Positions 1 through 64,000 of a stretch of 64,000 nucleotides of DNA are shown piece by piece. Position 1 is the first letter of the stretch; the number at the start of each line of letters is the position of its first letter. A program made the translations under genes and the position numbers. The notes beneath the pieces are model-generated. The model searched no databases, was not told the DNA's origin, and worked only from the letters and a program-made list of their open reading frames with translations. The DNA lies in IMG/VR virus record IMGVR_UViG_3300032322_001765, positions 156,868-220,867 of that record; one strand, given 5' to 3'.

Positions 1-701
1 TAGGTTGTAACGCCATACATTTCATAATTTCTTTTTAATTCATCGGCTAAATTTTCTTCATACCTAATGTAATCGTTTTTCTTTTTACCCAATAAAGGAT
101 ATTGGCAATATTTACATTTAAAAATACATCCTCTGCTTATCTCAATAGGTAAAACACAAGCATCAACCAAATCAGATTTTTGCCATTCAATGGTTAAATC
201 TGTATCATCGTTCTTGTAAGATTTTTCAGCATCTATTGCAACAGTGCCTTTATATTCTACCCAATTTAGATTATCTAAACGTTTTTTGGTTAGATAATCT
301 AGGTAGTGTGATATAGCTTCTTCAGCGTATCCCCAAATTATTCTGTCAACATATTTGGTTTCTAAAAAATTATCATCACCCTGAGATAGGGTAGTTTCAG
401 TACCGCCAATCACAGTTTTGACATGAGGGTATTTTTCTTTTATAGTTTTAAATAAAAAATTAACTTTGTTAAACTTATTAAAAAAAGTAATACTTACACC
501 CACAAATAGTGTTTTGTCTCCGATGTATTTTTCGAGTAATTGCTCAATTTCATTTTCAGTAAACTTGCTAAAAAAATCTATAACTTCTACCTCATAGTTT
601 TTTTTCTTTAACCAAGTACGTATTCTGAATGCTCCGGCTGGTCTCAATATTAAATCGTCATCAGCCATACCAGTAAATATTAGTCCGTGATATAGGCTCA
701 T
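1..701 (-). CDS. Cobalamin-binding radical SAM protein (partial, runs off window start)
   Basis: Own translation from ATG at 701: MSLYHGLIFTGMADDDLILRPAGAFRIR...KTVIGG...EISRGCIFKCKYC; CxxxCxxC motif; paralog of 5002..6480; ATGA overlap with upstream gene. Confidence 0.85.
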   Translation of the reverse strand, partial: MSLYHGLIFTGMADDDLILRPAGAFRIRTWLKKKNYEVEVIDFFSKFTENEIEQLLEKYIGDKTLFVGVSITFFNKFNKVNFLFKTIKEKYPHVKTVIGGTETTLSQGDDNFLETKYVDRIIWGYAEEAISHYLDYLTKKRLDNLNWVEYKGTVAIDAEKSYKNDDTDLTIEWQKSDLVDACVLPIEISRGCIFKCKYCQYPLLGKKKNDYIRYEENLADELKRNYEMYGVTT

Positions 702-1792
702 CGTTTAAAAAATATTCCCTGATTGTCACTAACTAATTTTTGTCCTTGCCACCAACCTTTTTTCCAACCATCTCTTAATATTGCTTGTATTAAAAAAGTG
801 CCACGGGTGTTTGGAATAAAAGATGCCCAAGGACCCATGTACATGTAACTTGTATCAACCGAATTTACATCTGCCCAATGAATTACTTGTATAAGGCTTT
901 TTTCTAAAACAGTGCCGATATGATAAGGGTTACTACCATAATTAGGATGTCTGTGATAGCTTAAATTCTTTTCTTTAGCAATTTCTGAAATCCAATCATA
1001 AATTTCGCTTGCGAATATTTCTCTTTCTCTTTCAAATTCCACACCTATCATTGCCGGCGATCTAATACAGTAGTTAGTAGCTTGTATACCTTTTTCTTCT
1101 ATCCAAAGAATCTTGTCAATTGCATGTCTTACTTGTTCTCTACTTTCTACTGTGAATGATACTTGTGCTAATGCTATGCCTTCTTCAATTACATTCGTGA
1201 GTGCAGATGACACGTTTTTCCAAACCTTTTCTGAATGATACTCTGGATGATGAATACTCATGCATACGCTTGAAAGTTTGACTTTTGCTAATTCTTTTAC
1301 GTAATCTTTATTTTGTAATTTTACTCCATTGGTGTATACAGTAACAAGCTTGTGAGATTTACCGTAGGGAATACTTTGTATCTTTGCTATAAGTTCAGGT
1401 AAATCTTTTCTCATGGTTGGTTCTGCTCCTGCAAGACAAACAACCTGACCAGGTGCAGCCTTGGCAGTGGTTACTATCCACTCTAATGATTTATCTTGTA
1501 AAGTGTTATCAGGGTCGTGATAGCAATGTTTACACTGAACATTGCATTTATCGGTAACTTCTATAGTCGATACATTATTGTAAATATCCCAACATGGATT
1601 ATCAGGATCTTTTTGCGTTATACTATCCCAAAATTCATATGATTTTTCAACCATTGCCTCTTGATATCCATGCGAAGGGCAGGTTTTGGTAATATAGGCT
1701 GAACCGTCAGTTCTATATTCAATTTGAGCTGGTAGTTCTCTATAACATACTTTACACAATCCGGTAGTAAAGTAAGAATTTACTAATTCCAT
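698..1792 (-). CDS. Radical SAM protein, Tes/MJ0619-like N-terminus
   Basis: CKVC...TKTCPSHG N-terminal metal site, CNVQCKHC, LAGAEPT, TNG. Confidence 0.85.
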   Translation of the reverse strand: MELVNSYFTTGLCKVCYRELPAQIEYRTDGSAYITKTCPSHGYQEAMVEKSYEFWDSITQKDPDNPCWDIYNNVSTIEVTDKCNVQCKHCYHDPDNTLQDKSLEWIVTTAKAAPGQVVCLAGAEPTMRKDLPELIAKIQSIPYGKSHKLVTVYTNGVKLQNKDYVKELAKVKLSSVCMSIHHPEYHSEKVWKNVSSALTNVIEEGIALAQVSFTVESREQVRHAIDKILWIEEKGIQATNYCIRSPAMIGVEFEREREIFASEIYDWISEIAKEKNLSYHRHPNYGSNPYHIGTVLEKSLIQVIHWADVNSVDTSYMYMGPWASFIPNTRGTFLIQAILRDGWKKGWWQGQKLVSDNQGIFFKR

Positions 1793-1805
1793 AATTTTTC
1801 CTAAA

Positions 1806-2435
1806 CTATTTTGTTCCGTAAAACCACAAGAAAGTCAAATCTTTTCCAGTATTTTTGACTTCAAATGTGATGTTTTTAAATCCAATTTCTTCAAATATTA
1901 ATTTGTATTTTTCTACAGAAGTATGAAAAACTGGTAATGGATAACCAAGATATTCAAAATAATTTTCAAATTCTTCATGTCCTGTAAATTCCTTACATCC
2001 TAAAGTTACGTATACAGGCATGTTATGTTTTACCATTTTATAAAACAATTTAAATGATATAATTTGTTTTTCCATAGGCAAATGCATGATTGAGTAAAAA
2101 CAAGTTATTAAATCAAATGTGTTTTCAGGAAAGGATAATTCACAGGTATCACACAAAACAGTTTTGGCATTCGGAGCGTGTTTATTTACATATTGTAATG
2201 CTTCACCTGCAATATCAGATCCAGTGACTTCGTGCCCTAAATCATGAAAAAATTTAATTACAGGATATCCAGTCCCGCACCCCGCATCTAAGACTTTACT
2301 TGTTTTTGGTAATTTTGCAGCTAGCCCTTCTAATTGCTCTGTGTTATTAAAGTAAGTGTCTCTTTCAATGTCATGAAAAGATGAAAATTTATTATATACA
2401 CTTGATAGTTCATCGGTTATCTGAAGGTAATTCAT
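1806..2435 (-). CDS. Class I SAM-dependent methyltransferase
   Basis: VLDAGCGTG motif I, GSDI, FDLITCFYSIMH. Confidence 0.9.
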   Translation of the reverse strand: MNYLQITDELSSVYNKFSSFHDIERDTYFNNTEQLEGLAAKLPKTSKVLDAGCGTGYPVIKFFHDLGHEVTGSDIAGEALQYVNKHAPNAKTVLCDTCELSFPENTFDLITCFYSIMHLPMEKQIISFKLFYKMVKHNMPVYVTLGCKEFTGHEEFENYFEYLGYPLPVFHTSVEKYKLIFEEIGFKNITFEVKNTGKDLTFLWFYGTK

Positions 2436-2467
2436 CGTAATATTTATTTCTTAATTTTAATAGGTTT

Positions 2468-3358
2468 TTATTCTAATGTGTATTCAATTTTATAAAATTT
2501 TAATTCTTTCAAAAATCGAGTTGAATCTACATAATCTCCCATTAAATACGATCCGGTTTTGGTCAAGTTTAAGTCTTGAAGTATTGCTGAAACAACTAAA
2601 CAAGCAGAGTAATAATATCCTGAAAATGTTTTAATTGTTAATTTTTGATTTTCTGATTGTATTATTATTTTAGAATATTCATCTCCTAAATTTATCTCAT
2701 CCATTTGCATATAAAAACCTGCAGTGTTTATATTTGAAAAATTTTCTTTTGCTACTTTAAGTTCATAATTTGGAATAGGATTTACATATCCGATATCAAA
2801 TTTTTTTTGTTGGCTTGTACTAGTAGGAATCCAATTACCATCTACTAAGGTACAATCTAGAATTTGGTTGCTTTCATGTATTGTTAAGTATTCATCTATG
2901 TTTTGCTGAGATAGGTTTCTATTACTCCAACAAGTTTTAAAATGAGCTAGAATACTTAATTCATTTTCTACTTTTAACATTTGAAGAAATGGTAAAAATG
3001 AAGTTGCCCCGCAATCAAAGACATAGGTATTTTTTGAAAATTTATATTTTTCAAGAAGATTATAATTTATTTGAGCAGGAGAGTGACAATCAAAAAAACT
3101 AGTGTCAGCTTTTTCTATTTTTTTTAATAAATTTTCTTGATAGTTAATATTATTAGTGCAATTAATTACTAAATTAAAATTACTGTAACCGTCAAAATTT
3201 TCAATCGTGTCACACACATACTCTACATTTTCTTTTGACTGCTGTTTAAGTAAATTTTCGTTTTTTCCTAATATGGTTACATTTAATCCTTTGTCACATA
3301 GTAGTTTTAATATTTCTTTACCTAAATTTCCGTAACTACCTAGCAACAATATTTTCAT
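2468..3358 (-). CDS. NAD(P)-binding Rossmann protein, saccharopine dehydrogenase-like
   Basis: N-terminal ILLLGSYGNLG, LVINCT. Confidence 0.6.
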   Translation of the reverse strand: MKILLLGSYGNLGKEILKLLCDKGLNVTILGKNENLLKQQSKENVEYVCDTIENFDGYSNFNLVINCTNNINYQENLLKKIEKADTSFFDCHSPAQINYNLLEKYKFSKNTYVFDCGATSFLPFLQMLKVENELSILAHFKTCWSNRNLSQQNIDEYLTIHESNQILDCTLVDGNWIPTSTSQQKKFDIGYVNPIPNYELKVAKENFSNINTAGFYMQMDEINLGDEYSKIIIQSENQKLTIKTFSGYYYSACLVVSAILQDLNLTKTGSYLMGDYVDSTRFLKELKFYKIEYTLE

Positions 3359-4452
3359 ATGTTTTTTGAAAAACTTAAAGTGTTTACTTGTTTTGAGTCA
3401 GAAACAAGACGTTGCCCTTGCCACCAACCACGCTTCCAACCTTCTCTTAAAATAATTTGTAAATGCAAAGTAGCAAGTGTTACTGGAACAAAATCTGCCC
3501 AAGGACCCATATTCATCCAAGACAAATCAACATTTTTTACACTCGCCCAATGAATTACTTGTAAGAATAAACCATCTAACAAATATGCAATATGATAAGG
3601 ATTACTGCCACCATTTGGGTGTTTTTCAAAACTAAGATTTTTTTCTTTGGCAACTTGTTCTATCCATATTACAATGTCGCTAGCAAAAATTTCTTGATCG
3701 TCTATAGCAGTGCCTATCTCAGCAGGACTACGAATACAAAAATTACCTGGTATTCTATTTTGAGATTTAAACCAAAGCATTTTGTCAATTGCATATCTAA
3801 CTTCATCAATGTTTTCTACAGTAAATGATACTTGTCCTAATCCTATGTTAGTGTTATGTACTACTAATTCTACTCCGGTGGATATTTTTTCCCACAATTG
3901 CTCTTTATGGTATTCTGGATTATGAACGCTGAGATTTATTGTTCCTAATCCTGCCGCTTCTAATTTTTCAACATAACCGGGTTCTGCAAGTTTTATTCCG
4001 TTAGAATAGAGCCCAATCATTTTATTAGATTTTTCTTTAGCTTCTGTTATTATTTCGAACAAATCTTCTCTCATTGTGGGTTCAGCTCCCATTAAACATA
4101 CATTATTAAATGGAGCACTTATTATTTTGTTAACTATAAAATCTTTTGGTTTATCTTTAATTTTATTATCTGGGTTATGATAACAATGTTTACACATAAC
4201 ATTGCACCTATCAGTAATGTCAATACACACAAGTTGATTATAACCCATAGTTGTGGGATTATTAGGATTAAATTGAGGGGCTGATTCCCAAAATTCATAA
4301 GATTTTTCTACTACGAATTCTTCATATCCATGATTAGGGCATGTTTTAGTAATGTAGGCTGCGCCATCACTTCTATACTCAATCGTCGCAGGTAATTCTA
4401 AGTAACACGTACTACATAAGCCGCGAGTTGGATATGATTTTATTATTTCCAT
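3355..4452 (-). CDS. Radical SAM protein, Tes/MJ0619-like; paralog of 698..1792
   Basis: CSTC...TKTCPNHG, CNVMCKHC, LMGAEPT; near-collinear with 698..1792. Confidence 0.85.
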   Translation of the reverse strand: MEIIKSYPTRGLCSTCYLELPATIEYRSDGAAYITKTCPNHGYEEFVVEKSYEFWESAPQFNPNNPTTMGYNQLVCIDITDRCNVMCKHCYHNPDNKIKDKPKDFIVNKIISAPFNNVCLMGAEPTMREDLFEIITEAKEKSNKMIGLYSNGIKLAEPGYVEKLEAAGLGTINLSVHNPEYHKEQLWEKISTGVELVVHNTNIGLGQVSFTVENIDEVRYAIDKMLWFKSQNRIPGNFCIRSPAEIGTAIDDQEIFASDIVIWIEQVAKEKNLSFEKHPNGGSNPYHIAYLLDGLFLQVIHWASVKNVDLSWMNMGPWADFVPVTLATLHLQIILREGWKRGWWQGQRLVSDSKQVNTLSFSKNI

Positions 4453-5009
4453 TATTGTTCCTTAATAATTCCAAAAAAATTGAATAGATATTTAGGTTTA
4501 AATCCGCAGTTTATGCCGCCATGCCAATTAGTTCTTGATGGCCACTTGTAAACTGCACCTTGGTCTTGAAAATACATACAATGATCTTCTATCATTACTG
4601 CATGTCCTACAGTAGGTTTTGATATATGACATGTAAATCTAGCTGTATTTAGTGTTTCATAATAAGCTTCATTATCATTGCAATCCCAATGCCATGGTGT
4701 CATGTAACCAGGATTAATTCTACTAATCCAACAACTTAATGGATCTACATTTACGTAATCAGCAAATATAGTGACAATTTTTTCATCAAAGTGTACTTCG
4801 GGAAAAAACATATCCCAGCCTGCGTTACCGCCATCTTTTATAAGCTTGAAACCAGCTTCTTCCCAAAGTTTCGCCATTTCTTTTATGCCTATAATTTCAT
4901 CCGTACCTTTGTGTCTAGGTCCTATGTATCCTGGTTCTTTGTTATCTAAGACAGAAATTATAGAATCCCAGTCAATTAAGTGTGAAATATTTCCAATAAG
5001 TTCAGCCAT
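4452..5009 (-). CDS. Putative Fe(II)/2OG oxygenase-like (cupin) protein
   Basis: PWHWD (HxD) and distal WHGG; paralog of 6477..6995. Confidence 0.55.
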   Translation of the reverse strand: MAELIGNISHLIDWDSIISVLDNKEPGYIGPRHKGTDEIIGIKEMAKLWEEAGFKLIKDGGNAGWDMFFPEVHFDEKIVTIFADYVNVDPLSCWISRINPGYMTPWHWDCNDNEAYYETLNTARFTCHISKPTVGHAVMIEDHCMYFQDQGAVYKWPSRTNWHGGINCGFKPKYLFNFFGIIKEQ

Positions 5010-6480
5010 TTTTTAATTTATCTATCAAGGGGGTAAAATAATCAGTTATTGGATTATCAATTGTTCCTAACTTATAATCTACGTTATCTTTTCTAGGACC
5101 TCTTGCAGTCCAAACTTTATGATTTAATTCTGTCGCTAACTCATGCGCCCGTGCATATGTTAAAATATCTGTCCCATCATTTTTAATCCAGTGTGTAGGT
5201 TTGTTTTTGTCAGGAATGGTATATCCAAATTTTTCTGGGTCTTTATCTATTTCACTTGGATGAATCGTAGATCCTTCATAATAAGGATGAATTATTAATC
5301 CTAAAAATGATGCACCGTAATTAACAGGACAATCGTCTTTGGAAAACCAATCTGCTTGTTCTCTAACAAATGCTTCATCCTCTTCGGGAAGACCAACTAT
5401 ATAACCGCCATTGATTGATACTGTATCTCCCCAGTGTTCTTGCATTTCATATAAAGCCTGCTTTCTTCTAGATGGATTCATTCCTTTACCAGCAAATTTA
5501 CCAGCAGCTGGATGAAATGATTCTATTCCTATATAACAAGATGAAAGTCCTCCTTCTTTGAGTAAAGGTATTTGCTTTGGTTGTGTTGCGATAATGTCTG
5601 CACGAATGTAAGCTTTTGTTTGTAGATTAAAAGGCAATTTGTTTCTTACTCTCGCCATCATTTCTAATTTTTCAATTGAGTCGTTAAAGGTGTCATCTGC
5701 AATAAAATATTTCGTAGTTCCAAACTCATTATAATTTCTAATTAGTTCGTTATATATCGTATCTTCTGTTTTTGTATATCCAGCTACATCCTTTTGTCCA
5801 ATGAGAGGGAACGAACAAAAATTGCATTTAAATTTACATCCTCTTGCTATCTCTAAATTTAAAATTTCATTAGCGTTTATTTGGTCATATTTTGTATAGA
5901 TAGTTGAACAATAATTCCAACCCCAATCACGAGAATTTGAATTGATATCGTGTTGTATTATCTTAGGCCATAATCTTTTTTGGTCTTTTAATAAATCAAT
6001 TGTTTGATTTTCTCCTAAACCATTTATAAAATAATCAGCAGGAAAATCTCTGTAAAATTCAATTTTTGGTCCGCCTAAAATTATTTTAATTTTTTTATTT
6101 TTTTCTTTTACAACATTCGTCCAATCACTAACTTCTCCCATAACTGCACTATATGTTAAACTATCTTTGCTAATCGTAGGACTTTCACCTGATTCTGTAA
6201 ACCAGGCAATATTACAAGAACTAAATCTACTATTTTTTACGAAAGGGGTTCGATATGGCCACCAAGTTGTGGAAAAACCAACCATTTTAGTGTTATCGCC
6301 TATTGCCAAATTGCATATAGTTTTCCATGTGTCTAAAGTTAGAGCAGAAGAAAAATCAACTACTAAAGTTTTAAACCCGTTAGATCGTAAATGACTAGCA
6401 AGCCTGTGTGCTCCATATCCTCTAGACCAAGTAGGAAATGTCGCCGTATCAGTGACTAATATTACATCAAAGGTATTCAT
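5002..6480 (-). CDS. Cobalamin-binding radical SAM protein
   Basis: N-terminal GAHRLASHLR...VGFS...IILGGP B12-type domain; EIARGCKFKCNFC; GIES. Confidence 0.85.
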   Translation of the reverse strand: MNTFDVILVTDTATFPTWSRGYGAHRLASHLRSNGFKTLVVDFSSALTLDTWKTICNLAIGDNTKMVGFSTTWWPYRTPFVKNSRFSSCNIAWFTESGESPTISKDSLTYSAVMGEVSDWTNVVKEKNKKIKIILGGPKIEFYRDFPADYFINGLGENQTIDLLKDQKRLWPKIIQHDINSNSRDWGWNYCSTIYTKYDQINANEILNLEIARGCKFKCNFCSFPLIGQKDVAGYTKTEDTIYNELIRNYNEFGTTKYFIADDTFNDSIEKLEMMARVRNKLPFNLQTKAYIRADIIATQPKQIPLLKEGGLSSCYIGIESFHPAAGKFAGKGMNPSRRKQALYEMQEHWGDTVSINGGYIVGLPEEDEAFVREQADWFSKDDCPVNYGASFLGLIIHPYYEGSTIHPSEIDKDPEKFGYTIPDKNKPTHWIKNDGTDILTYARAHELATELNHKVWTARGPRKDNVDYKLGTIDNPITDYFTPLIDKLKNG

Positions 6481-6995
6481 ACGTAGCCTAAAAAATGATA
6501 CAAGTATTGTTTTTTAAAACCACAATTAGAAGCACCGTGCCAATCTAAAAAGTTATTCCATTTAATTATAGTATTTTTTGATTGCATGTAGTAGGATTTA
6601 TCTTCGATCATTAATAATTGACCATAAGCCGGATCATGTATAAAACAAGTATATCTAACAAGTTTTCCTAATTTATTATATTCACTTAAATTGTCATCAA
6701 CGTCTTGGTGCCATGGTGCATTTTTTCCCGGTCTTAGACAGCTTATCCAAGAACGGATAGGCTTACAATTTACAATTTGTGAAAATTTATTTTCAACCTC
6801 TTTATTGTAATGTAAATTTGGATAATAATTTATCCACTCAACTTGCACCGATGTATATTTTGCAGATTCCCATAAAGTAGATATTTCATTAAATTCTCCC
6901 TTTTCGTTTTTATAAAAATCTAAACCAATCGTTCTTACCTCTCCTTGCATTTGAGATATTTCCAAAACTACATCGTCCCAAAAACTGTCATTCAT
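6477..6995 (-). CDS. Putative Fe(II)/2OG oxygenase-like (cupin) protein
   Basis: PWHQD and distal WHGA; paralog of 4452..5009. Confidence 0.55.
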   Translation of the reverse strand: MNDSFWDDVVLEISQMQGEVRTIGLDFYKNEKGEFNEISTLWESAKYTSVQVEWINYYPNLHYNKEVENKFSQIVNCKPIRSWISCLRPGKNAPWHQDVDDNLSEYNKLGKLVRYTCFIHDPAYGQLLMIEDKSYYMQSKNTIIKWNNFLDWHGASNCGFKKQYLYHFLGYV

Positions 6996-8991
6996 CTTTT
7001 TTTCCTGCTCTCGACATTTGAAACAATTTCATTTTAATTCTCTCATTTGTGTCTTTTCTAAATGTTGCAAAATTTCTATACATACTGGATTTGTTTTTCC
7101 ATTCGACATCAATAGCTTTTGTAACTAAACTTACGGTTTCTAATTTAGGTAATATTTTTTTGTTACCTTCTTCTTCCCATATGTCCCAACGATATTTGTT
7201 ATCCCAAATGAGTTCTTCAGGCACTGCAAATGTACTATTTTTACAGTAAAGTAAGCAATCCTCAAGTAAATCATCTATTATTTCAACAAACTCACATCTT
7301 AAAGATTCATATATTTCATCACGATTAGTACACCACAGCCAAGCATAAGAAGCATAAACAGTCCAAGTTCCTTTAATCGGTCCTATTTCAAATTGCCTCC
7401 ATGACTTATTCCAAAACTTACCTTCAGCTATAGGGGTAAGGTATTCATCATAAATTGGCTTATAAAAATTATCAACCTTAGATAGTGCGGTGAAGATTTT
7501 TTTGAAAACAACGTCTAACGGAACTTCTTTAATATGAAATAGTATGTCAATAAATGGAGTAAGCATTGCCATATTCATTAATACTAAGTTCATGTCATTC
7601 ATAAAAAACATTTCTTTCCAATCTTCAACAGAGTAGGAATAACAACTGATTGGAATATGAAGTGTATTTTCTTTGGGAAAGTTTTTTGATCTATACAATT
7701 GTAAGGCGTTTGATTCATTGTCATTTAGTAAAGACATTGATTCATCTATTGCGATTGGTGCTAATTTCATATCAAATTTAGCTAAGTAATCGGGATTACC
7801 TATAGGTGCATCAGGTAAAACATATAATGGGACATGATGAGTATGAGGTTTAATACTATTCATGAGTGAATATTCTATGGCTGTTTCTTGATAGAATGTT
7901 TCTACTTTCATACCAGGCAAACCTAAAATAAGTTCAACAATCACATCAATGTCATATTTTTCAATTAAATATTTTGCTAGGCTTACATTTTCTTCAGGTG
8001 TAACATCTGTTCTTTCGATATTTTCTAATATCTTTTCATCAATTGTTTGTAGACTTATTTGATATAATGTTACAAGACCTGATTGAATCAAAGGTTCTAA
8101 TACTGCTTGCCTTTTGGCAGATTTAGTTTTCGCTAATCCGGTTATACCTACGAATTTCATATAATCATTTTGTTGAGCCAGTAAATTTGCAATATCGGGA
8201 TCTCTTTTTAAGATACCAAAGTTTGCATCAGTAAGCCAAACAGTATGAACATTTAACTCTCTAAAGAAAGAAATATCATCAACAAGACTTTCCATTTCTT
8301 TTACAATAACTTTAGTGTTTGTGCCTCCTCCCCATTCACAATAGGTACATTTATACATACAACCCCTATTTGTTTCGTACATAGCACCTAAAATTTTGTT
8401 TTTACTTTTAGCATATTCTGCAATTTTTCTAGCATGATCAATGTTTGCTCTTATAATATCTGGTGGATATTTAAACTCTCTTTTGTCTCCTTCCGGACCG
8501 TAGCCTTTTCTTGAATAACTACCTCTTACCTTAAGCCAATTGATTTCGTTTTCTACTAACATATCTAACATGTCAGTTATAAAAAATTCACCGTATTCAA
8601 CTGGTCTAGAAACAACATCAAAATAGGGATGATTTTTAAACCATAAAAAAGGTTGAGTGTAGGTTGTGTGTTGGTGAGGACCGCCTAGCGATAAAATTGC
8701 ATTTGGCTTACGTTCTTTAATTGCGTTAGCAACTACCTTTACTATTTCCCAATTCCACATGTAACTACTAAATAAGTAAACATCAGCATCTTTACTTACG
8801 GCATCATCAACAATGTCATCTACCGAATATTGTTCATAGTCTGTAACAGGTGGTATCCATTCCCATTGTTCAACGTGTTTTCCATTTAATTCATAATATC
8901 TTTTAAATTCATACCACATGAGTGGCAAATACACATGACTCATTTGCCATGTATTATAATGAAAAATAAATATTTTTTTCTTGTTATCCAT
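6988..8991 (-). CDS. Cobalamin-binding radical SAM protein (667 aa)
   Basis: FSSYMWN...LGGPH B12-type domain; ETNRGCMYKCTYC; DANFG. Confidence 0.85.
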   Translation of the reverse strand: MDNKKKIFIFHYNTWQMSHVYLPLMWYEFKRYYELNGKHVEQWEWIPPVTDYEQYSVDDIVDDAVSKDADVYLFSSYMWNWEIVKVVANAIKERKPNAILSLGGPHQHTTYTQPFLWFKNHPYFDVVSRPVEYGEFFITDMLDMLVENEINWLKVRGSYSRKGYGPEGDKREFKYPPDIIRANIDHARKIAEYAKSKNKILGAMYETNRGCMYKCTYCEWGGGTNTKVIVKEMESLVDDISFFRELNVHTVWLTDANFGILKRDPDIANLLAQQNDYMKFVGITGLAKTKSAKRQAVLEPLIQSGLVTLYQISLQTIDEKILENIERTDVTPEENVSLAKYLIEKYDIDVIVELILGLPGMKVETFYQETAIEYSLMNSIKPHTHHVPLYVLPDAPIGNPDYLAKFDMKLAPIAIDESMSLLNDNESNALQLYRSKNFPKENTLHIPISCYSYSVEDWKEMFFMNDMNLVLMNMAMLTPFIDILFHIKEVPLDVVFKKIFTALSKVDNFYKPIYDEYLTPIAEGKFWNKSWRQFEIGPIKGTWTVYASYAWLWCTNRDEIYESLRCEFVEIIDDLLEDCLLYCKNSTFAVPEELIWDNKYRWDIWEEEGNKKILPKLETVSLVTKAIDVEWKNKSSMYRNFATFRKDTNERIKMKLFQMSRAGKKDE

Positions 8992-9643
8992 ATATCTTTT
9001 TGTGTATGTCTGTTAAATTAATTGGCCATTTTCCAAAATGTGTCAATCCTGATTTAAACAATAACTCTACATTTACTTTACTTTCAATTGTCGCTTTGCT
9101 AAATCTGTCAGTATCAAATCCTATGATACTTTTTACATTTTCAAGTTCTACAAATGGGTTTTCTTTTTCAACGGTAGCATAAAAATCTATACAATGCATT
9201 TGACCATTAGTATCATAATAATGACTATGAGGATAAATCGTTGCTTTTAAATATCCTAAATTTACTTGATCGTAAATTATTGTACTTATATCTTCGTACC
9301 AATTTTCGTTTAAATTTTTATGTTTAAAAATTAAATCATTGCAGGTATTACCATACCATTTTATGAAAATTTTATTATCTTTAATATCTAATACTTCGGG
9401 TGCATATGGTTTTGATTCAAAAATTTTTAAATATTTACACTCACGTTCAAACATAAATTCAATATGATTTTTATCATAACACAATCTTACCTGTTTAGAT
9501 TGATATTCATTTGGGTAAGAAAAATTCATGCAAAAAACATTGCCCTCAGGATTAATTCTGGGTTCATAACACATTTGAGTTGTTGTTAGCTCACCAGTGG
9601 ACTCATGAGTTTTATAATATAAATTCCAGTTTTCTAAATCCAT
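8984..9643 (-). CDS. Protein-kinase-like fold protein
   Basis: ERECKYLKIF...APEV, CIDFY resembling DFG; catalytic loop atypical. Confidence 0.4.
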   Translation of the reverse strand: MDLENWNLYYKTHESTGELTTTQMCYEPRINPEGNVFCMNFSYPNEYQSKQVRLCYDKNHIEFMFERECKYLKIFESKPYAPEVLDIKDNKIFIKWYGNTCNDLIFKHKNLNENWYEDISTIIYDQVNLGYLKATIYPHSHYYDTNGQMHCIDFYATVEKENPFVELENVKSIIGFDTDRFSKATIESKVNVELLFKSGLTHFGKWPINLTDIHKKIYG

Positions 9644-9674
9644 CTGGTATTTATCGTGTAAATAGCTCTTAGAT

Positions 9675-11069
9675 ATGAAAGATAAAATTCAAAATTACAT
9701 TAAACTAGTAGAAGAAAAAACAGGAACACCCACATTTTGCGCACTACCTTGGATACACTTAGCAACTAGGCCTAACGGCGACGCAAGACTTTGCTGTGTA
9801 ACGAACGCAAGCGGAGCCACAACCGGTGACCACACGGTTGGGCTTGTGAAAAAAGAAAATGGCAAGCCGGCTAATTTTGGAAAAGATTCTTTATTAGACG
9901 CATTTAATAATGATTATATGCGTAGTGTTAGAACAACTATGCTAGCAGGTAATATTCCAGCCAGTTGCACAAAATGCTTTGAAGAAGAAGAAAACGGCGT
10001 AGTAAGTAAAAGGTTATGGGAACTGTATGAATGGAATAGGGACGGGTTAGATTTCAATCAATTAATTAGAGATACGATGGAAGATGGCACTGTACCTCCA
10101 ATTATAAGGTATATGGATTTACGTTTAGGGCACACATGCAATTTAAAATGTGTAATGTGTAGTCCACATGATTCTAGTCGTTGGCTTCAAGATTATGACA
10201 AAGTAATGAATCGTACTACAAGTCAAGTTGTTAAGTTTCAATTAAACTTTGATGCCGAATCATTTAACAATGTTTGGTACGAAAAGCCTACATTTTGGGA
10301 TGAAGTGTTTGAACAGATACCAAACATAACACAATTATATTTCGCAGGTGGCGAACCGCTGATGATTAAAGAACATCGTAAATTTTTAGATGAAATAGTT
10401 AAGCGTGGTTATGCAAAAAACATTAGTTTACGATATAACAGTAACGGAATATTTGTTAATGAAGATATTATAAACGTTTGGAAAGAGTTTAAACAAGTTA
10501 GATATGCTTTTAGTTTAGATGCTATTTTTGATAGAAATCATTATATTCGATATCCGGCTAATTGGGACGAAATTGAAAGTAGTTTGCGTCTAATGGATAA
10601 TACACCTGAACATATTCATTGTGCGATTGCATGTGCTGTACAAGCACTTAACATTAAACACATAGTAGAATTTGCTAAATGGAAAATAAGCCAAAATTTT
10701 AAAAAAATCAATAAATTTAAATTAGATGAATATGAAACTGGTGGTGGAATAATTAACTTGCACTTATTGTACATCCCTACATTTTTGAGTGCTAGAATTT
10801 TACCAAAAGAGGATAAGTTAGAAATTAGAAAACTTATTTTAGATTTTAAACAATGGCTATGGAAAAATTACACACAGGATGATAATTTTTGGCACATTAA
10901 TCCATATGGTTGGAAAAGATGGGAAGCTATTTTAAAATTCGTTGAAGCAGAAGATCATTCTCATTTATTAGATGACTTTAAAGAATATATTAAAAATTTA
11001 GACGCTGTAAGAAATTTAAATTCTAGTCAAATTTTTCCTGAGCTTTCGCATTTATTTGATCAAGTATAA
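9675..11069 (+). CDS. Radical SAM protein with N-terminal SPASM/twitch-like domain
   Basis: CALPW...NGDARLCC, CTKC, CNLKCVMC, FAGGEP. Confidence 0.9.
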   Translation: MKDKIQNYIKLVEEKTGTPTFCALPWIHLATRPNGDARLCCVTNASGATTGDHTVGLVKKENGKPANFGKDSLLDAFNNDYMRSVRTTMLAGNIPASCTKCFEEEENGVVSKRLWELYEWNRDGLDFNQLIRDTMEDGTVPPIIRYMDLRLGHTCNLKCVMCSPHDSSRWLQDYDKVMNRTTSQVVKFQLNFDAESFNNVWYEKPTFWDEVFEQIPNITQLYFAGGEPLMIKEHRKFLDEIVKRGYAKNISLRYNSNGIFVNEDIINVWKEFKQVRYAFSLDAIFDRNHYIRYPANWDEIESSLRLMDNTPEHIHCAIACAVQALNIKHIVEFAKWKISQNFKKINKFKLDEYETGGGIINLHLLYIPTFLSARILPKEDKLEIRKLILDFKQWLWKNYTQDDNFWHINPYGWKRWEAILKFVEAEDHSHLLDDFKEYIKNLDAVRNLNSSQIFPELSHLFDQV

Positions 11070-11799
11070 CCTTCGCAAATTTTCTATGCCAATTAGGACT
11101 AGGACTAGCACCGTCTCTAGCCGTGTCATTGCCAACAGTTTTCTCATCAGTTGAATCCATATACAAATTATACGGTACTGTATATAAGTCTACGTTATAC
11201 ACTTGACGGACTAACTCTACCATATGTGTATTTTTGTCTCTATTGTACTTGCAAGATGTTTTATCAATGCCAAAAAAATACCCATCATACGGTGGTTTTG
11301 AATATGCAGTAACTGCCTCATGATGGTGGTCTAAGAACACTTCTCTACGCACATCTTGTGGCCACATAATAATAACACTTAGTTTTTTACATTTTGGTAA
11401 AAAATATGGTACTGTGCAAGATACCATTCTAGCAATTGTATCTGGTGCAGCTTTAGCAATTGCTAAATTAAGTATTCTTATATTTGGCAAACTGCGTTCG
11501 ATGACTCTAAGAAATATATCACGATCGGCTATTCCTGTTCCAGCTGTGGAACTATTCCCAAACCCCAAAAATAATTCATCATATTGATGATATGATTCTT
11601 CAAATTCTTTTTCTCTATAACCTAAAGAGTTTACAGTGTAAACAATATCATCACTATCAAATCTTGCATTTTTAGGATTATCAGGGCTCTCAGGAAATAG
11701 ATTGCTTGCCCATTTAAATGTAGTGCCCGCTACTTTTTCCATAGGACTGGCTGCGATCCATGCGGGAGGAATATGAGGATAAAAATATTTATTAGCCAT
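11023..11799 (-). CDS. SGNH-hydrolase-like protein
   Basis: NSLGYR, FGNSSTAGTG, NLA block. Confidence 0.45.
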   Translation of the reverse strand: MANKYFYPHIPPAWIAASPMEKVAGTTFKWASNLFPESPDNPKNARFDSDDIVYTVNSLGYREKEFEESYHQYDELFLGFGNSSTAGTGIADRDIFLRVIERSLPNIRILNLAIAKAAPDTIARMVSCTVPYFLPKCKKLSVIIMWPQDVRREVFLDHHHEAVTAYSKPPYDGYFFGIDKTSCKYNRDKNTHMVELVRQVYNVDLYTVPYNLYMDSTDEKTVGNDTARDGASPSPNWHRKFAKVILDQINAKAQEKFD

Positions 11800-12700
11800 T
11801 TTTTACCTTTGTTAATGGAATGTCAGACGCACAAGTACAAAAATCCCTAGTGCAAATTATAGGGTCTATGGGTAATTTAAAATCATCTTTGTATATATTT
11901 CCTAAACTACCTCCAACTCTACACGTAGCACGATGCACTTCACCGTCCCAGTTAATCATCAAACTTTCTAAACCTGCGTTACAGCTCCAACCCTTATATT
12001 TATTAAAGTGTTTTTTAATAATATCATTGGCGTGCATTTTAATATTGTCATCAATAATACTATTGGGTTCAACAGTAGCATCTTTACTTAATATCCAATC
12101 TAAATCATTTTGATCGTAGCGCATATCATCAAATATATTATGATCATCATTTGTCCAACGAATTCTACGAATCGTGTACGGTACGTTGTAAACCTCTAAC
12201 CTTTGAGTTGCGATTCTAACTTCTTTCATTTTATCAGGATGAGCCATAATATTAATCATACAAGGTTTGCGCATGCCTGGCTCTACATCACTTGCTGCGT
12301 AACGTAATATTGTGTCTAATACTCTTTTCCAGTCTTTTTCAAAATGCAGACTAAACACAATATGATTTACTGGCAATCTAAAATAATAAATCGGACTTCT
12401 TGTTCCATTAGTTGTTACATTTATCCATTTAATGTCTTTGTGAACGCAATATTGAACCAATTCTTCAAAATCAGGATGTACTGTAGGTTCTCCGCCTGTA
12501 AAACTAAGTCGTATAGGCTTACCCAATATTACTAGTTTGTCTACCGTTGCCTTTAGTACCTCTATGTCAGTGTGCGGGCTATTATTGTCATGTATACTAC
12601 TAGGACAATAACTACAATCATAGTTACAACGTTTACCTAAGTTCCATTCAACCTTAATGCTGTCTTGATGATGCCAACGACTTGTTATTTTTTGCATCAT
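11792..12700 (-). CDS. Radical SAM protein with C-terminal twitch-like Cys cluster
   Basis: CNYDCSYC, FTGGEP, TTNG; C-terminal CNAG...CRV...CTRDFCTC. Confidence 0.9.
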   Translation of the reverse strand: MMQKITSRWHHQDSIKVEWNLGKRCNYDCSYCPSSIHDNNSPHTDIEVLKATVDKLVILGKPIRLSFTGGEPTVHPDFEELVQYCVHKDIKWINVTTNGTRSPIYYFRLPVNHIVFSLHFEKDWKRVLDTILRYAASDVEPGMRKPCMINIMAHPDKMKEVRIATQRLEVYNVPYTIRRIRWTNDDHNIFDDMRYDQNDLDWILSKDATVEPNSIIDDNIKMHANDIIKKHFNKYKGWSCNAGLESLMINWDGEVHRATCRVGGSLGNIYKDDFKLPIDPIICTRDFCTCASDIPLTKVKNG

Positions 12701-13617
12701 AATATTGATCTTATTTGAGCATGGTCAATCGACATTTCGTGATATTTATTGTCATTATAAAACTTTAAATTTTTGACAGTTACATTATCACCTAAGATAT
12801 CTTTATTCCACATCAATTTGCATAGATGATTTGGTATATACCAATCTCCAACATTATTGTGGTAATCTAAAAGAGTTTGATCAATTATTAATTTACCTAA
12901 TACATATCTACCTAATGATAGTTTGTTTAAGTCATGCAATGGGATATTAAATTTGCACTGTTTTGCCCACCGGTAAAAGAAAATTTCACTAGCCTTTGGA
13001 AAATTATATTCGGGTTTAAAAAATAACAAAGTTTCTGAACTAATTGTATTTTGGGCTGCTAACTCTGTATAATCATCATCGTCCGTAGACAAGTCTAACC
13101 AATCTTTGCCTAAAGTGCCGTAACCTAAAATTAAATCGCCCCACTTATTATTAGATTCTAGCCATATTTTATATTCTTCTTTTATGGGTATGTATTGTTC
13201 ACTATTTGCAGAATAGAATACTATATTCGAATTGTATTCAGAATATTTACTGTTAATCTTATTTTCTAAAACATGTATTAATTTATTCAATGTAGATAAT
13301 GTATCGTCATTGGATTCGTTAGTTAATTTGACTAGTAAACTATGCGTTTTATTTAAATCAGTTTTGGTAAAATTTTTAGGAATCTCTTTAATATTAATTG
13401 TTGTACAGATGTCATTTGCTAATCTTAATACCTTGTCAGTTGGCGTATTCATTTGAATACCTGTATTATATTCACTAGTTTCTAATTGTATCTGTTGCCA
13501 TATATGCTGTACAGGATTATCAATGAGTTGATAATTCAATTTTAGATCACCTACACGACAACTTATAGTTATTTCTAAGGTGTTGTAACCTTCTATATTT
13601 TGAAAAATCTCTTTCAT
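12697..13617 (-). CDS. Hypothetical protein
   Basis: 306-aa ORF with ATGA-type overlaps to both neighbours. Confidence 0.7.
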   Translation of the reverse strand: MKEIFQNIEGYNTLEITISCRVGDLKLNYQLIDNPVQHIWQQIQLETSEYNTGIQMNTPTDKVLRLANDICTTINIKEIPKNFTKTDLNKTHSLLVKLTNESNDDTLSTLNKLIHVLENKINSKYSEYNSNIVFYSANSEQYIPIKEEYKIWLESNNKWGDLILGYGTLGKDWLDLSTDDDDYTELAAQNTISSETLLFFKPEYNFPKASEIFFYRWAKQCKFNIPLHDLNKLSLGRYVLGKLIIDQTLLDYHNNVGDWYIPNHLCKLMWNKDILGDNVTVKNLKFYNDNKYHEMSIDHAQIRSIL

Positions 13618-14876
13618 ATGTAATCCTTAAATTCCGGAGTCACCTCTAAAAAACTCTGTTTTCTAGTATTATCCAATCGCATATTGAAATTAATTGTATC
13701 TACCCAAAGATGGCTCTCATCTTTTGCTGTTAGAAAGTTCAAAACGCCATTTATTTGATTTAATGTCAACTCATATAACATCGGGTGTTTTTTAACCATT
13801 TTAAAATCTTGCAGTCTTTCAGATACAAGTTTAAGTTTAGAACTAGCAATGTTTTTTAATTGCTCAGGTAATACTTGTATACTTAAACAATTTGGATATC
13901 TAACCATATTAGTATAGAAAACAATTTCTAACTCATCTAAGAAATACTCAATCATTTCGTCTAATATTAATATGTTAGATATTTGAACAGCTACAGCTCC
14001 TACTATTCGATTAATATTAGTAATACTTTGAACTTCTTTAATATTCTTAATTAATATATCCCACTCAGCATTACCTCGAATGTATTCATAAGAATCTTTC
14101 ATGCCATCTATACTGACATTTAATGCAACGCTTTTAAAATAAGGCCAATATTCATATATATTACGATTTCCCTTACCTAACATTGTTAAATTTGTGGCGT
14201 ATTTAATTTCAATTTGATGTCCATATGGTTTGAGCATATTTAATATGCGATAATGCTGCGGATCCATCAAAGGTTCACCTCCTGCAAACTCTACTCGCCT
14301 AAAGTATGGTAAATTTTTTTCTAAGCTAGACCACCAATTGGGATTGTCTTCAAATTTATCTAATAGCGGCTTGTTTTCTAAATTATGATCTTCCACTAAT
14401 TGATATATAACTTTACCGGATTCTTTATAAAAGTCTTTAATTTCTGCCCAGTCATTCCAGCTAGTGCTATCGCCGGGATGACACATCCTGCATTTTAAAT
14501 TACATAGATTATTCAGCTTTAATTCCATAGTAGGAATTTTAAAAGGCATGGTCATTGTCGGATGAAGATCATCAAATGCATTTGGGTAAAGTTTTATACG
14601 GGCTTCTGGTATCTCACCCTTAATATGTCGTTGACGTAAACTTTCTACACCTTGGTCTTCTAAGCTGAAGCAAGGTTCGCATTCTGGTGGACGTTCTCCG
14701 GACAAAACTTGAGAACGTATTCTTCTCATCGTATGGTTATTCCATATTTCTTCTAAAGTATTATCCTGTATATTACCAATTGGATGACTGCGGCAACACA
14801 CTTGTATGGCGCCATCTTCTCTTGTTGCTAATCCGGTAAAAGGATGCATACAAAATGTTTTACTATTACATTGCAT
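13614..14876 (-). CDS. Radical SAM protein with N-terminal SPASM/twitch-like domain; paralog of 9675..11069
   Basis: CMHPF...DGAIQVCC, CEPC, CNLKCRMC, FAGGEP. Confidence 0.9.
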   Translation of the reverse strand: MQCNSKTFCMHPFTGLATREDGAIQVCCRSHPIGNIQDNTLEEIWNNHTMRRIRSQVLSGERPPECEPCFSLEDQGVESLRQRHIKGEIPEARIKLYPNAFDDLHPTMTMPFKIPTMELKLNNLCNLKCRMCHPGDSTSWNDWAEIKDFYKESGKVIYQLVEDHNLENKPLLDKFEDNPNWWSSLEKNLPYFRRVEFAGGEPLMDPQHYRILNMLKPYGHQIEIKYATNLTMLGKGNRNIYEYWPYFKSVALNVSIDGMKDSYEYIRGNAEWDILIKNIKEVQSITNINRIVGAVAVQISNILILDEMIEYFLDELEIVFYTNMVRYPNCLSIQVLPEQLKNIASSKLKLVSERLQDFKMVKKHPMLYELTLNQINGVLNFLTAKDESHLWVDTINFNMRLDNTRKQSFLEVTPEFKDYI

Positions 14877-15600
14877 TACTTATAGCCCAATTTCTTTCTT
14901 TACACCAAAAACATATATCACATGTAGGTACATGTTGATTAGGTATGTATGTTTCATAAGTTATCCCTTCAAATTCACCCTCGCAACTTCTTGTTATAGA
15001 AAATAAGTCTAATAAGTTTCTTTTTCTATATTGTTGAATTACCCAATGTTTCTCAATAAATCTAAATGGGTGTATGGCATATACATTCATGTGCTTCATT
15101 AAACGCAGGTGTTGATTAAATTCAGTAGGATCAATATCTCTTTCTTTCATCCCATCAAAGTTTTTATTTTTTGGATTTCTCGTAACACCATTATAGTAAG
15201 CACTAATTTTATTGTGATAACAAACATATTCACTATACGCACGTATTTGAATATTATCTCCGCTTACTTTTTTACCATATTCGTCCATAAGCACAGGACC
15301 AGTTGCACCATATTCAATATCCGGTGCAATAAAATTTACGTGTCTAGTCCATTCGAACGTTGGAAACTTCTTTGTTAAGTATTCATATACATTTTTTGAA
15401 TCATATTCTTGCCATGGTCTAGTTTTCCACATACGAATATGACTTATGATATGAATTTTCAGATTAGGGTTTTCATTTACTGCAAGTGAACATAATAGAT
15501 ATGCTAATAGCGCCGAATCGGCACCACCACTTAAACTGACAGCGATACTAGGCCATTCTTTATCATAGGGTATGTTAACGCCGTCTATGTTATATTCCAT
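14866..15600 (-). CDS. PP-loop ATPase, QueC-like
   Basis: SLSGGADS PP-loop; TRSCEG...CDICFWC Zn site. Confidence 0.7.
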   Translation of the reverse strand: MEYNIDGVNIPYDKEWPSIAVSLSGGADSALLAYLLCSLAVNENPNLKIHIISHIRMWKTRPWQEYDSKNVYEYLTKKFPTFEWTRHVNFIAPDIEYGATGPVLMDEYGKKVSGDNIQIRAYSEYVCYHNKISAYYNGVTRNPKNKNFDGMKERDIDPTEFNQHLRLMKHMNVYAIHPFRFIEKHWVIQQYRKRNLLDLFSITRSCEGEFEGITYETYIPNQHVPTCDICFWCKERNWAISNAM

Positions 15601-16444
15601 TTTCTTCTAAATAACGAATTAAAGGTGAAACACCGACTGGCATGCCATTTTTTAATGCTAAATAAATGCTTTTTGTTTCAGTTAAATTAAAGTCCTTGCA
15701 AATTGTCTTATATCTATGTTCATGAGTATTCCAAAGGTAATCAGGTACTAGCTCATCTAAAAAATATGAACCAATCATTACTAATGCCTTATTATTCATA
15801 TGGAAATCGTTCATTATTGTAATACTATCGCTATCTTCATTTGACCATCGTAAACCTATTCTGTTCCAACCTAACCCTAATCCTTTACTTAAACTAATAC
15901 CCACCGATTTAATATTTGGGTGATTAAAATCAAATTCTATGTCAGTACATGTTGTAACCCATGCTCCGTCGATATGTACATCAATTTTTTTCTCTGCACA
16001 CTCACTGAGTATATCCTGCATATTATTATGTATAGATCCTATTTGTGGAAATGGCATAGCGATAATTAAAGGCACACCATGTATTAAATTTTTTGGGGTA
16101 ACAAGGTATGATAAGTTTAATCTACTGTGGTATCTGTAGTCATCAACTAGTGTTTGTACCCGATGGTGCATATAAATGTTATCGATAAATTGAGTGCATC
16201 CGTTAATAATATCTATACGGTTAAATTTTTTCAATCCATATAACGAATTACGTTTAGATTCTGATAACCAATTTACAAATCGAAACTTAAATCTATTATA
16301 AACCTCATTACTAATGTCTTTGTCCAAACATCCATGCAACACTTGTTGTATTAGAGTGTCAATTTTTTTATCTGTAAGTGGTTGTGGTCTTTCTATTTCT
16401 AAATACTTACTATCATAATCGGGTGCAATTTTAATTCTATCCAC
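15590..16444 (-). CDS. PLP-dependent fold-type-I-like protein (GTG start)
   Basis: HIDGAW and SLSKG resemble the PLP Asp and Schiff-base Lys motifs. Confidence 0.45.
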   Translation of the reverse strand: MDRIKIAPDYDSKYLEIERPQPLTDKKIDTLIQQVLHGCLDKDISNEVYNRFKFRFVNWLSESKRNSLYGLKKFNRIDIINGCTQFIDNIYMHHRVQTLVDDYRYHSRLNLSYLVTPKNLIHGVPLIIAMPFPQIGSIHNNMQDILSECAEKKIDVHIDGAWVTTCTDIEFDFNHPNIKSVGISLSKGLGLGWNRIGLRWSNEDSDSITIMNDFHMNNKALVMIGSYFLDELVPDYLWNTHEHRYKTICKDFNLTETKSIYLALKNGMPVGVSPLIRYLEENGI

Positions 16445-16467
16445 TGACTATTTACTATAAATATTTC

Positions 16468-17136
16468 ATGCTTTCAAAATTGACTCTTTCTGTAGACGTA
16501 GATAGTTTAGTAAAACAAGTTAGTGAACTTAATTTTGGTAAAAGTTTATCCATTAATTATACCACAGGAAAATTACTTAATGGTCCTTATCTAACGAAAC
16601 CCGAATTTCTAAATACTCCTTTAGGAAATATTTTACAATCTATTGAAAATGTAGGTGAAGCTAGATTATTAAAACTAGAAAGTGGAGAATCTTATACTGC
16701 ACATTCTGACCCAGATGATAGAATACATGTTCCTATCATAACCAATCTATATTCTTATATTATGGATTTGGACAACAATAAAATGTATCATTTGCCTGCT
16801 GATGGATCAGTGTGGTATATGGACACAAGTGTTACACATGTGGCAGCAAACTTTGGAGGTAGAACTAGAATACATTTAAACATTCGAGTGCTACTTCCTA
16901 AATTTAAATCCCCTGGCTACAAATTAACTGTTACAGGAGGCGATTATGATTGGAAACAGGAAGCATATTTTACCTTAATGACTTTTTTTAATAAATCTAT
17001 TAAAGAAAGAATTATTACAGGATTTGAAAAGGTAAACGAAAGAGAAGTTTTATTAAATTGTGATCCAATCGTGCTTAATCCTTACATAAAAAAATTAGAA
17101 GATAAAGGGTTTAGTATATCTTTAAGCGCCACATAA
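16468..17136 (+). CDS. AspH-like Fe(II)/2OG hydroxylase
   Basis: HSDPDDRIHVPI, distal THVAAN...RIHL. Confidence 0.7.
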   Translation: MLSKLTLSVDVDSLVKQVSELNFGKSLSINYTTGKLLNGPYLTKPEFLNTPLGNILQSIENVGEARLLKLESGESYTAHSDPDDRIHVPIITNLYSYIMDLDNNKMYHLPADGSVWYMDTSVTHVAANFGGRTRIHLNIRVLLPKFKSPGYKLTVTGGDYDWKQEAYFTLMTFFNKSIKERIITGFEKVNEREVLLNCDPIVLNPYIKKLEDKGFSISLSAT

Positions 17137-18186
17137 ATGACTTTCTACAATTCTGATTTAAAAATTTTAGATATTGAGCCATCTTCTTTTTGTAATGCAA
17201 AATGTCCTCAATGCATGAGAGAATCACAAAATGGTTCCTATGATTTTTTTAATCAAGTGAATTTAACTGATACTTTTTTTGAGATTTTTTTTCCTAAACA
17301 AGTAGTAATAAATTTAGAAATAGTTTCATTTAGTGGAAATGTGGGGGAACCTACAATGAATAAACATTTGATTGATATTATCAGGTGGTTTAGAAAACAA
17401 AACCCTAAAATTTATGTAGAAGTATACACGAACGGCAGCGTACAGAAACCAAAGTTTTGGAGCGAATTAGGAGAAGTTATTGGACATAATGGTAATGTGA
17501 TATTTGCCATCGATGGACTAGAGGATACTAATCATATATACCGTATTGGAGTTAAATGGAACCTGCTAATGCAAAATGCAAAAGCATATATAGAATCTGG
17601 AGCGAAGGCAACATGGCAGTTTATACCTTTTCTACACAACGAGCATCAAGTTGAGTTAGCTAAACAATTAAGTGCAGAAATGGGATTCGATAAATTTAAA
17701 ATTAAAATATCACATAGAGATTTATTAAATCAACAGCAAAATGAAAAAACTAGAGTCTATCCACCAAAAAATCCTATGTATACACATAGCGGAAATAAAC
17801 TAGATTTTACTAATCTTGATGTTACTGAAAACTATTTAAATAGTCTAGATATTAAATGTTATGCCATAGAAAATAGTAACTTATATATTTCTGCTGAAGG
17901 TTTAGTGTTCCCTTGTTGTCACACGGCTAGCATTATACTTTTAGATGATAATATGGTACCTGAACCGTATAGTTGGATTAGGAAAACAAAAAGTCAATTT
18001 AATCTTAATGAAATTAATTTACATAACAATACTCTAGAACAAATTTTAAAATCAGTTACCTTTAATGAAATTAAAGAGTCATGGAACAAAGACATTAGCG
18101 TAGGAAAAAATGCAATATGTGCAGCGATTTGCGGCAAATGTAAAAATAACAAAAGTCTTATAGAAAATCTATTGCACCATGAATAA
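17137..18186 (+). CDS. Radical SAM protein with SPASM/twitch-like C-terminus
   Basis: CNAKCPQC, GNVGEP, TNG; CYA...PCC...CAAIC. Confidence 0.9.
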   Translation: MTFYNSDLKILDIEPSSFCNAKCPQCMRESQNGSYDFFNQVNLTDTFFEIFFPKQVVINLEIVSFSGNVGEPTMNKHLIDIIRWFRKQNPKIYVEVYTNGSVQKPKFWSELGEVIGHNGNVIFAIDGLEDTNHIYRIGVKWNLLMQNAKAYIESGAKATWQFIPFLHNEHQVELAKQLSAEMGFDKFKIKISHRDLLNQQQNEKTRVYPPKNPMYTHSGNKLDFTNLDVTENYLNSLDIKCYAIENSNLYISAEGLVFPCCHTASIILLDDNMVPEPYSWIRKTKSQFNLNEINLHNNTLEQILKSVTFNEIKESWNKDISVGKNAICAAICGKCKNNKSLIENLLHHE

Positions 18187-19117
18187 ACTAATAAAAATAG
18201 AAATAGCTAATCCTAATGCATTGCGTATTAATTTTGTAATGACACGTAGTTGCACCTACGAATGTAGATATTGTCCGGATGATCTACATTACGGTACACA
18301 TAGAGATATAAACTTAAATGATTTAAAACTGTTTCTTAGTAGATTTACGGATAGAAATACGGCCGTTCAATTGACAGGTGGTGAATGCACTACTCATCCA
18401 CAATTTGAGGAAGTTATAAAATTAATTAAAGACTTTAATTATAATGTACTAGTGGATTCTAACAGTGTTAGGACATTGCGCTTCTACGATGAAGTAAAAC
18501 ATTTAGTAGATAATTGGTGCATAACATTACATCCTAGTCAACATAAATTAGATTTAGAAAAATTAAAATTATTATCACAACATTCTTTTCTAGTGATTTA
18601 TGTTATGATGGATCCTAATTATTGGGAGATATCATTAGACTGGTTTGATCAAATATCAAAATTAAAAGATTTAAAAGTAACACCAATCCGAGTTATGAAC
18701 AATTGGGGAGGTGCAAATTTTCACGCTAATTACAGTGACGAACAATTAGAGTATTTGTCAAAGGCAGAATCTAAATGGCTTTTTACTGTTGAACGAGAAA
18801 CAGAATTAAGAAAAACTCACATGTGGTTAGCGGATACAGAATCTATAGCAACAGACACTACTGGAAACAGGGTTACACTAGATCCATTTAAAATGATACG
18901 CACAGGCACAAACAATTTTTATGGTTGGCAGTGTAAAGCCGGTAATGAATCAATATGCATATTTGATGACGGCAAAGCCATATGGGCAAATTGTGGGATT
19001 AAAAAATTTAACCATTACTTAGAGTTGACTCCTGAAATAATGGCTGAACCACTGAAATGTAATTTTTTAGCTTGTTCATGTGCTACTGATATTCGAGCCT
19101 CTAAGTCAAAGAATTAG
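18179..19117 (+). CDS. Radical SAM protein with twitch-like C-terminus
   Basis: CTYECRYC, LTGGE; CKAG...NCG...CNFLACSC. Confidence 0.9.
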   Translation: MNKLIKIEIANPNALRINFVMTRSCTYECRYCPDDLHYGTHRDINLNDLKLFLSRFTDRNTAVQLTGGECTTHPQFEEVIKLIKDFNYNVLVDSNSVRTLRFYDEVKHLVDNWCITLHPSQHKLDLEKLKLLSQHSFLVIYVMMDPNYWEISLDWFDQISKLKDLKVTPIRVMNNWGGANFHANYSDEQLEYLSKAESKWLFTVERETELRKTHMWLADTESIATDTTGNRVTLDPFKMIRTGTNNFYGWQCKAGNESICIFDDGKAIWANCGIKKFNHYLELTPEIMAEPLKCNFLACSCATDIRASKSKN

Positions 19118-20186
19118 TTTCTATCCACTGATCATTGGGTTGACTTATATCTACATTTTTAAATTCACCGCATACTCTGGCACAGGTAATTAATTTTTCT
19201 TCATTCCATTTTTTGTGCCAAATATTTTGCCAAATTTCAGAATCAATCACATTTTTTATTCCGTTTAGTGCATTAAGTTTTTCTACACCACCAAAATCTT
19301 CAATTAGTTTAGTGTATTGATTTTTTATATCTTCGCTTACATTATGATTGATATATTCAGGATCATAGTATGTATAGGGTATGGAACTTACCCAACAACA
19401 AGGAAGTATGGTTTTGTATGCGTCAATGTAGATTTCTTTAAGATTTAAAACATGGCAGTTAATTTTTGCCTCAGCTATAAGTTGTTTATAAGAATTAATT
19501 ACCTCTTTTGGCATAAACTTAATAGTAGTTTCAGTTGGGGGTTCAATTGTATGTGTATAGTTTCCTTCTTTATCTACAACATCGTATTTTGGTTCTACTA
19601 AAAAGCGTGAACTATTTTTTACAACAAATTTTGAGAAACCTAAACTTTTGGCTACTACCCTACATTCTTCTGTTTGATGCTCATTGTGTTTAAATTTTAT
19701 AAATGTCCATTCGGCGATTCCCCCTGCATCAATAAAAGCTTTTGCATTTTTTATTACAGTATTGTAATTAGTGCCTATCCTATATAATGAATGCGTATCA
19801 ACTAATCCGTCAAGTGCGAAATGAACACAGTGATCTACAGGAAGTGCCTTAGCTAAATCTATCCACCATGACGGCTTTCTAGCTCCGCCATTGGTGTGTA
19901 TGGCAATTCGTACATTTGGATTCACATGTTTGATGTACACACACATTTCTATTAGGTCATCATGCAGCATAGGATCACCAAAATTGCCGCAAAAATATAT
20001 ACATCGGACTAAGTTTAAAATTTCAGGAGAGATGATCTTTTTAAACTCAATTAGTGTCCACTGAGTTAATTTTAAATATGGATTAGGCAACCCACCGTGA
20101 TGATTTCTGGCACACATGGGGCACCTTGCCTGACAATTATTAGTTAGCTCTATGTGAATAGATTTTAATTCATTAAATTTAAACAT
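19101..20186 (-). CDS. Radical SAM protein; paralog of 17137..18186
   Basis: CQARCPMC, GNFGDP, TNG; CHV...PCC...CARVC. Confidence 0.9.
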   Translation of the reverse strand: MFKFNELKSIHIELTNNCQARCPMCARNHHGGLPNPYLKLTQWTLIEFKKIISPEILNLVRCIYFCGNFGDPMLHDDLIEMCVYIKHVNPNVRIAIHTNGGARKPSWWIDLAKALPVDHCVHFALDGLVDTHSLYRIGTNYNTVIKNAKAFIDAGGIAEWTFIKFKHNEHQTEECRVVAKSLGFSKFVVKNSSRFLVEPKYDVVDKEGNYTHTIEPPTETTIKFMPKEVINSYKQLIAEAKINCHVLNLKEIYIDAYKTILPCCWVSSIPYTYYDPEYINHNVSEDIKNQYTKLIEDFGGVEKLNALNGIKNVIDSEIWQNIWHKKWNEEKLITCARVCGEFKNVDISQPNDQWIETNSLT

Positions 20187-20805
20187 TCGCCTTTCCTATA
20201 ATCATGTATCTGTCATACAATGGCAATTCAAGTTTTTTTGCATTATAAACATGTAGTTTGCATTGATCTATAAAATGAGTTAAACTATTGGCAATTCGTA
20301 TGTGTTCATCAATTTTGTAATTATTACTTTGTACTACAATCAAACTATTGTGCGGTAAACAAGTTAACCATGTATCATATTGTTCTTGTGTAATGTGTTC
20401 ACAACTAGTGTTGATAATAATATCTGCATTACTGTGAATTGCACACATATCCGATGTAATTGCTGTAAATCTTCCTTGCATTTCTTCTTTTTTATTCATA
20501 GTTCTAGCTATTTCTTCACAACTAGGATCTATATCGATGGTACGAATATACTTAATAGAAATTTTACTTTGAAAAAGAAAACTAGCAAGAGTGCCGACCC
20601 ACCCGCCGTGTATGTCAATACTGACAGGAAAATTTAAACTTTTATCTTGTTCTGAACTGATAAAACTTTCTAAAGTTTCAATTAACCACTCTTTGCTTTG
20701 TATCTGTCCTCGCCAAAAGGCGTCTAGTGTACGTTTGGGGTCTTTGCTCTCACGAATGGCACACATCCAATAATGCAAGTGTTCAGTGTCTATATTCATG
20801 TTCAA
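20179..20805 (-). CDS. Methyltransferase-like protein
   Basis: IHGGWVG motif-I-like, DIDP, INTSCEH. Confidence 0.55.
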   Translation of the reverse strand: MNMNIDTEHLHYWMCAIRESKDPKRTLDAFWRGQIQSKEWLIETLESFISSEQDKSLNFPVSIDIHGGWVGTLASFLFQSKISIKYIRTIDIDPSCEEIARTMNKKEEMQGRFTAITSDMCAIHSNADIIINTSCEHITQEQYDTWLTCLPHNSLIVVQSNNYKIDEHIRIANSLTHFIDQCKLHVYNAKKLELPLYDRYMIIGKANV

Positions 20806-21792
20806 CTATTCTGTTAACTTGCATTTTGGTATTTTGCTATCTGCCGAACTCACACAGCTAGGGGTTATACACTTTTTTGGCGAGCCAAATAATTTAAAAC
20901 CATCAGTTAATGTTCCTAATGGTTGGTCGTGGCAACTATAACTTCTTTTAATTTCATCTCCCCGTATTATAACACTTTGATACCCTGAATTGCAATACCA
21001 ACCTTTAAAATTATTAAAACCAAAAGAATTAAATCTTTCTGCTTGGTCAAACAAGTACTCATTGTTGTCTTGGTCATACAAGCTTATTTGATATATTTCT
21101 TGCTCCTTTGCCTTTTGGGGGAACCCATTTTGCATTATTGCAATCATTTCGTTTGTGTATCCATCTACAATTGCACTGGCGGTGTCGTTACTCTGTGGCT
21201 TTAGTGTGACATTGATTCCTTTATCATGAAATCTATTACACCTATCATACAACTCATAAAATTGATCTGGTACCATAACTTGATTAATGGTTACGTGAAC
21301 ATTTTCTCCCATTAAGAATAAACATTTTTCTGCAAATTCATTTTCATTCGCAAACTCACTATGATAACTTGCAGTAATTGATTTGCGTTGAAATAGTTCA
21401 GTAGACATGCACCAATTTCCCCACCATTTTTTGCTTGGACTTAAATTAGTAGTCATGTGTATACTTTGGTATGGGGTGATACCATCTTCAAGGTATTTTA
21501 ATAAAGATAATAAATGTTTATAAGCAGTTGGTTCTCCGCCACTAAAGGACCAATGAAATTTATTAAATCTATTTTGCCTTGCTTGAGTTTTTATTGAATC
21601 TATTGTTTGAATGTATTTTTGAAAATCCGAATAGTCAGGCGTTTGGCTATTAGCATAAGGCCAACAATAGCTGCACTTATAATTACAGAACCTACCAAGA
21701 ATCCAACTAATATTAAAGACATCATCTTTTATTAAAGTTTGTTGACCAAATTTTACTATTTTCTCAAATGGAATTTTTGTAAAATCGATCAT
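20806..21792 (-). CDS. Radical SAM protein with twitch-like C-terminus (alternative start 21819)
   Basis: CNYKCSYC, FSGGEP, TTN; CNSG...SCH...CITPSC. Confidence 0.9.
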   Translation of the reverse strand: MIDFTKIPFEKIVKFGQQTLIKDDVFNISWILGRFCNYKCSYCWPYANSQTPDYSDFQKYIQTIDSIKTQARQNRFNKFHWSFSGGEPTAYKHLLSLLKYLEDGITPYQSIHMTTNLSPSKKWWGNWCMSTELFQRKSITASYHSEFANENEFAEKCLFLMGENVHVTINQVMVPDQFYELYDRCNRFHDKGINVTLKPQSNDTASAIVDGYTNEMIAIMQNGFPQKAKEQEIYQISLYDQDNNEYLFDQAERFNSFGFNNFKGWYCNSGYQSVIIRGDEIKRSYSCHDQPLGTLTDGFKLFGSPKKCITPSCVSSADSKIPKCKLTE

Positions 21793-23365
21793 ACTGTTCT
21801 TTGAGCCAGTCGTAGTCATTTATCCTTTTTAATACTTCTGTATCATTCTTGTTAGCCATCGCAAATTCTTTGCCTGCAATAGCTCCGTCAATTGCAAATT
21901 CGCCGTACTTCTTATCTTTGCCTACTGTACACCAAACGTTTAATCTGTCGTTAGTTTCAATTGAGTTTTGTCTATCAATTATTTGACTTGCTAACTTTAC
22001 GCATTCTCTAAATGCACTTCGCCATGTATTGAATGGATCCGTATTAAAATTAGTATAATTACTTAGTTTAATTACAGGTTCGTATAAATTACTTATACTT
22101 GTAGTCATATCAGGTTTATTAGTTTGCATATGTAACGTGTAGAATCTGGGTAATAGCTTTACACCACCGTACCCATATATTAACCCATTAATTGGATTAA
22201 CGCTGCGCCAAACTCTAACTTTGGCTTGTTCATAAAAAGGTACACTAAAATCAAAAGAAAAATCATCAACTAATGATGCATCGGCATCTACTACCCAAAA
22301 ATAATCTGTTTTTGCAATCTTAGCAGCAGCAATGTGTGCTTGATGTATCCCTGCTATGCCGTCAATTCTTTTTGCTTTTGGATATTTTTTAAGTACTAGT
22401 TCAAAATTTTTTTCAGCGTTTGGTTCACCGTAGCTTATGAATATTACGTCAAATTCACCTGGGTATTTGTATTTTATAAATGTTTCAGGACTTCTTCTGC
22501 TTACAGGAATTTCTTCTTTGTATTCTTTGCTAGCATTTGGTTGAAATACATCTACAATTCTTCCATCATTTGTTATAGAACTTAACGATCTACCTAATCG
22601 ATTACATTCAAACAATATATCATCTTTATATAATTCATACTGAGCTTCAAATAGGTTATCTAAATGTTCAAAATCTTTGATATCCCCTATATTAAAATTT
22701 TGTTTTGACAATGCGATATATGCTGCCTGCCTGGCGCCCAATATAGCCCAAACTCCATTTTCAACGTCTGTGCCTAAATGCATCCATCTCCAAAGTCTTT
22801 CATAATTTCTCCAGTTGATTTCTGAAATTTCTTTTACGAATATATCATTTTCCATACATAGTTTGATGCCTTCCCTAAACCCACTTCTCCAAGCTTGCTT
22901 TGGACTTGAATTTATGTTTACATCACTTAAACTACGATTTAATTGTAGATAATTTTTAAAATCAAAATCAACACTATTAGGATTGGAGCTGTTTTCATGG
23001 GTACGCATAGTTTTCAGTTTTTCTACTGGCCAAACTTTGATACCACCGTTACCATACGTATTTCCATTAATGTTGTTTTTACCACTAAAGCTTATTACAC
23101 TGTCGGATACGTTTACGGTATCGACTAGATTCAGTTCAATTTGCAATAAATTATCGTGTACGTAGTTATCACCATCAACAATAATAACGTGACTATGATT
23201 TTCAACAAGATTTGCAACAGCTTTGTGTGCAGTGTCGCTTCCCTTTATATTGTCAACACGCAGTGCATTTGGACAAATTTCTAGTAAGCGTAAGTAATTG
23301 GCTTCTTTGTTTTCCTCTTGATAACTTAGAAAAACGACTGGATAATTTTGAATTTTGAATAGCAT
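21764..23365 (-). CDS. Protein with two tandem glycosyltransferase(GT-A)-like domains
   Basis: Internally duplicated: VVFLSYQE...IIVDGD...GGIKVWP...AWRSGFREGIKL and VIFISYGE...WVVDAD...GGVKLLP...TWRSAFRECVKL. Confidence 0.55.
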   Translation of the reverse strand: MLFKIQNYPVVFLSYQEENKEANYLRLLEICPNALRVDNIKGSDTAHKAVANLVENHSHVIIVDGDNYVHDNLLQIELNLVDTVNVSDSVISFSGKNNINGNTYGNGGIKVWPVEKLKTMRTHENSSNPNSVDFDFKNYLQLNRSLSDVNINSSPKQAWRSGFREGIKLCMENDIFVKEISEINWRNYERLWRWMHLGTDVENGVWAILGARQAAYIALSKQNFNIGDIKDFEHLDNLFEAQYELYKDDILFECNRLGRSLSSITNDGRIVDVFQPNASKEYKEEIPVSRRSPETFIKYKYPGEFDVIFISYGEPNAEKNFELVLKKYPKAKRIDGIAGIHQAHIAAAKIAKTDYFWVVDADASLVDDFSFDFSVPFYEQAKVRVWRSVNPINGLIYGYGGVKLLPRFYTLHMQTNKPDMTTSISNLYEPVIKLSNYTNFNTDPFNTWRSAFRECVKLASQIIDRQNSIETNDRLNVWCTVGKDKKYGEFAIDGAIAGKEFAMANKNDTEVLKRINDYDWLKEQYDRFYKNSI

Positions 23366-23401
23366 GACAATATTTATTAGAAAAAACGGGCAAATAAGTA
23401 T

Positions 23402-23430
23402 TTGACTATATAGATATCTTATTGTACAAT
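23402..23430 (+). promoter_or_regulatory. Sigma70-type promoter
   Basis: TTGACT-17nt-TACAAT. Confidence 0.7.
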
Positions 23431-23502
23431 GTGTACATTGAAAATGCGTAAAAAAGCTAGATAATTTAAGCTTTTATTATGCCAGGACTAAATAACTTTA
23501 CT

Positions 23503-23643
23503 ATGATGAACTTTACTTGTAAAAATACGATGCTGCATGAAGGGCTATGGTCAGTTTTAGCCATAGAGTCTTTTGCGCCTGTATATCCAACAAGTATCCG
23601 TGGCACAAATGATAATCAAAGCGGCTACCGGGGAACGGAATAA
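23503..23643 (+). CDS. Putative leader peptide (46 aa)
   Basis: MMNFTCKNTMLHEGLWSVLAIESFAPVYPTSIRGTNDNQSGYRGTE; TAAATA 8 nt upstream; terminator 27 nt after stop. Confidence 0.5.
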   Translation: MMNFTCKNTMLHEGLWSVLAIESFAPVYPTSIRGTNDNQSGYRGTE

Positions 23644-23670
23644 ACAAGTAACATTATAAAAGTTTATACG

Positions 23671-23703
23671 AACCCTGGAAATTTAAAATCTCCAGGGTTT
23701 TTT
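23671..23703 (+). terminator. Intrinsic terminator / attenuator hairpin
   Basis: AACCCTGGA-11nt-TCCAGGGTT followed by T tract. Confidence 0.8.
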
Positions 23704-23722
23704 GTTGCAGGAATACAACACT

Positions 23723-23881
23723 ATGATTGACAAAATAACAGAAAATGATATAAAATTCGGTTCGCTTGATAACAAAAAGTGGTATGAAGAACATGTGTTA
23801 TCAAAAGAACAACTAGATTTGTTAATAAAAAACAAATTTGATAGGTATAAAAATTATCAAATAGACAAGGTTGATTGCTAA
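23723..23881 (+). CDS. Hypothetical protein (52 aa)
   Basis: CAGGA SD-like site, MIDKITENDIK...KVDC; contains a TTGACA promoter-like site. Confidence 0.4.
   Translation: MIDKITENDIKFGSLDNKKWYEEHVLSKEQLDLLIKNKFDRYKNYQIDKVDC
23727..23756 (+). promoter_or_regulatory. Sigma70-type promoter ahead of the RNA cluster
   Basis: TTGACA-18nt-TAAAAT. Confidence 0.55.
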
Positions 23882-24034
23882 TTTTTATACAAGTGTTTAG
23901 AGAGAACGAGGCTCTTAGGTTCACTATAAAAAATCTTTAACGGGCGGACAGTATACATGAAGTATATGGCGAAAACATATATAGTAAGACTACTGGTTGG
24001 AACGTCGATTCTAACATAATGCGAGATAACTCGC

Positions 24035-24138
24035 ATTATTCTAAAGCATACTCAGTGATATAGGGTACAGTCGGGATGCCGTAATGGATCCTTTTAGATG
24101 AGCGGTTCAACTCCGTTAATAGTATGTTTCAGAATAAT
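24035..24138 (+). ncRNA. Stem-enclosed structured RNA with a T-arm-like hairpin
   Basis: ATTATTCTAAAGCATACT / AGTATGTTTCAGAATAAT 18-bp stem enclosing GCGG-TTCAACT-CCGT. Confidence 0.45.
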
Positions 24139-24147
24139 AATTACAAT

Positions 24148-24223
24148 TGGGGATTCGCCAAGTTGGTAAGGCACCGGATTTTGATTCCGGCATTCGGTGG
24201 TTCGAGTCCATCATCCCCAGCCA
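24148..24223 (+). tRNA. tRNA-Gln(TTG)
   Basis: Cloverleaf, CCGGA-TTTTGAT-TCCGG, encoded CCA. Confidence 0.95.
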
Positions 24224-24225
24224 TT

Positions 24226-24302
24226 GCCCCAATAACTCAGTGGACTAGAGTACTGTGCTACGAACGCAGGAGTCGGAGGTTCGAATCCTTCTTGGGGTAC
24301 CA
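24226..24302 (+). tRNA. tRNA-Arg(ACG)
   Basis: Loop CTACGAA, GGTTCGAATCC, CCA. Confidence 0.95.
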
Positions 24303-24308
24303 TTCTTG

Positions 24309-24337
24309 TTGACTAAATACGTTTGCTTGTTTAATAT
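24309..24337 (+). promoter_or_regulatory. Sigma70-type promoter for pqqA
   Basis: TTGACT-17nt-TAATAT. Confidence 0.6.
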
Positions 24338-24362
24338 GAGCGTTCTTATACAGGAGGTAAAC

Positions 24363-24434
24363 ATGTGGACTAAACCTACAGCACAGGATATGCGTTTTGG
24401 TTTTGAAATCACTATGTATATTGCAAATCGCTAA
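24363..24434 (+). CDS. pqqA: PQQ precursor peptide PqqA (23 aa)
   Basis: MWTKPTAQDMRFGFEITMYIANR with ExxxY core; GGAGGT SD; below the ORF-track length cutoff. Confidence 0.95.
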   Translation: MWTKPTAQDMRFGFEITMYIANR

Positions 24435-24452
24435 TATACAACATTGATGGGC

Positions 24453-24479
24453 AAAAAGGTAGCTATGCTACCTTTTTTT
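24453..24479 (+). terminator. Intrinsic terminator after pqqA
   Basis: AAAAAGGTAGC-TAT-GCTACCTTTTT(TT). Confidence 0.85.
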
Positions 24480-24481
24480 AC

Positions 24482-24557
24482 GGTAGAGTAGCATAGCGGC
24501 TAATGCGCCACCTTCATACGGTGTTTATCGTCAGTTCGAGTCTGACCTCTACTACCA
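24482..24557 (+). tRNA. tRNA with CAT anticodon (Met, possibly Ile2)
   Basis: Loop TTCATAC, T arm GTCAG-TTCGAGT-CTGAC, CCA. Confidence 0.85.
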
Positions 24558-24571
24558 ATAAAGGAAATATT

Positions 24572-24724
24572 ATGCCAATGTATGAAACTACTGTTAGAAC
24601 GCCGAGCGGCGAAGAAAAGAAAAGAATTTATGCGGATACACCGCAAGAGGCTAAAAAACTTTTTGAACAATTGTATGGTGGGCCTAGAGCAGTTCCATAT
24701 ATACCAAAAATAGTACCAAGTTAG
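24572..24724 (+). CDS. Hypothetical protein (50 aa)
   Basis: AAGGA SD, MPMYETTVRTPSGEEKKR; ORF-track start 24503 lies inside a tRNA. Confidence 0.7.
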   Translation: MPMYETTVRTPSGEEKKRIYADTPQEAKKLFEQLYGGPRAVPYIPKIVPS

Positions 24725-24797
24725 GGGGATTAGTTAAATGGGATAACAACGGCTTTGCAAGCCGTGATTAACAGTTCGATTCTGTTATCCTCCACCA
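24724..24797 (+). tRNA. tRNA-Ala(TGC)
   Basis: ACGGC-TTTGCAA-GCCGT; G3.U70 acceptor pair; CCA. Confidence 0.9.
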
Positions 24798-24808
24798 AAA
24801 CATTCAAT

Positions 24809-24885
24809 GGTGATGGTAGCTCAGTTGGTAGAGTCCCGGATTGTGATTCCGGTCGTCGTGGGTTCGAGCCCCATCCTTCACCCCA
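24809..24885 (+). tRNA. tRNA-His(GTG)
   Basis: G-1/C73, loop TTGTGAT, CCA. Confidence 0.95.
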
Positions 24886-24888
24886 AAT

Positions 24889-24966
24889 ACCCTGATGGCG
24901 AAATTGGTAGACGCACCAGTTTAAGGTACTGGATTGTTGAGAGTTCGAGTCTCTCTCAGGGCACCA
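24889..24966 (+). tRNA. Atypical tRNA-Leu(AAG)
   Basis: CCAGT-TTAAGGT-ACTGG; Leu-type D loop; A1.C72 mismatch; short variable region; CCA. Confidence 0.7.
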
Positions 24967-24968
24967 AT

Positions 24969-25044
24969 GCCGTTCAAGCTAACCAAGTGGAAGCGTCTGT
25001 CTGAAGAACAGAATGGCCTGGAGCGTTACCAGGGGTCGGCACCA
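24969..25044 (+). tRNA. tRNA-Phe(GAA) with non-canonical T loop
   Basis: TCTGT-CTGAAGA-ACAGA; T arm CCTGG-AGCGTTA-CCAGG; CCA. Confidence 0.75.
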
Positions 25045-25048
25045 ATTT

Positions 25049-25077
25049 TTGACAAATATTAAATTATTTGTTATACT
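25049..25077 (+). promoter_or_regulatory. Sigma70-type promoter
   Basis: TTGACA-17nt-TATACT. Confidence 0.8.
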
Positions 25078-25081
25078 TGAT

Positions 25082-25156
25082 GAGTCCTTAGTCTAATGGA
25101 TAAGATACTGCATTCCGATTGCATTGATGCAGGTTCGATTCCTGCAGGACTTACCA
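25082..25156 (+). tRNA. tRNA-Arg(CCG)
   Basis: TGCA-TTCCGAT-TGCA, GGTTCGATTCC, CCA. Confidence 0.85.
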
Positions 25157-25188
25157 AAAGTAAATACTATTTTATATAGGAGATTAAA

Positions 25189-25749
25189 ATGTCTGTCTTA
25201 GCTTTGGATATCACAGGAATCCCTAGACAATGGGTTTCAAACGATATTGCAATCACTTACCATGCAAAAGAGATGGTAGCATGGAGTATTGGTGAAATTG
25301 TTGCACGTTATCGTGGTGGCATTCAAAATAATGGCAAAATGAGTTATCTTGAAACTCCTAGTATTATTGCCATTAAAGGACATGGTTTTGATCCTAGCAA
25401 ACATGGCAAAGTTGCACTTACTAATAAAACATTGTTTGGGCGTGACCGTCATGTATGTGCATACTGCGGCGGACATTTTTCGAATTCAAACAACTTAAGT
25501 CGTGACCATATTTTACCTAAAAGCAGAGGTGGTGCAAACAATTGGATGAATGTGGTTACTGCATGTACTCCATGCAATAACAAGAAAGACAACAAAACAT
25601 TGAAAGAGGCACGAATGGAATTGCTTTATGTTCCCTATGAGCCAAATTTCTTTGAAGCAATGATTTTGCAAAATAGAAATATTCTCGCTGATCAAATGGA
25701 ATACTTAATGACAGGTGTACCAAAACATAGCAGAATTTTGTTATCATAA
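25189..25749 (+). CDS. HNH endonuclease
   Basis: RDRHVCAYCG, DHILPKSRGG, NVVTACTPCN. Confidence 0.9.
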   Translation: MSVLALDITGIPRQWVSNDIAITYHAKEMVAWSIGEIVARYRGGIQNNGKMSYLETPSIIAIKGHGFDPSKHGKVALTNKTLFGRDRHVCAYCGGHFSNSNNLSRDHILPKSRGGANNWMNVVTACTPCNNKKDNKTLKEARMELLYVPYEPNFFEAMILQNRNILADQMEYLMTGVPKHSRILLS

Positions 25750-25757
25750 TAAAAACA

Positions 25758-25786
25758 TTGACATAAAATGTTTTGTGTGATATGAT
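25758..25786 (+). promoter_or_regulatory. Sigma70-type promoter
   Basis: TTGACA-17nt-TATGAT. Confidence 0.8.
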
Positions 25787-25805
25787 TGCGTTTAAATAGT
25801 TTTAT

Positions 25806-25880
25806 GCTGGCGTGGCTCAACGGTAGAGCAACGGATTTGTAATCCGTAGGTTGAGGGTTCGATTCCTTTCGCCAGCACCA
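25806..25880 (+). tRNA. tRNA-Thr(TGT)
   Basis: ACGGA-TTTGTAA-TCCGT, CCA. Confidence 0.95.
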
Positions 25881-25886
25881 TTTTAT

Positions 25887-25962
25887 TGTCTAGTAGCTCA
25901 GTCGGTAGAGCAGGTGACTGTTAATCACCCTGTCGTAGGTTCGATCCCTACCTAGACAGCCA
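25887..25962 (+). tRNA. tRNA-Asn(GTT)
   Basis: GGTGA-CTGTTAA-TCACC, CCA. Confidence 0.95.
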
Positions 25963-25986
25963 AACTTCTTGTATTATAGGTATATT

Positions 25987-26181
25987 ATGTTAGTTACTGA
26001 AGCACAAGGTTACAAACTTTTCTGTGAAACACAAAAAATTGATTTCCCGCCGGACACCTATTATGTTCGTATTTTTACCAAATATGAATTTGCTAAGAAC
26101 TCTGATGCGGAGCAAACTAAGATTGAACTTTTTCTAACTAAAAGTGAATTAGACAATCTTAGACAAATGCTTACTGTCTAA
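25987..26181 (+). CDS. Hypothetical protein
   Basis: MLVTEAQGYKLFC; AGGT SD-like site. Confidence 0.6.
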   Translation: MLVTEAQGYKLFCETQKIDFPPDTYYVRIFTKYEFAKNSDAEQTKIELFLTKSELDNLRQMLTV

Positions 26182-26188
26182 TTAATTT

Positions 26189-26263
26189 CTGGCGTTCGTA
26201 TAAGGGATAATACTACAGACTTCTAATCTGTAAATCCAGGTTCGAGTCCTGGACGCCGGACCA
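26189..26263 (+). tRNA. tRNA-Arg(TCT)
   Basis: ACAGA-CTTCTAA-TCTGT, CCA. Confidence 0.9.
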
Positions 26264-26292
26264 AATTATCAAACTAGCAACAAAAATAATTG

Positions 26293-26321
26293 TTGACGAT
26301 AAATCCTATTTGATGTATAAT
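26293..26321 (+). promoter_or_regulatory. Sigma70-type promoter
   Basis: TTGACG-17nt-TATAAT. Confidence 0.8.
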
Positions 26322-26366
26322 TCTTTTTATCGTAGTTAATATCTTTAACAATTTAATAACATTTAG

Positions 26367-26442
26367 GCACCCATCGTCTAGAGGCCTAGGACATTGCCCT
26401 TTCAAGGCAGTAACACGGGTTCGAATCCCGTTGGGTGTACCA
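26367..26442 (+). tRNA. tRNA-Glu(TTC)
   Basis: Loop CTTTCAA, GGTTCGAATCC, CCA. Confidence 0.95.
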
Positions 26443-26502
26443 GTTAATGGTATAACTAACTGTGATACAAGCACAATATGCTTGGTAGATTATACCATAC
26501 TT

Positions 26503-26579
26503 GCCCACTTAGCTCATTCGGTTAGAGCATCGTCTTGATAAGGCGGGGGTGCTTGGTTCGATTCCAAGAGTGGGCACCA
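26503..26579 (+). tRNA. tRNA-Ile(GAT)
   Basis: Loop TTGATAA, CCA. Confidence 0.95.
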
Positions 26580-26660
26580 TATTGAAGCACATTATTAGTG
26601 ACGCTGGGAAGGACAAGATTCAGCGGTAAATAAATCCTTCATTAGTGTGTTTCAATATGG
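26577..26660 (+). ncRNA. Stem-enclosed RNA containing an H-type pseudoknot
   Basis: CCATATTGAAGCACATTA / TAGTGTGTTTCAATATGG stem; inner CGCTG/CAGCG plus GAAGGA/TCCTTC. Confidence 0.45.
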
Positions 26661-26689
26661 TTGACAATAAATCAGTTTGCTGTTAAACT
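26661..26689 (+). promoter_or_regulatory. Sigma70-type promoter for unknown ncRNA
   Basis: TTGACA-17nt-TAAACT. Confidence 0.75.
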
Positions 26690-26696
26690 AGCGGCA

Positions 26697-26895
26697 AATA
26701 AAGATTCCGGTTACTACTTTCCTGAAAGTAGCGTGTGGCGACGATAATTGACCCGGTGGCAGCAAACCGTTAGCGAGGTAACTCCTCAGGCACTGCTAGG
26801 CAGAATCCCAACTGCACACAGACACGAGAATAAACGGGATGGACAGGGTAACAACTCTGCTAAGGGGCGATGCCTGGAAAACACGTAGCCTTAGC
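26697..26895 (+). ncRNA. Unknown GC-richer structured RNA, copy 1
   Basis: No credible ORF; own promoter; shares GATGGACAGGGTAACAACTC and AAGGGGC...GTAGCCTT hairpin with copy 2; ends approximate. Confidence 0.5.
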
Positions 26896-27022
26896 AATAT
26901 TAGTTTTGCAGTTTGTAAGCACAGAAGCCGGCGCGAGGCATTATGTAACCAAAGCAATAAACAGTAATCACGTGTAAAGCTGTTGAGCGAGGCATATAGT
27001 ATAAACTGCAAAACTAATATTG
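26895..27022. repeat. Perfect 20-bp inverted repeat enclosing 88 nt
   Basis: CAATATTAGTTTTGCAGTTT (26895-26914) / AAACTGCAAAACTAATATTG (27003-27022). Confidence 0.9.
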
Positions 27023-27098
27023 GCTTCATAGTTCAGTTGGTTAGAACGCCGCCCTGTCACGGCGGAGGTCAGGGGTTCGAGTCCCCTTGAGGTCGCCA
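27022..27098 (+). tRNA. tRNA-Asp(GTC)
   Basis: CCGCC-CTGTCAC-GGCGG, CCA. Confidence 0.95.
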
Positions 27099-27180
27099 AA
27101 CATAGGGTAAACTTCTACTTGCACTTAATTTGAACTTAAAGTAAAATATAGGTTCTTTAGTTAAGTCATTGGAGAACAGA

Positions 27181-27384
27181 ATGAATTTGAAATTGAAAGC
27201 AGCATTGTATACCTTTCTATATGCATTAACAGGATTAGGTGTAGGATTTGTAGTATCACAACTGCCTACTTGGACAGTAGTAACACTTGTGTGTATTTTT
27301 GGAATTTGTCTAGCATATATTCTTATACATACAGGACTAAAATACGATGAAGCAGTAAAAGAAATAAGTAAGAAGTACGAATAA
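27181..27384 (+). CDS. Small membrane protein
   Basis: GGAGA SD; two hydrophobic segments. Confidence 0.65.
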   Translation: MNLKLKAALYTFLYALTGLGVGFVVSQLPTWTVVTLVCIFGICLAYILIHTGLKYDEAVKEISKKYE

Positions 27385-27392
27385 TGTAGTTA

Positions 27393-27483
27393 GGAGCGTT
27401 GGCCGAGTGGTCGAAGGCAGTGGTTTGCTAAACCATCGTACATCAAAAATGTACCATTAGTTCGAATCTAATACGCTCCGCCA
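27393..27483 (+). tRNA. tRNA-Ser(GCT)
   Basis: Loop TTGCTAA, long variable arm, CCA. Confidence 0.95.
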
Positions 27484-27510
27484 GTTTTCATATTTTATTT
27501 AGGAAAGAAA

Positions 27511-27690
27511 ATGAAATATCTTAATTTTGTATTACCCGTTATAATCACACTACTTTCAATAATTGGAATTATTGCTAGTTATGGTGCAGGTAACGATTCT
27601 GCACTTAGTGCATATGTTGTAGCATTATCAGGTTGGATGGTAATCGCAACGGATGAAGTTATTAAATTTATTGATAGTCGAAGAAAATAA
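27511..27690 (+). CDS. Small membrane protein (59 aa)
   Basis: AGGA SD; MKYLNFVLPVIITLLSIIGIIA...; two hydrophobic segments. Confidence 0.6.
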   Translation: MKYLNFVLPVIITLLSIIGIIASYGAGNDSALSAYVVALSGWMVIATDEVIKFIDSRRK

Positions 27691-27696
27691 ATTTAT

Positions 27697-27774
27697 GCAA
27701 CGGTGGCAGAGAGGCCCAATGCAAGAGTCTGCAAAACTCTAAAGCCGTCAGTTCGAATCTGACCCGTTGCTCCA
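27697..27774 (+). tRNA. tRNA-Cys(GCA)
   Basis: AGAGT-CTGCAAA-ACTCT, U73, CCA. Confidence 0.95.
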
Positions 27775-27977
27775 AGTATCCCGCAGGCCCTTCTGCGCTA
27801 TGAAAGGGGGTATATTGGCTTCACCATAACGCCAGGGCTCTTACGTTGATAGCCTCAAAGCCCGCTTGACATGGGTGATAGAAAAAACGTAGGTGGGTAT
27901 CACACCTTGCCAGAAGTAAATGTGATGGACAGGGTAACAACTCAGTAAGGGGCTTATGGGAATAAGTAGCCTTACAC
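27775..27977 (+). ncRNA. Unknown structured RNA, copy 2
   Basis: Identical 20-mer at 27924-27943 and covarying terminal hairpin; ends approximate. Confidence 0.5.
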
Positions 27978-28029
27978 TTTATACTATAGGAGATCCTGTT
28001 ATGGATAGTGACAAGAGTGACAAGATAAT

Positions 28030-28105
28030 GCGGGCATAGCTCAGTCGGTAGAGCAGTAGACTTTTAATCTATTGGTCGTGGGTTCGAATCCCCCTGCCCG
28101 TACCA
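28030..28105 (+). tRNA. tRNA-Lys(TTT)
   Basis: Loop CTTTTAA, CCA. Confidence 0.95.
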
Positions 28106-28183
28106 TATAAAAACACATTCGCTTATATTTTAACGGCTTGCAAGGCACGGGCGTATAAGAGTATTGAGTGTGTTTCTATATGG
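28103..28183 (+). ncRNA. Stem-enclosed RNA (third member of the AGTRTGTTTC stem family)
   Basis: CCATATAAAAACACATTC / GAGTGTGTTTCTATATGG. Confidence 0.45.
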
Positions 28184-28189
28184 TTTATT

Positions 28190-28274
28190 GGGGATGCGGC
28201 TAAGTTAGAGAGTGGCGGCGGACTGTAAATCCGTTCTTTCGGGTGAGTAGGTGCGAATCCTTCCATCCCCACCA
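28190..28274 (+). tRNA. tRNA-Tyr(GTA)
   Basis: Loop CTGTAAA, long variable arm, T loop TGCGAAT, CCA. Confidence 0.9.
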
Positions 28275-28280
28275 ATTAAT

Positions 28281-28354
28281 TCCGGTGTAGTATAATGGCA
28301 GTGCGACGGTCTCCAAAACCGTTAGTGGGAGTTCGATTCTCTCCACCGGAGCCA
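28281..28354 (+). tRNA. tRNA-Trp(CCA)
   Basis: ACGGT-CTCCAAA-ACCGT, CCA. Confidence 0.95.
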
Positions 28355-28355
28355 G

Positions 28356-28646
28356 TTATTTAGTGAATCGTCTAATATGTGTAGATATAGGAGTATTATA
28401 TTGTTCTGTACCGCGATCACCGCCTACTGTTAAACGTAAGTTTACATCAACGGTTTTTGCGTAATAGTTTACATAATTGGCAATTTTACTACTTGTTGTT
28501 CTAATTAGACAAATACCGGCATTATTACAAACTATGTAGGTAGTTATTCCGAATTCGTCTTTGTCTATGAATAGCATAACATATTTATTAATATTTGGGC
28601 AACTAATAGTTGCATTATTAATTTGTTTGATGTATAATCTATACAT
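28356..28646 (-). CDS. Hypothetical protein
   Basis: 96-aa ORF filling the gap between two tRNAs on the opposite strand. Confidence 0.45.
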   Translation of the reverse strand: MYRLYIKQINNATISCPNINKYVMLFIDKDEFGITTYIVCNNAGICLIRTTSSKIANYVNYYAKTVDVNLRLTVGGDRGTEQYNTPISTHIRRFTK

Positions 28647-28657
28647 AAGTTAGAAAT

Positions 28658-28734
28658 GCCTCTGTAGCTCAATCGGTCAGAGCAGCGGACTCATAATCCG
28701 TTGGTTAGGGGTTCGAGTCCCTTCGGAGGCACCA
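28658..28734 (+). tRNA. tRNA with CAT anticodon, probably Ile2 (lysidine)
   Basis: GCGGA-CTCATAA-TCCGT, paired 1:72, CCA. Confidence 0.85.
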
Positions 28735-28742
28735 GGTATTAT

Positions 28743-28816
28743 GCGGGATTAGTTTAATGGTAAAACGAAAGCCTTCCAAGCTCTAGTTATCAGTTCGATT
28801 CTGATATCCCGCTCCA
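28743..28816 (+). tRNA. tRNA-Gly(TCC)
   Basis: Loop CTTCCAA, U73, CCA. Confidence 0.95.
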
Positions 28817-28825
28817 AGTTAGAAT

Positions 28826-28909
28826 GCCCGGGTGGTGAAATGGTAGACACAAAGGACTTAAAATCCTTCGCCGCAAGGCGTGCCGGTTCGAGTCCGGCTT
28901 CGGGTACCA
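28826..28909 (+). tRNA. tRNA-Leu(TAA)
   Basis: AAGGA-CTTAAAA-TCCTT, long variable arm, CCA. Confidence 0.95.
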
Positions 28910-28917
28910 AGTAACAT

Positions 28918-29000
28918 GCGCATATGGCGAAATTGGTAGACGCGCCAGATTTAGGTTCTGGTCTCAACGGGTGGGGGTTCGAGTCCCTCTATGCGCACCA
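28918..29000 (+). tRNA. tRNA-Leu(TAG)
   Basis: CCAGA-TTTAGGT-TCTGG, CCA. Confidence 0.95.
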
Positions 29001-29033
29001 CTGTTCTCTTTTATAAAGATAAATAATTGTACT

Positions 29034-29207
29034 ATGGCACAATTAAAAATCTTCATTAACGACAAACTATACAAAACAGTACCATTAGATACTGAAAAAT
29101 ATGAGCCTTCTTGGTATTGGCCTCAAATTAAGGCTGATAAAGAAGCCGGTTTACTAAATTCTTTTAACATTGAAGAATCAATGAAAGTAGAATTTAGAAA
29201 AATATAA
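29034..29207 (+). CDS. Hypothetical protein
   Basis: MAQLKIFINDK; TAAATA 8 nt upstream; ORF-track start overlaps a tRNA. Confidence 0.6.
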   Translation: MAQLKIFINDKLYKTVPLDTEKYEPSWYWPQIKADKEAGLLNSFNIEESMKVEFRKI

Positions 29208-29285
29208 ACCATAATAGTTTGTATACTTTCAATATTGCAATGATATGCTCACGCATATCAAAAAAGCAAGCCTATTTTTTTAGCT

Positions 29286-29293
29286 TATAAATA
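29286..29293 (+). promoter_or_regulatory. T4-type late promoter
   Basis: Perfect TATAAATA upstream of the fMet-like tRNA. Confidence 0.7.
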
Positions 29294-29311
29294 AGTCGTA
29301 GGACATTAAGA

Positions 29312-29384
29312 CGCGGGTTAGGGAAGAGGTCATCCCGTTAGGCTCATAACCTGAAGATCGTTGGTTCAAATCCAGCACCCGCAT
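29312..29384 (+). tRNA. Initiator-like tRNA-fMet(CAT), atypical, no encoded CCA
   Basis: CGCGGGT/ACCCGCA with C1.A72; TTAGG-CTCATAA-CCTGA; flanked by 10-bp extension stem. Confidence 0.8.
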
Positions 29385-29402
29385 CTTAGTGTCTTACAAT
29401 AA

Positions 29403-29481
29403 CCGGGTGTAGCTTAGTCTGGCTTAAAGCGCCTGCTTTGGGAGCAGGAGATCGTGAGTTCGAATCCCACTTCCCGGACCA
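29403..29481 (+). tRNA. tRNA-Pro(TGG)
   Basis: CCTGC-TTTGGGA-GCAGG, CCA. Confidence 0.95.
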
Positions 29482-29500
29482 ATTCTTTTTAAGGTGATAT

Positions 29501-29638
29501 ATGGCTAAGCAAGTTGGAGTAAAAGAACGTAAGAAGGTAGTCAAATTAACTTGTCAGGGAGGAAGTAAACCCAAAACAAGTACTATGAATAAGGATTTAA
29601 AAAGAAGTTACAAGAAGTATAGAGGACAAGGTAAATAG
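29501..29638 (+). CDS. Small basic protein (45 aa)
   Basis: AAGGTG SD; MAKQVGVKERKK...TMNKDLKRSYKKYRGQGK; C-terminal YRGQG is a pattern I recall from T4-like phage small proteins. Confidence 0.7.
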   Translation: MAKQVGVKERKKVVKLTCQGGSKPKTSTMNKDLKRSYKKYRGQGK

Positions 29639-29712
29639 CATCGTTAGTTCAGCGGTAGAATCCCTGCCTTACAAGCAGGTTGTCGTTGGTTCGAATCCAG
29701 CACGATGCACCA
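29638..29712 (+). tRNA. tRNA-Val(TAC)
   Basis: CCTGC-CTTACAA-GCAGG, CCA. Confidence 0.95.
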
Positions 29713-29718
29713 AGTATT

Positions 29719-29793
29719 GCGGGTGTAATTCAGGGGTAGAATGTTTGCTTGCCAAGCAAAATGTCAGGAGTTCGAATCTCCTCACCCGCTCCA
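29719..29793 (+). tRNA. tRNA-Gly(GCC)
   Basis: TTTGC-TTGCCAA-GCAAA, CCA. Confidence 0.95.
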
Positions 29794-29809
29794 ATTTTAT
29801 ATAATTTTT

Positions 29810-31050
29810 ATGGCACATCAACAACAATTTGATTTTGTACAAAGAGTAAAGAATCGCTATCCAATAAATTTTTTTCAGAAAAAAGTTTTAGAAATTGGTA
29901 GCTTAAACATTAATGGCACAATAAGAGATTTTTTCAACTATTGTGATTATTTGGGAGTTGATGTAGGACAAGGTCCATGCGTCGATATAGTTTGTGAAGG
30001 TCAAAATGTAGATCATCCCGACAACACTTATGACACAGTTGCAAGTTGTGAATGTTTTGAACACAACCCTCATTGGGTAGAAACTTTTCAAAATATGTAT
30101 CGTATGACTAAGCCGGGTGGTTTAGTTTTTATGAGTTGTGCAACTACAGGTAGACCTGAACATGGTACAACACGTACTAGTCCTAGTGATAGTCCGTTAA
30201 CAATTGGTATAGGTTGGGATTACTATAAAAATTTAACTGAACAAGATTTTAGAGATAACTTTAACATTGATGAAATGTTCAGTGAATATAAATTTGAAGT
30301 TGGTACATCACATCCTGATTTATATTTTTATGGTGTTAAAAAAACAAGTGATGTAATTGATTTTAGAAAATACTTTACTGAAAAGTATTACGACAGTAAT
30401 TGGTTAAAAACTGCAAAAGAAACTTATGACAATAACGATCCTTACCCGCATCTTGTCATAGATGATTTTTTACCAGTTGACGTAATGGAAAAAGTTTTAA
30501 ATTCTTTCCCTCAACCCGGCGACTTAGATTGGTGGGAATTCAAGAATGATAACGAAATAAAATTAGGCAGTAGAAAAGAAATTCAATTACCGCAAGTAAC
30601 AAGAAATGTATGTGCAGAATTAAATTCTGGCTATGTGTTAGATTGGTTAGAGTATTTAACCAGTGTACCTGGGCTTATTGCTGATACAAGATTGTTTGGT
30701 GGTGGGTTGCATCAAATTGTGCGTGGTGGAAAATTAAACATCCATGTAGATTTTAATATTGAACCACATACAAAATTACGTAGGCGACTTAATGTTCTAA
30801 TCTATCTTAACAAAGATTGGAAAGAAGAATACGAAGGTTATTTAGAATTGTGGGACAAAACAAAAACACAATGTGTAAAAAAGATAGCGCCCGTTTTTAA
30901 TCGTTGTGTAATTTTTAATACTAATGATACTTCATGGCATGGGCATCCTACTCCATTAAATACGCCCGAACATATTACAAGAAAAAGTTTAGCCATGTAT
31001 TATTACTCTGTCGATACAGAGAACGTAAAAGTTCATTCAACCATTTATTA

Positions 31051-31051
<1 letters not shown>
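29810..31051 (+). CDS. Methyltransferase fused to Fe(II)/2OG oxygenase
   Basis: N: VLEIGSLNING...CECFEH; C: GGGLHQI...IHVDFN...WHGHP; start moved to MAHQQQ because the track start lies in tRNA-Gly. Confidence 0.8.
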
Positions 31052-31140
<89 letters not shown>

Positions 31141-31180
31141 ACTATAGCTCTATTTTGTAAAATAATCACAGGAGGTAATT

Positions 31181-31741
31181 ATGCCAGCAAGTTTTTTAGT
31201 AAGCGACACACATTTCGGCCATGCTGGCGTATGCCGTTTCCTACGTGATGACGGTACGAAACTACGTCCATGGGATAACCCAGATGAAATGGATGAAGAA
31301 ATGGTAAAGCGTTGGAATGAAACAGTTCGACCCAATGATAAAGTTTATCATTTAGGAGATGTTGTGATTAACCGTAAAGCACTTGCCACACTTAGTCGCC
31401 TTAATGGTGATAAGGTGCTTATCAAAGGTAATCATGATATTTTTAAATTAGAAGAATACACACAATACTTTCGTGATGTCCGAGGCTACCATGTTATGAA
31501 TGGTATGATACTAAGTCATATACCTGTGCATGAAGAAAGTTTAGCACGATTTGGGACAAACATTCATGGACATCTGCATTATAACCGTGTAAAGAAAGAT
31601 GGTGTCATTGATGTTAGATATCATTGTGTTTGTGTAGAACAAACAGATTACCGTCCAATACTGTTTGAACATGTTATCAAACGTATTCAAGAAGAAGGTG
31701 GCACAGTTGGCTTTAAAAACGGTAACGGCCCTATCATGTAA
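31181..31741 (+). CDS. Calcineurin-like metallophosphoesterase
   Basis: SDTHFGH, HLGD, GNHD, SH, HGHLH. Confidence 0.9.
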   Translation: MPASFLVSDTHFGHAGVCRFLRDDGTKLRPWDNPDEMDEEMVKRWNETVRPNDKVYHLGDVVINRKALATLSRLNGDKVLIKGNHDIFKLEEYTQYFRDVRGYHVMNGMILSHIPVHEESLARFGTNIHGHLHYNRVKKDGVIDVRYHCVCVEQTDYRPILFEHVIKRIQEEGGTVGFKNGNGPIM

Positions 31742-31797
31742 TTTATGATAGGACCTTTTTTAGCATAAGTATCTTACTACATTTTTAAGGAGGCATC

Positions 31798-32979
31798 ATG
31801 GCTGGCCGCAATTTTCTATTTGTTCCAGGACCAACAAATATTCCCGATAGAGTTTTAAGAGCAATGGTAGTATCTATGGAAGATCATAGGTCACCTGATT
31901 TCCCTTCACTAACTCTTGAAATACTGCCAAAGTTAAAAAAACTTTTTCGCACAACAACAGGTACACCGTTTATATTCCCGTCTAGCGGCACAGGCTGTTG
32001 GGAAGCAGCACTTACAAATACTTTATCACCTGGCGACAAAATATTAGCAGCACGATTTGGACAATTCAGTCATCTATGGATTGAGATGTGCCAAAGGTTG
32101 GGATTTGAAGTCGAAATAGTTGATTGTGAATGGGGCACTGGTGTACCACTTGACATTTACAGAGATAAATTAGAAGCAGATACCGAACACAAAATTAAAG
32201 CTGTGTTAGTTACTCACAATGAAACAGCAACTGGTGTCACTTCAGATGTTGCAGGCGTACGCCGTATAATGAATAATGCAAATCATCCTGCAATGATATT
32301 TGTCGATGCAGTCTCATCATTTGCTAGTATTGATTTAAGATTTGATGAGTGGGGTATTGATATGTGTGTAACGGGATCTCAAAAAGGTCTTATGTTACCT
32401 GCAGGACTAGGTATTCTATGTGCAAGTGAAAGGGCATTAGAAATGCGCCACCTTGCAAAATCTAAAAGAGCATATTTTGATTTAAACGATATGTTAAATT
32501 CAAATAGAAACGGATACTTCCCGTATACCCCTGCTCTTTCGTTGTTATATGGATTAAAAGAATCACTCTGTATACTTGAGGAAGAAGGTTTAGATAATGT
32601 TATCAACAGACATAACTATCTTGCTTCGGGGGTACGTGCAGCAGTAGAAGGATGGGGACTAAAACTTTGTGCTAAGGATCCTAAATGGAATAGTAACACT
32701 GTTTCAGCTATTATGGTTCCGGAAGGCATTGACGCTGCAAAAGTAATATCAGCAGCATATAATCATTATAACTTATCTTTAGGTGCAGGATTAAATAAAG
32801 TTGCAGGCAAATTATTTAGAATTGGGCATTTAGGTGACATGAATGAGGTGCATTTGTTAGCCGCGATAGCAGGTGCAGAAATGGCCATGTTGGACGTTGG
32901 TATAAAAATAGAATCAGGTAGTGGGGTTGCCGCTGCAATTAATTATTATCGAATGCACAAAGGAACAGTCAATGTATAA
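31798..32979 (+). CDS. sgaA: Serine-glyoxylate / alanine-glyoxylate aminotransferase (class V PLP)
   Basis: MAGRNFLFVPGPTNIPDRVLRAM, SSGTGCWEAA, HNETATG, DAVSS, GSQKG, RIGHLG. Confidence 0.85.
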   Translation: MAGRNFLFVPGPTNIPDRVLRAMVVSMEDHRSPDFPSLTLEILPKLKKLFRTTTGTPFIFPSSGTGCWEAALTNTLSPGDKILAARFGQFSHLWIEMCQRLGFEVEIVDCEWGTGVPLDIYRDKLEADTEHKIKAVLVTHNETATGVTSDVAGVRRIMNNANHPAMIFVDAVSSFASIDLRFDEWGIDMCVTGSQKGLMLPAGLGILCASERALEMRHLAKSKRAYFDLNDMLNSNRNGYFPYTPALSLLYGLKESLCILEEEGLDNVINRHNYLASGVRAAVEGWGLKLCAKDPKWNSNTVSAIMVPEGIDAAKVISAAYNHYNLSLGAGLNKVAGKLFRIGHLGDMNEVHLLAAIAGAEMAMLDVGIKIESGSGVAAAINYYRMHKGTVNV

Positions 32980-33046
32980 AGTAGGTGAAGCAATTTTTTA
33001 TAGTTTAGTAGCAGTTTTTATTGTGGCATTTTTACTTACTATTTAA
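32972..33046 (+). CDS. Small hydrophobic peptide (24 aa)
   Basis: MYKVGEAIFYSLVAVFIVAFLLTI; AAGGA SD-like site. Confidence 0.4.
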   Translation: MYKVGEAIFYSLVAVFIVAFLLTI

Positions 33047-33049
33047 TAT

Positions 33050-33358
33050 TGTTGTATGAAACAATCCGAAACAGGTTCTGGACGGCGGTTCGATTCCGCC
33101 CATCTCCACCAAATGCAATCTTGGGATGATTATTTTCCGCCTTTGAATTTGTGGAACTATAGTATCAGTTGGCAATGGAAGATTTCATTTGATGGGGATG
33201 ATCAGGTCTCGACAGGGTCAAGAGTACGAGAGTGGACAACACGGTAGGCGATGACCGTAAATCAAGCAAAACTATAACTGCAAACGCAGCTAATGATGAG
33301 GTATACGCTCTAGCAGCGTGATCTCCGGGGCAACTATGCCTTGTTACCAAAAATAGTT
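33050..33358 (+). ncRNA. ssrA: Circularly permuted (two-piece) tmRNA; tag ANAANDEVYALAA
   Basis: 3' end GGTTCGATTCC...CATCTCCACCA (ends 33111) precedes 5' end GGGGATG (33194); G3.U70; tag ORF 33280-33321; outer ends approximate. Confidence 0.9.
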
Positions 33359-33359
33359 T

Positions 33360-33384
33360 AAAAGGCTACTTCGGTAGCCTTTTT
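33360..33384 (+). terminator. Intrinsic terminator
   Basis: AAAAGGCTAC-TTCG-GTAGCCTTTTT. Confidence 0.9.
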
Positions 33385-33403
33385 CCATTATAAATATACT
33401 ATT

Positions 33404-33988
33404 ATGATAGTTTATATACACGGCGCCAGCGCAACTAAAGATAGCTTTTCTTACATTAGACAATTTGTTAGAGATAATATAGAGTTACCTGATATCGCAT
33501 TAGAGTATAACAGTAGTGATGGGTTTGATTATAATATAGGCACTATGTTTGGTAGATTGGATGATGCTGAAAAACTATTTTTCGTTTCGCATAGTTTAGG
33601 TGGCATATACGCATTGCATTTAGCAAATCATTATAAAGATAGAACAATCGGTGGCGTTTCACTAAGTACTCCATACGGTGGATGTAGACAAGCAGATTTT
33701 GCTAGATATTTTTTACCTTTTAATAAGTTAATGAAAGATATTGGAACAATGTCAGATCCAATGATAGAGGCAAAGCGTTTACCTGCTCCTAAAAATTGGA
33801 CTAATGTTGTCACAACAAGAGGAGATAGTCCTTGGATACAAGAACCAAATGATGGAGTGGTTACTATTGAAAGCATGAAGTATCGTGCAGATTTTGAATT
33901 GGTTGAGGCAAATATTAACCATTATGAAGTTGTATTAAATCCAAACATTGTTGAACTTATTTTAGATAGAATTAAAAAAGCAATTTAA
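33404..33988 (+). CDS. Alpha/beta hydrolase
   Basis: YIHG, SHSLGG nucleophile elbow, NDGVV, distal H. Confidence 0.8.
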   Translation: MIVYIHGASATKDSFSYIRQFVRDNIELPDIALEYNSSDGFDYNIGTMFGRLDDAEKLFFVSHSLGGIYALHLANHYKDRTIGGVSLSTPYGGCRQADFARYFLPFNKLMKDIGTMSDPMIEAKRLPAPKNWTNVVTTRGDSPWIQEPNDGVVTIESMKYRADFELVEANINHYEVVLNPNIVELILDRIKKAI

Positions 33989-34012
33989 CCAAAACTCCAT
34001 TTATTTCTAATT

Positions 34013-34030
34013 TTGTAACATATCTGTAAT
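34013..34030 (+). promoter_or_regulatory. Pho box upstream of pstS
   Basis: TTGTAAC-ATAT-CTGTAAT, 11-nt period direct repeat matching the PhoB consensus. Confidence 0.7.
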
Positions 34031-34083
34031 ATTCTAACTTCTAAATATTTTTGTACACATGTACATTTTATCGGAGACAGAGT

Positions 34084-35106
34084 ATGAAAAAAATATTTGC
34101 ATTATTGGCGTTTGTGTCAACATTTGCATCAGCAGCAGAATTCACCGGAGCAGGAGCAACATTCCCGTTCCCAATCTATGCTAAGTGGGCTGAAGCATAC
34201 AAAGCACAAACTGGCATTGGTCTAAATTATCAATCAATTGGTAGTGGCGGTGGTATTCGTCAAATCAAAGCAAAGACGGTTGACTTTGGCGCAAGTGATA
34301 TGCCATTGAAAAAAGAAGAACTTGACAAAGAAGGTCTTGTACAATTTCCAGCAATCATCGGTGGTGTTGTACCAGTATTCAACCTAGACGGTATTGATGC
34401 TGGTAAATTAAAACTTACTCCAGATGTGATTGCTAATATTCATTTAGGTAAAATTAACAAATGGAATGACAAAGCAATTGCTGAATTAAATCCAGGAGTT
34501 GCTCTTCCTGCTATGAACATTACTGTAGTTCATCGTGCAGACGGTTCAGGTACTACATTTATCTGGACAAACTTTTTAGGCAAAGCAAATGCTGAATTTC
34601 AAAAAACAGTAGGCGAAGGCACAGCAGTTAAATGGCCAGTTGGTGTAGGCGGTAAAGGCAACGAAGGTGTAGCAGCACAAGTGCAAAGAATCAAAGGTGC
34701 ATTTGGTTATGTTGAGTATGCTTATGCTAAAAGAAACAAGATTCCTTATGCAGCGTTGAAAAATCGTGATGGTAACTTTGTACTACCAGATGATACTACA
34801 TTCAAAGCAGCCGCAGCTAATGCTGATTGGAACAATGCGCCAGGGATGTATTTGTTACTCACATGGCAGACAGGTAAAGATGCATGGCCAGCAACAGGTG
34901 CAAGTTTCATTCTAATGCACAAGCAACAGGCAGATACATTAACGGGTCGTGCAGTTCTCAAGTTCTTTGACTGGTCATACAAGAATGGTGGCCAAATGTC
35001 AACTGAGTTAGAGTATGTTCACATGCCAGCTGATGTAATTAAATTAGTTCAGGAAAATTGGAAGAAGGATTTCCGTGGTCCTGATGGTAACCCAATTTGG
35101 AAATAA
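34084..35106 (+). CDS. pstS: Phosphate ABC transporter substrate-binding protein PstS
   Basis: Signal peptide; GAGATFP, YQSIGSGGG, FGASD, RADGSGTT, GKGNEGV; GGAGA SD. Confidence 0.95.
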   Translation: MKKIFALLAFVSTFASAAEFTGAGATFPFPIYAKWAEAYKAQTGIGLNYQSIGSGGGIRQIKAKTVDFGASDMPLKKEELDKEGLVQFPAIIGGVVPVFNLDGIDAGKLKLTPDVIANIHLGKINKWNDKAIAELNPGVALPAMNITVVHRADGSGTTFIWTNFLGKANAEFQKTVGEGTAVKWPVGVGGKGNEGVAAQVQRIKGAFGYVEYAYAKRNKIPYAALKNRDGNFVLPDDTTFKAAAANADWNNAPGMYLLLTWQTGKDAWPATGASFILMHKQQADTLTGRAVLKFFDWSYKNGGQMSTELEYVHMPADVIKLVQENWKKDFRGPDGNPIWK

Positions 35107-35110
35107 ACAC

Positions 35111-35139
35111 TTGACAACCGTTAACACTGATGATACAAT
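35111..35139 (+). promoter_or_regulatory. Sigma70-type promoter overlapping an 11-bp inverted repeat
   Basis: TTGACA-17nt-TACAAT; AACCGTTAACA/TGTTAACGGTT plus T tract. Confidence 0.7.
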
Positions 35140-35166
35140 GTTAACGGTTTTTTATAAGGACACACA

Positions 35167-36573
35167 ATGAAAACATTAGGTAAATTAACTTTGGCTATTT
35201 CTTTAGCCTTCTCAGTTCCAGCATATGCTGATGAATATTTGAGTACATTAAATATTTTGCGAGACAAAGGTATCATTACAAAACAAGAGTATGATACTAA
35301 AGTACGTGATTATGAAGAAAAAGCAGAAAACAAAAAATTTGCAGAGCAACGAATCGACAAAGATGTTAGCGATTCAGTCAAATTTAGACAAGCAAGAGCA
35401 AACGACGGATCAGTTACAGAAAACGGATTTGGACTTAAATCCAAAGATGGAAACACGACTGCCCAATTTACAGGTCGATTACATATGGACTATCGTCAGT
35501 ACGACCCCAATTATGGTACAGGTCAAACCACGGATTCGTATCAGAACCTAGCAGAAGTTCGTCGTGCTAGATTTGGCGTACGTGGTCAATTTCAAAAAGA
35601 TTTCAAGTATCAACTACTTGCAAACTTTGGTAATGACGTAGGTGCTTCTGCTACTTCCAGTACCGCAGATGAGATGTGGGTTAACTATGCAGCCAATCCT
35701 GAAATGCAATTTCAGTTTGGTTTATTCAAAATGCCATTCAGCTTAGAGCAATTAACAAGTTCTAATAATATTGATTTTATGGAGCGTAGTTTAATTGGTA
35801 ACACTGATGGTGAGTTCATTCCTGCAAAAGAAACTGGATTCATGGTTCATGGTATACCTAAACCAGGTCTATTGTATCAAGTAGCATTAAGCCGTGGTCG
35901 TGCAAACAAAGATGCAACTAACGATGGTTTTGACTATATTGGTCGTGTAGTAACAAACGTTGCTGAACTACAAGGTAGCAAAGCATATGTATTACATTTA
36001 GGCGCTGCATACAGTATGGGTGATATCAAAGGTGGTGTTACACCAGCTAGTGGTAGAACAGAGGCTCGCACACAGTCAGCATGGTTTACAGGTCCTGCAT
36101 TATCTGGTACCACGACAAGAACTCGCCAAGGATTAGAAGCAGCATTTGCTTACAATGGTTTAAAGTTACAAGGCGAACAGTTTAATTTCAAGTATGATCC
36201 TACAACAGGTTCCGATCAAGAAATTAAAGGTTACTACGTACAAGCATTGTATAACTTAACAGGCGAAAGTCACAATTATAAAGACGGTATCTTTAACTGG
36301 ATTAAACCAAACAATCCAACAGATAAAGGTGGTCGCGGTGCATGGCAAGTTGGTGTGCGTATGAGTGAGTTTGATGCAAGTGGTATCACTGTTGTAACAG
36401 GCAAATCTAATCGTGCTACTGCCATGACATACGGAATTACTTGGTTTGCAACTGACAATTTACGCTTCATGCTCAACTATGTTGACACAAAGTTTGATTC
36501 GTTAGTAGGAAGTTCAGGTAGCCGTGTAAATGGTGACAGAGCAGTTATGTTTAGAAGCCAATTAAGTTTCTAA
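35167..36573 (+). CDS. Phosphate-selective porin, OprO/OprP family
   Basis: Signal peptide; GRLHMD, RRARFGVRG, GLFKMPFSLEQLTSS...FMERS, RYSE-like RMSEFD, C-terminal F. Confidence 0.85.
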   Translation: MKTLGKLTLAISLAFSVPAYADEYLSTLNILRDKGIITKQEYDTKVRDYEEKAENKKFAEQRIDKDVSDSVKFRQARANDGSVTENGFGLKSKDGNTTAQFTGRLHMDYRQYDPNYGTGQTTDSYQNLAEVRRARFGVRGQFQKDFKYQLLANFGNDVGASATSSTADEMWVNYAANPEMQFQFGLFKMPFSLEQLTSSNNIDFMERSLIGNTDGEFIPAKETGFMVHGIPKPGLLYQVALSRGRANKDATNDGFDYIGRVVTNVAELQGSKAYVLHLGAAYSMGDIKGGVTPASGRTEARTQSAWFTGPALSGTTTRTRQGLEAAFAYNGLKLQGEQFNFKYDPTTGSDQEIKGYYVQALYNLTGESHNYKDGIFNWIKPNNPTDKGGRGAWQVGVRMSEFDASGITVVTGKSNRATAMTYGITWFATDNLRFMLNYVDTKFDSLVGSSGSRVNGDRAVMFRSQLSF

Positions 36574-36591
36574 AATTATTTACTGTAAAAC

Positions 36592-36618
36592 AAAAAAGGC
36601 ATTTATATGCCTTTTTTT
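36592..36618 (+). terminator. Intrinsic terminator
   Basis: AAAAAAGGCAT-TTAT-ATGCCTTTTTTT. Confidence 0.85.
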
Positions 36619-36624
36619 GTGGCT

Positions 36625-36642
36625 TTGTAATCGTCTTGTAAC
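36625..36642 (+). promoter_or_regulatory. Second Pho box
   Basis: TTGTAAT-CGTC-TTGTAAC; same 11-nt distance to TAAATA as the pstS box. Confidence 0.6.
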
Positions 36643-36664
36643 ATAAGATATTCTAAATAGTTTT

Positions 36665-37474
36665 ATGAAATCACAATATCGCTCAATTTTTATATCAGAT
36701 ATACATTTAGGTACTAAAGATTGTAAGGCGGAGGCGCTAAACAATTTTTTAAAAAATAATACCTGTGAAATGTTGTATTTGGTTGGCGATATTATTGATG
36801 CATGGAAAATAAAACAAAATAAATGGCGTTGGAAACAAAGTCATACAAATGTTGTACGTAGAATATTAGGTCATGCTAAAAGAAATACTAGAGTAATCTA
36901 CGTGTTAGGAAATCATGATGAGTTTCTAAGACCATTTTTACAATATAATTTAAATTTTGGTATGGTAGAATTACATAACCAAATTGAACATATTGGTGTT
37001 GACGGAAAACATTATCTTGTTGTACATGGGGATTTATTTGATGGTATAACTAGACTTGCACCATGGTTATCTTTTTTAGGAGACAAAGCATATGATTTTA
37101 TCTTATCAGTTAATAGCAAATTTAATTGGTTCTTACATAGAATTGGTTTTGGCTATTTTAGCCTTAGCCGTTTTCTTAAGCACAAAGTAAAAAAAGCAGT
37201 AGATTTTATATTCCAGTTCGAGAAAAACTTAGCAGGTTATTGCAAAAAACGCGGGTTTGATGGTGTGATATGTGGTCACATACATCATGCAGAAATAAAA
37301 GAAATAGACGGTGTTACATACATGAACGATGGTGATTGGGTAGAAAGTTGCACTGCTCTGGTAGAGCATCTAGATGGTAGATGGGAAATTGTAACGTGGG
37401 TGCAGGAGAAAGACGATGTGGTTGATGATATTGATAGCAGTACACATAAGCGATCCAAAGGACATTCCGGGTAA
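36665..37474 (+). CDS. Metallophosphoesterase, PlcP-like phospholipase C (usually annotated UDP-2,3-diacylglucosamine hydrolase)
   Basis: SDIHLGT, LVGDIID, GNHDEFLR, HGDLFD, LGDKAY, SLS..LK.KVKKAV, GVICGHIH, NDGDWVESCTALVE. Confidence 0.75.
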   Translation: MKSQYRSIFISDIHLGTKDCKAEALNNFLKNNTCEMLYLVGDIIDAWKIKQNKWRWKQSHTNVVRRILGHAKRNTRVIYVLGNHDEFLRPFLQYNLNFGMVELHNQIEHIGVDGKHYLVVHGDLFDGITRLAPWLSFLGDKAYDFILSVNSKFNWFLHRIGFGYFSLSRFLKHKVKKAVDFIFQFEKNLAGYCKKRGFDGVICGHIHHAEIKEIDGVTYMNDGDWVESCTALVEHLDGRWEIVTWVQEKDDVVDDIDSSTHKRSKGHSG

Positions 37475-37586
37475 AATAACATTAGAATTTCAAGACGTAA
37501 GTGTGTGCGAACAAACATTAAAATCAATGACTTACTGGTTAAAGTTTGATAATTTCAAAGTAGAAGGAAAATGTATTAAAAAATGA
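37416..37586 (+). CDS. Hypothetical protein (56 aa)
   Basis: AGGAG SD; MWLMILIAVH...GKCIKK; ATGA overlap with next gene. Confidence 0.55.
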   Translation: MWLMILIAVHISDPKDIPGKITLEFQDVSVCEQTLKSMTYWLKFDNFKVEGKCIKK

Positions 37587-38296
37587 TGAGATTAAGTGAT
37601 AAAATTACTATAGTAATTCCTTGTAAAAACGAAGAAAACTACATAATTCATTTATTGACGGCTTTACGGTCTCAAAAATTGGGAGATACTAGAATTATAA
37701 TTGCTGATAGTTCTACAGACAATACAAGAGATATTATTCAAAAAAATAGTGCATTTTTAAATTTAGAAATTATCGACGGTGGTACTGTATCTCAAGCTAG
37801 GAATGCGGGAGCTAAACTTGCAACTACCCCTTATATTTTATTCATTGACGCAGATGTTAGATTCTTTGATGGTTATGTGATTCGTGACGCGGTTGAAGAA
37901 GTTGTGTTTTATGACCTCGACTTAATTGGTGCAAAAGTGTACTGTTATGAAAATGATTGGCGAGCAAATTTAAGCTTTACGATTTTTAATTTTGTAAACG
38001 ACATTTTAAAACATTTTAATCCATTCGCAGTGGGTGCATTTATGTTGACACGTAAAGACAAATTTGAAGAATACGGCGGCTTCAGTGAACGTTACATTAC
38101 GTCAGAAGATTTTTTTCTTTCTAGAAAATATGACCCGAAAAAATTCAAAATTTTAAATCATTATTTTGGACAAGATTCACGTAGATTTAAGAAAATGGGT
38201 TATTTTGGTATGGCGACATATCTACTTAAAAATTTTATAAATCGCAATAATAAAAAATATTGGGATAAATTAGAACACAATAAGTATTGGAGTTAA
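37583..38296 (+). CDS. GT2 glycosyltransferase
   Basis: IVIPCKNE, IADS.STD, ARNAGA, FIDAD, GGF, ED. Confidence 0.9.
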   Translation: MMRLSDKITIVIPCKNEENYIIHLLTALRSQKLGDTRIIIADSSTDNTRDIIQKNSAFLNLEIIDGGTVSQARNAGAKLATTPYILFIDADVRFFDGYVIRDAVEEVVFYDLDLIGAKVYCYENDWRANLSFTIFNFVNDILKHFNPFAVGAFMLTRKDKFEEYGGFSERYITSEDFFLSRKYDPKKFKILNHYFGQDSRRFKKMGYFGMATYLLKNFINRNNKKYWDKLEHNKYWS

Positions 38297-38385
38297 TTTT
38301 AAATCGGATGCAAACATAGAGCATCTCTGGAACTCGTAACCAGATGCCCGGTTGGGCTATTTTTTTGGTAATAAATACATATATT

Positions 38386-39030
38386 ATGCTTCCAGTAATA
38401 GCACTGTTTATCCATCAACCAAAATGTTCAGTACAAAGTGGCAATGGAATAATTAAAGCCCTCAGCCCATACTACCGATTTAAACTTTTTACCAAACATG
38501 AACTTGAGGATGACTTCTTTGACGACGTTGACTTAATCGCTATCCCAGGGGGAATTGGTGAAGATGTTTCATATCACAACTTAATGAAAATCCATGGACA
38601 AAGAATACGAAAATTCATAGCAGGTGGAGGAAAGTACTTAGGTATCTGTATGGGTGGATACTGGGCAGATAAAGATTTTTTTAATATAATTGATGACGTA
38701 AGAGCTGTACAATACATCAGAAGACCAAATACGGATACTCGCAGACCACACGCTAAAAACATTGAAATCAACTGGTTAGGTCAAGATATAAAGATGTATT
38801 TTTACGATGGATGTGCCTTCGTCGGAGATGAAACTAAATTCACTACAATTGCTAGATATAAAAATAATGACCCAATGGCTATTATTAAAGGTAACGTGGG
38901 ATTAATTGGTTGTCACCCAGAAAGTGAACGTCACTGGTATAATGATCATAGTTGGATGCGTAAACACTATCATAACGGGACGCACTATCCTTTATTATTA
39001 GATTTTGTAAATTGTCTGATGAGGAAATAA
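38386..39030 (+). CDS. Class I glutamine-amidotransferase-like (BPL-N-type) protein
   Basis: IPGG, YLGICMGGY, GCHPE triad motifs; start moved to MLPVIALF after TAAATA. Confidence 0.75.
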   Translation: MLPVIALFIHQPKCSVQSGNGIIKALSPYYRFKLFTKHELEDDFFDDVDLIAIPGGIGEDVSYHNLMKIHGQRIRKFIAGGGKYLGICMGGYWADKDFFNIIDDVRAVQYIRRPNTDTRRPHAKNIEINWLGQDIKMYFYDGCAFVGDETKFTTIARYKNNDPMAIIKGNVGLIGCHPESERHWYNDHSWMRKHYHNGTHYPLLLDFVNCLMRK

Positions 39031-39090
39031 ATACTAATGTAGGTTTCCAGAGATGTTTTAAAAATAGTCTTAATATATTATCATACTAAT

Positions 39091-39414
39091 ATGAGCCACG
39101 AACAAGACAAATTTAAGAAAAGCAAGCGTCTACATACAGAAGAAACATCTATTCAAAAACAAGTTCAATTAGCCAAAAATTATGGCTATCATAAATTAAG
39201 TAGTACGATGAACAAATGGCGAAACTTAACACAGCCACATAGAAATCATAAAACACATATTTTTAACTGCGGTGATCCTAAATGTCATATGTGCGGTAAT
39301 CCAAGAAAATTCTTTAATCAGAAAACCATGCAAGAAAAACGTTTTGAACAAGATATGGACAACGCTAGAGATAGACATAGTAATGGTTTACCTCCTAAAG
39401 ATTCAGAAACTTAA
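39091..39414 (+). CDS. Hypothetical protein with Cys cluster
   Basis: CGDPKCHMCGNPRK. Confidence 0.7.
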   Translation: MSHEQDKFKKSKRLHTEETSIQKQVQLAKNYGYHKLSSTMNKWRNLTQPHRNHKTHIFNCGDPKCHMCGNPRKFFNQKTMQEKRFEQDMDNARDRHSNGLPPKDSET

Positions 39415-39509
39415 TTTTCCCAAATAATTCAATAAACGCAATATAGTAGTATATAATGTGTTGTATAGAGCAGTAAATACTATAAAGTGCTTTACAACAT
39501 GGTCTATAA

Positions 39510-39854
39510 ATGAATTCTTGTTTTACATGTCTAAACTGTGGTAGAAACAATCCTGTTAAGGGTCACAGTTTTACTAACAAATACTGTAATAATAAATGTC
39601 AAGCAGAACATCGTAGTCGCCTTCTGATTAAAGAATGGAAAGACCACGAAAAAACTACTGCATGGCGTCAAGTTCCTGATTATGTTAAGAAGTACTTAAT
39701 AGAGAAACGTGGTAAACATTGTGAGATATGTTATAATGATTTACATGCAGGGAAATCAATTCCACTCGTAGTAGACCATAAAGATAATAATACTCACAAT
39801 AACGAAGAGGATAACTTAATTGTTATATGCCCTAATTGTAGGGCGCAAAGATAA
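39510..39854 (+). CDS. HNH endonuclease-like protein with N-terminal Zn finger
   Basis: CLNCG...YCNNKC; CEIC, VDHKD, N, CPNC. Confidence 0.75.
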   Translation: MNSCFTCLNCGRNNPVKGHSFTNKYCNNKCQAEHRSRLLIKEWKDHEKTTAWRQVPDYVKKYLIEKRGKHCEICYNDLHAGKSIPLVVDHKDNNTHNNEEDNLIVICPNCRAQR

Positions 39855-39875
39855 TTTTTTACAAAGGAGACACAC

Positions 39876-40421
39876 ATGAAAACTATCGGAGATAAAGTAG
39901 AAGCATTTGCAGTAACAGGTGTAAAGCCAGGTGCATTGACAGTTGATGGTGCATTTGAAACAATTACAGAAAAAAGTTTTGAAGGTAAGTGGAAAGTAAT
40001 CGTTTACTATCCAAAAGATTTCACATTCGTGTGCCCAACTGAAATCGTAGCATACGACAAATTAAACAGTGACTTTGCAGACCGTGATGCAGTATTGCTT
40101 ATTGGTAGCACAGACAATGAGTTCTGTAAATTAGCATGGCGTAATGCTCATGAAGATTTGAAGAAAACTAATAGCTGGAGTTTTGCTGACGTAGCACGTG
40201 GCGAACTTTCACTAGCAGATCAACTTGGTATTTTCTATGAGCCAGCAGGCGCAGCACTACGTGCAACATTTATTGTTGATCCAGATAATACTATTCAGCA
40301 TGTTACCGTGAACAACCTAGATGTTGGTCGCAACCCAGATGAAACATTACGTATTCTTGACGCACTACAAACAGGTGAACTATGTCCATGTAGTCGTCCA
40401 ATTGGCGGCGAAACACTATAA
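39876..40421 (+). CDS. ahpC: Peroxiredoxin AhpC
   Basis: YYPKDFTFVCPTE, RATFIVDP, GRNPDE. Confidence 0.95.
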   Translation: MKTIGDKVEAFAVTGVKPGALTVDGAFETITEKSFEGKWKVIVYYPKDFTFVCPTEIVAYDKLNSDFADRDAVLLIGSTDNEFCKLAWRNAHEDLKKTNSWSFADVARGELSLADQLGIFYEPAGAALRATFIVDPDNTIQHVTVNNLDVGRNPDETLRILDALQTGELCPCSRPIGGETL

Positions 40422-40431
40422 AAGGAAAATT

Positions 40432-40827
40432 ATGTTAGAGTGCCTTATCTTAGGTGATAGTATAGCAAAAGGTGTTAGTCAAGTTAGACCTGAGTGCGTA
40501 GCTTATGTACAGAGCGGTATCAACAGTTCAGACTATAATAACATTTATAGAAAGAATATAAAATCAGCTAAAACTACAATTATTAGTTTAGGAAGTAATG
40601 ATTTCGATAAACTAAACACTGAAGTAGAATTAATTGCACTACGTTCAAGTGTACGTGAAGGTCGTGTATTTTGGATATTACCTGCTATTAAGCCAGCTAA
40701 ACAAAAAATAGTAACTAGTGTTGCTAGAAGTTACGGAGATACGGTTATTATTATTCCTGAACTATCCAAAGATAAGGTACATCCTACATATCGTGGTTAT
40801 AGACAATTAGGAGAATTGACTAAATGA
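40432..40827 (+). CDS. SGNH/GDSL-like hydrolase
   Basis: LILGDSIA, SLGSND, DKVHP; start at MLECL after AAGGA. Confidence 0.75.
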   Translation: MLECLILGDSIAKGVSQVRPECVAYVQSGINSSDYNNIYRKNIKSAKTTIISLGSNDFDKLNTEVELIALRSSVREGRVFWILPAIKPAKQKIVTSVARSYGDTVIIIPELSKDKVHPTYRGYRQLGELTK

Positions 40828-40895
40828 GTTACAAAGAGTTATTTGACTACTTAAAAAATTATCATTGTCCTAAATGTAAAGGTGAGTCTAAATGA
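40824..40895 (+). CDS. Micro-ORF with CxxC (23 aa)
   Basis: MSYKELFDYLKNYHCPKCKGESK; ATGA overlaps at both ends. Confidence 0.45.
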   Translation: MSYKELFDYLKNYHCPKCKGESK

Positions 40896-41155
40896 GCAAG
40901 GGATCAACTCCTCGACCATATAGTATAAATCAAAATCAATTCGCAGAAAATTGGGACAAAATTTTTAAAAAGGACAAAGATATGCAAGTTCGTGTTAACG
41001 AAGAAATAGGTAGATGTGGATGTGGTCGTAGCCCTACAGGAAGATGTATTGGTTGGCATGGACTAACAGAAGATGAATATCGAATCAAACTAAAAGAATA
41101 TCATGAGTTTGATAAGAAAGTTATTATGAAAAACGAATTTTATGGAGATAATTAA
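40892..41155 (+). CDS. Small protein with CDGSH-like Fe-S/Zn finger
   Basis: CGCGRSPTGRCIGWH. Confidence 0.6.
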   Translation: MSKGSTPRPYSINQNQFAENWDKIFKKDKDMQVRVNEEIGRCGCGRSPTGRCIGWHGLTEDEYRIKLKEYHEFDKKVIMKNEFYGDN

Positions 41156-41157
41156 TA

Positions 41158-41670
41158 ATGAGTTGGATTGAACAAATAAAAGAAGGTCTACCAGAATATG
41201 CTAAAGACACGAAACTTAATCTTGATAACGTTATCAATAGGTCTACACTTGATATTGTTGAAGCTAATGCTATTGCTCTAGCAGCAGCAATGGCTACTGG
41301 TAATGGTAAATTAGTTACATTCATACAGAGTAACATATTAGATGCTACTGAACGTGATGCTGCATTAGCAGCAGGTGCGGTTATGGCACAAAATAATGTT
41401 TGGTATCCATACATTGAAATGGCTGACGATGACAATTTAAAAGGTCTGCCAGCACAATTACGTATGAATACTATTGCAAGCCATGGTGGCACAACTAAAG
41501 CAAGATTTGAAGCATATAGTCTTGCTGCTAGTATAGTTGGTAAATGTCATTTCTGTGTTAAGGCACATTACGAAACTCTTAAAAAAGAGGGCTATACAAT
41601 TGAACAATTGCGTGATATTGGTCGTATTGCAGCAGTAATTAATTCAGTAGCAAAAGTACTAAACAGCTAA
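41158..41670 (+). CDS. ahpD: Alkylhydroperoxidase AhpD
   Basis: MAQNNVWY, YSLAASIVGKCHFCVKAH. Confidence 0.85.
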   Translation: MSWIEQIKEGLPEYAKDTKLNLDNVINRSTLDIVEANAIALAAAMATGNGKLVTFIQSNILDATERDAALAAGAVMAQNNVWYPYIEMADDDNLKGLPAQLRMNTIASHGGTTKARFEAYSLAASIVGKCHFCVKAHYETLKKEGYTIEQLRDIGRIAAVINSVAKVLNS

Positions 41671-41712
41671 ATACAATGGGACATTGTTCCCATTGTAATT
41701 TAGGAGAATATA

Positions 41713-41889
41713 ATGAAATATTTTATTTTATTATCAATTTTTTTAGTCGCATGTTCTAATCAATATGATCAATGTATTGAAACTGAAAAAGTCAACTACA
41801 GAAAGCGCAACCCAAATGCAAGTTATGGTCAATTGATGAGCAAACAAAGTGAATTTGAAATGATGTGTTCATCATATAAAGGCAAATAA
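41713..41889 (+). CDS. Putative lipoprotein (58 aa)
   Basis: AGGAG SD; MKYFILLSIFLVAC lipobox. Confidence 0.65.
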   Translation: MKYFILLSIFLVACSNQYDQCIETEKVNYRKRNPNASYGQLMSKQSEFEMMCSSYKGK

Positions 41890-42119
41890 TGAAGAAACCT
41901 ATTAAAATAGATATGTCTGCTACTGTTTCATTAGAACAAGCAACAGACATTCTATCAGACGCAATTGAAGAAATTTCAGGTAAAGCTGTAAAAGAAATAG
42001 TTTTTAAATATGCAGAAGATGGAAAATTTGATGGTTTTCACGTTATCTTTGATGATAGTAATTCTATTAATATAGAGCATAATGTAGATAACGTTTTTAG
42101 ACCTATGACATTTTGTTAA
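41889..42119 (+). CDS. Hypothetical protein
   Basis: 76-aa ORF, TAATG coupling. Confidence 0.6.
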   Translation: MKKPIKIDMSATVSLEQATDILSDAIEEISGKAVKEIVFKYAEDGKFDGFHVIFDDSNSINIEHNVDNVFRPMTFC

Positions 42120-42131
42120 ACTACCTAAAAA

Positions 42132-42443
42132 TTATTCTATAAGTTTACTAATTGGATTTATTTTATCGGTATTCATACCGAGCATATTTGTAAATATTTG
42201 TTGAGTTGCCTCATTTGATTTAACCATCTCATTCCTAAAACTTTCAACTGCTGCTCCGGTTTGTCTAGACATTCCGGAATTTTCAATTAATAACATTGGT
42301 ATAAAGGTCATAGCACAATTCCATTCTTCTATTTGTTTACCTGTGTTAATATTGTAACCTTCTACTTTGGTGAACCATGCACATTTTAATTGAATGCATT
42401 CTTCTTTCATAATGGGGCAAAAAGTACCCGGTTTTAATTGCAT
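42132..42443 (-). CDS. Hypothetical protein (fibre-gene neighbourhood)
   Basis: FCPIMKEECIQLKCAW; GGAGA SD. Confidence 0.7.
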   Translation of the reverse strand: MQLKPGTFCPIMKEECIQLKCAWFTKVEGYNINTGKQIEEWNCAMTFIPMLLIENSGMSRQTGAAVESFRNEMVKSNEATQQIFTNMLGMNTDKINPISKLIE

Positions 42444-42462
42444 TTTTTCTCCTTAAATTTAT

Positions 42463-43665
42463 TTAAATAAACCATGTAACTATAGAATATCTAGTTCCCT
42501 TAGTTACAGTTAACACCTCATGAGGATACATATAAGTTGATGGGAACATTAAAACTGATCCTTTTTTAAGTTTATACGTTAGTTCTTTACCAAAAAAAGA
42601 AAAATCGCCTCCCTCATAATCATCATTTAAAGCTATCGAACAAGAAACGGATCTTGGTTGTTCTGTAAAACTATCACAATGAATGCTGTAAAAATTTCCT
42701 TCACTGTATTTTAAAAAGTTGTAACCTGTATCACTGTTAATGTGAACTGTGGGATGTTTTTTCCTATATTTTTGCATTGCATTTATCATACATTCATGTA
42801 GTTGCGTATCTAGACTTTGTGCATTTTTGTTCAGTTCAAAAACTACCGGATCACTAATTAATAGAGTAAAAACATTTCGTACTTCAGGATTTTGTATTGC
42901 GGCAGCACCAACTGCTGCCAATTGTAATTTTTCGTCATTTCCAAATTCTTTAATAATTCTATCACATAATGAATGTGGGATAATGTTTTCATATACTTCA
43001 ATAAAATCTGTTATTTTACTTTGAGAAGTTATGACATAGGAACTTTCTTCTTGAACGGAATTTTCTTCTTGATTAGAAATTTGATTCGTTATATTATAAG
43101 TTGTTATTGATTCTTGTTTTTTTGATTTATCACTACTTTTATCAAAATATGCGTAAGCTCTTTCGCCTCTACTTCTTACATAATGTAAAAAAACTTGTAC
43201 ATATCTTTCACCGTCATACATTTCTCTCCAATGTTCAGCTTCGCATCCAAGGTAAATCATAGCGTCACCTGATTTTAAGTTGAGTTTAATGGTCTCACCT
43301 TTTGGATTTTTAATAAAAATGGGCCATTCTTTATCACCATCTAAGTGAACTGTTAAACTTATTTCACATGCATCTCTATCTTTGTGTATATGAAGTTCTG
43401 CTCCTTTTTTGTAAACTCTAGAATATGTGTATGTTGGCAAAACGTTTTCACCAATAAATTCACCTACTTCTGGTGTAGAATTACATAATAATTCTAAAAA
43501 ATCTATGTAATTATAAGAGGAACTGGAAGAAGGTATTTGAGGATCGCCTCCTATATTATTTTCTTCACAAAAATGTTCAAAATTATTTGCTAGTATTTTA
43601 GCCCTTTCTTTAGAAATAAAATTAGGTATATACACATAATTATTTTCAGTTAATAATGGGTTCAT
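42463..43665 (-). CDS. Protein with two Fe(II)/2OG oxygenase domains
   Basis: N: LHIHKDRDACEIS...EHWR; C: IHCD...YEGGD...PHEV...GTRYS. Confidence 0.85.
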   Translation of the reverse strand: MNPLLTENNYVYIPNFISKERAKILANNFEHFCEENNIGGDPQIPSSSSSYNYIDFLELLCNSTPEVGEFIGENVLPTYTYSRVYKKGAELHIHKDRDACEISLTVHLDGDKEWPIFIKNPKGETIKLNLKSGDAMIYLGCEAEHWREMYDGERYVQVFLHYVRSRGERAYAYFDKSSDKSKKQESITTYNITNQISNQEENSVQEESSYVITSQSKITDFIEVYENIIPHSLCDRIIKEFGNDEKLQLAAVGAAAIQNPEVRNVFTLLISDPVVFELNKNAQSLDTQLHECMINAMQKYRKKHPTVHINSDTGYNFLKYSEGNFYSIHCDSFTEQPRSVSCSIALNDDYEGGDFSFFGKELTYKLKKGSVLMFPSTYMYPHEVLTVTKGTRYSIVTWFI

Positions 43666-43679
43666 AAAAATCCTATAAT

Positions 43680-43997
43680 TTAAACTTCACCATTTAATAT
43701 TTTATTCTCATGTACTTGTTTAGCTAATTCGTAAACATTAATAGCCCATTGGGGTAATTCTGTTATATCAATGTTAGGGTCAGTTGATCTAATTTCTATC
43801 CAACCTTGTCCCTGACCATATGATAATCCGTTTAAATGACTATTATTTTTATCAGGCCACAATGGATTATTCCATTGCAATGCATGTACGTTATTTGGTA
43901 TATTACAAGAAGATAGATCAAGTCCTGTTTCATTCCAATTATCGGTATTTACTGTTCCGTCGACGGGAATAATTGTAAGTTTATGTGTGTCAAACAT
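43680..43997 (-). CDS. Hypothetical protein, possibly tail-fibre assembly
   Basis: VHALQW...GWIE; adjacent to fibre genes. Confidence 0.55.
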   Translation of the reverse strand: MFDTHKLTIIPVDGTVNTDNWNETGLDLSSCNIPNNVHALQWNNPLWPDKNNSHLNGLSYGQGQGWIEIRSTDPNIDITELPQWAINVYELAKQVHENKILNGEV

Positions 43998-44068
43998 TAT
44001 TTTCTCCTAAGATAAAATTATTTTACTATTTAATATATATGTCAGTATATTAAATATTTAAATTTTTA

Positions 44069-44566
44069 TTAGTTTTTAGAAGCAATTATAAAATCAGTAT
44101 ATCTAACACTCATATCAGTTAGATTTCCTGAGGCTGTAAAAACTATAGGATGATCATGAGCAGTTGTTCCGGTACCGGTTGACGTACCTAATGTGCTACC
44201 AGCAACGTTACCAATTCCCGGGTTTAATCTAGTAACATTTGGTGTAGGTGCCGGAACCGTTCCAGGAGTTGATGCTGTTGATGTTGCTGCCCTTCTAGTC
44301 GCGGTAGGTCCTGCATGTACGTGTCCGTGTGGCGCGATTTGGGGCCAAGCTAATGTAGTTGCACCAAGTGCTGCTGATCCAAATGGCACACTACTAAAAG
44401 TGTGTTGAGTAAAAACACTAGTAAAATCTTCTGAACCCCCACTCGAAGCAGCGCCACTGACCACTCTGAGTGCGGCATTATTAAATGAAACATCTTTAGT
44501 CCACCCAGTTGGGGCACTTGTTTGATTAAATATAGTTTTTGTACCTGCTGGAAAAATAGTAGACAT
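44069..44566 (-). CDS. Short tail-fibre/collar-like protein (paralog 3)
   Basis: FPAGT..F.QTSAPTGWTK; HxH motifs; YTDFIIASKN. Confidence 0.65.
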   Translation of the reverse strand: MSTIFPAGTKTIFNQTSAPTGWTKDVSFNNAALRVVSGAASSGGSEDFTSVFTQHTFSSVPFGSAALGATTLAWPQIAPHGHVHAGPTATRRAATSTASTPGTVPAPTPNVTRLNPGIGNVAGSTLGTSTGTGTTAHDHPIVFTASGNLTDMSVRYTDFIIASKN

Positions 44567-45030
44567 TATGACCTCTGAACTAAAATAGCATCAACATACC
44601 TAATTGCCATATCTAATGTTCCTGATATACTTGATACGGGAGCAGCAACTGGATGTGAATGTCCTGTAGTGCCTTCTGTTGGAGACCCGCCGGATATTTG
44701 ACCGCTAGCGGAGGGGACTAATAAGCCACTACTATTGGGAGGTACAACGGTAGACTGTGATATAGTGGCTGAACCAATTTGATATACATGAACATGCGGT
44801 GGTATCATATTTAAACTCATACTTGTCTGACCAGAAGTTATAGTACTTGTAGTAACTGTTGATGAAAGTGTAGTAAAAGCTGAAGTATAATTAACTGTAC
44901 CTCCACTTGATACCGCACCATTCACAACTCTTAACGCATTTAAATTTGCCGTATTAGTTTTGGTCCATCCTGGTGGAGGAGTGTTCATTCTCATAACTGT
45001 AATTGAACCTGCAGGGATAACTAATGACAT
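44566..45030 (-). CDS. Short tail-fibre/collar-like protein (paralog 2)
   Basis: IPAGS...PPGWTK; PPHVH, GHSH; YVDAILVQRS. Confidence 0.65.
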   Translation of the reverse strand: MSLVIPAGSITVMRMNTPPPGWTKTNTANLNALRVVNGAVSSGGTVNYTSAFTTLSSTVTTSTITSGQTSMSLNMIPPHVHVYQIGSATISQSTVVPPNSSGLLVPSASGQISGGSPTEGTTGHSHPVAAPVSSISGTLDMAIRYVDAILVQRS

Positions 45031-45032
45031 AA

Positions 45033-45596
45033 TTAATTTTTCGTAGCTACTATAACATCAACGTATTTTAAATTAAAACTCCTAGAAAAATATGTTGTTG
45101 GATTTGTGGCCAATGACGGCGGATTAGGATGTACATGTGCTGTTGGACCAGTATAAGCCGGCGGATAAGAAGTTGAACCAGATATGGGAGCAGTAGCAGG
45201 TACAGACATTGTGGGATTAACCGTCGGTGTTGTCGGCCCTCTAAAAGGTCCAACTGCATAAGTAGTGGGTATAGGGTGCGTATGCGAAGGAATCATAGGA
45301 GCTGTCATAGTTGTTCCCCCTACCGTAAAAGAACCGTATGTTACTGTACCAGTTATAGAACGAGTAGTATTTACCGCAGAAGTTAATCCCAATGTTCCAC
45401 CATTAGATATTGTACTTGTAGTAGCAGTCAAAATAGCATCATCGAATGTTGTAGATTTAGTCCAACCGGTTGGTGCAGCAGTTTGTTGAAATACCATAAC
45501 TGCGCCTGCGTAGTTGGGACCTTCGTTAACTGTAACGGTGCCCATAATACTATACACACCATCAAAAGAACCAATTGTACCAAGTAAAGGAGCCAT
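45033..45596 (-). CDS. Short tail-fibre/collar-like protein (paralog 1)
   Basis: AGAVMVFQQTAAPTGWTK; PSHTH, AHVH; YVDVIVATKN. Confidence 0.65.
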   Translation of the reverse strand: MAPLLGTIGSFDGVYSIMGTVTVNEGPNYAGAVMVFQQTAAPTGWTKSTTFDDAILTATTSTISNGGTLGLTSAVNTTRSITGTVTYGSFTVGGTTMTAPMIPSHTHPIPTTYAVGPFRGPTTPTVNPTMSVPATAPISGSTSYPPAYTGPTAHVHPNPPSLATNPTTYFSRSFNLKYVDVIVATKN

Positions 45597-45601
45597 ATAT
45601 T

Positions 45602-48600
45602 TTATCCAAAAGTTCCATTATTTCCTAACACTGTCCAAGCGCCCGATACTCTCAATAATGCAAAAGTAAATACGTCCCTCTTATTTGCATTACCGGTTGG
45701 TGTCACGCCACCCGGCCAGTTAATTGTTTGCGCCACACTATTTATCTGCACTGCATTTGGTATAAATCCTGTTGCGCCTTGGGTAATAACTATTGTTACA
45801 ACTATTGATCTATTATCAGTTGTTGGAACATTCGTAAAGTTTGCAGTAAAACTAGCCGCTACACTTGTGTGTACAAATATTAGTCCACCTGCTACATTAT
45901 GTGTTACTGTTCCCGTAGCCCCTGTTAGTGACTGCGTGACCTCAGTAAATTCTTGCGAAGTTATCCAACCAGTTACGCTCGCATCTCCGCTTACAGTTAA
46001 GCTTGCTAACGTACCAACACTGGTTATATTTGTTTGTGCTGCTGTAGTTAATGTACCAGTTAAGAAGTTACCACTAATTAGATTAGCACCTGAAATATTA
46101 CCAGCAGTAAAATTACCGGTATATGTTGGTAGATATGCAGCAACATTCGTATTAGAATATGAACTTCCGAAATTCCATGCAACTCCGTTAGCATATAATA
46201 AGTTATTTGTTAAGACATTACCCGCACTAACATTTGCGGTGACGCTTAAGCTTGATAACGTTCCGACAGTAGTAATATTTGGCTGTGCTGCTGTTGTTAA
46301 TGTGCCAGTCAATAAAGAAGCACTTACTAAGTTAGCACCGGTAATTTGTGATAAACTACCACTGAGTGTAACGTTCGAATTAGCTGCTATCGTAGTACTC
46401 TGTAATGTACCAACTGAGGTAATGTTGGGTTGCGCTGCTGTTGTCAATGCACCAGTCAATAAAGAAGCACTTACTAGATTAGCACCAGTTATTTGAGCTA
46501 AACTACCACTAAGCGTAATATTCGAATTAGCTGCTATCGTAGTACTTTGCAACGCACCTATCGAAGTAATATTTGGTTGGGCCCCTGTTATTAAGGTGCC
46601 TTGTAAGAAATTACCAATTACCAAATTACCTAAATTAGCATTATATGATGTAATATTACCAGTACCACTAGTACCAACGGTCAGATTTCCATAAATACCT
46701 GCGTCGCCTGCTCTGTTACCATATCTTGTTTCAATTGTTACAGTGCCTGTACTATCAAATATATTTGCGGTTCTAATGCCATTACTTGTTGCAATGATTA
46801 GCCCAGTAACAGTAAGTGAAGATAAAGTACCAACACTTGTTATATTAGGTTGTGCACCAGTAGTTAGTGTTCCTGTAAATAGGTTAGCTGAAATTACATT
46901 AGCACCTGTTAAATTACCTCCGCTACCACTACCCATTGTTAGTGTTCCTGCTACAGTGGCGTTTCCTGCACTGAAGTTTGCTGAAACATTAGCGTAACCC
47001 GTAACGTTAGCACCCGTACTTGTTAAAATTAAAACATTTGATGTGCCACCTACGCCTGCGGTAATATTACCACCAGAAGAGCCAATGTTAATATTACTAG
47101 TTCCATTTGAAATTGAAGAAACGCTAGCTGAAATGCCTGTCAGTAAAGATCCATTTCCAACGAAGAAATTAGCTGTTGCTGCATTTCCTAAGTTAGCATT
47201 TCCTGAACTAATATTACCTGTTACATTTAAACTTGTTAATGTACCAACACTAGTGATGTTTGGTTGTGCATTTGTATATACAGTACCGGCAACCAGTGCA
47301 TTACCCACCTGGCCACTTACATTGCTGCCGGTGATTGATGTTAACGTGCTTCCATTGCCAATAAAATAATTTGCTGCGACATTGCCTGTATAAGTTGGTA
47401 GATATGCTGCGACATTTGTATTAGAGTATGAACTACCAAAACTCCATGCAACTCCATTTGAATATAAGAGATTGTTTGTTAAAAGATTTCCGGCTGTAAC
47501 ATTACCTGTATAAGTTGGTAGATATGCTGCGACATTTGTATTAGAGTATGAACTACCAAAACTCCACGAAACTCCGTTTGCATACAACAAATTATCAGAT
47601 AATATGTTTCCTGCACTTACATTAGCGGTAACACTTAAACTTGACAATGTACCGAGTGAAGTAATATTGGGTTGTGCATTAGTATAGACCGTACCAGCAA
47701 CCAGTGCATTACCTACTTGACCTGTAACATTAGCACCAGTAATTGAAGTTAATGCACTTCCGTTGCCAATAAAATAATTTGCCGCAACATTGCCTGTATA
47801 AGTGGGTAAGTAAGCAGCAACGTTTGTATTTGAATACGAACTACCAAAACTCCATGCAATTCCATTAGCATAAAGTAAACTGTCCGTTAATATGTTACCT
47901 GCACTTATATTCGCAGTAACACTTAAGATAGATAATGTTCCTACTGAAGTAATATTTGGTTGTGCATTGGTGTAGACCGTACTAGCAACTAGTGCGTTTG
48001 CCACTTGACCATTTACATTACCGCCTGTAATAGAACTTAACAATGAACCATTTCCACTGAAGAAATTAGCTATTGCTAAATTACCTAAATTACTATTACC
48101 TGAACTAACATTACCAGTTACATTTAAGCTACTTAATGTTCCTAAACTAGTGATGTTCGGTTGTGCTGCTGTGTATACTGTGCCAGCTACTAATGCATTA
48201 GCCACCTGTCCTGTTACATTACCACCTGTGATACTTGTTAATAAACTTCCGTTACCTGAAAAGAAATTAGCTATTGCTAAATTACCTAAATTAGCATTAC
48301 CCGCAATTACGTTACCGGTAACAGTCAAACTTGATAAGGTGCCAACGCTGGTGATATTAGGTTGTGCATTTGTATACACTGTTCCTGCAACTAATGCATT
48401 ACCTACTTGGCCCGCTATGTTACTACCTGTGATACTTGTTAGTAAACTTCCATCTCCGCTAAAGAAGTTTGCTCTAGCTAAATTACCTAAGTTAGCATTA
48501 CCTGAACTAACATTACCAGTGACGGTTAAACTACTCAAAGTACCTAAACTTGTAATATTTGGTTGTGCATTTGTGTAAACAGTACCGGCTACTAATGCAT

Positions 48601-51094
48601 TTGCTACTTGACCAGTAACGTTAGCACCAGTAATTGATGTTAATGTACTCCCATTACCAATAAAATAATTTGCGGCAACATTACCCGTGTACGTTGGAAG
48701 ATATGCTGCGACATTTGTATTAGAGTATGAACTACCAAAACTCCATGCAACTCCATTAGCATAAAGTAAACTGTCCGTTAATATGTTACCTGCACTAACA
48801 TTAGCGGTAACACTTAAGCTTGATAACATCCCTACACTTGTTATGTTTGGTTGTGCTGATGTTGTTAATGTTCCCTGCAAGAAATTACCAATAACTAAAT
48901 TACCTAAATTAGCATTGTATGCAGTAATATTTCCTGTACCACTGGTACCAACGGTTAAATTTCCGTATATGCCGGCATCACCGGCTTTGTTACCATACTG
49001 TGTTTCAATTGTAAGTGTACCTGTACTATCGTAGATGTTTGCAGTTTTAACACCATTTGCTGTTGTTGTAATTAAACCTGTAACTGTTAACGATGATAAT
49101 GTTCCTAAACTTGTTATATTTGGTTGTGCAGCAGTATAAACAGTACCTGCAACTAATGCATTAGATACTTGACCTGTGACATTACCGCCTGTTATTGAAG
49201 TTAATGCGCTTCCGTTGCCGATAAAATAGCTTGCTGCAACATTACCTGTATAAGTCGGAAGATACGCAGCAACATTCGTATTTGAATATGTTGCTCCAAA
49301 ACTCCATGCAACTCCATTTGCATATAATAAATTATTTGTTAAAACATTACCGGCTGCAACATTGCCTGTATAAGTGGGTAAGTAAGCAGCAACGTTTGTA
49401 TTTGAATACGAACTACCAAAGCTGTAGGGTGAGCCATTTGCATATAATAAATTATCTGTTAACACATTACCGGCTGCAACATTACCTGTATAAGTCGGAA
49501 GATACGCAGCAACATTCGTATTTGAATATGTTGCTCCAAAACTCCATGCAACTCCATTTGCATAAAGTAAGTTGTTCGTTAAAACATTTCCTGCACTTAC
49601 ATTTGAAGTGACTGCTAGGTTTGCTAATGTACCTAGGCTTGTAATATTTGGCTGTGCATTTGTATAAACAGTACCAGCTACTAATGCATTACCTACTTGA
49701 CCAGTAACGTTAGCTCCTGTAATTGAAGATAATGCACTACCGTTTCCTATAAAATATCCTGCGCGGATATTACCAAAACTATTAAATGTTACTACTTCAC
49801 TAGCAACTGATACGTTGCTACCAAACGCAAATTCACCATTACTGTTGTCCCACCCCATAAATGCATCAATTGGGGCAGTAGTGTAGTAATGTAAGATTTC
49901 TCCTCTGTCTTTACCGTCATTAGTAGTTAATGCATTTCCATTAGGCCCACCTCCCATCTCAATGATAGGATCTTCTATTACTAACGACTCTACATTTATA
50001 TAAGTTACATTTCCGTTGACTGTTAAATTACCGGCAACAGTTGCATTTCCTGATACATTTAGATCAGTTGTATTGGCATTGATAGACACATTTAAACTTG
50101 TTAATGTACCTACACTTGTAATATTAGGTTGTGCTGCTGAATATACTGTACCCGAAACTAATGCGTTTCCTACTTGACCTACAACATTGCCACCTGTGAT
50201 GCTTGATAATAAAGAGCCATTCCCGCTGAAATAATTGGCTACTGCTAAGTTTCCTAAGTTTGCATTACCTGACTCTATGTTACCTGTTAATGCAATATCA
50301 GCTCCGGATGCTTGTATTTGGGCGCCACCGATAATAATAGAATTACCTGCAAGATACAAATCATTCCAACGATAATCATTATTACCTAAATTGTAGGTTA
50401 TATTAGAACTAGGTATTAAATTGCCAATAACATAGTTGGCAACTGATAAATTACCAACGTTGGCGTTTCCGGATACAGCAACATTTACTAGTGTACCTGT
50501 GCTTGTGATGTTAGGTTGCGCACTAAATTGAACCGTTCCAGCTACAATTGCCGCTTGAGCATATGTAGCGTTAGCAACTTCATTAATTACATTACTTCCG
50601 TTAATTACTGTTAATCCTATTCCGTTTCCAAAAATGTAATTTGCACTTATATTTCCATTATAGGTAGTAAGATAAGCACCTACATTAGTGTTAGAATAAA
50701 CAGTTCCTAAATTCCATGCGACCCCATTAGCGTATAATAAATTGTTTGTTAGAACATTTCCAGCTGAAACATTACCTGTATAAGTTGGAAGATAGTTTGC
50801 AACATCAGTGTTACTGTAAGTTCCTGAGATTCCGGTTAATAAAGCACCGTTTCCTATGAAATAATTTGCACTAACATTTCCAGCGTAAGTGGGTAGATAG
50901 TTTGCAACATCAGCATTACTATAAGTTCCTGCAATTCCGGTTAGTAAACTACCATTTCCTATGAAATAGTTTGCCGTAGCAGCGTTACCTAAATTTGCGT
51001 TACCCGAAGTAACGTTTCCGTTAACAGTTACATTTGCAAACGTGAAATTAGCAGAGGTGTTTACACCAGATGGTTCTAACCTTGTAAAAGACAT
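45602..51094 (-). CDS. 1830-aa repeat-rich fibre/adhesin-like protein
   Basis: Many AQPNITS(V/L)GTL.SL and YSNTNVAAYLPTY.GNV repeats; N/G/T/V/A-rich; TAAATA upstream. Confidence 0.8.
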   Translation of the reverse strand: MSFTRLEPSGVNTSANFTFANVTVNGNVTSGNANLGNAATANYFIGNGSLLTGIAGTYSNADVANYLPTYAGNVSANYFIGNGALLTGISGTYSNTDVANYLPTYTGNVSAGNVLTNNLLYANGVAWNLGTVYSNTNVGAYLTTYNGNISANYIFGNGIGLTVINGSNVINEVANATYAQAAIVAGTVQFSAQPNITSTGTLVNVAVSGNANVGNLSVANYVIGNLIPSSNITYNLGNNDYRWNDLYLAGNSIIIGGAQIQASGADIALTGNIESGNANLGNLAVANYFSGNGSLLSSITGGNVVGQVGNALVSGTVYSAAQPNITSVGTLTSLNVSINANTTDLNVSGNATVAGNLTVNGNVTYINVESLVIEDPIIEMGGGPNGNALTTNDGKDRGEILHYYTTAPIDAFMGWDNSNGEFAFGSNVSVASEVVTFNSFGNIRAGYFIGNGSALSSITGANVTGQVGNALVAGTVYTNAQPNITSLGTLANLAVTSNVSAGNVLTNNLLYANGVAWSFGATYSNTNVAAYLPTYTGNVAAGNVLTDNLLYANGSPYSFGSSYSNTNVAAYLPTYTGNVAAGNVLTNNLLYANGVAWSFGATYSNTNVAAYLPTYTGNVAASYFIGNGSALTSITGGNVTGQVSNALVAGTVYTAAQPNITSLGTLSSLTVTGLITTTANGVKTANIYDSTGTLTIETQYGNKAGDAGIYGNLTVGTSGTGNITAYNANLGNLVIGNFLQGTLTTSAQPNITSVGMLSSLSVTANVSAGNILTDSLLYANGVAWSFGSSYSNTNVAAYLPTYTGNVAANYFIGNGSTLTSITGANVTGQVANALVAGTVYTNAQPNITSLGTLSSLTVTGNVSSGNANLGNLARANFFSGDGSLLTSITGSNIAGQVGNALVAGTVYTNAQPNITSVGTLSSLTVTGNVIAGNANLGNLAIANFFSGNGSLLTSITGGNVTGQVANALVAGTVYTAAQPNITSLGTLSSLNVTGNVSSGNSNLGNLAIANFFSGNGSLLSSITGGNVNGQVANALVASTVYTNAQPNITSVGTLSILSVTANISAGNILTDSLLYANGIAWSFGSSYSNTNVAAYLPTYTGNVAANYFIGNGSALTSITGANVTGQVGNALVAGTVYTNAQPNITSLGTLSSLSVTANVSAGNILSDNLLYANGVSWSFGSSYSNTNVAAYLPTYTGNVTAGNLLTNNLLYSNGVAWSFGSSYSNTNVAAYLPTYTGNVAANYFIGNGSTLTSITGSNVSGQVGNALVAGTVYTNAQPNITSVGTLTSLNVTGNISSGNANLGNAATANFFVGNGSLLTGISASVSSISNGTSNINIGSSGGNITAGVGGTSNVLILTSTGANVTGYANVSANFSAGNATVAGTLTMGSGSGGNLTGANVISANLFTGTLTTGAQPNITSVGTLSSLTVTGLIIATSNGIRTANIFDSTGTVTIETRYGNRAGDAGIYGNLTVGTSGTGNITSYNANLGNLVIGNFLQGTLITGAQPNITSIGALQSTTIAANSNITLSGSLAQITGANLVSASLLTGALTTAAQPNITSVGTLQSTTIAANSNVTLSGSLSQITGANLVSASLLTGTLTTAAQPNITTVGTLSSLSVTANVSAGNVLTNNLLYANGVAWNFGSSYSNTNVAAYLPTYTGNFTAGNISGANLISGNFLTGTLTTAAQTNITSVGTLASLTVSGDASVTGWITSQEFTEVTQSLTGATGTVTHNVAGGLIFVHTSVAASFTANFTNVPTTDNRSIVVTIVITQGATGFIPNAVQINSVAQTINWPGGVTPTGNANKRDVFTFALLRVSGAWTVLGNNGTFG

Positions 51095-51254
51095 TTTTTA
51101 TCCTTGAATACAGTGTATTTATGCGTTTTGGACTACCGTATGGGTTAGCAAAAAAGCAACATTTGACTTAAAATCACAAAGGAAGTATAATAGCGAATTA
51201 GTGAATTGTAGTAATATAGGTTGTTGTAAATTTGACAAGTTTTTGGGCAAAATT

Positions 51255-51704
51255 ATGAACGTATATATTCGGAGTTCAAGTAAAGACCGTGCTAAATTTT
51301 TGGAAATCAGCGTCAATTTTTTCAAAAAATATCTCAATCTAGACAAAAGTAAGTACAATCTTTATGTTTTTTCCAAACAAGGCCTCAGAAAAAATGACGG
51401 CAATTTGGGTCAAGTATGCAAATATGAGAATAATCTGATTATGTTGTTGGATAATCAACTTTCTTACCCAAAATTGTTACAGACCATTAGTCATGAAATG
51501 GTTCATATTAAACAATATGCTAAGGGGCAGATTAAAACAAAGCACACCAAATTTGGTAATTTTAGTCATTTTTGGTTGGGTAAAAAAGTCAATAGAATGT
51601 ACCACAAAAGACCATGGGAGATTGAAGCTTATTCTAGAGAACTAGAATTAATAGAAGCATTTATGAAGTATTTTTCCAAAAATAAATCTAAATTATTGAC
51701 ATAA
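51255..51704 (+). CDS. Zn metallopeptidase-like protein
   Basis: HEMVHIKQY and RPWEIEAY; start at MNVYIR inferred. Confidence 0.7.
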   Translation: MNVYIRSSSKDRAKFLEISVNFFKKYLNLDKSKYNLYVFSKQGLRKNDGNLGQVCKYENNLIMLLDNQLSYPKLLQTISHEMVHIKQYAKGQIKTKHTKFGNFSHFWLGKKVNRMYHKRPWEIEAYSRELELIEAFMKYFSKNKSKLLT

Positions 51705-51724
51705 AAATTGTTTTGTAGTACAAT
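51696..51724 (+). promoter_or_regulatory. Sigma70-type promoter
   Basis: TTGACA-17nt-TACAAT. Confidence 0.8.
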
Positions 51725-51764
51725 CTGTTTCGCTGTAAAAAAATCAATTAACGAAGGAGCTAAT

Positions 51765-52871
51765 ATGGCAGTTGTATCTGATAATCACACTATTACTAGT
51801 GTTCAAACACGTAAATCTATTTTGCAGGCTTTCAAAACGAAACGTCCTGTATTTCTTTGGGGACCGCCCGGCATTGGTAAGAGTGAAGTAGTTGCTGAAA
51901 TTACTCAGGAGCTAGGTGGTCATGTAATCGATTTGCGTATGGCTCAGATGGAGCCTACTGATATTCGCGGTATTCCGTTTTTTAACAAAGAACTCAATAA
52001 GATGGATTGGGCGCCCCCTGTTGATTTGCCTGATGAGGAATTCGCAAGTCAATATCCCATCGTAGTATTATTTTTAGATGAAATGAATTCTGCGCCTCCT
52101 GCAGTTCAAGCAGCAGGTTACCAGCTTGTATTGAATCGTCGAGTAGGTAAGTATAAACTTCCTGACAATGTTGTGATTGTTGCAGCAGGTAATCGTGATA
52201 GTGATAAAGGTGTTACTTATCGTATGCCGATGCCCCTCGCTAATCGTTTCATTCACCTTGAAATGCGAGCCGATTTTTCTTCATGGCAAACATGGGCAGT
52301 TAATAACGGCATTCACAAAGATGTTGTAGGTTATCTAAGTTTTGCAAAACAAGATTTGTATGATTTTGATAACAAATCTAGTAGCCGAGCATTTGCTACT
52401 CCACGTACTTGGTGCTTCGTTAGCGATTTGCTTAATGAAGAAGATAACATGGACTCCGATACACAGTTTAATCTTGTGGCGGGTGCAGTTGGCGAGGGAC
52501 TTGCAGTTAAATTTGCAGCACACAGAAAAATTGCAGGTAAGATGCCTGAACCAAGTGACATTCTTTCAGGTAAAGTAAAAGAACTTGCTGTAAAAGAAAT
52601 TTCTGCTATGTACGCATTGACTATTGCTATGTGCTACGAATTGAAAGATTCTGTACAAAACAAAAAAGTAGATAATAAAAAGTTTCATGAAATGGCACAG
52701 AATTTCTTTGATTATATGATGCAAAACTTTGAAACTGAATTAGTTGTTATGGGTGCAAAAATTGCTCTCAAAACATACGAACTACCTATCGAACCTAGTC
52801 AATTGAATAATTTTGATGAGTTCCACAAAAAATACGGTAAGTATATTGTAGAGGCAGGTAGTTCAAACTAA
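51765..52871 (+). CDS. MoxR-like AAA+ ATPase
   Basis: GPPGIGKS Walker A, LFLDE Walker B, AAGNR, NRF; AAGGAG SD. Confidence 0.9.
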   Translation: MAVVSDNHTITSVQTRKSILQAFKTKRPVFLWGPPGIGKSEVVAEITQELGGHVIDLRMAQMEPTDIRGIPFFNKELNKMDWAPPVDLPDEEFASQYPIVVLFLDEMNSAPPAVQAAGYQLVLNRRVGKYKLPDNVVIVAAGNRDSDKGVTYRMPMPLANRFIHLEMRADFSSWQTWAVNNGIHKDVVGYLSFAKQDLYDFDNKSSSRAFATPRTWCFVSDLLNEEDNMDSDTQFNLVAGAVGEGLAVKFAAHRKIAGKMPEPSDILSGKVKELAVKEISAMYALTIAMCYELKDSVQNKKVDNKKFHEMAQNFFDYMMQNFETELVVMGAKIALKTYELPIEPSQLNNFDEFHKKYGKYIVEAGSSN

Positions 52872-52902
52872 GTTAGCTCCTAAGTACGTAAGTACTATGG
52901 TT

Positions 52903-52935
52903 GGGTGGGAGCCAAAAAACTCTCACCCTTTTTTT
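52903..52935 (+). terminator. Intrinsic terminator
   Basis: GGGTGGGAG-8nt-CTCTCACCC then T7. Confidence 0.8.
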
Positions 52936-52946
52936 AAGGATATATA

Positions 52947-53171
52947 ATGACCGAAAATAAAATGAAAGTTATTTTTACCCCAGGTTGTTTTGATGACTTT
53001 GAGGGTACTCAGGAAGAACTAGATGAATTGGTCGCAGAGATACGTAGAATGGCAGAATCAGGTGAATTAGAAAAAAATTCTACCCCAATCGATATAGATG
53101 ACATTTTGGATGATGACGATTTTGATGATGACGATTTCGATGAGGATTACCAAAATAACAGCAGACATTAA
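52947..53171 (+). CDS. Acidic hypothetical protein
   Basis: AAGGA SD; D/E-rich. Confidence 0.7.
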   Translation: MTENKMKVIFTPGCFDDFEGTQEELDELVAEIRRMAESGELEKNSTPIDIDDILDDDDFDDDDFDEDYQNNSRH

Positions 53172-53172
53172 T

Positions 53173-53201
53173 TTGACAAATATTCATAATTTTGATATAA
53201 T
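53173..53201 (+). promoter_or_regulatory. Sigma70-type promoter
   Basis: TTGACA-17nt-TATAAT perfect consensus. Confidence 0.9.
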
Positions 53202-53227
53202 TACAATTATTAATCAAGGAGCCTTTT

Positions 53228-54508
53228 ATGAGTGATGTATTACCCGGACAAAAGAAAAGTAAGAAAAGTAAAAAATTCGAGAATCTAATTGGTCCTACTG
53301 ATAAAAATGTTGATAATCTAGCTAGAGAACGGTTAGTTACTGCACGTATTGGTCTATTACTACGGCATAGCTTTTTTGGTAATCTCGCAACAAGACTACA
53401 ATTAATTAATGCAGATGAGTGGTGCGGTACGGCTGCAACTGATGGATTGCGTTTTTACTATAATAGTAGATTTATTATGATGCTCAAGCCTAAAGAGGTT
53501 GAGTTTCTAGTTGGTCATGAAGTGTTGCACGTGGTATATGATCATATGGGCAGACGCGGTGATAGAAACCCGCAGATATGGAATGTGGCAGATGACTATG
53601 CTGTTAACGCCGATTTGAAACGTCACAAAGTTGGTCAGTTTATTTCAACTGTTCCCTGCTTGTATGAATCAAAATATGATGGCAAGCCTGCTGAGGAAAT
53701 TTATGATGACCTAATGAAAAACATTCAAAAAATTTCCATTGACGATCTAGTTGATCAAATGCTCGATGACCATATGGATGGTGAAGATGATGGTGCCGGC
53801 GATGGTGATGGGGAAGAAGGTGAGGGTAAAGGTAAACGCCCTAAGATGAGTCCTGAGGAACGTGAACGTGTTAGACAAGAAGTAAAACAAGCAATTATCA
53901 ATGCGGCACAAGGCGCCGAAGCAGGCACTCTGCCTAAAGGTGTAGAACGTTTGATTAAACAGTCAACGAATCCTGTCATGCCCTGGCGTGAATTAATTCA
54001 AACGAATCTAACAAGTGCTATTCGCTCTGATTACAGCTGGATGCGCCCATCACGTAAAGGCTGGCATGTTGATGCTGTAATGCCTGGTATGACTCCTGGT
54101 CAAGAAATTGATGTAGTTGTTGCACTAGATATGTCAGGGTCTATCAGCGATAAACAAGCACAAAATTTCTTAGCAGAGATTGGTGCTATGATGGAAGCAT
54201 TCGACGGTTATAAAGTTCACGTATTCAGTTTTGATACTGAAGTATACAACATACAAGATTTTACAAGTGAAAATCTTGATACAATTGATTCATATATTCC
54301 ACAAGGCGGTGGTGGTACTGATTTTGATGCAATCTTTGATTATCTCAAAGAGATCGGTAATGTACCGAAACGTTTGATTGTATTCACTGATGGCTATCCT
54401 TGTGGTAGTTGGGGTGATCCTGATTACTGTGATACTACATGGATTATTCATGGTGATCGTGATCCGAATCCCCCGTTCGGTACTTTTGCAATTTATGACG
54501 AAAAATAA
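53228..54508 (+). CDS. DUF2201-type metallopeptidase plus VWA-like domain protein
   Basis: TAATDG, HEVLH; DMSGS MIDAS, GGGGTDF, VFTDG. Confidence 0.85.
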   Translation: MSDVLPGQKKSKKSKKFENLIGPTDKNVDNLARERLVTARIGLLLRHSFFGNLATRLQLINADEWCGTAATDGLRFYYNSRFIMMLKPKEVEFLVGHEVLHVVYDHMGRRGDRNPQIWNVADDYAVNADLKRHKVGQFISTVPCLYESKYDGKPAEEIYDDLMKNIQKISIDDLVDQMLDDHMDGEDDGAGDGDGEEGEGKGKRPKMSPEERERVRQEVKQAIINAAQGAEAGTLPKGVERLIKQSTNPVMPWRELIQTNLTSAIRSDYSWMRPSRKGWHVDAVMPGMTPGQEIDVVVALDMSGSISDKQAQNFLAEIGAMMEAFDGYKVHVFSFDTEVYNIQDFTSENLDTIDSYIPQGGGGTDFDAIFDYLKEIGNVPKRLIVFTDGYPCGSWGDPDYCDTTWIIHGDRDPNPPFGTFAIYDEK

Positions 54509-54710
54509 AATTTACGAAAGTCCAGATGGTGGTAAAACAATACGTGAACGTGAGTTTGGCGAAGTGTCCATCCACTCAAAATTATTTAGGAGAAGAGGTA
54601 ATTGGGACACAATTATATATAAGTGCGAAACTGACGAATTACTAAATGAAATGGTAGAAAAGGTAGAAGTATATTTTGAATTAAAATATAAAGGAGATTA
54701 CCGTGGATGA
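54495..54710 (+). CDS. Hypothetical protein
   Basis: MTKNKIYESPDGGKTIRER; start moved from track. Confidence 0.65.
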   Translation: MTKNKIYESPDGGKTIREREFGEVSIHSKLFRRRGNWDTIIYKCETDELLNEMVEKVEVYFELKYKGDYRG

Positions 54711-54813
54711 AGTCTATGCTGTATTAACTGTAGGTTTACTTATGCTTGTATGTGTGGGATTGTTCGGCTATGCTATTGTTAAAATGGTAGGCAATGATGA
54801 CGAACAAGACTAA
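54703..54813 (+). CDS. Small membrane peptide (36 aa, GTG start)
   Basis: AAGGAG SD; MDEVYAVLTVGLLMLVCVGLFGYAIVKMVGNDDEQD. Confidence 0.5.
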   Translation: MDEVYAVLTVGLLMLVCVGLFGYAIVKMVGNDDEQD

Positions 54814-55132
54814 TACATACCTTGCAGTTTGGGATTGTTATGGCTTAGAAAGTCTTTTTAATGTTACTGAATGGTCATTTAAAACAACATATAATACATT
54901 AATGGAATTGCCTCCGCCGTACATTCCATTTAATGAGTTAATGTTGCGGGCTAGATATAACCCACAGCGTAATTACGAAATATACACGTTCAATGCTGAT
55001 AATGATGTAACTGAACTTTCACTAAGAGAAGCATTTGATGCCGATCCGCAATACATGGTCGATTGGGTTCGTAAGCATGGAAATAAACTATATAGTGATA
55101 GAATCTCTGATAAGGAAAAACGAATTACATAA
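54794..55132 (+). CDS. Hypothetical protein
   Basis: 112-aa ORF. Confidence 0.7.
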   Translation: MMTNKTNTYLAVWDCYGLESLFNVTEWSFKTTYNTLMELPPPYIPFNELMLRARYNPQRNYEIYTFNADNDVTELSLREAFDADPQYMVDWVRKHGNKLYSDRISDKEKRIT

Positions 55133-55380
55133 TGATTGTATATCCCATTGTTTGGTACGGTACTAGAAAATTAGACAACGTACCACCACACTTTGTAAAA
55201 TCATCAACACCTTTGACCAATGAAGCTTTTATTTGGGTAAAAGCAAAATTGGTAGGCAGATATGCAGTCCACACAAGTCCTCAAATAAATGAATTAGTTT
55301 TTGATTTAAGACCTTATATCTATTTTGAGGATCCAAAAGAAGTGTCCCTTTACGAATTGCGTTGGTCAGGCAGCAAATAA
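55132..55380 (+). CDS. Hypothetical protein
   Basis: 82-aa ORF, TAATG coupling. Confidence 0.65.
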   Translation: MIVYPIVWYGTRKLDNVPPHFVKSSTPLTNEAFIWVKAKLVGRYAVHTSPQINELVFDLRPYIYFEDPKEVSLYELRWSGSK

Positions 55381-55433
55381 ATTTTTCATCTTAATACTCA
55401 TATTAAATAGTTGTATCCTTAAGGAGATATAAT

Positions 55434-56108
55434 ATGGGTTTTTTAAGACATGTAGGAAAAATAGGTGATCGCAAGGTAGCAGTTATTTTTAGAGAAGTAC
55501 CTGGCGAAACTCACATGTGTTTGGTAGCATATACCGAAACATTAAATCAACATATACATGATCCAATGATGCGTTGTATTGAAAGTGACATTGGACAAAA
55601 CAGCGAAAATCTTGCTGATGCACTGAATAGATCATACACAAATGATGGTAAAGTAATTTTACAAGTTTTACATGCTGAGGGTATGTTGAAAAAAGTTCAA
55701 ACATCACAAGTCATTATGACACCCACACCAGCAACAAGAATAAAATTAGATGAATTGAACAAAATTTTAGATGAGATGCAACAGGGTGAGGCTGCTGTAA
55801 AACGACTTGCTGAACTTGATGCAAGTAGAGGACTACAAGATCCAGCAGACGTAGCACGTAGAATGCGAGGAGAATCAACAATACCACCAAGTCCTACTAC
55901 AGGTATTTTAGGTGATAATCAATTAGCAAATAATCTACGTGATCAAGCACAGAGAATGAATCGTGAGGCAAAAGGATTGATGGCTGAAGCAGATAGATTG
56001 ATGAAAGAAGCCTCACAACTAGATGGGGCAACACCTGAAGTCAACGTATCAGTACCATTAACTGAAAAGAAGAAAGGCCGAGTAAGTAAGGCAAAAGTAA
56101 CTACATAA
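55434..56108 (+). CDS. Hypothetical protein
   Basis: AAGGAG SD; 224 aa; helical C-terminus. Confidence 0.8.
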   Translation: MGFLRHVGKIGDRKVAVIFREVPGETHMCLVAYTETLNQHIHDPMMRCIESDIGQNSENLADALNRSYTNDGKVILQVLHAEGMLKKVQTSQVIMTPTPATRIKLDELNKILDEMQQGEAAVKRLAELDASRGLQDPADVARRMRGESTIPPSPTTGILGDNQLANNLRDQAQRMNREAKGLMAEADRLMKEASQLDGATPEVNVSVPLTEKKKGRVSKAKVTT

Positions 56109-56114
56109 TAAAAA

Positions 56115-56411
56115 ATGACACCTGAATACATCCGAAAGTGGGAACACATCCTTGAAGATGTTGAAAAAAGTAAGGTCCCTGTACAATTTATTAAAAAAAT
56201 TGTAGTAAAGATGGTAGGCAAAAAACAGCATACTATTAATATACAACACTTACTTAAACAAGGATTGAGTCCTGATGAGGTTGAAGAAGTTGTTAGCAGA
56301 AAACTTAATGAATTAGATCCACTAATTACAAGTTTTGAGTTTTTATTAAATGTAGAAACTATTGCTGAAACGGTTCAACCAGAAACTGATAGAATTCTTG
56401 GGAACTTATGA
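56115..56411 (+). CDS. Hypothetical protein
   Basis: 98-aa ORF. Confidence 0.7.
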   Translation: MTPEYIRKWEHILEDVEKSKVPVQFIKKIVVKMVGKKQHTINIQHLLKQGLSPDEVEEVVSRKLNELDPLITSFEFLLNVETIAETVQPETDRILGNL

Positions 56412-56872
56412 AATTAATTATCGCCTGTGATAAAAATGGTGGTATAGGATATCAAAATAAATTGCCTTGGAATAAAATTCAGGGCGATTTACCAAGATTT
56501 AAAAAATTGACTGAAGGTCAAGTAGTTGTTATGGGCAAACATACTTGGGAAAGCCTGCCGGTCAAACCACTTCCTAATAGACTTAATATCGTCATTACAA
56601 CAACAGAATCGATGAAATCTATTACTGTTCCTAAAAAAGTTATCGTAACCGATGATATTGAAAGAGTTAAAGATTATGATATTTGGTTAATAGGAGGGGC
56701 AAAATTAGTTGAAAGTTGTTGGAGTAGAATTAATGAGATACACCTTACAAAAACTTTTGCCGAATATACTTGTGATAGATTTATTGATTTGTTATACTTA
56801 GAACAAAATTTTATCTGTGAGCATACCGAAACATACGCAGACCATACGTACACAATTTGGAAAAGACGATGA
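56408..56872 (+). CDS. folA: Dihydrofolate reductase
   Basis: GGIG...LPW...DLPRFKKLT...VVMGKHTWES...LPNRLNIV, LIGGA. Confidence 0.95.
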   Translation: MKLIIACDKNGGIGYQNKLPWNKIQGDLPRFKKLTEGQVVVMGKHTWESLPVKPLPNRLNIVITTTESMKSITVPKKVIVTDDIERVKDYDIWLIGGAKLVESCWSRINEIHLTKTFAEYTCDRFIDLLYLEQNFICEHTETYADHTYTIWKRR

Positions 56873-57786
56873 AGCAATATCACGACCTACTGGAATACAT
56901 TTTAAAAAACGGAGAAGAGAAAGATGATAGAACTGGCGTTGGTACTATTAGTACTTTTGGACATCAGCTTCGCTTTGATTTGCGTTTGGGATTTCCTGCC
57001 ATTACAACTAAAAAGTTGGCTTGGAAATCTTGCGTAGGTGAGTTGCTATGGTTCATTGAAGGATCAAGCGACGAACGTAGATTAGCACAAATTACACATG
57101 GTACAAAAGATGGGACTGTAACTATTTGGACTCCTAATGCACTCGCACCATATTGGAAACCTAAAGCAAATTTTGAAGGTGATTTAGGGCGAGTGTATGG
57201 AGTGCAATGGCGACATTGGAGAAGCGTTAAGAAAAGAGAAGTAGATGGAGCCTTCAAGGATAGTTTCGGTGTGTCATATCGTCGTATTGGCAACGATGTT
57301 GAAATTAAAGAAATTGACCAACTTAAGCTATTGATAGAAGGAATTAAAACTGATCCAAACGGTCGCAGACACATTTTGAATGCATGGAACGTGGGTGAAC
57401 TGGATCAAATGGCACTACCACCATGTCACGTAATGAGTCAATTTTATGTAAACAAGAATAAAGAACTTAGTTGCCATATGTATCAACGTAGTGTAGATGT
57501 TTTCTTAGGTCTTCCCTTTAACATTGCAAGCTACGCATTGTTAACTCATATGATAGCACAGGTGTGTAATTTAAAAGTTGGTGAATTAATCATTAGTACA
57601 GGTGACACACATATCTATAAAGATCATATAGAGCAAGTAAAAGAACAGTTGAGTAGACAAGAATATCCCTTACCAACATTAATGCTCACACACGACATAG
57701 AGGATATATCGCAATTTACCATGAACGATATTTACTTAGATAATTATCAGAGTCATGGTCCATTAAAGGCTACAATGGCAGTATGA
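56869..57786 (+). CDS. thyA: Thymidylate synthase
   Basis: DRTGVGT, TTKK, GDLGRVYG.QW, RRHI..AWN, PPCH, YQRSVD...PFNIASY, HIY. Confidence 0.97.
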   Translation: MKQYHDLLEYILKNGEEKDDRTGVGTISTFGHQLRFDLRLGFPAITTKKLAWKSCVGELLWFIEGSSDERRLAQITHGTKDGTVTIWTPNALAPYWKPKANFEGDLGRVYGVQWRHWRSVKKREVDGAFKDSFGVSYRRIGNDVEIKEIDQLKLLIEGIKTDPNGRRHILNAWNVGELDQMALPPCHVMSQFYVNKNKELSCHMYQRSVDVFLGLPFNIASYALLTHMIAQVCNLKVGELIISTGDTHIYKDHIEQVKEQLSRQEYPLPTLMLTHDIEDISQFTMNDIYLDNYQSHGPLKATMAV

Positions 57787-58013
57787 TAAAGGTAGTTGTC
57801 CATAAATTTAATATGAGTGATGTTGAAGATCCTGATTTATGGGCAGCGCAAACATTTCTTGAATGGGAAAAATCTGACAAGGGCACTTGGATAATGGAAA
57901 ACGCTAAAGAGCCTACTTGGCATAGAAACCCACATCAATATGGTTGGCAATATACTATTACTGCTGATCTGTCTGAAGAACAACTTACTTACTACAAATT
58001 AAGATACGAATGA
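57783..58013 (+). CDS. Hypothetical protein
   Basis: 76-aa ORF, coupled. Confidence 0.7.
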   Translation: MIKVVVHKFNMSDVEDPDLWAAQTFLEWEKSDKGTWIMENAKEPTWHRNPHQYGWQYTITADLSEEQLTYYKLRYE

Positions 58014-58975
58014 ACATTATAGTTACAGGTGGAATGGGCCTCATAGGGCATAATATTGTTTCTAAATTAGAAAATGATCATAGAATTACTATTATTGATA
58101 ATCATACTAATTATGGTTTTATACCTAATAAGCAAATAGATAGTCTCATTAATTTAAGAAGGAAAAAAATCAGCAAATACAAAAATCATATTGCTGATAT
58201 AGTCAACGAACACGCATTAGATATTATCTTTAGTGCTAATTCACCTGAATTAGTAATTCATTGTGCAAGTTATCCTAGACAAAAAGCAGTTGAAGCTAAT
58301 CCAATAATGGCTGCTAAATCTATGTGTGTAGGACTCACTACTCTTTTAGAAGCCTGTATAAAATTTAACGTAAAAAGATTCGTCTACATCAGTTCTAGTA
58401 TGGTATATGGTGATTTTGAAAATGATGTGACCGAAGAAAGTGTATGTAGCCCAATTGGTCAATATGGAATCTTTAAACTAATGGGTGAAAAGCTAGTACA
58501 AGATTACAGTAGAAGAACAGGAATGGAACATGTAATTATTCGTCCTAGTGCTGTATATGGAGAATTGGATGTTGAAGATAGAGTGGTTAGTAAATTTGTA
58601 CTAGGTGCTATTCGAGGTGATACTTTAAAGGTAAACGGACCGGATGAAGTTTTAGATTTTACATATGTCGATGATGCAGCAGAGGGAATAGTCCAAGCAG
58701 CATTAAGTCCCAACACTACGAATCAAATTTATAATATTACACGTAGCGCAGACCGTCTTTGGACTCTGAAAGATGCAGCAGAACTTGCTATACAACTAGC
58801 AGGTAAAGGAGAACTCATTGTAGGTCCCAGAGATTTGAGCTTCCCTAAACGCGGTAGATTATCTATTGACAAAGCCATACAAGACTTTAATTACAGTCCT
58901 AAAACAAATGTAGAAGAAGGATTTAAAAAATATTACGAATGGTTAAGGAATTCTGATATCTTCCATGCTAAATAG
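58010..58975 (+). CDS. NAD-dependent epimerase/dehydratase
   Basis: VTGGMGLIG, ISSSMVYG, YGIFK, RPSAVYG, DFTYVDD. Confidence 0.92.
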   Translation: MNIIVTGGMGLIGHNIVSKLENDHRITIIDNHTNYGFIPNKQIDSLINLRRKKISKYKNHIADIVNEHALDIIFSANSPELVIHCASYPRQKAVEANPIMAAKSMCVGLTTLLEACIKFNVKRFVYISSSMVYGDFENDVTEESVCSPIGQYGIFKLMGEKLVQDYSRRTGMEHVIIRPSAVYGELDVEDRVVSKFVLGAIRGDTLKVNGPDEVLDFTYVDDAAEGIVQAALSPNTTNQIYNITRSADRLWTLKDAAELAIQLAGKGELIVGPRDLSFPKRGRLSIDKAIQDFNYSPKTNVEEGFKKYYEWLRNSDIFHAK

Positions 58976-58981
58976 TAGACT

Positions 58982-59431
58982 ATGTGGATACTATCAATTA
59001 CACCCGTTTGGGTCTTTCATGCAATTACTTTAGCAGGAATCATTGGAATCATATCAGGTTTCTTGCTAGCCTTCATTCCTTTTATAAGACAATATAAACT
59101 TCCAATCCAAGTTATCAGTATTGTATTATTAGTCTCTGGAATTTTTATGGAAGGGGCTATGCTTAACGAGCAAGTTTGGTTGCTAAAAGTAGCTGAAATG
59201 GAACAGAAAATGGCTGAGGCAGAAGCCAAATCAGCACAAGAAAATGTTAAATTAGTTGAAAAAATTGTAGTTAAGAAAGAGTACATTAAATCTCGCGGTC
59301 GTGATATTGTAAAATATATTGACAAAGAAATCGTAAAATATGATTCAAAGTTTGCAGCCGGCGGGCAATGCGAAATTCCTAAAGAATTCTATAAAGCAAT
59401 AAATGATGCTGCGCAGGAGCCAAACAAATGA
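58982..59431 (+). CDS. Putative inner-membrane spanin (Rz-like)
   Basis: N-terminal TM segments then coiled coil; followed by lipoprotein. Confidence 0.55.
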   Translation: MWILSITPVWVFHAITLAGIIGIISGFLLAFIPFIRQYKLPIQVISIVLLVSGIFMEGAMLNEQVWLLKVAEMEQKMAEAEAKSAQENVKLVEKIVVKKEYIKSRGRDIVKYIDKEIVKYDSKFAAGGQCEIPKEFYKAINDAAQEPNK

Positions 59432-59694
59432 AAAAAATAGTAATTATTTCTATGCTATTATTAACAGGATGCTCAACAGTAGTGCCTGTAAAAGCTAAAT
59501 TCCCTGAGGCACCTGACATGCTAATGACTAAGTGCCCAGCACTGACGCAGGTTAAAGAAGATGCTAAGTTAAGTGAAATTGCAACTTCAGTAGCGAATAA
59601 CTACACAACTTATTATGAGTGTGCAGTTATTGCTAGGGGTTGGCAAGACTGGTATCAGATACAGAAGAATATTTACGAAAACGCTGGTAAGTAA
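59428..59694 (+). CDS. Putative outer-membrane lipoprotein spanin (Rz1-like)
   Basis: MKKIVIISMLLLTGC lipobox; Pro-rich FPEAP...CP.L. Confidence 0.6.
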   Translation: MKKIVIISMLLLTGCSTVVPVKAKFPEAPDMLMTKCPALTQVKEDAKLSEIATSVANNYTTYYECAVIARGWQDWYQIQKNIYENAGK

Positions 59695-60132
59695 TTAATT
59701 ACACCAGCTTTGTTTCGCTTCACCAAAGTATTCTCTAGCAAATCCATTTTGAATAAGCATACTGCGCAAGCTTTGTCCATCTAGGATCAAATCACCTAGA
59801 ACACGTCCTCCAAACTTGTCCCAGCTGTACAAAATAACTTGACGTTTGGTCGACTTTGCAACTGCATTATTTGTAAATTTTGATGCAAGCATGCCTCTTT
59901 CGTTTTCTTGTGGGCATTGGGCACGATGACCTTTTTCAGGGGTATCAACTCCATAAACACGAACAGCAAGCTCAGGCTTTAACGGTGCAGGCAAAAATGG
60001 GGCAGAAATAACGACAGTATCTCCGTCGCTCACTCTAATAATTTGAGCATCGTAAGTAACCCCTTGAGGAGCTTTAGCTGCAAGCGCACTTGCAGAAACC
60101 AGTAATAGTAGTGTAGTGATATATTTTTTCAT
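59695..60132 (-). CDS. Thermonuclease (SNase) family nuclease with signal peptide
   Basis: VSDGDT, RVYGVDTPE, DKFGGR.LG, GFAREY. Confidence 0.9.
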   Translation of the reverse strand: MKKYITTLLLLVSASALAAKAPQGVTYDAQIIRVSDGDTVVISAPFLPAPLKPELAVRVYGVDTPEKGHRAQCPQENERGMLASKFTNNAVAKSTKRQVILYSWDKFGGRVLGDLILDGQSLRSMLIQNGFAREYFGEAKQSWCN

Positions 60133-60180
60133 AGTATATTATTTATCTTGACGATAAATATAGAATAATGGGATACAAAA

Positions 60181-60957
60181 ATGACTATAACCGTAGCAAA
60201 CATTGATATTGGTGACTTACCCAATGACGGAACGGGTGATCCGTTACGAATTGCATTTGAAAAAATCAATCAAAACTTTATTGATTTAGCAAATGGTTTA
60301 CCTGCAGGACCAGAAGGATCGTTCCAATATAATGCAAACGGTGAAAGCAACGGTACCGCAAACTTTACATATGTTGAGGCTAACAACACCATACGATTAG
60401 GTGCAAACATATTACCAATTAGTAACACACTAACTATAGGTACAGTTGCAAACACAGTTGCCAATCTTTATGTAGGTAATTCAGGATTCTACGTTGGTAA
60501 TATCAATGTCGTAGAGTCAGGAAACATACTTAGTTTCCCTATTCGTGTATTACCAAGTGCAAAAGCAAGTTTTGCCATTAACAATCTTAATGCAGATGGC
60601 AATATAACAGCGAACGGGTCACTATCTGTTAGTAATCTAAAGTTCGGTGGATTCACAGCGAATACATCAAATAATGCAGCCGATCAAATAATTTTTGAAT
60701 ATCCAGCTACAGCGTTTAAAACAGGTAAAGTTGTTTTGAAAACGACACAAAATGACGATGTGCAAACTGCTACCATTGACATAACTAAAGCAGGAACTAA
60801 CGCAACAGCTAATTTTAGTGTATATGGTACAATATTCATTGGAGCACCATTAACAAACTATGAAGTTGACATTGGATATGGAAATATAAGATTGAAGGTA
60901 AGTCCATTGTTAAATACACTGATGGTGCATGAAGGCACATATCAAATTACAGGTTAA
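60181..60957 (+). CDS. Virion structural protein with T4 gp9/gp10-like N-terminus
   Basis: IDIGDLPNDGTGDPLRIAFEKINQNF. Confidence 0.7.
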   Translation: MTITVANIDIGDLPNDGTGDPLRIAFEKINQNFIDLANGLPAGPEGSFQYNANGESNGTANFTYVEANNTIRLGANILPISNTLTIGTVANTVANLYVGNSGFYVGNINVVESGNILSFPIRVLPSAKASFAINNLNADGNITANGSLSVSNLKFGGFTANTSNNAADQIIFEYPATAFKTGKVVLKTTQNDDVQTATIDITKAGTNATANFSVYGTIFIGAPLTNYEVDIGYGNIRLKVSPLLNTLMVHEGTYQITG

Positions 60958-60958
60958 A

Positions 60959-61348
60959 ATGAGAGCATACGAATTTTTAAGCGAATCACAGAAGGGCAAG
61001 CTTACCAATAGACAGGGCCGCGCCGCAGTTGGAATCGACCTATTCCGTGACAAAGAATTCGCAGATAGAATATATGAATTAAACAGAGTAATGATGGCTG
61101 TTGCTGCGGCAGACGGAACTAATCCAATCAATATTGATCACGAAAGCTGGTCGGGAAGAGAAAATCTTGCTGTACCTTATAGTTCTATAGAACAAAAAAT
61201 GTTATCTCAAGCATTCGCTGCTGTAGGGTCGCATCACGAGGATCTAACAAAAGGTGATTTGAGAAGCATGGAATTACAAGATACTTACACACAAAGCCCT
61301 GTCATAGGGTTTAAAGGGTTTTCAGGCGAGAAAAAGTCAAAAAAATAA
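60959..61348 (+). CDS. Hypothetical protein
   Basis: MRAYEFLSES; start moved from track. Confidence 0.7.
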   Translation: MRAYEFLSESQKGKLTNRQGRAAVGIDLFRDKEFADRIYELNRVMMAVAAADGTNPINIDHESWSGRENLAVPYSSIEQKMLSQAFAAVGSHHEDLTKGDLRSMELQDTYTQSPVIGFKGFSGEKKSKK

Positions 61349-61395
61349 TAACGGTATAATTTTCTGCTAAGTATAGATTACTTAACAGGAAACCT

Positions 61396-62088
61396 ATGTT
61401 AGATATAAACAAAACACTTGATCTAGTCAAACTTAAATTTTTCAATGAATGGTTGTATAGCTCTCATTTATATGATGAGGGTGAAACCGAACTCCACAAA
61501 AAACTCAATGATGAGATGGTTTCATCATATTTTGATACACTAGGATTGCCCAAAGATGCATCAATATTAGATGTATATTGTGGTACTGGTTATTTCTTAG
61601 ATTCTATGAAGGAACGTGGTTATACAAATGTAACAGGTATAACTCTTAGTGAAAATAATGCCAAGCAGTGCAAAGATAAAGGTCATAACGTAAAACTTTA
61701 TGATCCGACCTTTCTTCCGCAAAGTGATGGATTCGTAGATGAGTCTGTTGATTTTATATATTGCCGTCATTATCTACATCACAGTCCATATCCTATCTTT
61801 ACATTAATAGAATATAATAGATTATTAAAACTTAAGGGTAGAATCTTTATTGAAGTTCCTAGTCCTGAATGTGAAAGACCTCATGAATACAATCCTAACC
61901 ATTACAGTATTATGGGTCATAGACAATTAGACGCTTTATTAACAAGAACCGGATTTAAAGTAGAAAGATTCAATGACATTGAATTCGACTTAACTTCTAC
62001 AGCCGACAAAGATAAAGAACCCAAAACAGTCAAAGAAAAATACTTTGCTATTTTAGCCACTAAGAAAAATCCGTTAGATATTAAATAA
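61396..62088 (+). CDS. Class I SAM-dependent methyltransferase
   Basis: ILDVYCGTG, VDFIYCRHYLHH, LLKLKGRIFIEVP. Confidence 0.85.
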   Translation: MLDINKTLDLVKLKFFNEWLYSSHLYDEGETELHKKLNDEMVSSYFDTLGLPKDASILDVYCGTGYFLDSMKERGYTNVTGITLSENNAKQCKDKGHNVKLYDPTFLPQSDGFVDESVDFIYCRHYLHHSPYPIFTLIEYNRLLKLKGRIFIEVPSPECERPHEYNPNHYSIMGHRQLDALLTRTGFKVERFNDIEFDLTSTADKDKEPKTVKEKYFAILATKKNPLDIK

Positions 62089-62095
62089 ATACGTC

Positions 62096-62377
62096 ATGAC
62101 CTTTGACGTATGGAAACAATCTAAATTACAGAACGGTCTTGATAAACTCAAGACCGTTTCCTTGCCCGACCACCAATCTGATAACCTAGAGGATATTAAG
62201 CGTCTAGCTGGTATAAACAATGTTGAAAAATTAGCAAACGAAATGAACATGAGTTATACAGGAACTGAAAAAGCAAGACTAATGAAAAAACATAATATCC
62301 AACCGGGTACCCCTGAGTGGTTTCAACTTTGGTTCAGTTTACCCAAGCTCACTGGTGAGAAACCTGTAGATAAATAA
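62096..62377 (+). CDS. Hypothetical protein
   Basis: IKRLAGI, IQPGTPEWFQLWF; TAAATA 4 nt upstream. Confidence 0.75.
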   Translation: MTFDVWKQSKLQNGLDKLKTVSLPDHQSDNLEDIKRLAGINNVEKLANEMNMSYTGTEKARLMKKHNIQPGTPEWFQLWFSLPKLTGEKPVDK

Positions 62378-62381
62378 TAAT

Positions 62382-62654
62382 ATGAGAGCAACTGAATTCA
62401 TAAGGCAACTACTTGATCTAATAGACAATGTAAGTGATACAGCCGACGATAAAAAAGATTACGAATTAGAAACCACAGAAGATTGTGGGTGTAACGACGG
62501 ACAGGCTGAATACAGCAACAGCCCCAAAGAACAATATACAAGTAATGATACTATTATGAGTATGGGTAATGACATTAATATGCCAAAACATCCAGCTGAT
62601 ATTAGAGTCTCATCGGTTGCTTTATATCCAGAAGCTGCCTACAAAGGTAAATAA
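62382..62654 (+). CDS. Acidic hypothetical protein
   Basis: MRATEFIRQLLDLID; TAAATA 5 nt upstream. Confidence 0.75.
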   Translation: MRATEFIRQLLDLIDNVSDTADDKKDYELETTEDCGCNDGQAEYSNSPKEQYTSNDTIMSMGNDINMPKHPADIRVSSVALYPEAAYKGK

Positions 62655-62657
62655 TAT

Positions 62658-63095
62658 ATGGCTTCCATTAATATTACTGTGCAAAGCTTATTAAATGCAG
62701 CACAATATGATCCTTACACAGTGGATGATACGACTACTGTAGGTACATTTAAATCGACTATTGAATCAGCGACCGGATGCAATGTATCATGGTTTAGTTT
62801 AGTCTTTAATAATCAAGAACTGAATACCGCAAACACACTAGCATCTTATTCAATCGTAAATAATTCAATGTTAAGAACAGCAAATAAAATAGCTAGATTA
62901 ACTACACTAGAGGATCGACAAAAAGGTAAATTAAATTTGTCTCAATTAGAAAGATTAGATTTATCGAATCCAAGGCCGTATTATGATATAGAAGAATTAC
63001 CTACTCAGTACAGTGGAAATACAATTGTTGACAATCCAAACCCAGGTGGGCTAATAGAAGGCAGACCTTGGGTAGACACACCACCAGGACCATAA
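62658..63095 (+). CDS. Ubiquitin-like domain protein with C-terminal extension
   Basis: Residues 22-72 align without gaps to ubiquitin 17-67 (14 identities); no terminal GG. Confidence 0.75.
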   Translation: MASINITVQSLLNAAQYDPYTVDDTTTVGTFKSTIESATGCNVSWFSLVFNNQELNTANTLASYSIVNNSMLRTANKIARLTTLEDRQKGKLNLSQLERLDLSNPRPYYDIEELPTQYSGNTIVDNPNPGGLIEGRPWVDTPPGP

Positions 63096-63096
63096 T

Positions 63097-64000
63097 ATGC
63101 CATCAGTACCAGATCCAGCCAATGTAAAGCCTTGGTATCTTAGAAACATAACAGAAGCACTAGCACTTGATGAGGCTAGTGGTAATGTTTATGTTCGCAC
63201 TGGCTTTACTGGAAACATTATTATTGAAGGTAATGTAAGTATTCCAGGCACAATAACAGTAAACAGTTCTCCTGAAGATCCAGTGCATGTTCATTTAGAT
63301 GAAATAGGCACAAGTGGAATACTTGATGTGCCTTATCTTCCTGTTAGTGTTGTCGGCAACATTGCAAACATAACAGGCAATGTTAATGTAACGCAAGGAA
63401 CTGTTCCTTGGTCAGTGTCAGGCAATGTCAATGCTAACATTACTGGTGGAAATGTTAGCATTACCGGTAATATTGCAGGTATAACAAGTAATGTAACAAT
63501 AGTTGACGGCGGCGGAAGTATTACAGTAGATGGCAATGTGGGTATTACTGGAAATGTTAACATTGGCACCATGCCTAATGTTAATGCTAATATTACTGGT
63601 GGTAATGTTACAGTCAGTCAAGGTACAACACCTTGGTCTGTGTCAGGTAATGTAAATGCGAATGTAACTGGCGGTAATGTATCTGTTACTGGAAGTGTAA
63701 ATGCAAATGTTACGGGAGGCAATGTCAGCATTACAGGCAACATTGCAGGCATTACTTCATTACCTAATATACAAGCAAACATAACAGGTGGTAATGTAAG
63801 TGTCACTGGTAATGTAAATGCGAATGTAACTGGCGGTAATGTAACAGTCACTCAAGGCACAACACCTTGGTCAATTAGTGGTAATGTTAATGCTACTCTC
63901 AACAGCAATGCTAATGTAGTTATTTCGGGATTCAGTGGAGCAACTTCTGATGCATTTGGTCGTTTAAGGGTAAGTGAACCATATACATTATTTGATACTA
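63097..64000 (+). CDS. Asn/Gly/Val/Thr-rich repeat virion protein (partial, runs off window end)
   Basis: Own translation MPSVPDPANVKPWYLRNITEAL...; GNVNANITGGNV and QGTTPWSVSGNV repeats; DAFGRLRVSEPYTLFD. Confidence 0.8.
   Translation, partial: MPSVPDPANVKPWYLRNITEALALDEASGNVYVRTGFTGNIIIEGNVSIPGTITVNSSPEDPVHVHLDEIGTSGILDVPYLPVSVVGNIANITGNVNVTQGTVPWSVSGNVNANITGGNVSITGNIAGITSNVTIVDGGGSITVDGNVGITGNVNIGTMPNVNANITGGNVTVSQGTTPWSVSGNVNANVTGGNVSVTGSVNANVTGGNVSITGNIAGITSLPNIQANITGGNVSVTGNVNANVTGGNVTVTQGTTPWSISGNVNATLNSNANVVISGFSGATSDAFGRLRVSEPYTLFDT

What the first reader, a model, noticed from the sequence alone, without database searches (positions are those of the whole stretch)
62658..63095. Eukaryote-like ubiquitin domain in a late phage gene
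Seen: residues 22-72 align without gaps to ubiquitin 17-67, with identities at V17, T22, K27, I30, G35, L43, F45, L50, T55, L56, Y59, I61, S65 and L67, plus the IxVxS/TL first strand. This is much closer to ubiquitin than to ThiS/MoaD. There is no C-terminal GG; a 70-aa tail ends ...LPTQYSGNTIVDNPNPGGLIEGRPW. It lies among virion genes behind TAAATA. Established: bacterial Bil/Bub systems conjugate ubiquitin-like proteins, and Bil targets phage tail proteins. Inference: a non-conjugatable decoy or inhibitor of such defences, or a structural/adaptor domain.
Basis: partly seen in the sequence, partly recalled or inferred. Interest (0 to 1): 0.75.

Follow-up and report, generated by a model that had tools for sequence, protein, structure and literature searches.

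The report
Phage protein built on captured ubiquitin
An uncultured giant phage of bacteria encodes a small protein whose front half descends from real eukaryotic ubiquitin, stripped of the tail needed for tagging and welded to a module that probably fixes it to the virus particle beside a tail-fibre-like protein.

Summary
ORF 62658-63095 (+) encodes 145 aa. Residues 19-72 hit Pfam ubiquitin above its curated cut-off, and the AlphaFold model of residues 1-77 superposes on ubiquitin at 1.1-1.3 A.

The protein is the diverged end (about 26% identity) of a large family found only in uncultured phages. Other members begin MQIFV and are up to 66% identical to eukaryotic ubiquitin, with intermediates in between. 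Every member lacks LRLRGG.

The 70-aa "tail" is a conserved module of its own. In relatives it occurs without ubiquitin, as the extreme N-terminus of proteins carrying variable lectin-like domains, at the same locus next to a modular fibre gene and the large terminase.

The most likely role is a non-conjugated, virion-associated adaptor or decoration protein. This is inferred, not shown. The anti-Bil decoy idea has no support: there is no conjugation tail, no E1/E2/JAB among the 37 window proteins scanned, and no PADLOC match. "Late gene behind TAAATA" is unsupported. No cultured phage carries the family, and I found no paper describing it.

The parts
62658..63095 (+). Gene for the 145-aa two-module protein (ubiquitin-derived domain plus anchor module)
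   Evidence: ORF. At least 141 90%-identity clusters of 138-146 aa with full-length coverage. 239 relatives in IMG/VR.
62658..62879 (+). Residues 1-74: ubiquitin-derived beta-grasp domain. It carries the family motif VQSLL in the beta1-beta2 loop and has no LRLRGG.
   Evidence: Pfam PF00240 above cut-off. Fold match to ubiquitin. Chain of intermediates to members 60-66% identical to ubiquitin.
62880..63071 (+). Residues 75-138: conserved 'anchor' module. It has an invariant N76, helix 84-101, a beta-hairpin at 116-125 and an invariant GRPW at 135-138.
   Evidence: Invariant columns in A1 and A2. Occurs alone as the extreme N-terminus of many proteins with variable C-terminal domains. No Pfam, PHROG or solved-structure match.
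63072..63092 (+). Residues 139-145 (VDTPPGP): remnant of the Pro-rich linker. In fused relatives this linker leads into a distal domain.
   Evidence: P0121 (69% identical) continues GRPW-VDTPP... into a PA14/GLEYA domain. Other fusions have Pro-rich linkers at the same point.
63097..64000 (+). Downstream fibre-like gene, cut off by the end of the contig. It has an N-terminal docking-type segment, then GNVNANITGG beta-helix-like repeats, then the start of a phrog_1645 'virion structural protein' domain.
   Evidence: Translation. 46% identical to the 740-aa protein of L001, whose C-terminal domain hits phrog_1645 at E 7e-106 and cyanophage 'virion structural protein' genes. The window ends where contig IMGVR_UViG_3300032322_001765 ends.
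62382..62654 (+). p90: small acidic protein (MRATEFIRQLLDLID...PADIRV), a conserved neighbour of the ubiquitin-anchor gene
   Evidence: Found beside the gene in two different phage groups. Co-occurs with ubiquitin-bearing anchors in 41/54 cases against 11/49 for anchors without ubiquitin, uncorrected for relatedness.
62096..62377 (+). p92: small protein (...GTPEWFQLWF...), a conserved upstream neighbour of the cassette
   Evidence: Syntenic in L001, L004, L006 and many IMG/VR loci. No family match.

Best explanation
The gene encodes a small two-module protein of an uncultured jumbo phage of bacteria. By TerL, the phage's nearest cultured relatives are PA5oct, Atu_ph07 and Phosso.

Module 1 (residues 1-74) is a strongly diverged descendant of genuine eukaryote-type ubiquitin. 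A phage lineage captured it, it lost the LRLRGG conjugation tail, and it gained a fixed VQSLL beta1-beta2 loop. These points are shown.

Module 2 (residues 75-138) is a conserved helix, hairpin and GRPW module. In relatives it sits at the very N-terminus of proteins whose C-terminal parts are variable lectin/adhesin-type domains. This is also shown.

By the usual logic of phage fibres and decoration proteins (conserved N-terminus binds the particle, variable C-terminus faces outward), module 2 is most likely a virion-attachment or adaptor module. This step is inferred.

In this phage the distal domain is not fused. It is supplied by the separate fibre-like gene that starts 1 nt after the stop codon. 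The 145-aa protein would then act as an adaptor or decoration subunit, with the ubiquitin domain serving as a stable, non-conjugated protein-protein interaction or folding domain. That domain may pack on the anchor, dock the fibre's conserved N-terminal segment, or both. All of this is inferred.
For: Ubiquitin descent:
- Pfam PF00240 above cut-off.
- Fold match at TM 0.84-0.94 and Z 14.8.
- Subfamily members begin MQIFVQSLL..LEVEPSDSIENVK.KIQD...DGRTLSDYNIQKE.
- They are 59-62% to 66% (42/64) identical to eukaryotic ubiquitin, and score 40.7-60.9 bits on PF00240.
- Graded intermediates lead to the window type.
- Rooted on eukaryotic ubiquitin, the ubiquitin-like members lie nearest the root and the window type forms one derived side (weak support).

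No conjugation tail:
- There is no GG at the end of the beta-grasp in any member. The G at position 130 of the later 'GG' is variable.

Anchor modularity:
- 54 proteins have the module at their N-terminus without ubiquitin.
- C-terminal partners include Laminin_G_3, PA14/GLEYA, Calx-beta, ILEI and Gly_rich_2.
- A Pro-rich linker follows GRPW.

Synteny:
- The order MTase, p92, (p90), [ubiquitin-anchor or anchor-LamG], fibre, TerL recurs in L001, L004, L006 and IMG/VR loci.
- The fibre's C-terminal domain is phrog_1645 'virion structural protein'.
- In PA5oct the two genes just upstream of TerL are annotated as proteomics-detected (ESI-MS/MS) structural proteins.

Complementarity, among 76 distinct genes:
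- Ubiquitin-bearing anchors mostly lack a C-terminal domain (26/35) and are followed by a separate fibre with a conserved N-terminal segment (23/35).
- Anchors without ubiquitin mostly carry their own C-terminal domain (27/41) and rarely have that fibre (8/41). Fisher p = 6e-5 and 6e-4, uncorrected for relatedness.

Packing:
- The anchor models at pLDDT 87-96 together with the ubiquitin domain, but at 68.7 on its own. This is consistent with the two parts packing against each other.
Against: - No virion proteomics exists and no cultured relative carries the family, so presence in the particle is untested.
- The anchor has no sequence or structural relative among known fibre anchors.
- Some ubiquitin-anchor genes are followed directly by TerL with no fibre between them (L021-26, L029), so a fibre partner is not obligatory.
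- The co-occurrence statistics ignore shared ancestry.
- The anchor tree is unresolved, so gain and loss of the ubiquitin domain cannot be ordered.
- The difference in model confidence may partly reflect different alignments.
Confidence: 0.55

Rival explanations
1. It is a fibre or tail assembly factor that is not part of the mature particle. It would work like lambda tail assembly protein I, a ubiquitin-like domain plus small C-terminal domain encoded just upstream of the host-specificity fibre gene J. It would act on the downstream fibre during assembly and then leave.
For: - The architecture is the same (beta-grasp plus small C-terminal domain), as is the position immediately upstream of a fibre-like gene.
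- TAPI is reported not to be incorporated into the mature tail (PMC1779556).
- Most ubiquitin-bearing members are small stand-alone proteins (26/35).
Against: - The same anchor module is covalently joined to lectin/adhesin-type domains in many relatives. That fits a displayed protein better than a transient chaperone.
- There is no Lambda_tail_I Pfam match, no conserved Gly at the end of the beta-grasp, no Gly-rich linker and no JAB/NlpC neighbour.
- Some members have no adjacent fibre.
Confidence: 0.2
2. It is a counter-defence protein: a non-conjugatable ubiquitin mimic that binds and blocks the E1/E2/deubiquitinase of bacterial ubiquitin-like defence systems (Bil, Bub, CBASS Cap2/Cap3).
For: - It is a ubiquitin-fold protein without a conjugatable end.
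- Bil systems are reported to target phage tail proteins.
Against: - The ubiquitin domain derives from eukaryotic ubiquitin, not from bacterial Bil/Bub ubiquitin-like proteins.
- PADLOC gives no meaningful match.
- The domain is always welded to the anchor module, which also exists without it and with lectin domains. It lies in a structural cassette.
- The ubiquitin domain evolves fast, from 66% down to below 20% identity to ubiquitin, except for one loop. That is unlike a mimic held to a fixed target surface.
Confidence: 0.08
3. The ubiquitin domain is displayed on the particle to engage eukaryotic ubiquitin-binding machinery. This could apply if the bacterial host lives inside or on protists, or if the particles are taken up by grazers.
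For: - The origin from eukaryotic ubiquitin implies physical proximity of the phage lineage to eukaryotes or their viruses at some point.
- The least diverged members keep most of the ubiquitin sequence up to residue 64.
Against: - The canonical L8-I44-H68-V70 recognition patch is not conserved across the family.
- The window's own copy is only about 26% identical to ubiquitin.
- The phage carries typical genes for a free-living Gram-negative host: an OprO/P-type porin, PstS and spanin-like genes.
Confidence: 0.05

Closest known systems
Eukaryotic ubiquitin and ubiquitin-like (UBL) domains, Pfam PF00240
   Same: The beta-grasp fold is the same (rmsd 1.1-1.3 A). The profile match is above the curated cut-off. 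Family members reach 59-66% identity and begin MQIFV.
   Different: There is no LRLRGG tail and no free C-terminus. The domain is permanently fused to another module. The beta1-beta2 loop has a 2-residue insertion and a fixed VQSLL motif. The I44 patch is not conserved. The window copy is only about 26% identical to ubiquitin.
BfUbb, the eukaryote-like ubiquitin of Bacteroides fragilis (PMC5705921)
   Same: It is a ubiquitin of eukaryotic type acquired by a prokaryotic lineage. It lacks the terminal glycine and so cannot be conjugated.
   Different: BfUbb is a free, secreted, ubiquitin-sized toxin of a bacterium. Here the domain is the N-terminal part of a phage protein in a structural cassette. 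It has diversified into hundreds of variants and has no signal peptide.
Ubiquitin genes of eukaryotic viruses (baculovirus v-ubi, giant viruses, pestivirus insertions)
   Same: A virus has captured cellular ubiquitin. These were the next-best structural matches in BFVD after the family's own members.
   Different: Those viruses infect eukaryotes, which have ubiquitin machinery. This is a tailed phage of bacteria: it has an OprO/P-type porin, a tmRNA and spanin-like genes, and relatives carry a peptidoglycan-binding endolysin.
Lambda/T1 tail assembly protein I (TAPI; Iyer et al. 2006, PMC1779556)
   Same: It is a phage protein with an N-terminal ubiquitin-fold domain and a small C-terminal domain, encoded just upstream of the fibre gene.
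   Different: TAPI's domain is ThiS/MoaD-like with a conserved C-terminal Gly and a Gly-rich linker, and it is partnered with a JAB/NlpC peptidase. None of these features is present here, and there is no Pfam match.
Separate adaptor proteins derived from fibre N-terminal anchors (T7 gp17 N-domain; gp37 of K1-5/SP6-like phages). Recalled from the literature, not tested here.
   Same: The logic is the same. A conserved particle-binding module can be fused to the distal receptor-binding part, or split off as a small adaptor onto which interchangeable fibres dock by a short conserved N-terminus (pattern).
   Different: No sequence or structural similarity was found. The attachment site on the particle is unknown. 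None of those adaptors carries a ubiquitin domain.

Membership tests
Ubiquitin family domain (PF00240) | Profile match above the curated gathering score | tested here: met
   32.8 bits against a cut-off of 25.4, residues 19-72. Relatives score 33.3-60.9 bits.
Ubiquitin family domain (PF00240) | Beta-grasp fold superposable on ubiquitin | tested here: met
   pLDDT 92. Target-normalised TM 0.84-0.94, rmsd 1.1-1.7 A. Z 14.8.
Ubiquitin family domain (PF00240) | Homology to ubiquitin proper, shown through intermediates | tested here: met
   Members reach 66% identity to ubiquitin, with graded intermediates to the window type.
Conjugatable ubiquitin-like modifiers (ubiquitin, NEDD8, SUMO; bacterial Bil/Bub ubiquitin-like proteins) | C-terminal Gly or Gly-Gly, exposed or exposable directly after the beta-grasp | tested here: not met
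   The beta-grasp runs into ...LRTANKIARL. No Gly is present at the junction in 33 aligned members or in the ubiquitin-like subfamily. In the later 'GG' at 130-131, position 130 is variable.
Conjugatable ubiquitin-like modifiers (ubiquitin, NEDD8, SUMO; bacterial Bil/Bub ubiquitin-like proteins) | Encoded with E1, E2 and a JAB/DUB enzyme | tested here: inconclusive
   None was found among 10 + 27 window proteins scanned with Pfam or in called genes of L001, L004, L170 and L172. Only 64 kb of a genome of at least 221 kb was visible, and the ORFs at 1-24 kb were not scanned.
Conjugatable ubiquitin-like modifiers (ubiquitin, NEDD8, SUMO; bacterial Bil/Bub ubiquitin-like proteins) | Match to defence-system protein models | tested here: not met
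   PADLOC gave only a 12.8-bit, E 0.028 hit to an unrelated candidate family. The ubiquitin-like members gave no hit.
Lambda tail assembly protein I (TAPI, Lambda_tail_I) | ThiS/MoaD-like ubiquitin-fold domain with a conserved C-terminal Gly, a Gly-rich linker and the TAPI-C domain | tested here: not met
   No such Pfam match at E<=10. No conserved Gly or Gly-rich linker. Features taken from PMC1779556.
Lambda tail assembly protein I (TAPI, Lambda_tail_I) | Flanked by a JAB+NlpC/P60 protein (K) and the fibre gene (J) | tested here: not met
   A fibre-like gene lies downstream. The upstream neighbours are small unknown proteins and a methyltransferase, with no peptidase.
Virion-anchoring N-terminal module of phage fibre/decoration proteins (functional class) | Conserved N-terminal module joined to variable distal domains among relatives | tested here: met
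Virion-anchoring N-terminal module of phage fibre/decoration proteins (functional class) | Encoded in a structural or packaging gene cluster next to fibre genes | tested here: met
Virion-anchoring N-terminal module of phage fibre/decoration proteins (functional class) | Physically present in the particle and bound to a defined virion protein | not testable with these tools
   No cultured member exists and no complex prediction was available.
BfUbb-type free prokaryotic ubiquitin | Stand-alone protein of ubiquitin size, about 60% identical to ubiquitin, and secreted | tested here: not met
   The domain is always fused to the anchor (208 of 208 ubiquitin-bearing proteins). The window copy is about 26% identical to ubiquitin.

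The most novel reading that the evidence does not exclude
Tailed bacteriophages captured a eukaryotic ubiquitin gene and domesticated it as a permanent surface or assembly domain of the virion. The captured domain keeps a ubiquitin-specific activity: it recognises, or is recognised by, ubiquitin-binding or ubiquitin-like conjugation machinery. That machinery could be bacterial ubiquitin-like defence systems or eukaryotic cells that meet the phage. The domain would then be a functional ubiquitin mimic, not just a convenient fold.
Probability: 0.12. Interest if true: 0.9.

Novelty: new variant of a known kind. Interest (0 to 1): 0.72.

Why it matters
Ubiquitin of eukaryotic type is almost unknown outside eukaryotes and their viruses. 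BfUbb of Bacteroides fragilis is the textbook exception.

Here a whole family of uncultured phages carries a ubiquitin-derived domain. The family has at least 239 loci in IMG/VR and more than 140 protein clusters. Its members range from 66% down to below 20% identity to ubiquitin, and every one is fused at the same junction to a putative virion-anchor module.

This matters for three reasons:
- It shows gene flow from eukaryotes, or from their viruses, into tailed phages of bacteria.
- It is a natural series showing how ubiquitin evolves once freed from the conjugation system. Only the beta1-beta2 loop stays fixed.
- It reveals a new, widespread and unannotated N-terminal module of phage fibre- or decoration-type proteins. 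That module could help annotate receptor-binding genes in jumbo-phage metagenomes.

If the domain still talks to ubiquitin-like machinery, it would bear on the newly found bacterial ubiquitin-like defences.

Tried and rejected
- **T4-type late promoter.** TATAAATA occurs 3 times in the window against 14.3 expected. The local TAAATA overlaps the upstream stop codon. Rejected as evidence of late expression.
- **Programmed frameshift or read-through joining the gene to the fibre.** The frame offset is +1 in the window and L004 but +2 in L001. The gaps range from -1 to 122 nt. There is no conserved relation, so this is rejected.
- **The 'GG' at residues 130-131 as a hidden processing or conjugation site.** Position 130 is variable (G/S/T/D/N), and the site lies 55 residues beyond the beta-grasp. 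Rejected.
- **A prohead-protease LxE site at LIE-GRPW.** The E is not conserved; Q, N, T, K, L, V and A all occur. Rejected.
- **Cultured relatives.** megablast and tblastn of the protein, the anchor, p92 and the fibre N-terminus against 50,697 phage records gave no match.
- **PHROGs for the protein.** No family matched.
- **Cellular homologues.** There are none in 185,579 species genomes, apart from two MAG contigs that look like binned phage DNA.
- **Fold of the anchor.** The anchor alone models at only pLDDT 68.7, so it was not searched. No PDB, AFDB or BFVD match outside the family extends beyond residue ~90 at low rmsd; longer alignments have rmsd near 9 A or more.
- **Tree of the anchor module, to order gain and loss of ubiquitin.** It is unresolved (70 columns).
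- **Donor of the ubiquitin.** Too few informative sites remain to say.
- **p90 as a strict partner of the ubiquitin domain.** It is enriched (41/54 against 11/49) but not strict, and the count is not corrected for relatedness.

Full report
**1. The observation**

ORF 62658-63095 on the + strand encodes a 145-aa protein.

- Pfam's ubiquitin model (PF00240) matches residues 19-72 at 32.8 bits, above its curated cut-off of 25.4. Rad60-SLD comes second, and no ThiS/MoaD model appears even at E<=10.
- phmmer against PDB sequences aligns residues 21/22-74 to ubiquitin 16/17-69 without gaps.
- An AlphaFold2 model built on 33 homologues has mean pLDDT 92.3 and pTM 0.82.
- Residues 1-77 of the model superpose on ubiquitin with target-normalised TM 0.84-0.94 at 1.1-1.7 A, and Z up to 14.8 in a Foldseek-independent search.

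The resemblance is therefore real and far beyond chance.

There are two corrections. First, the protein ends ...GRPWVDTPPGP, not ...GRPW. Second, the 'TAAATA' overlaps the stop codon of the upstream ORF, and the T4 late-promoter octamer is rarer in this window than chance predicts (3 against 14.3). 'Late gene' is therefore not established.

**2. What genome this is**

The window is the last 64 kb of the IMG/VR contig IMGVR_UViG_3300032322_001765 (220,867 bp). The fibre-like gene that starts at 63097 is cut off by the contig end.

Syntenic relatives lie on contigs of 98 to 359 kb. Their gene order is MoxR ATPase, VWA protein, ThyA, epimerase, spanin-like pair, nuclease, methyltransferase, two small proteins (p92, p90), this gene, a fibre-like gene, TerL, then gp32- and UvsX-like genes.

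TerL of these relatives is about 52% identical to that of Pseudomonas jumbo phage PA5oct. It is 50-54% identical to those of Sinorhizobium phage Phosso and Agrobacterium phage Atu_ph07.

The window also carries 27 tRNA genes, a tmRNA, a PstS-like gene, an OprO/P-type porin and a spanin-like pair. This is a jumbo phage of a Gram-negative bacterium.

No cultured phage in a 50,697-record collection has the gene, its tail module, or its small neighbour p92.

**3. The domain descends from true ubiquitin**

A search of 5.8 billion proteins found at least 141 clusters of 138-146 aa that align over the full length. An exhaustive HMMER scan found 468 representatives, some of them eukaryotic polyubiquitins.

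One MAG contig (L168) and a subfamily typified by P0170, P0275 and P0315 have a far more ubiquitin-like first half:

- They begin MQIFVQSLL. They continue ...LEVEPSDSIENVK.KIQD... and ...DGRTLSDYNIQKE, then pass into the tail module.
- These members are 59-62% identical to eukaryotic ubiquitins, and up to 42/64 = 66%.
- They hit single ubiquitin chains in PDB at about E 2e-10.
- They score 40.7-60.9 bits on PF00240.

In one alignment the family forms a graded series from ubiquitin to the window protein. The window protein is 25.7% identical to ubiquitin over 70 columns. Bridging forms exist, such as P0206, which starts MQILVQTLLN yet has the window-type TWFEL.

All members share three derived traits:

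- VQS(L/F)L with a two-residue insertion, where ubiquitin has VKTLTG.
- Loss of LRLRGG.
- The same junction to the tail module, at an invariant Asn.

A tree rooted on eukaryotic ubiquitin places the ubiquitin-like members nearest the root (0.45-1.0 changes per site). The window type forms one derived side (1.3-4.6; the window protein at 1.58). Support is weak.

The simplest reading is one capture of a ubiquitin gene followed by rapid divergence. The donor cannot be identified from so few sites.

The contigs with the ubiquitin-like members are phage-like. They encode a peptidoglycan-binding endolysin, HNH endonuclease, DNA ligase and ClpP, and place a beta-solenoid 'Ice_binding' protein two genes downstream.

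The family is absent from 185,579 species-representative bacterial and archaeal genomes. The exceptions are two MAG contigs, one binned with Crocinitomicaceae and one with Fischerella.

**4. The 'tail' is a module in its own right**

Residues 75-138 hold most of the invariant positions of the protein: N76, Q88, K91, L114, P115, N126, G131 and G135-R-P-W138.

The same module occurs without any ubiquitin domain, as the extreme N-terminus (M-A-x-N-G-I-S-T-L...) of many proteins. Of 268 proteins with the module, 54 start with it and 208 have a ubiquitin-sized prefix.

After GRPW comes a Pro-rich linker and then highly variable domains: Laminin_G_3, PA14/GLEYA, Calx-beta, ILEI and Gly_rich_2. The ubiquitin-bearing form can carry such domains too, for example P0121, P0122, P0125, P0130 and P0141. 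The window protein keeps only the first residues of that linker (VDTPP, as in P0121).

In L006 an anchor-LamG protein sits in exactly the slot that the ubiquitin-anchor gene occupies here, between p92 and TerL.

The module has no Pfam or PHROG family and no solved structural relative. It models confidently together with the ubiquitin domain (pLDDT 87-96) but only at 68.7 on its own.

**5. The neighbourhood**

The downstream gene has three parts: a short N-terminal segment, a variable run of beta-helix-like repeats, and the beginning of a C-terminal domain.

In the full-length relative, that C-terminal domain hits phrog_1645 'virion structural protein' at E 7e-106. It also matches genes annotated 'virion structural protein' in many T4-like cyanophages.

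Across loci, the N-terminal ~40 residues of this fibre are conserved (...NST.Y.HP.E.NLLNLHKAM...). The middle and C-terminal parts are swapped, which is the hallmark of a modular fibre that docks by its N-terminus.

Among 76 distinct anchor genes with enough flanking sequence:

| | No C-terminal domain of their own | Followed by the modular fibre |
|---|---|---|
| Ubiquitin-bearing anchors (35) | 26 | 23 |
| Anchors without ubiquitin (41) | 14 (27 carry their own domain) | 8 |

Fisher p is 6e-4 for the first contrast and 6e-5 for the second. These counts ignore relatedness and are only suggestive.

Some ubiquitin-anchor genes are followed directly by TerL.

A small acidic protein (p90) accompanies the gene in two different phage groups.

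In PA5oct, the two genes just upstream of TerL are structural proteins found by mass spectrometry, according to that record's annotation. They are not detectably homologous to the genes here.

**6. Mechanism**

Shown:

- The domain derives from ubiquitin and has the beta-grasp fold.
- It has no conjugation tail.
- It is fused to a conserved module.
- That module carries variable lectin-type domains in relatives.
- The gene sits in a conserved cassette with a modular fibre gene next to TerL.

Inferred:

- The module fixes its bearer to the virion, or to another virion protein. This follows the usual rule that fibre and decoration proteins are conserved at the particle-proximal N-terminus and variable at the distal end.
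- The 145-aa protein is a split-off adaptor or decoration subunit.
- The ubiquitin domain is a permanent interaction or folding domain. Its only family-wide invariant surface is the VQSLL loop.

I put this at about 0.55.

The main rival is an assembly factor that stays out of the particle, like lambda protein I (0.2). That protein shares the layout of a ubiquitin fold plus a small domain upstream of a fibre gene. It differs in every defining sequence feature.

- There is no E1/E2/JAB among 37 window proteins scanned.
- PADLOC gives no match.
- The domain comes from eukaryotic ubiquitin, not bacterial ubiquitin-like proteins.
- The domain drifts fast, which does not fit a mimic of a fixed target.

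**7. Novelty**

Known precedents are ubiquitin genes in viruses of eukaryotes, BfUbb in Bacteroides fragilis and the ThiS/MoaD-like domain of lambda protein I.

Six full-text searches found no paper describing a ubiquitin-derived domain in tailed phages or this anchor module. UniProt/BFVD holds members only as uncharacterised proteins of 'uncultured Caudovirales phage'. Some JGI records mislabel them as ubiquitin-ribosomal-protein fusions.

I rate it a new variant of a known kind, and of high interest. The function remains unproven.

Noticed in passing
window 24148-31140 (+) and 33019-33412 (+): A tRNA island with 27 tRNA genes covering most amino acids. It is followed by a permuted (two-piece) tmRNA with tag peptide ANAANDEVYALAA. 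The tmRNA type might hint at the host group.
   Followed up: no
window 34051-35106 (+) and 35167-36573 (+): Adjacent phosphate-uptake genes. One is a PstS-like phosphate-binding protein (phrog_5385). The other is an OprO/OprP-type phosphate-selective porin (Pfam Porin_O_P E 2e-52; PDB 4rjw/2o4v E about 5e-20). A phage-encoded outer-membrane phosphate porin is unusual.
   Followed up: partly
window 45602-51094 (-): A 1830-aa protein with six stretches matching a PHROG tail-fibre family (phrog_6942, E 2e-37). It is a second, very large fibre-like gene on the opposite strand.
   Followed up: no
window 58982-59431 and 59428-59694 (+): An overlapping pair that looks like spanins. The first is a membrane-anchored coiled protein. 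The second is an 88-aa lipoprotein with an LLTGCS lipobox and a weak LysC/Rz1-like match.
   Followed up: no
window 1-24000 versus 24000-36000: G+C is 0.31-0.33 in the first 24 kb, a run of tightly overlapping ORFs mostly on the minus strand that was not annotated here. It is 0.38-0.40 in the tRNA and auxiliary-gene region.
   Followed up: no
window 60181-60957 (+): Only the first ~40 residues of this 258-aa protein (…GDLPNDGTGDPLRIAFEKINQNF…) match a PHROG family (phrog_8859). It may be another protein with a conserved N-terminal docking segment and a variable remainder.
   Followed up: no
window 62382-62654 (+); L172 9700-9999; L170 10432-10719: A small acidic protein (MRA.E/DLIR.LLD.LD ... 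PADIRV) lies next to the ubiquitin-anchor gene in two otherwise different phage groups. It is enriched near ubiquitin-bearing anchors. Its function is unknown.
   Followed up: partly
L168 (MAG Crocinitomicaceae, JBDNIA010000195.1) and L169 (MAG Fischerella, JANZYY010000012.1): These are the only two hits to the anchor module in 185,579 species genomes, and both are short MAG contigs with phage-like content. They are probably binned phage DNA, and they offer weak host hints (Bacteroidota, Cyanobacteria).
   Followed up: partly
P0293, P0298, P0304 (JGI records): Source annotations call ubiquitin-like family members 'ubiquitin-large subunit ribosomal protein L40e' or 'ribosomal protein S27Ae'. 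These are automatic mislabels caused by the ubiquitin part.
   Followed up: yes
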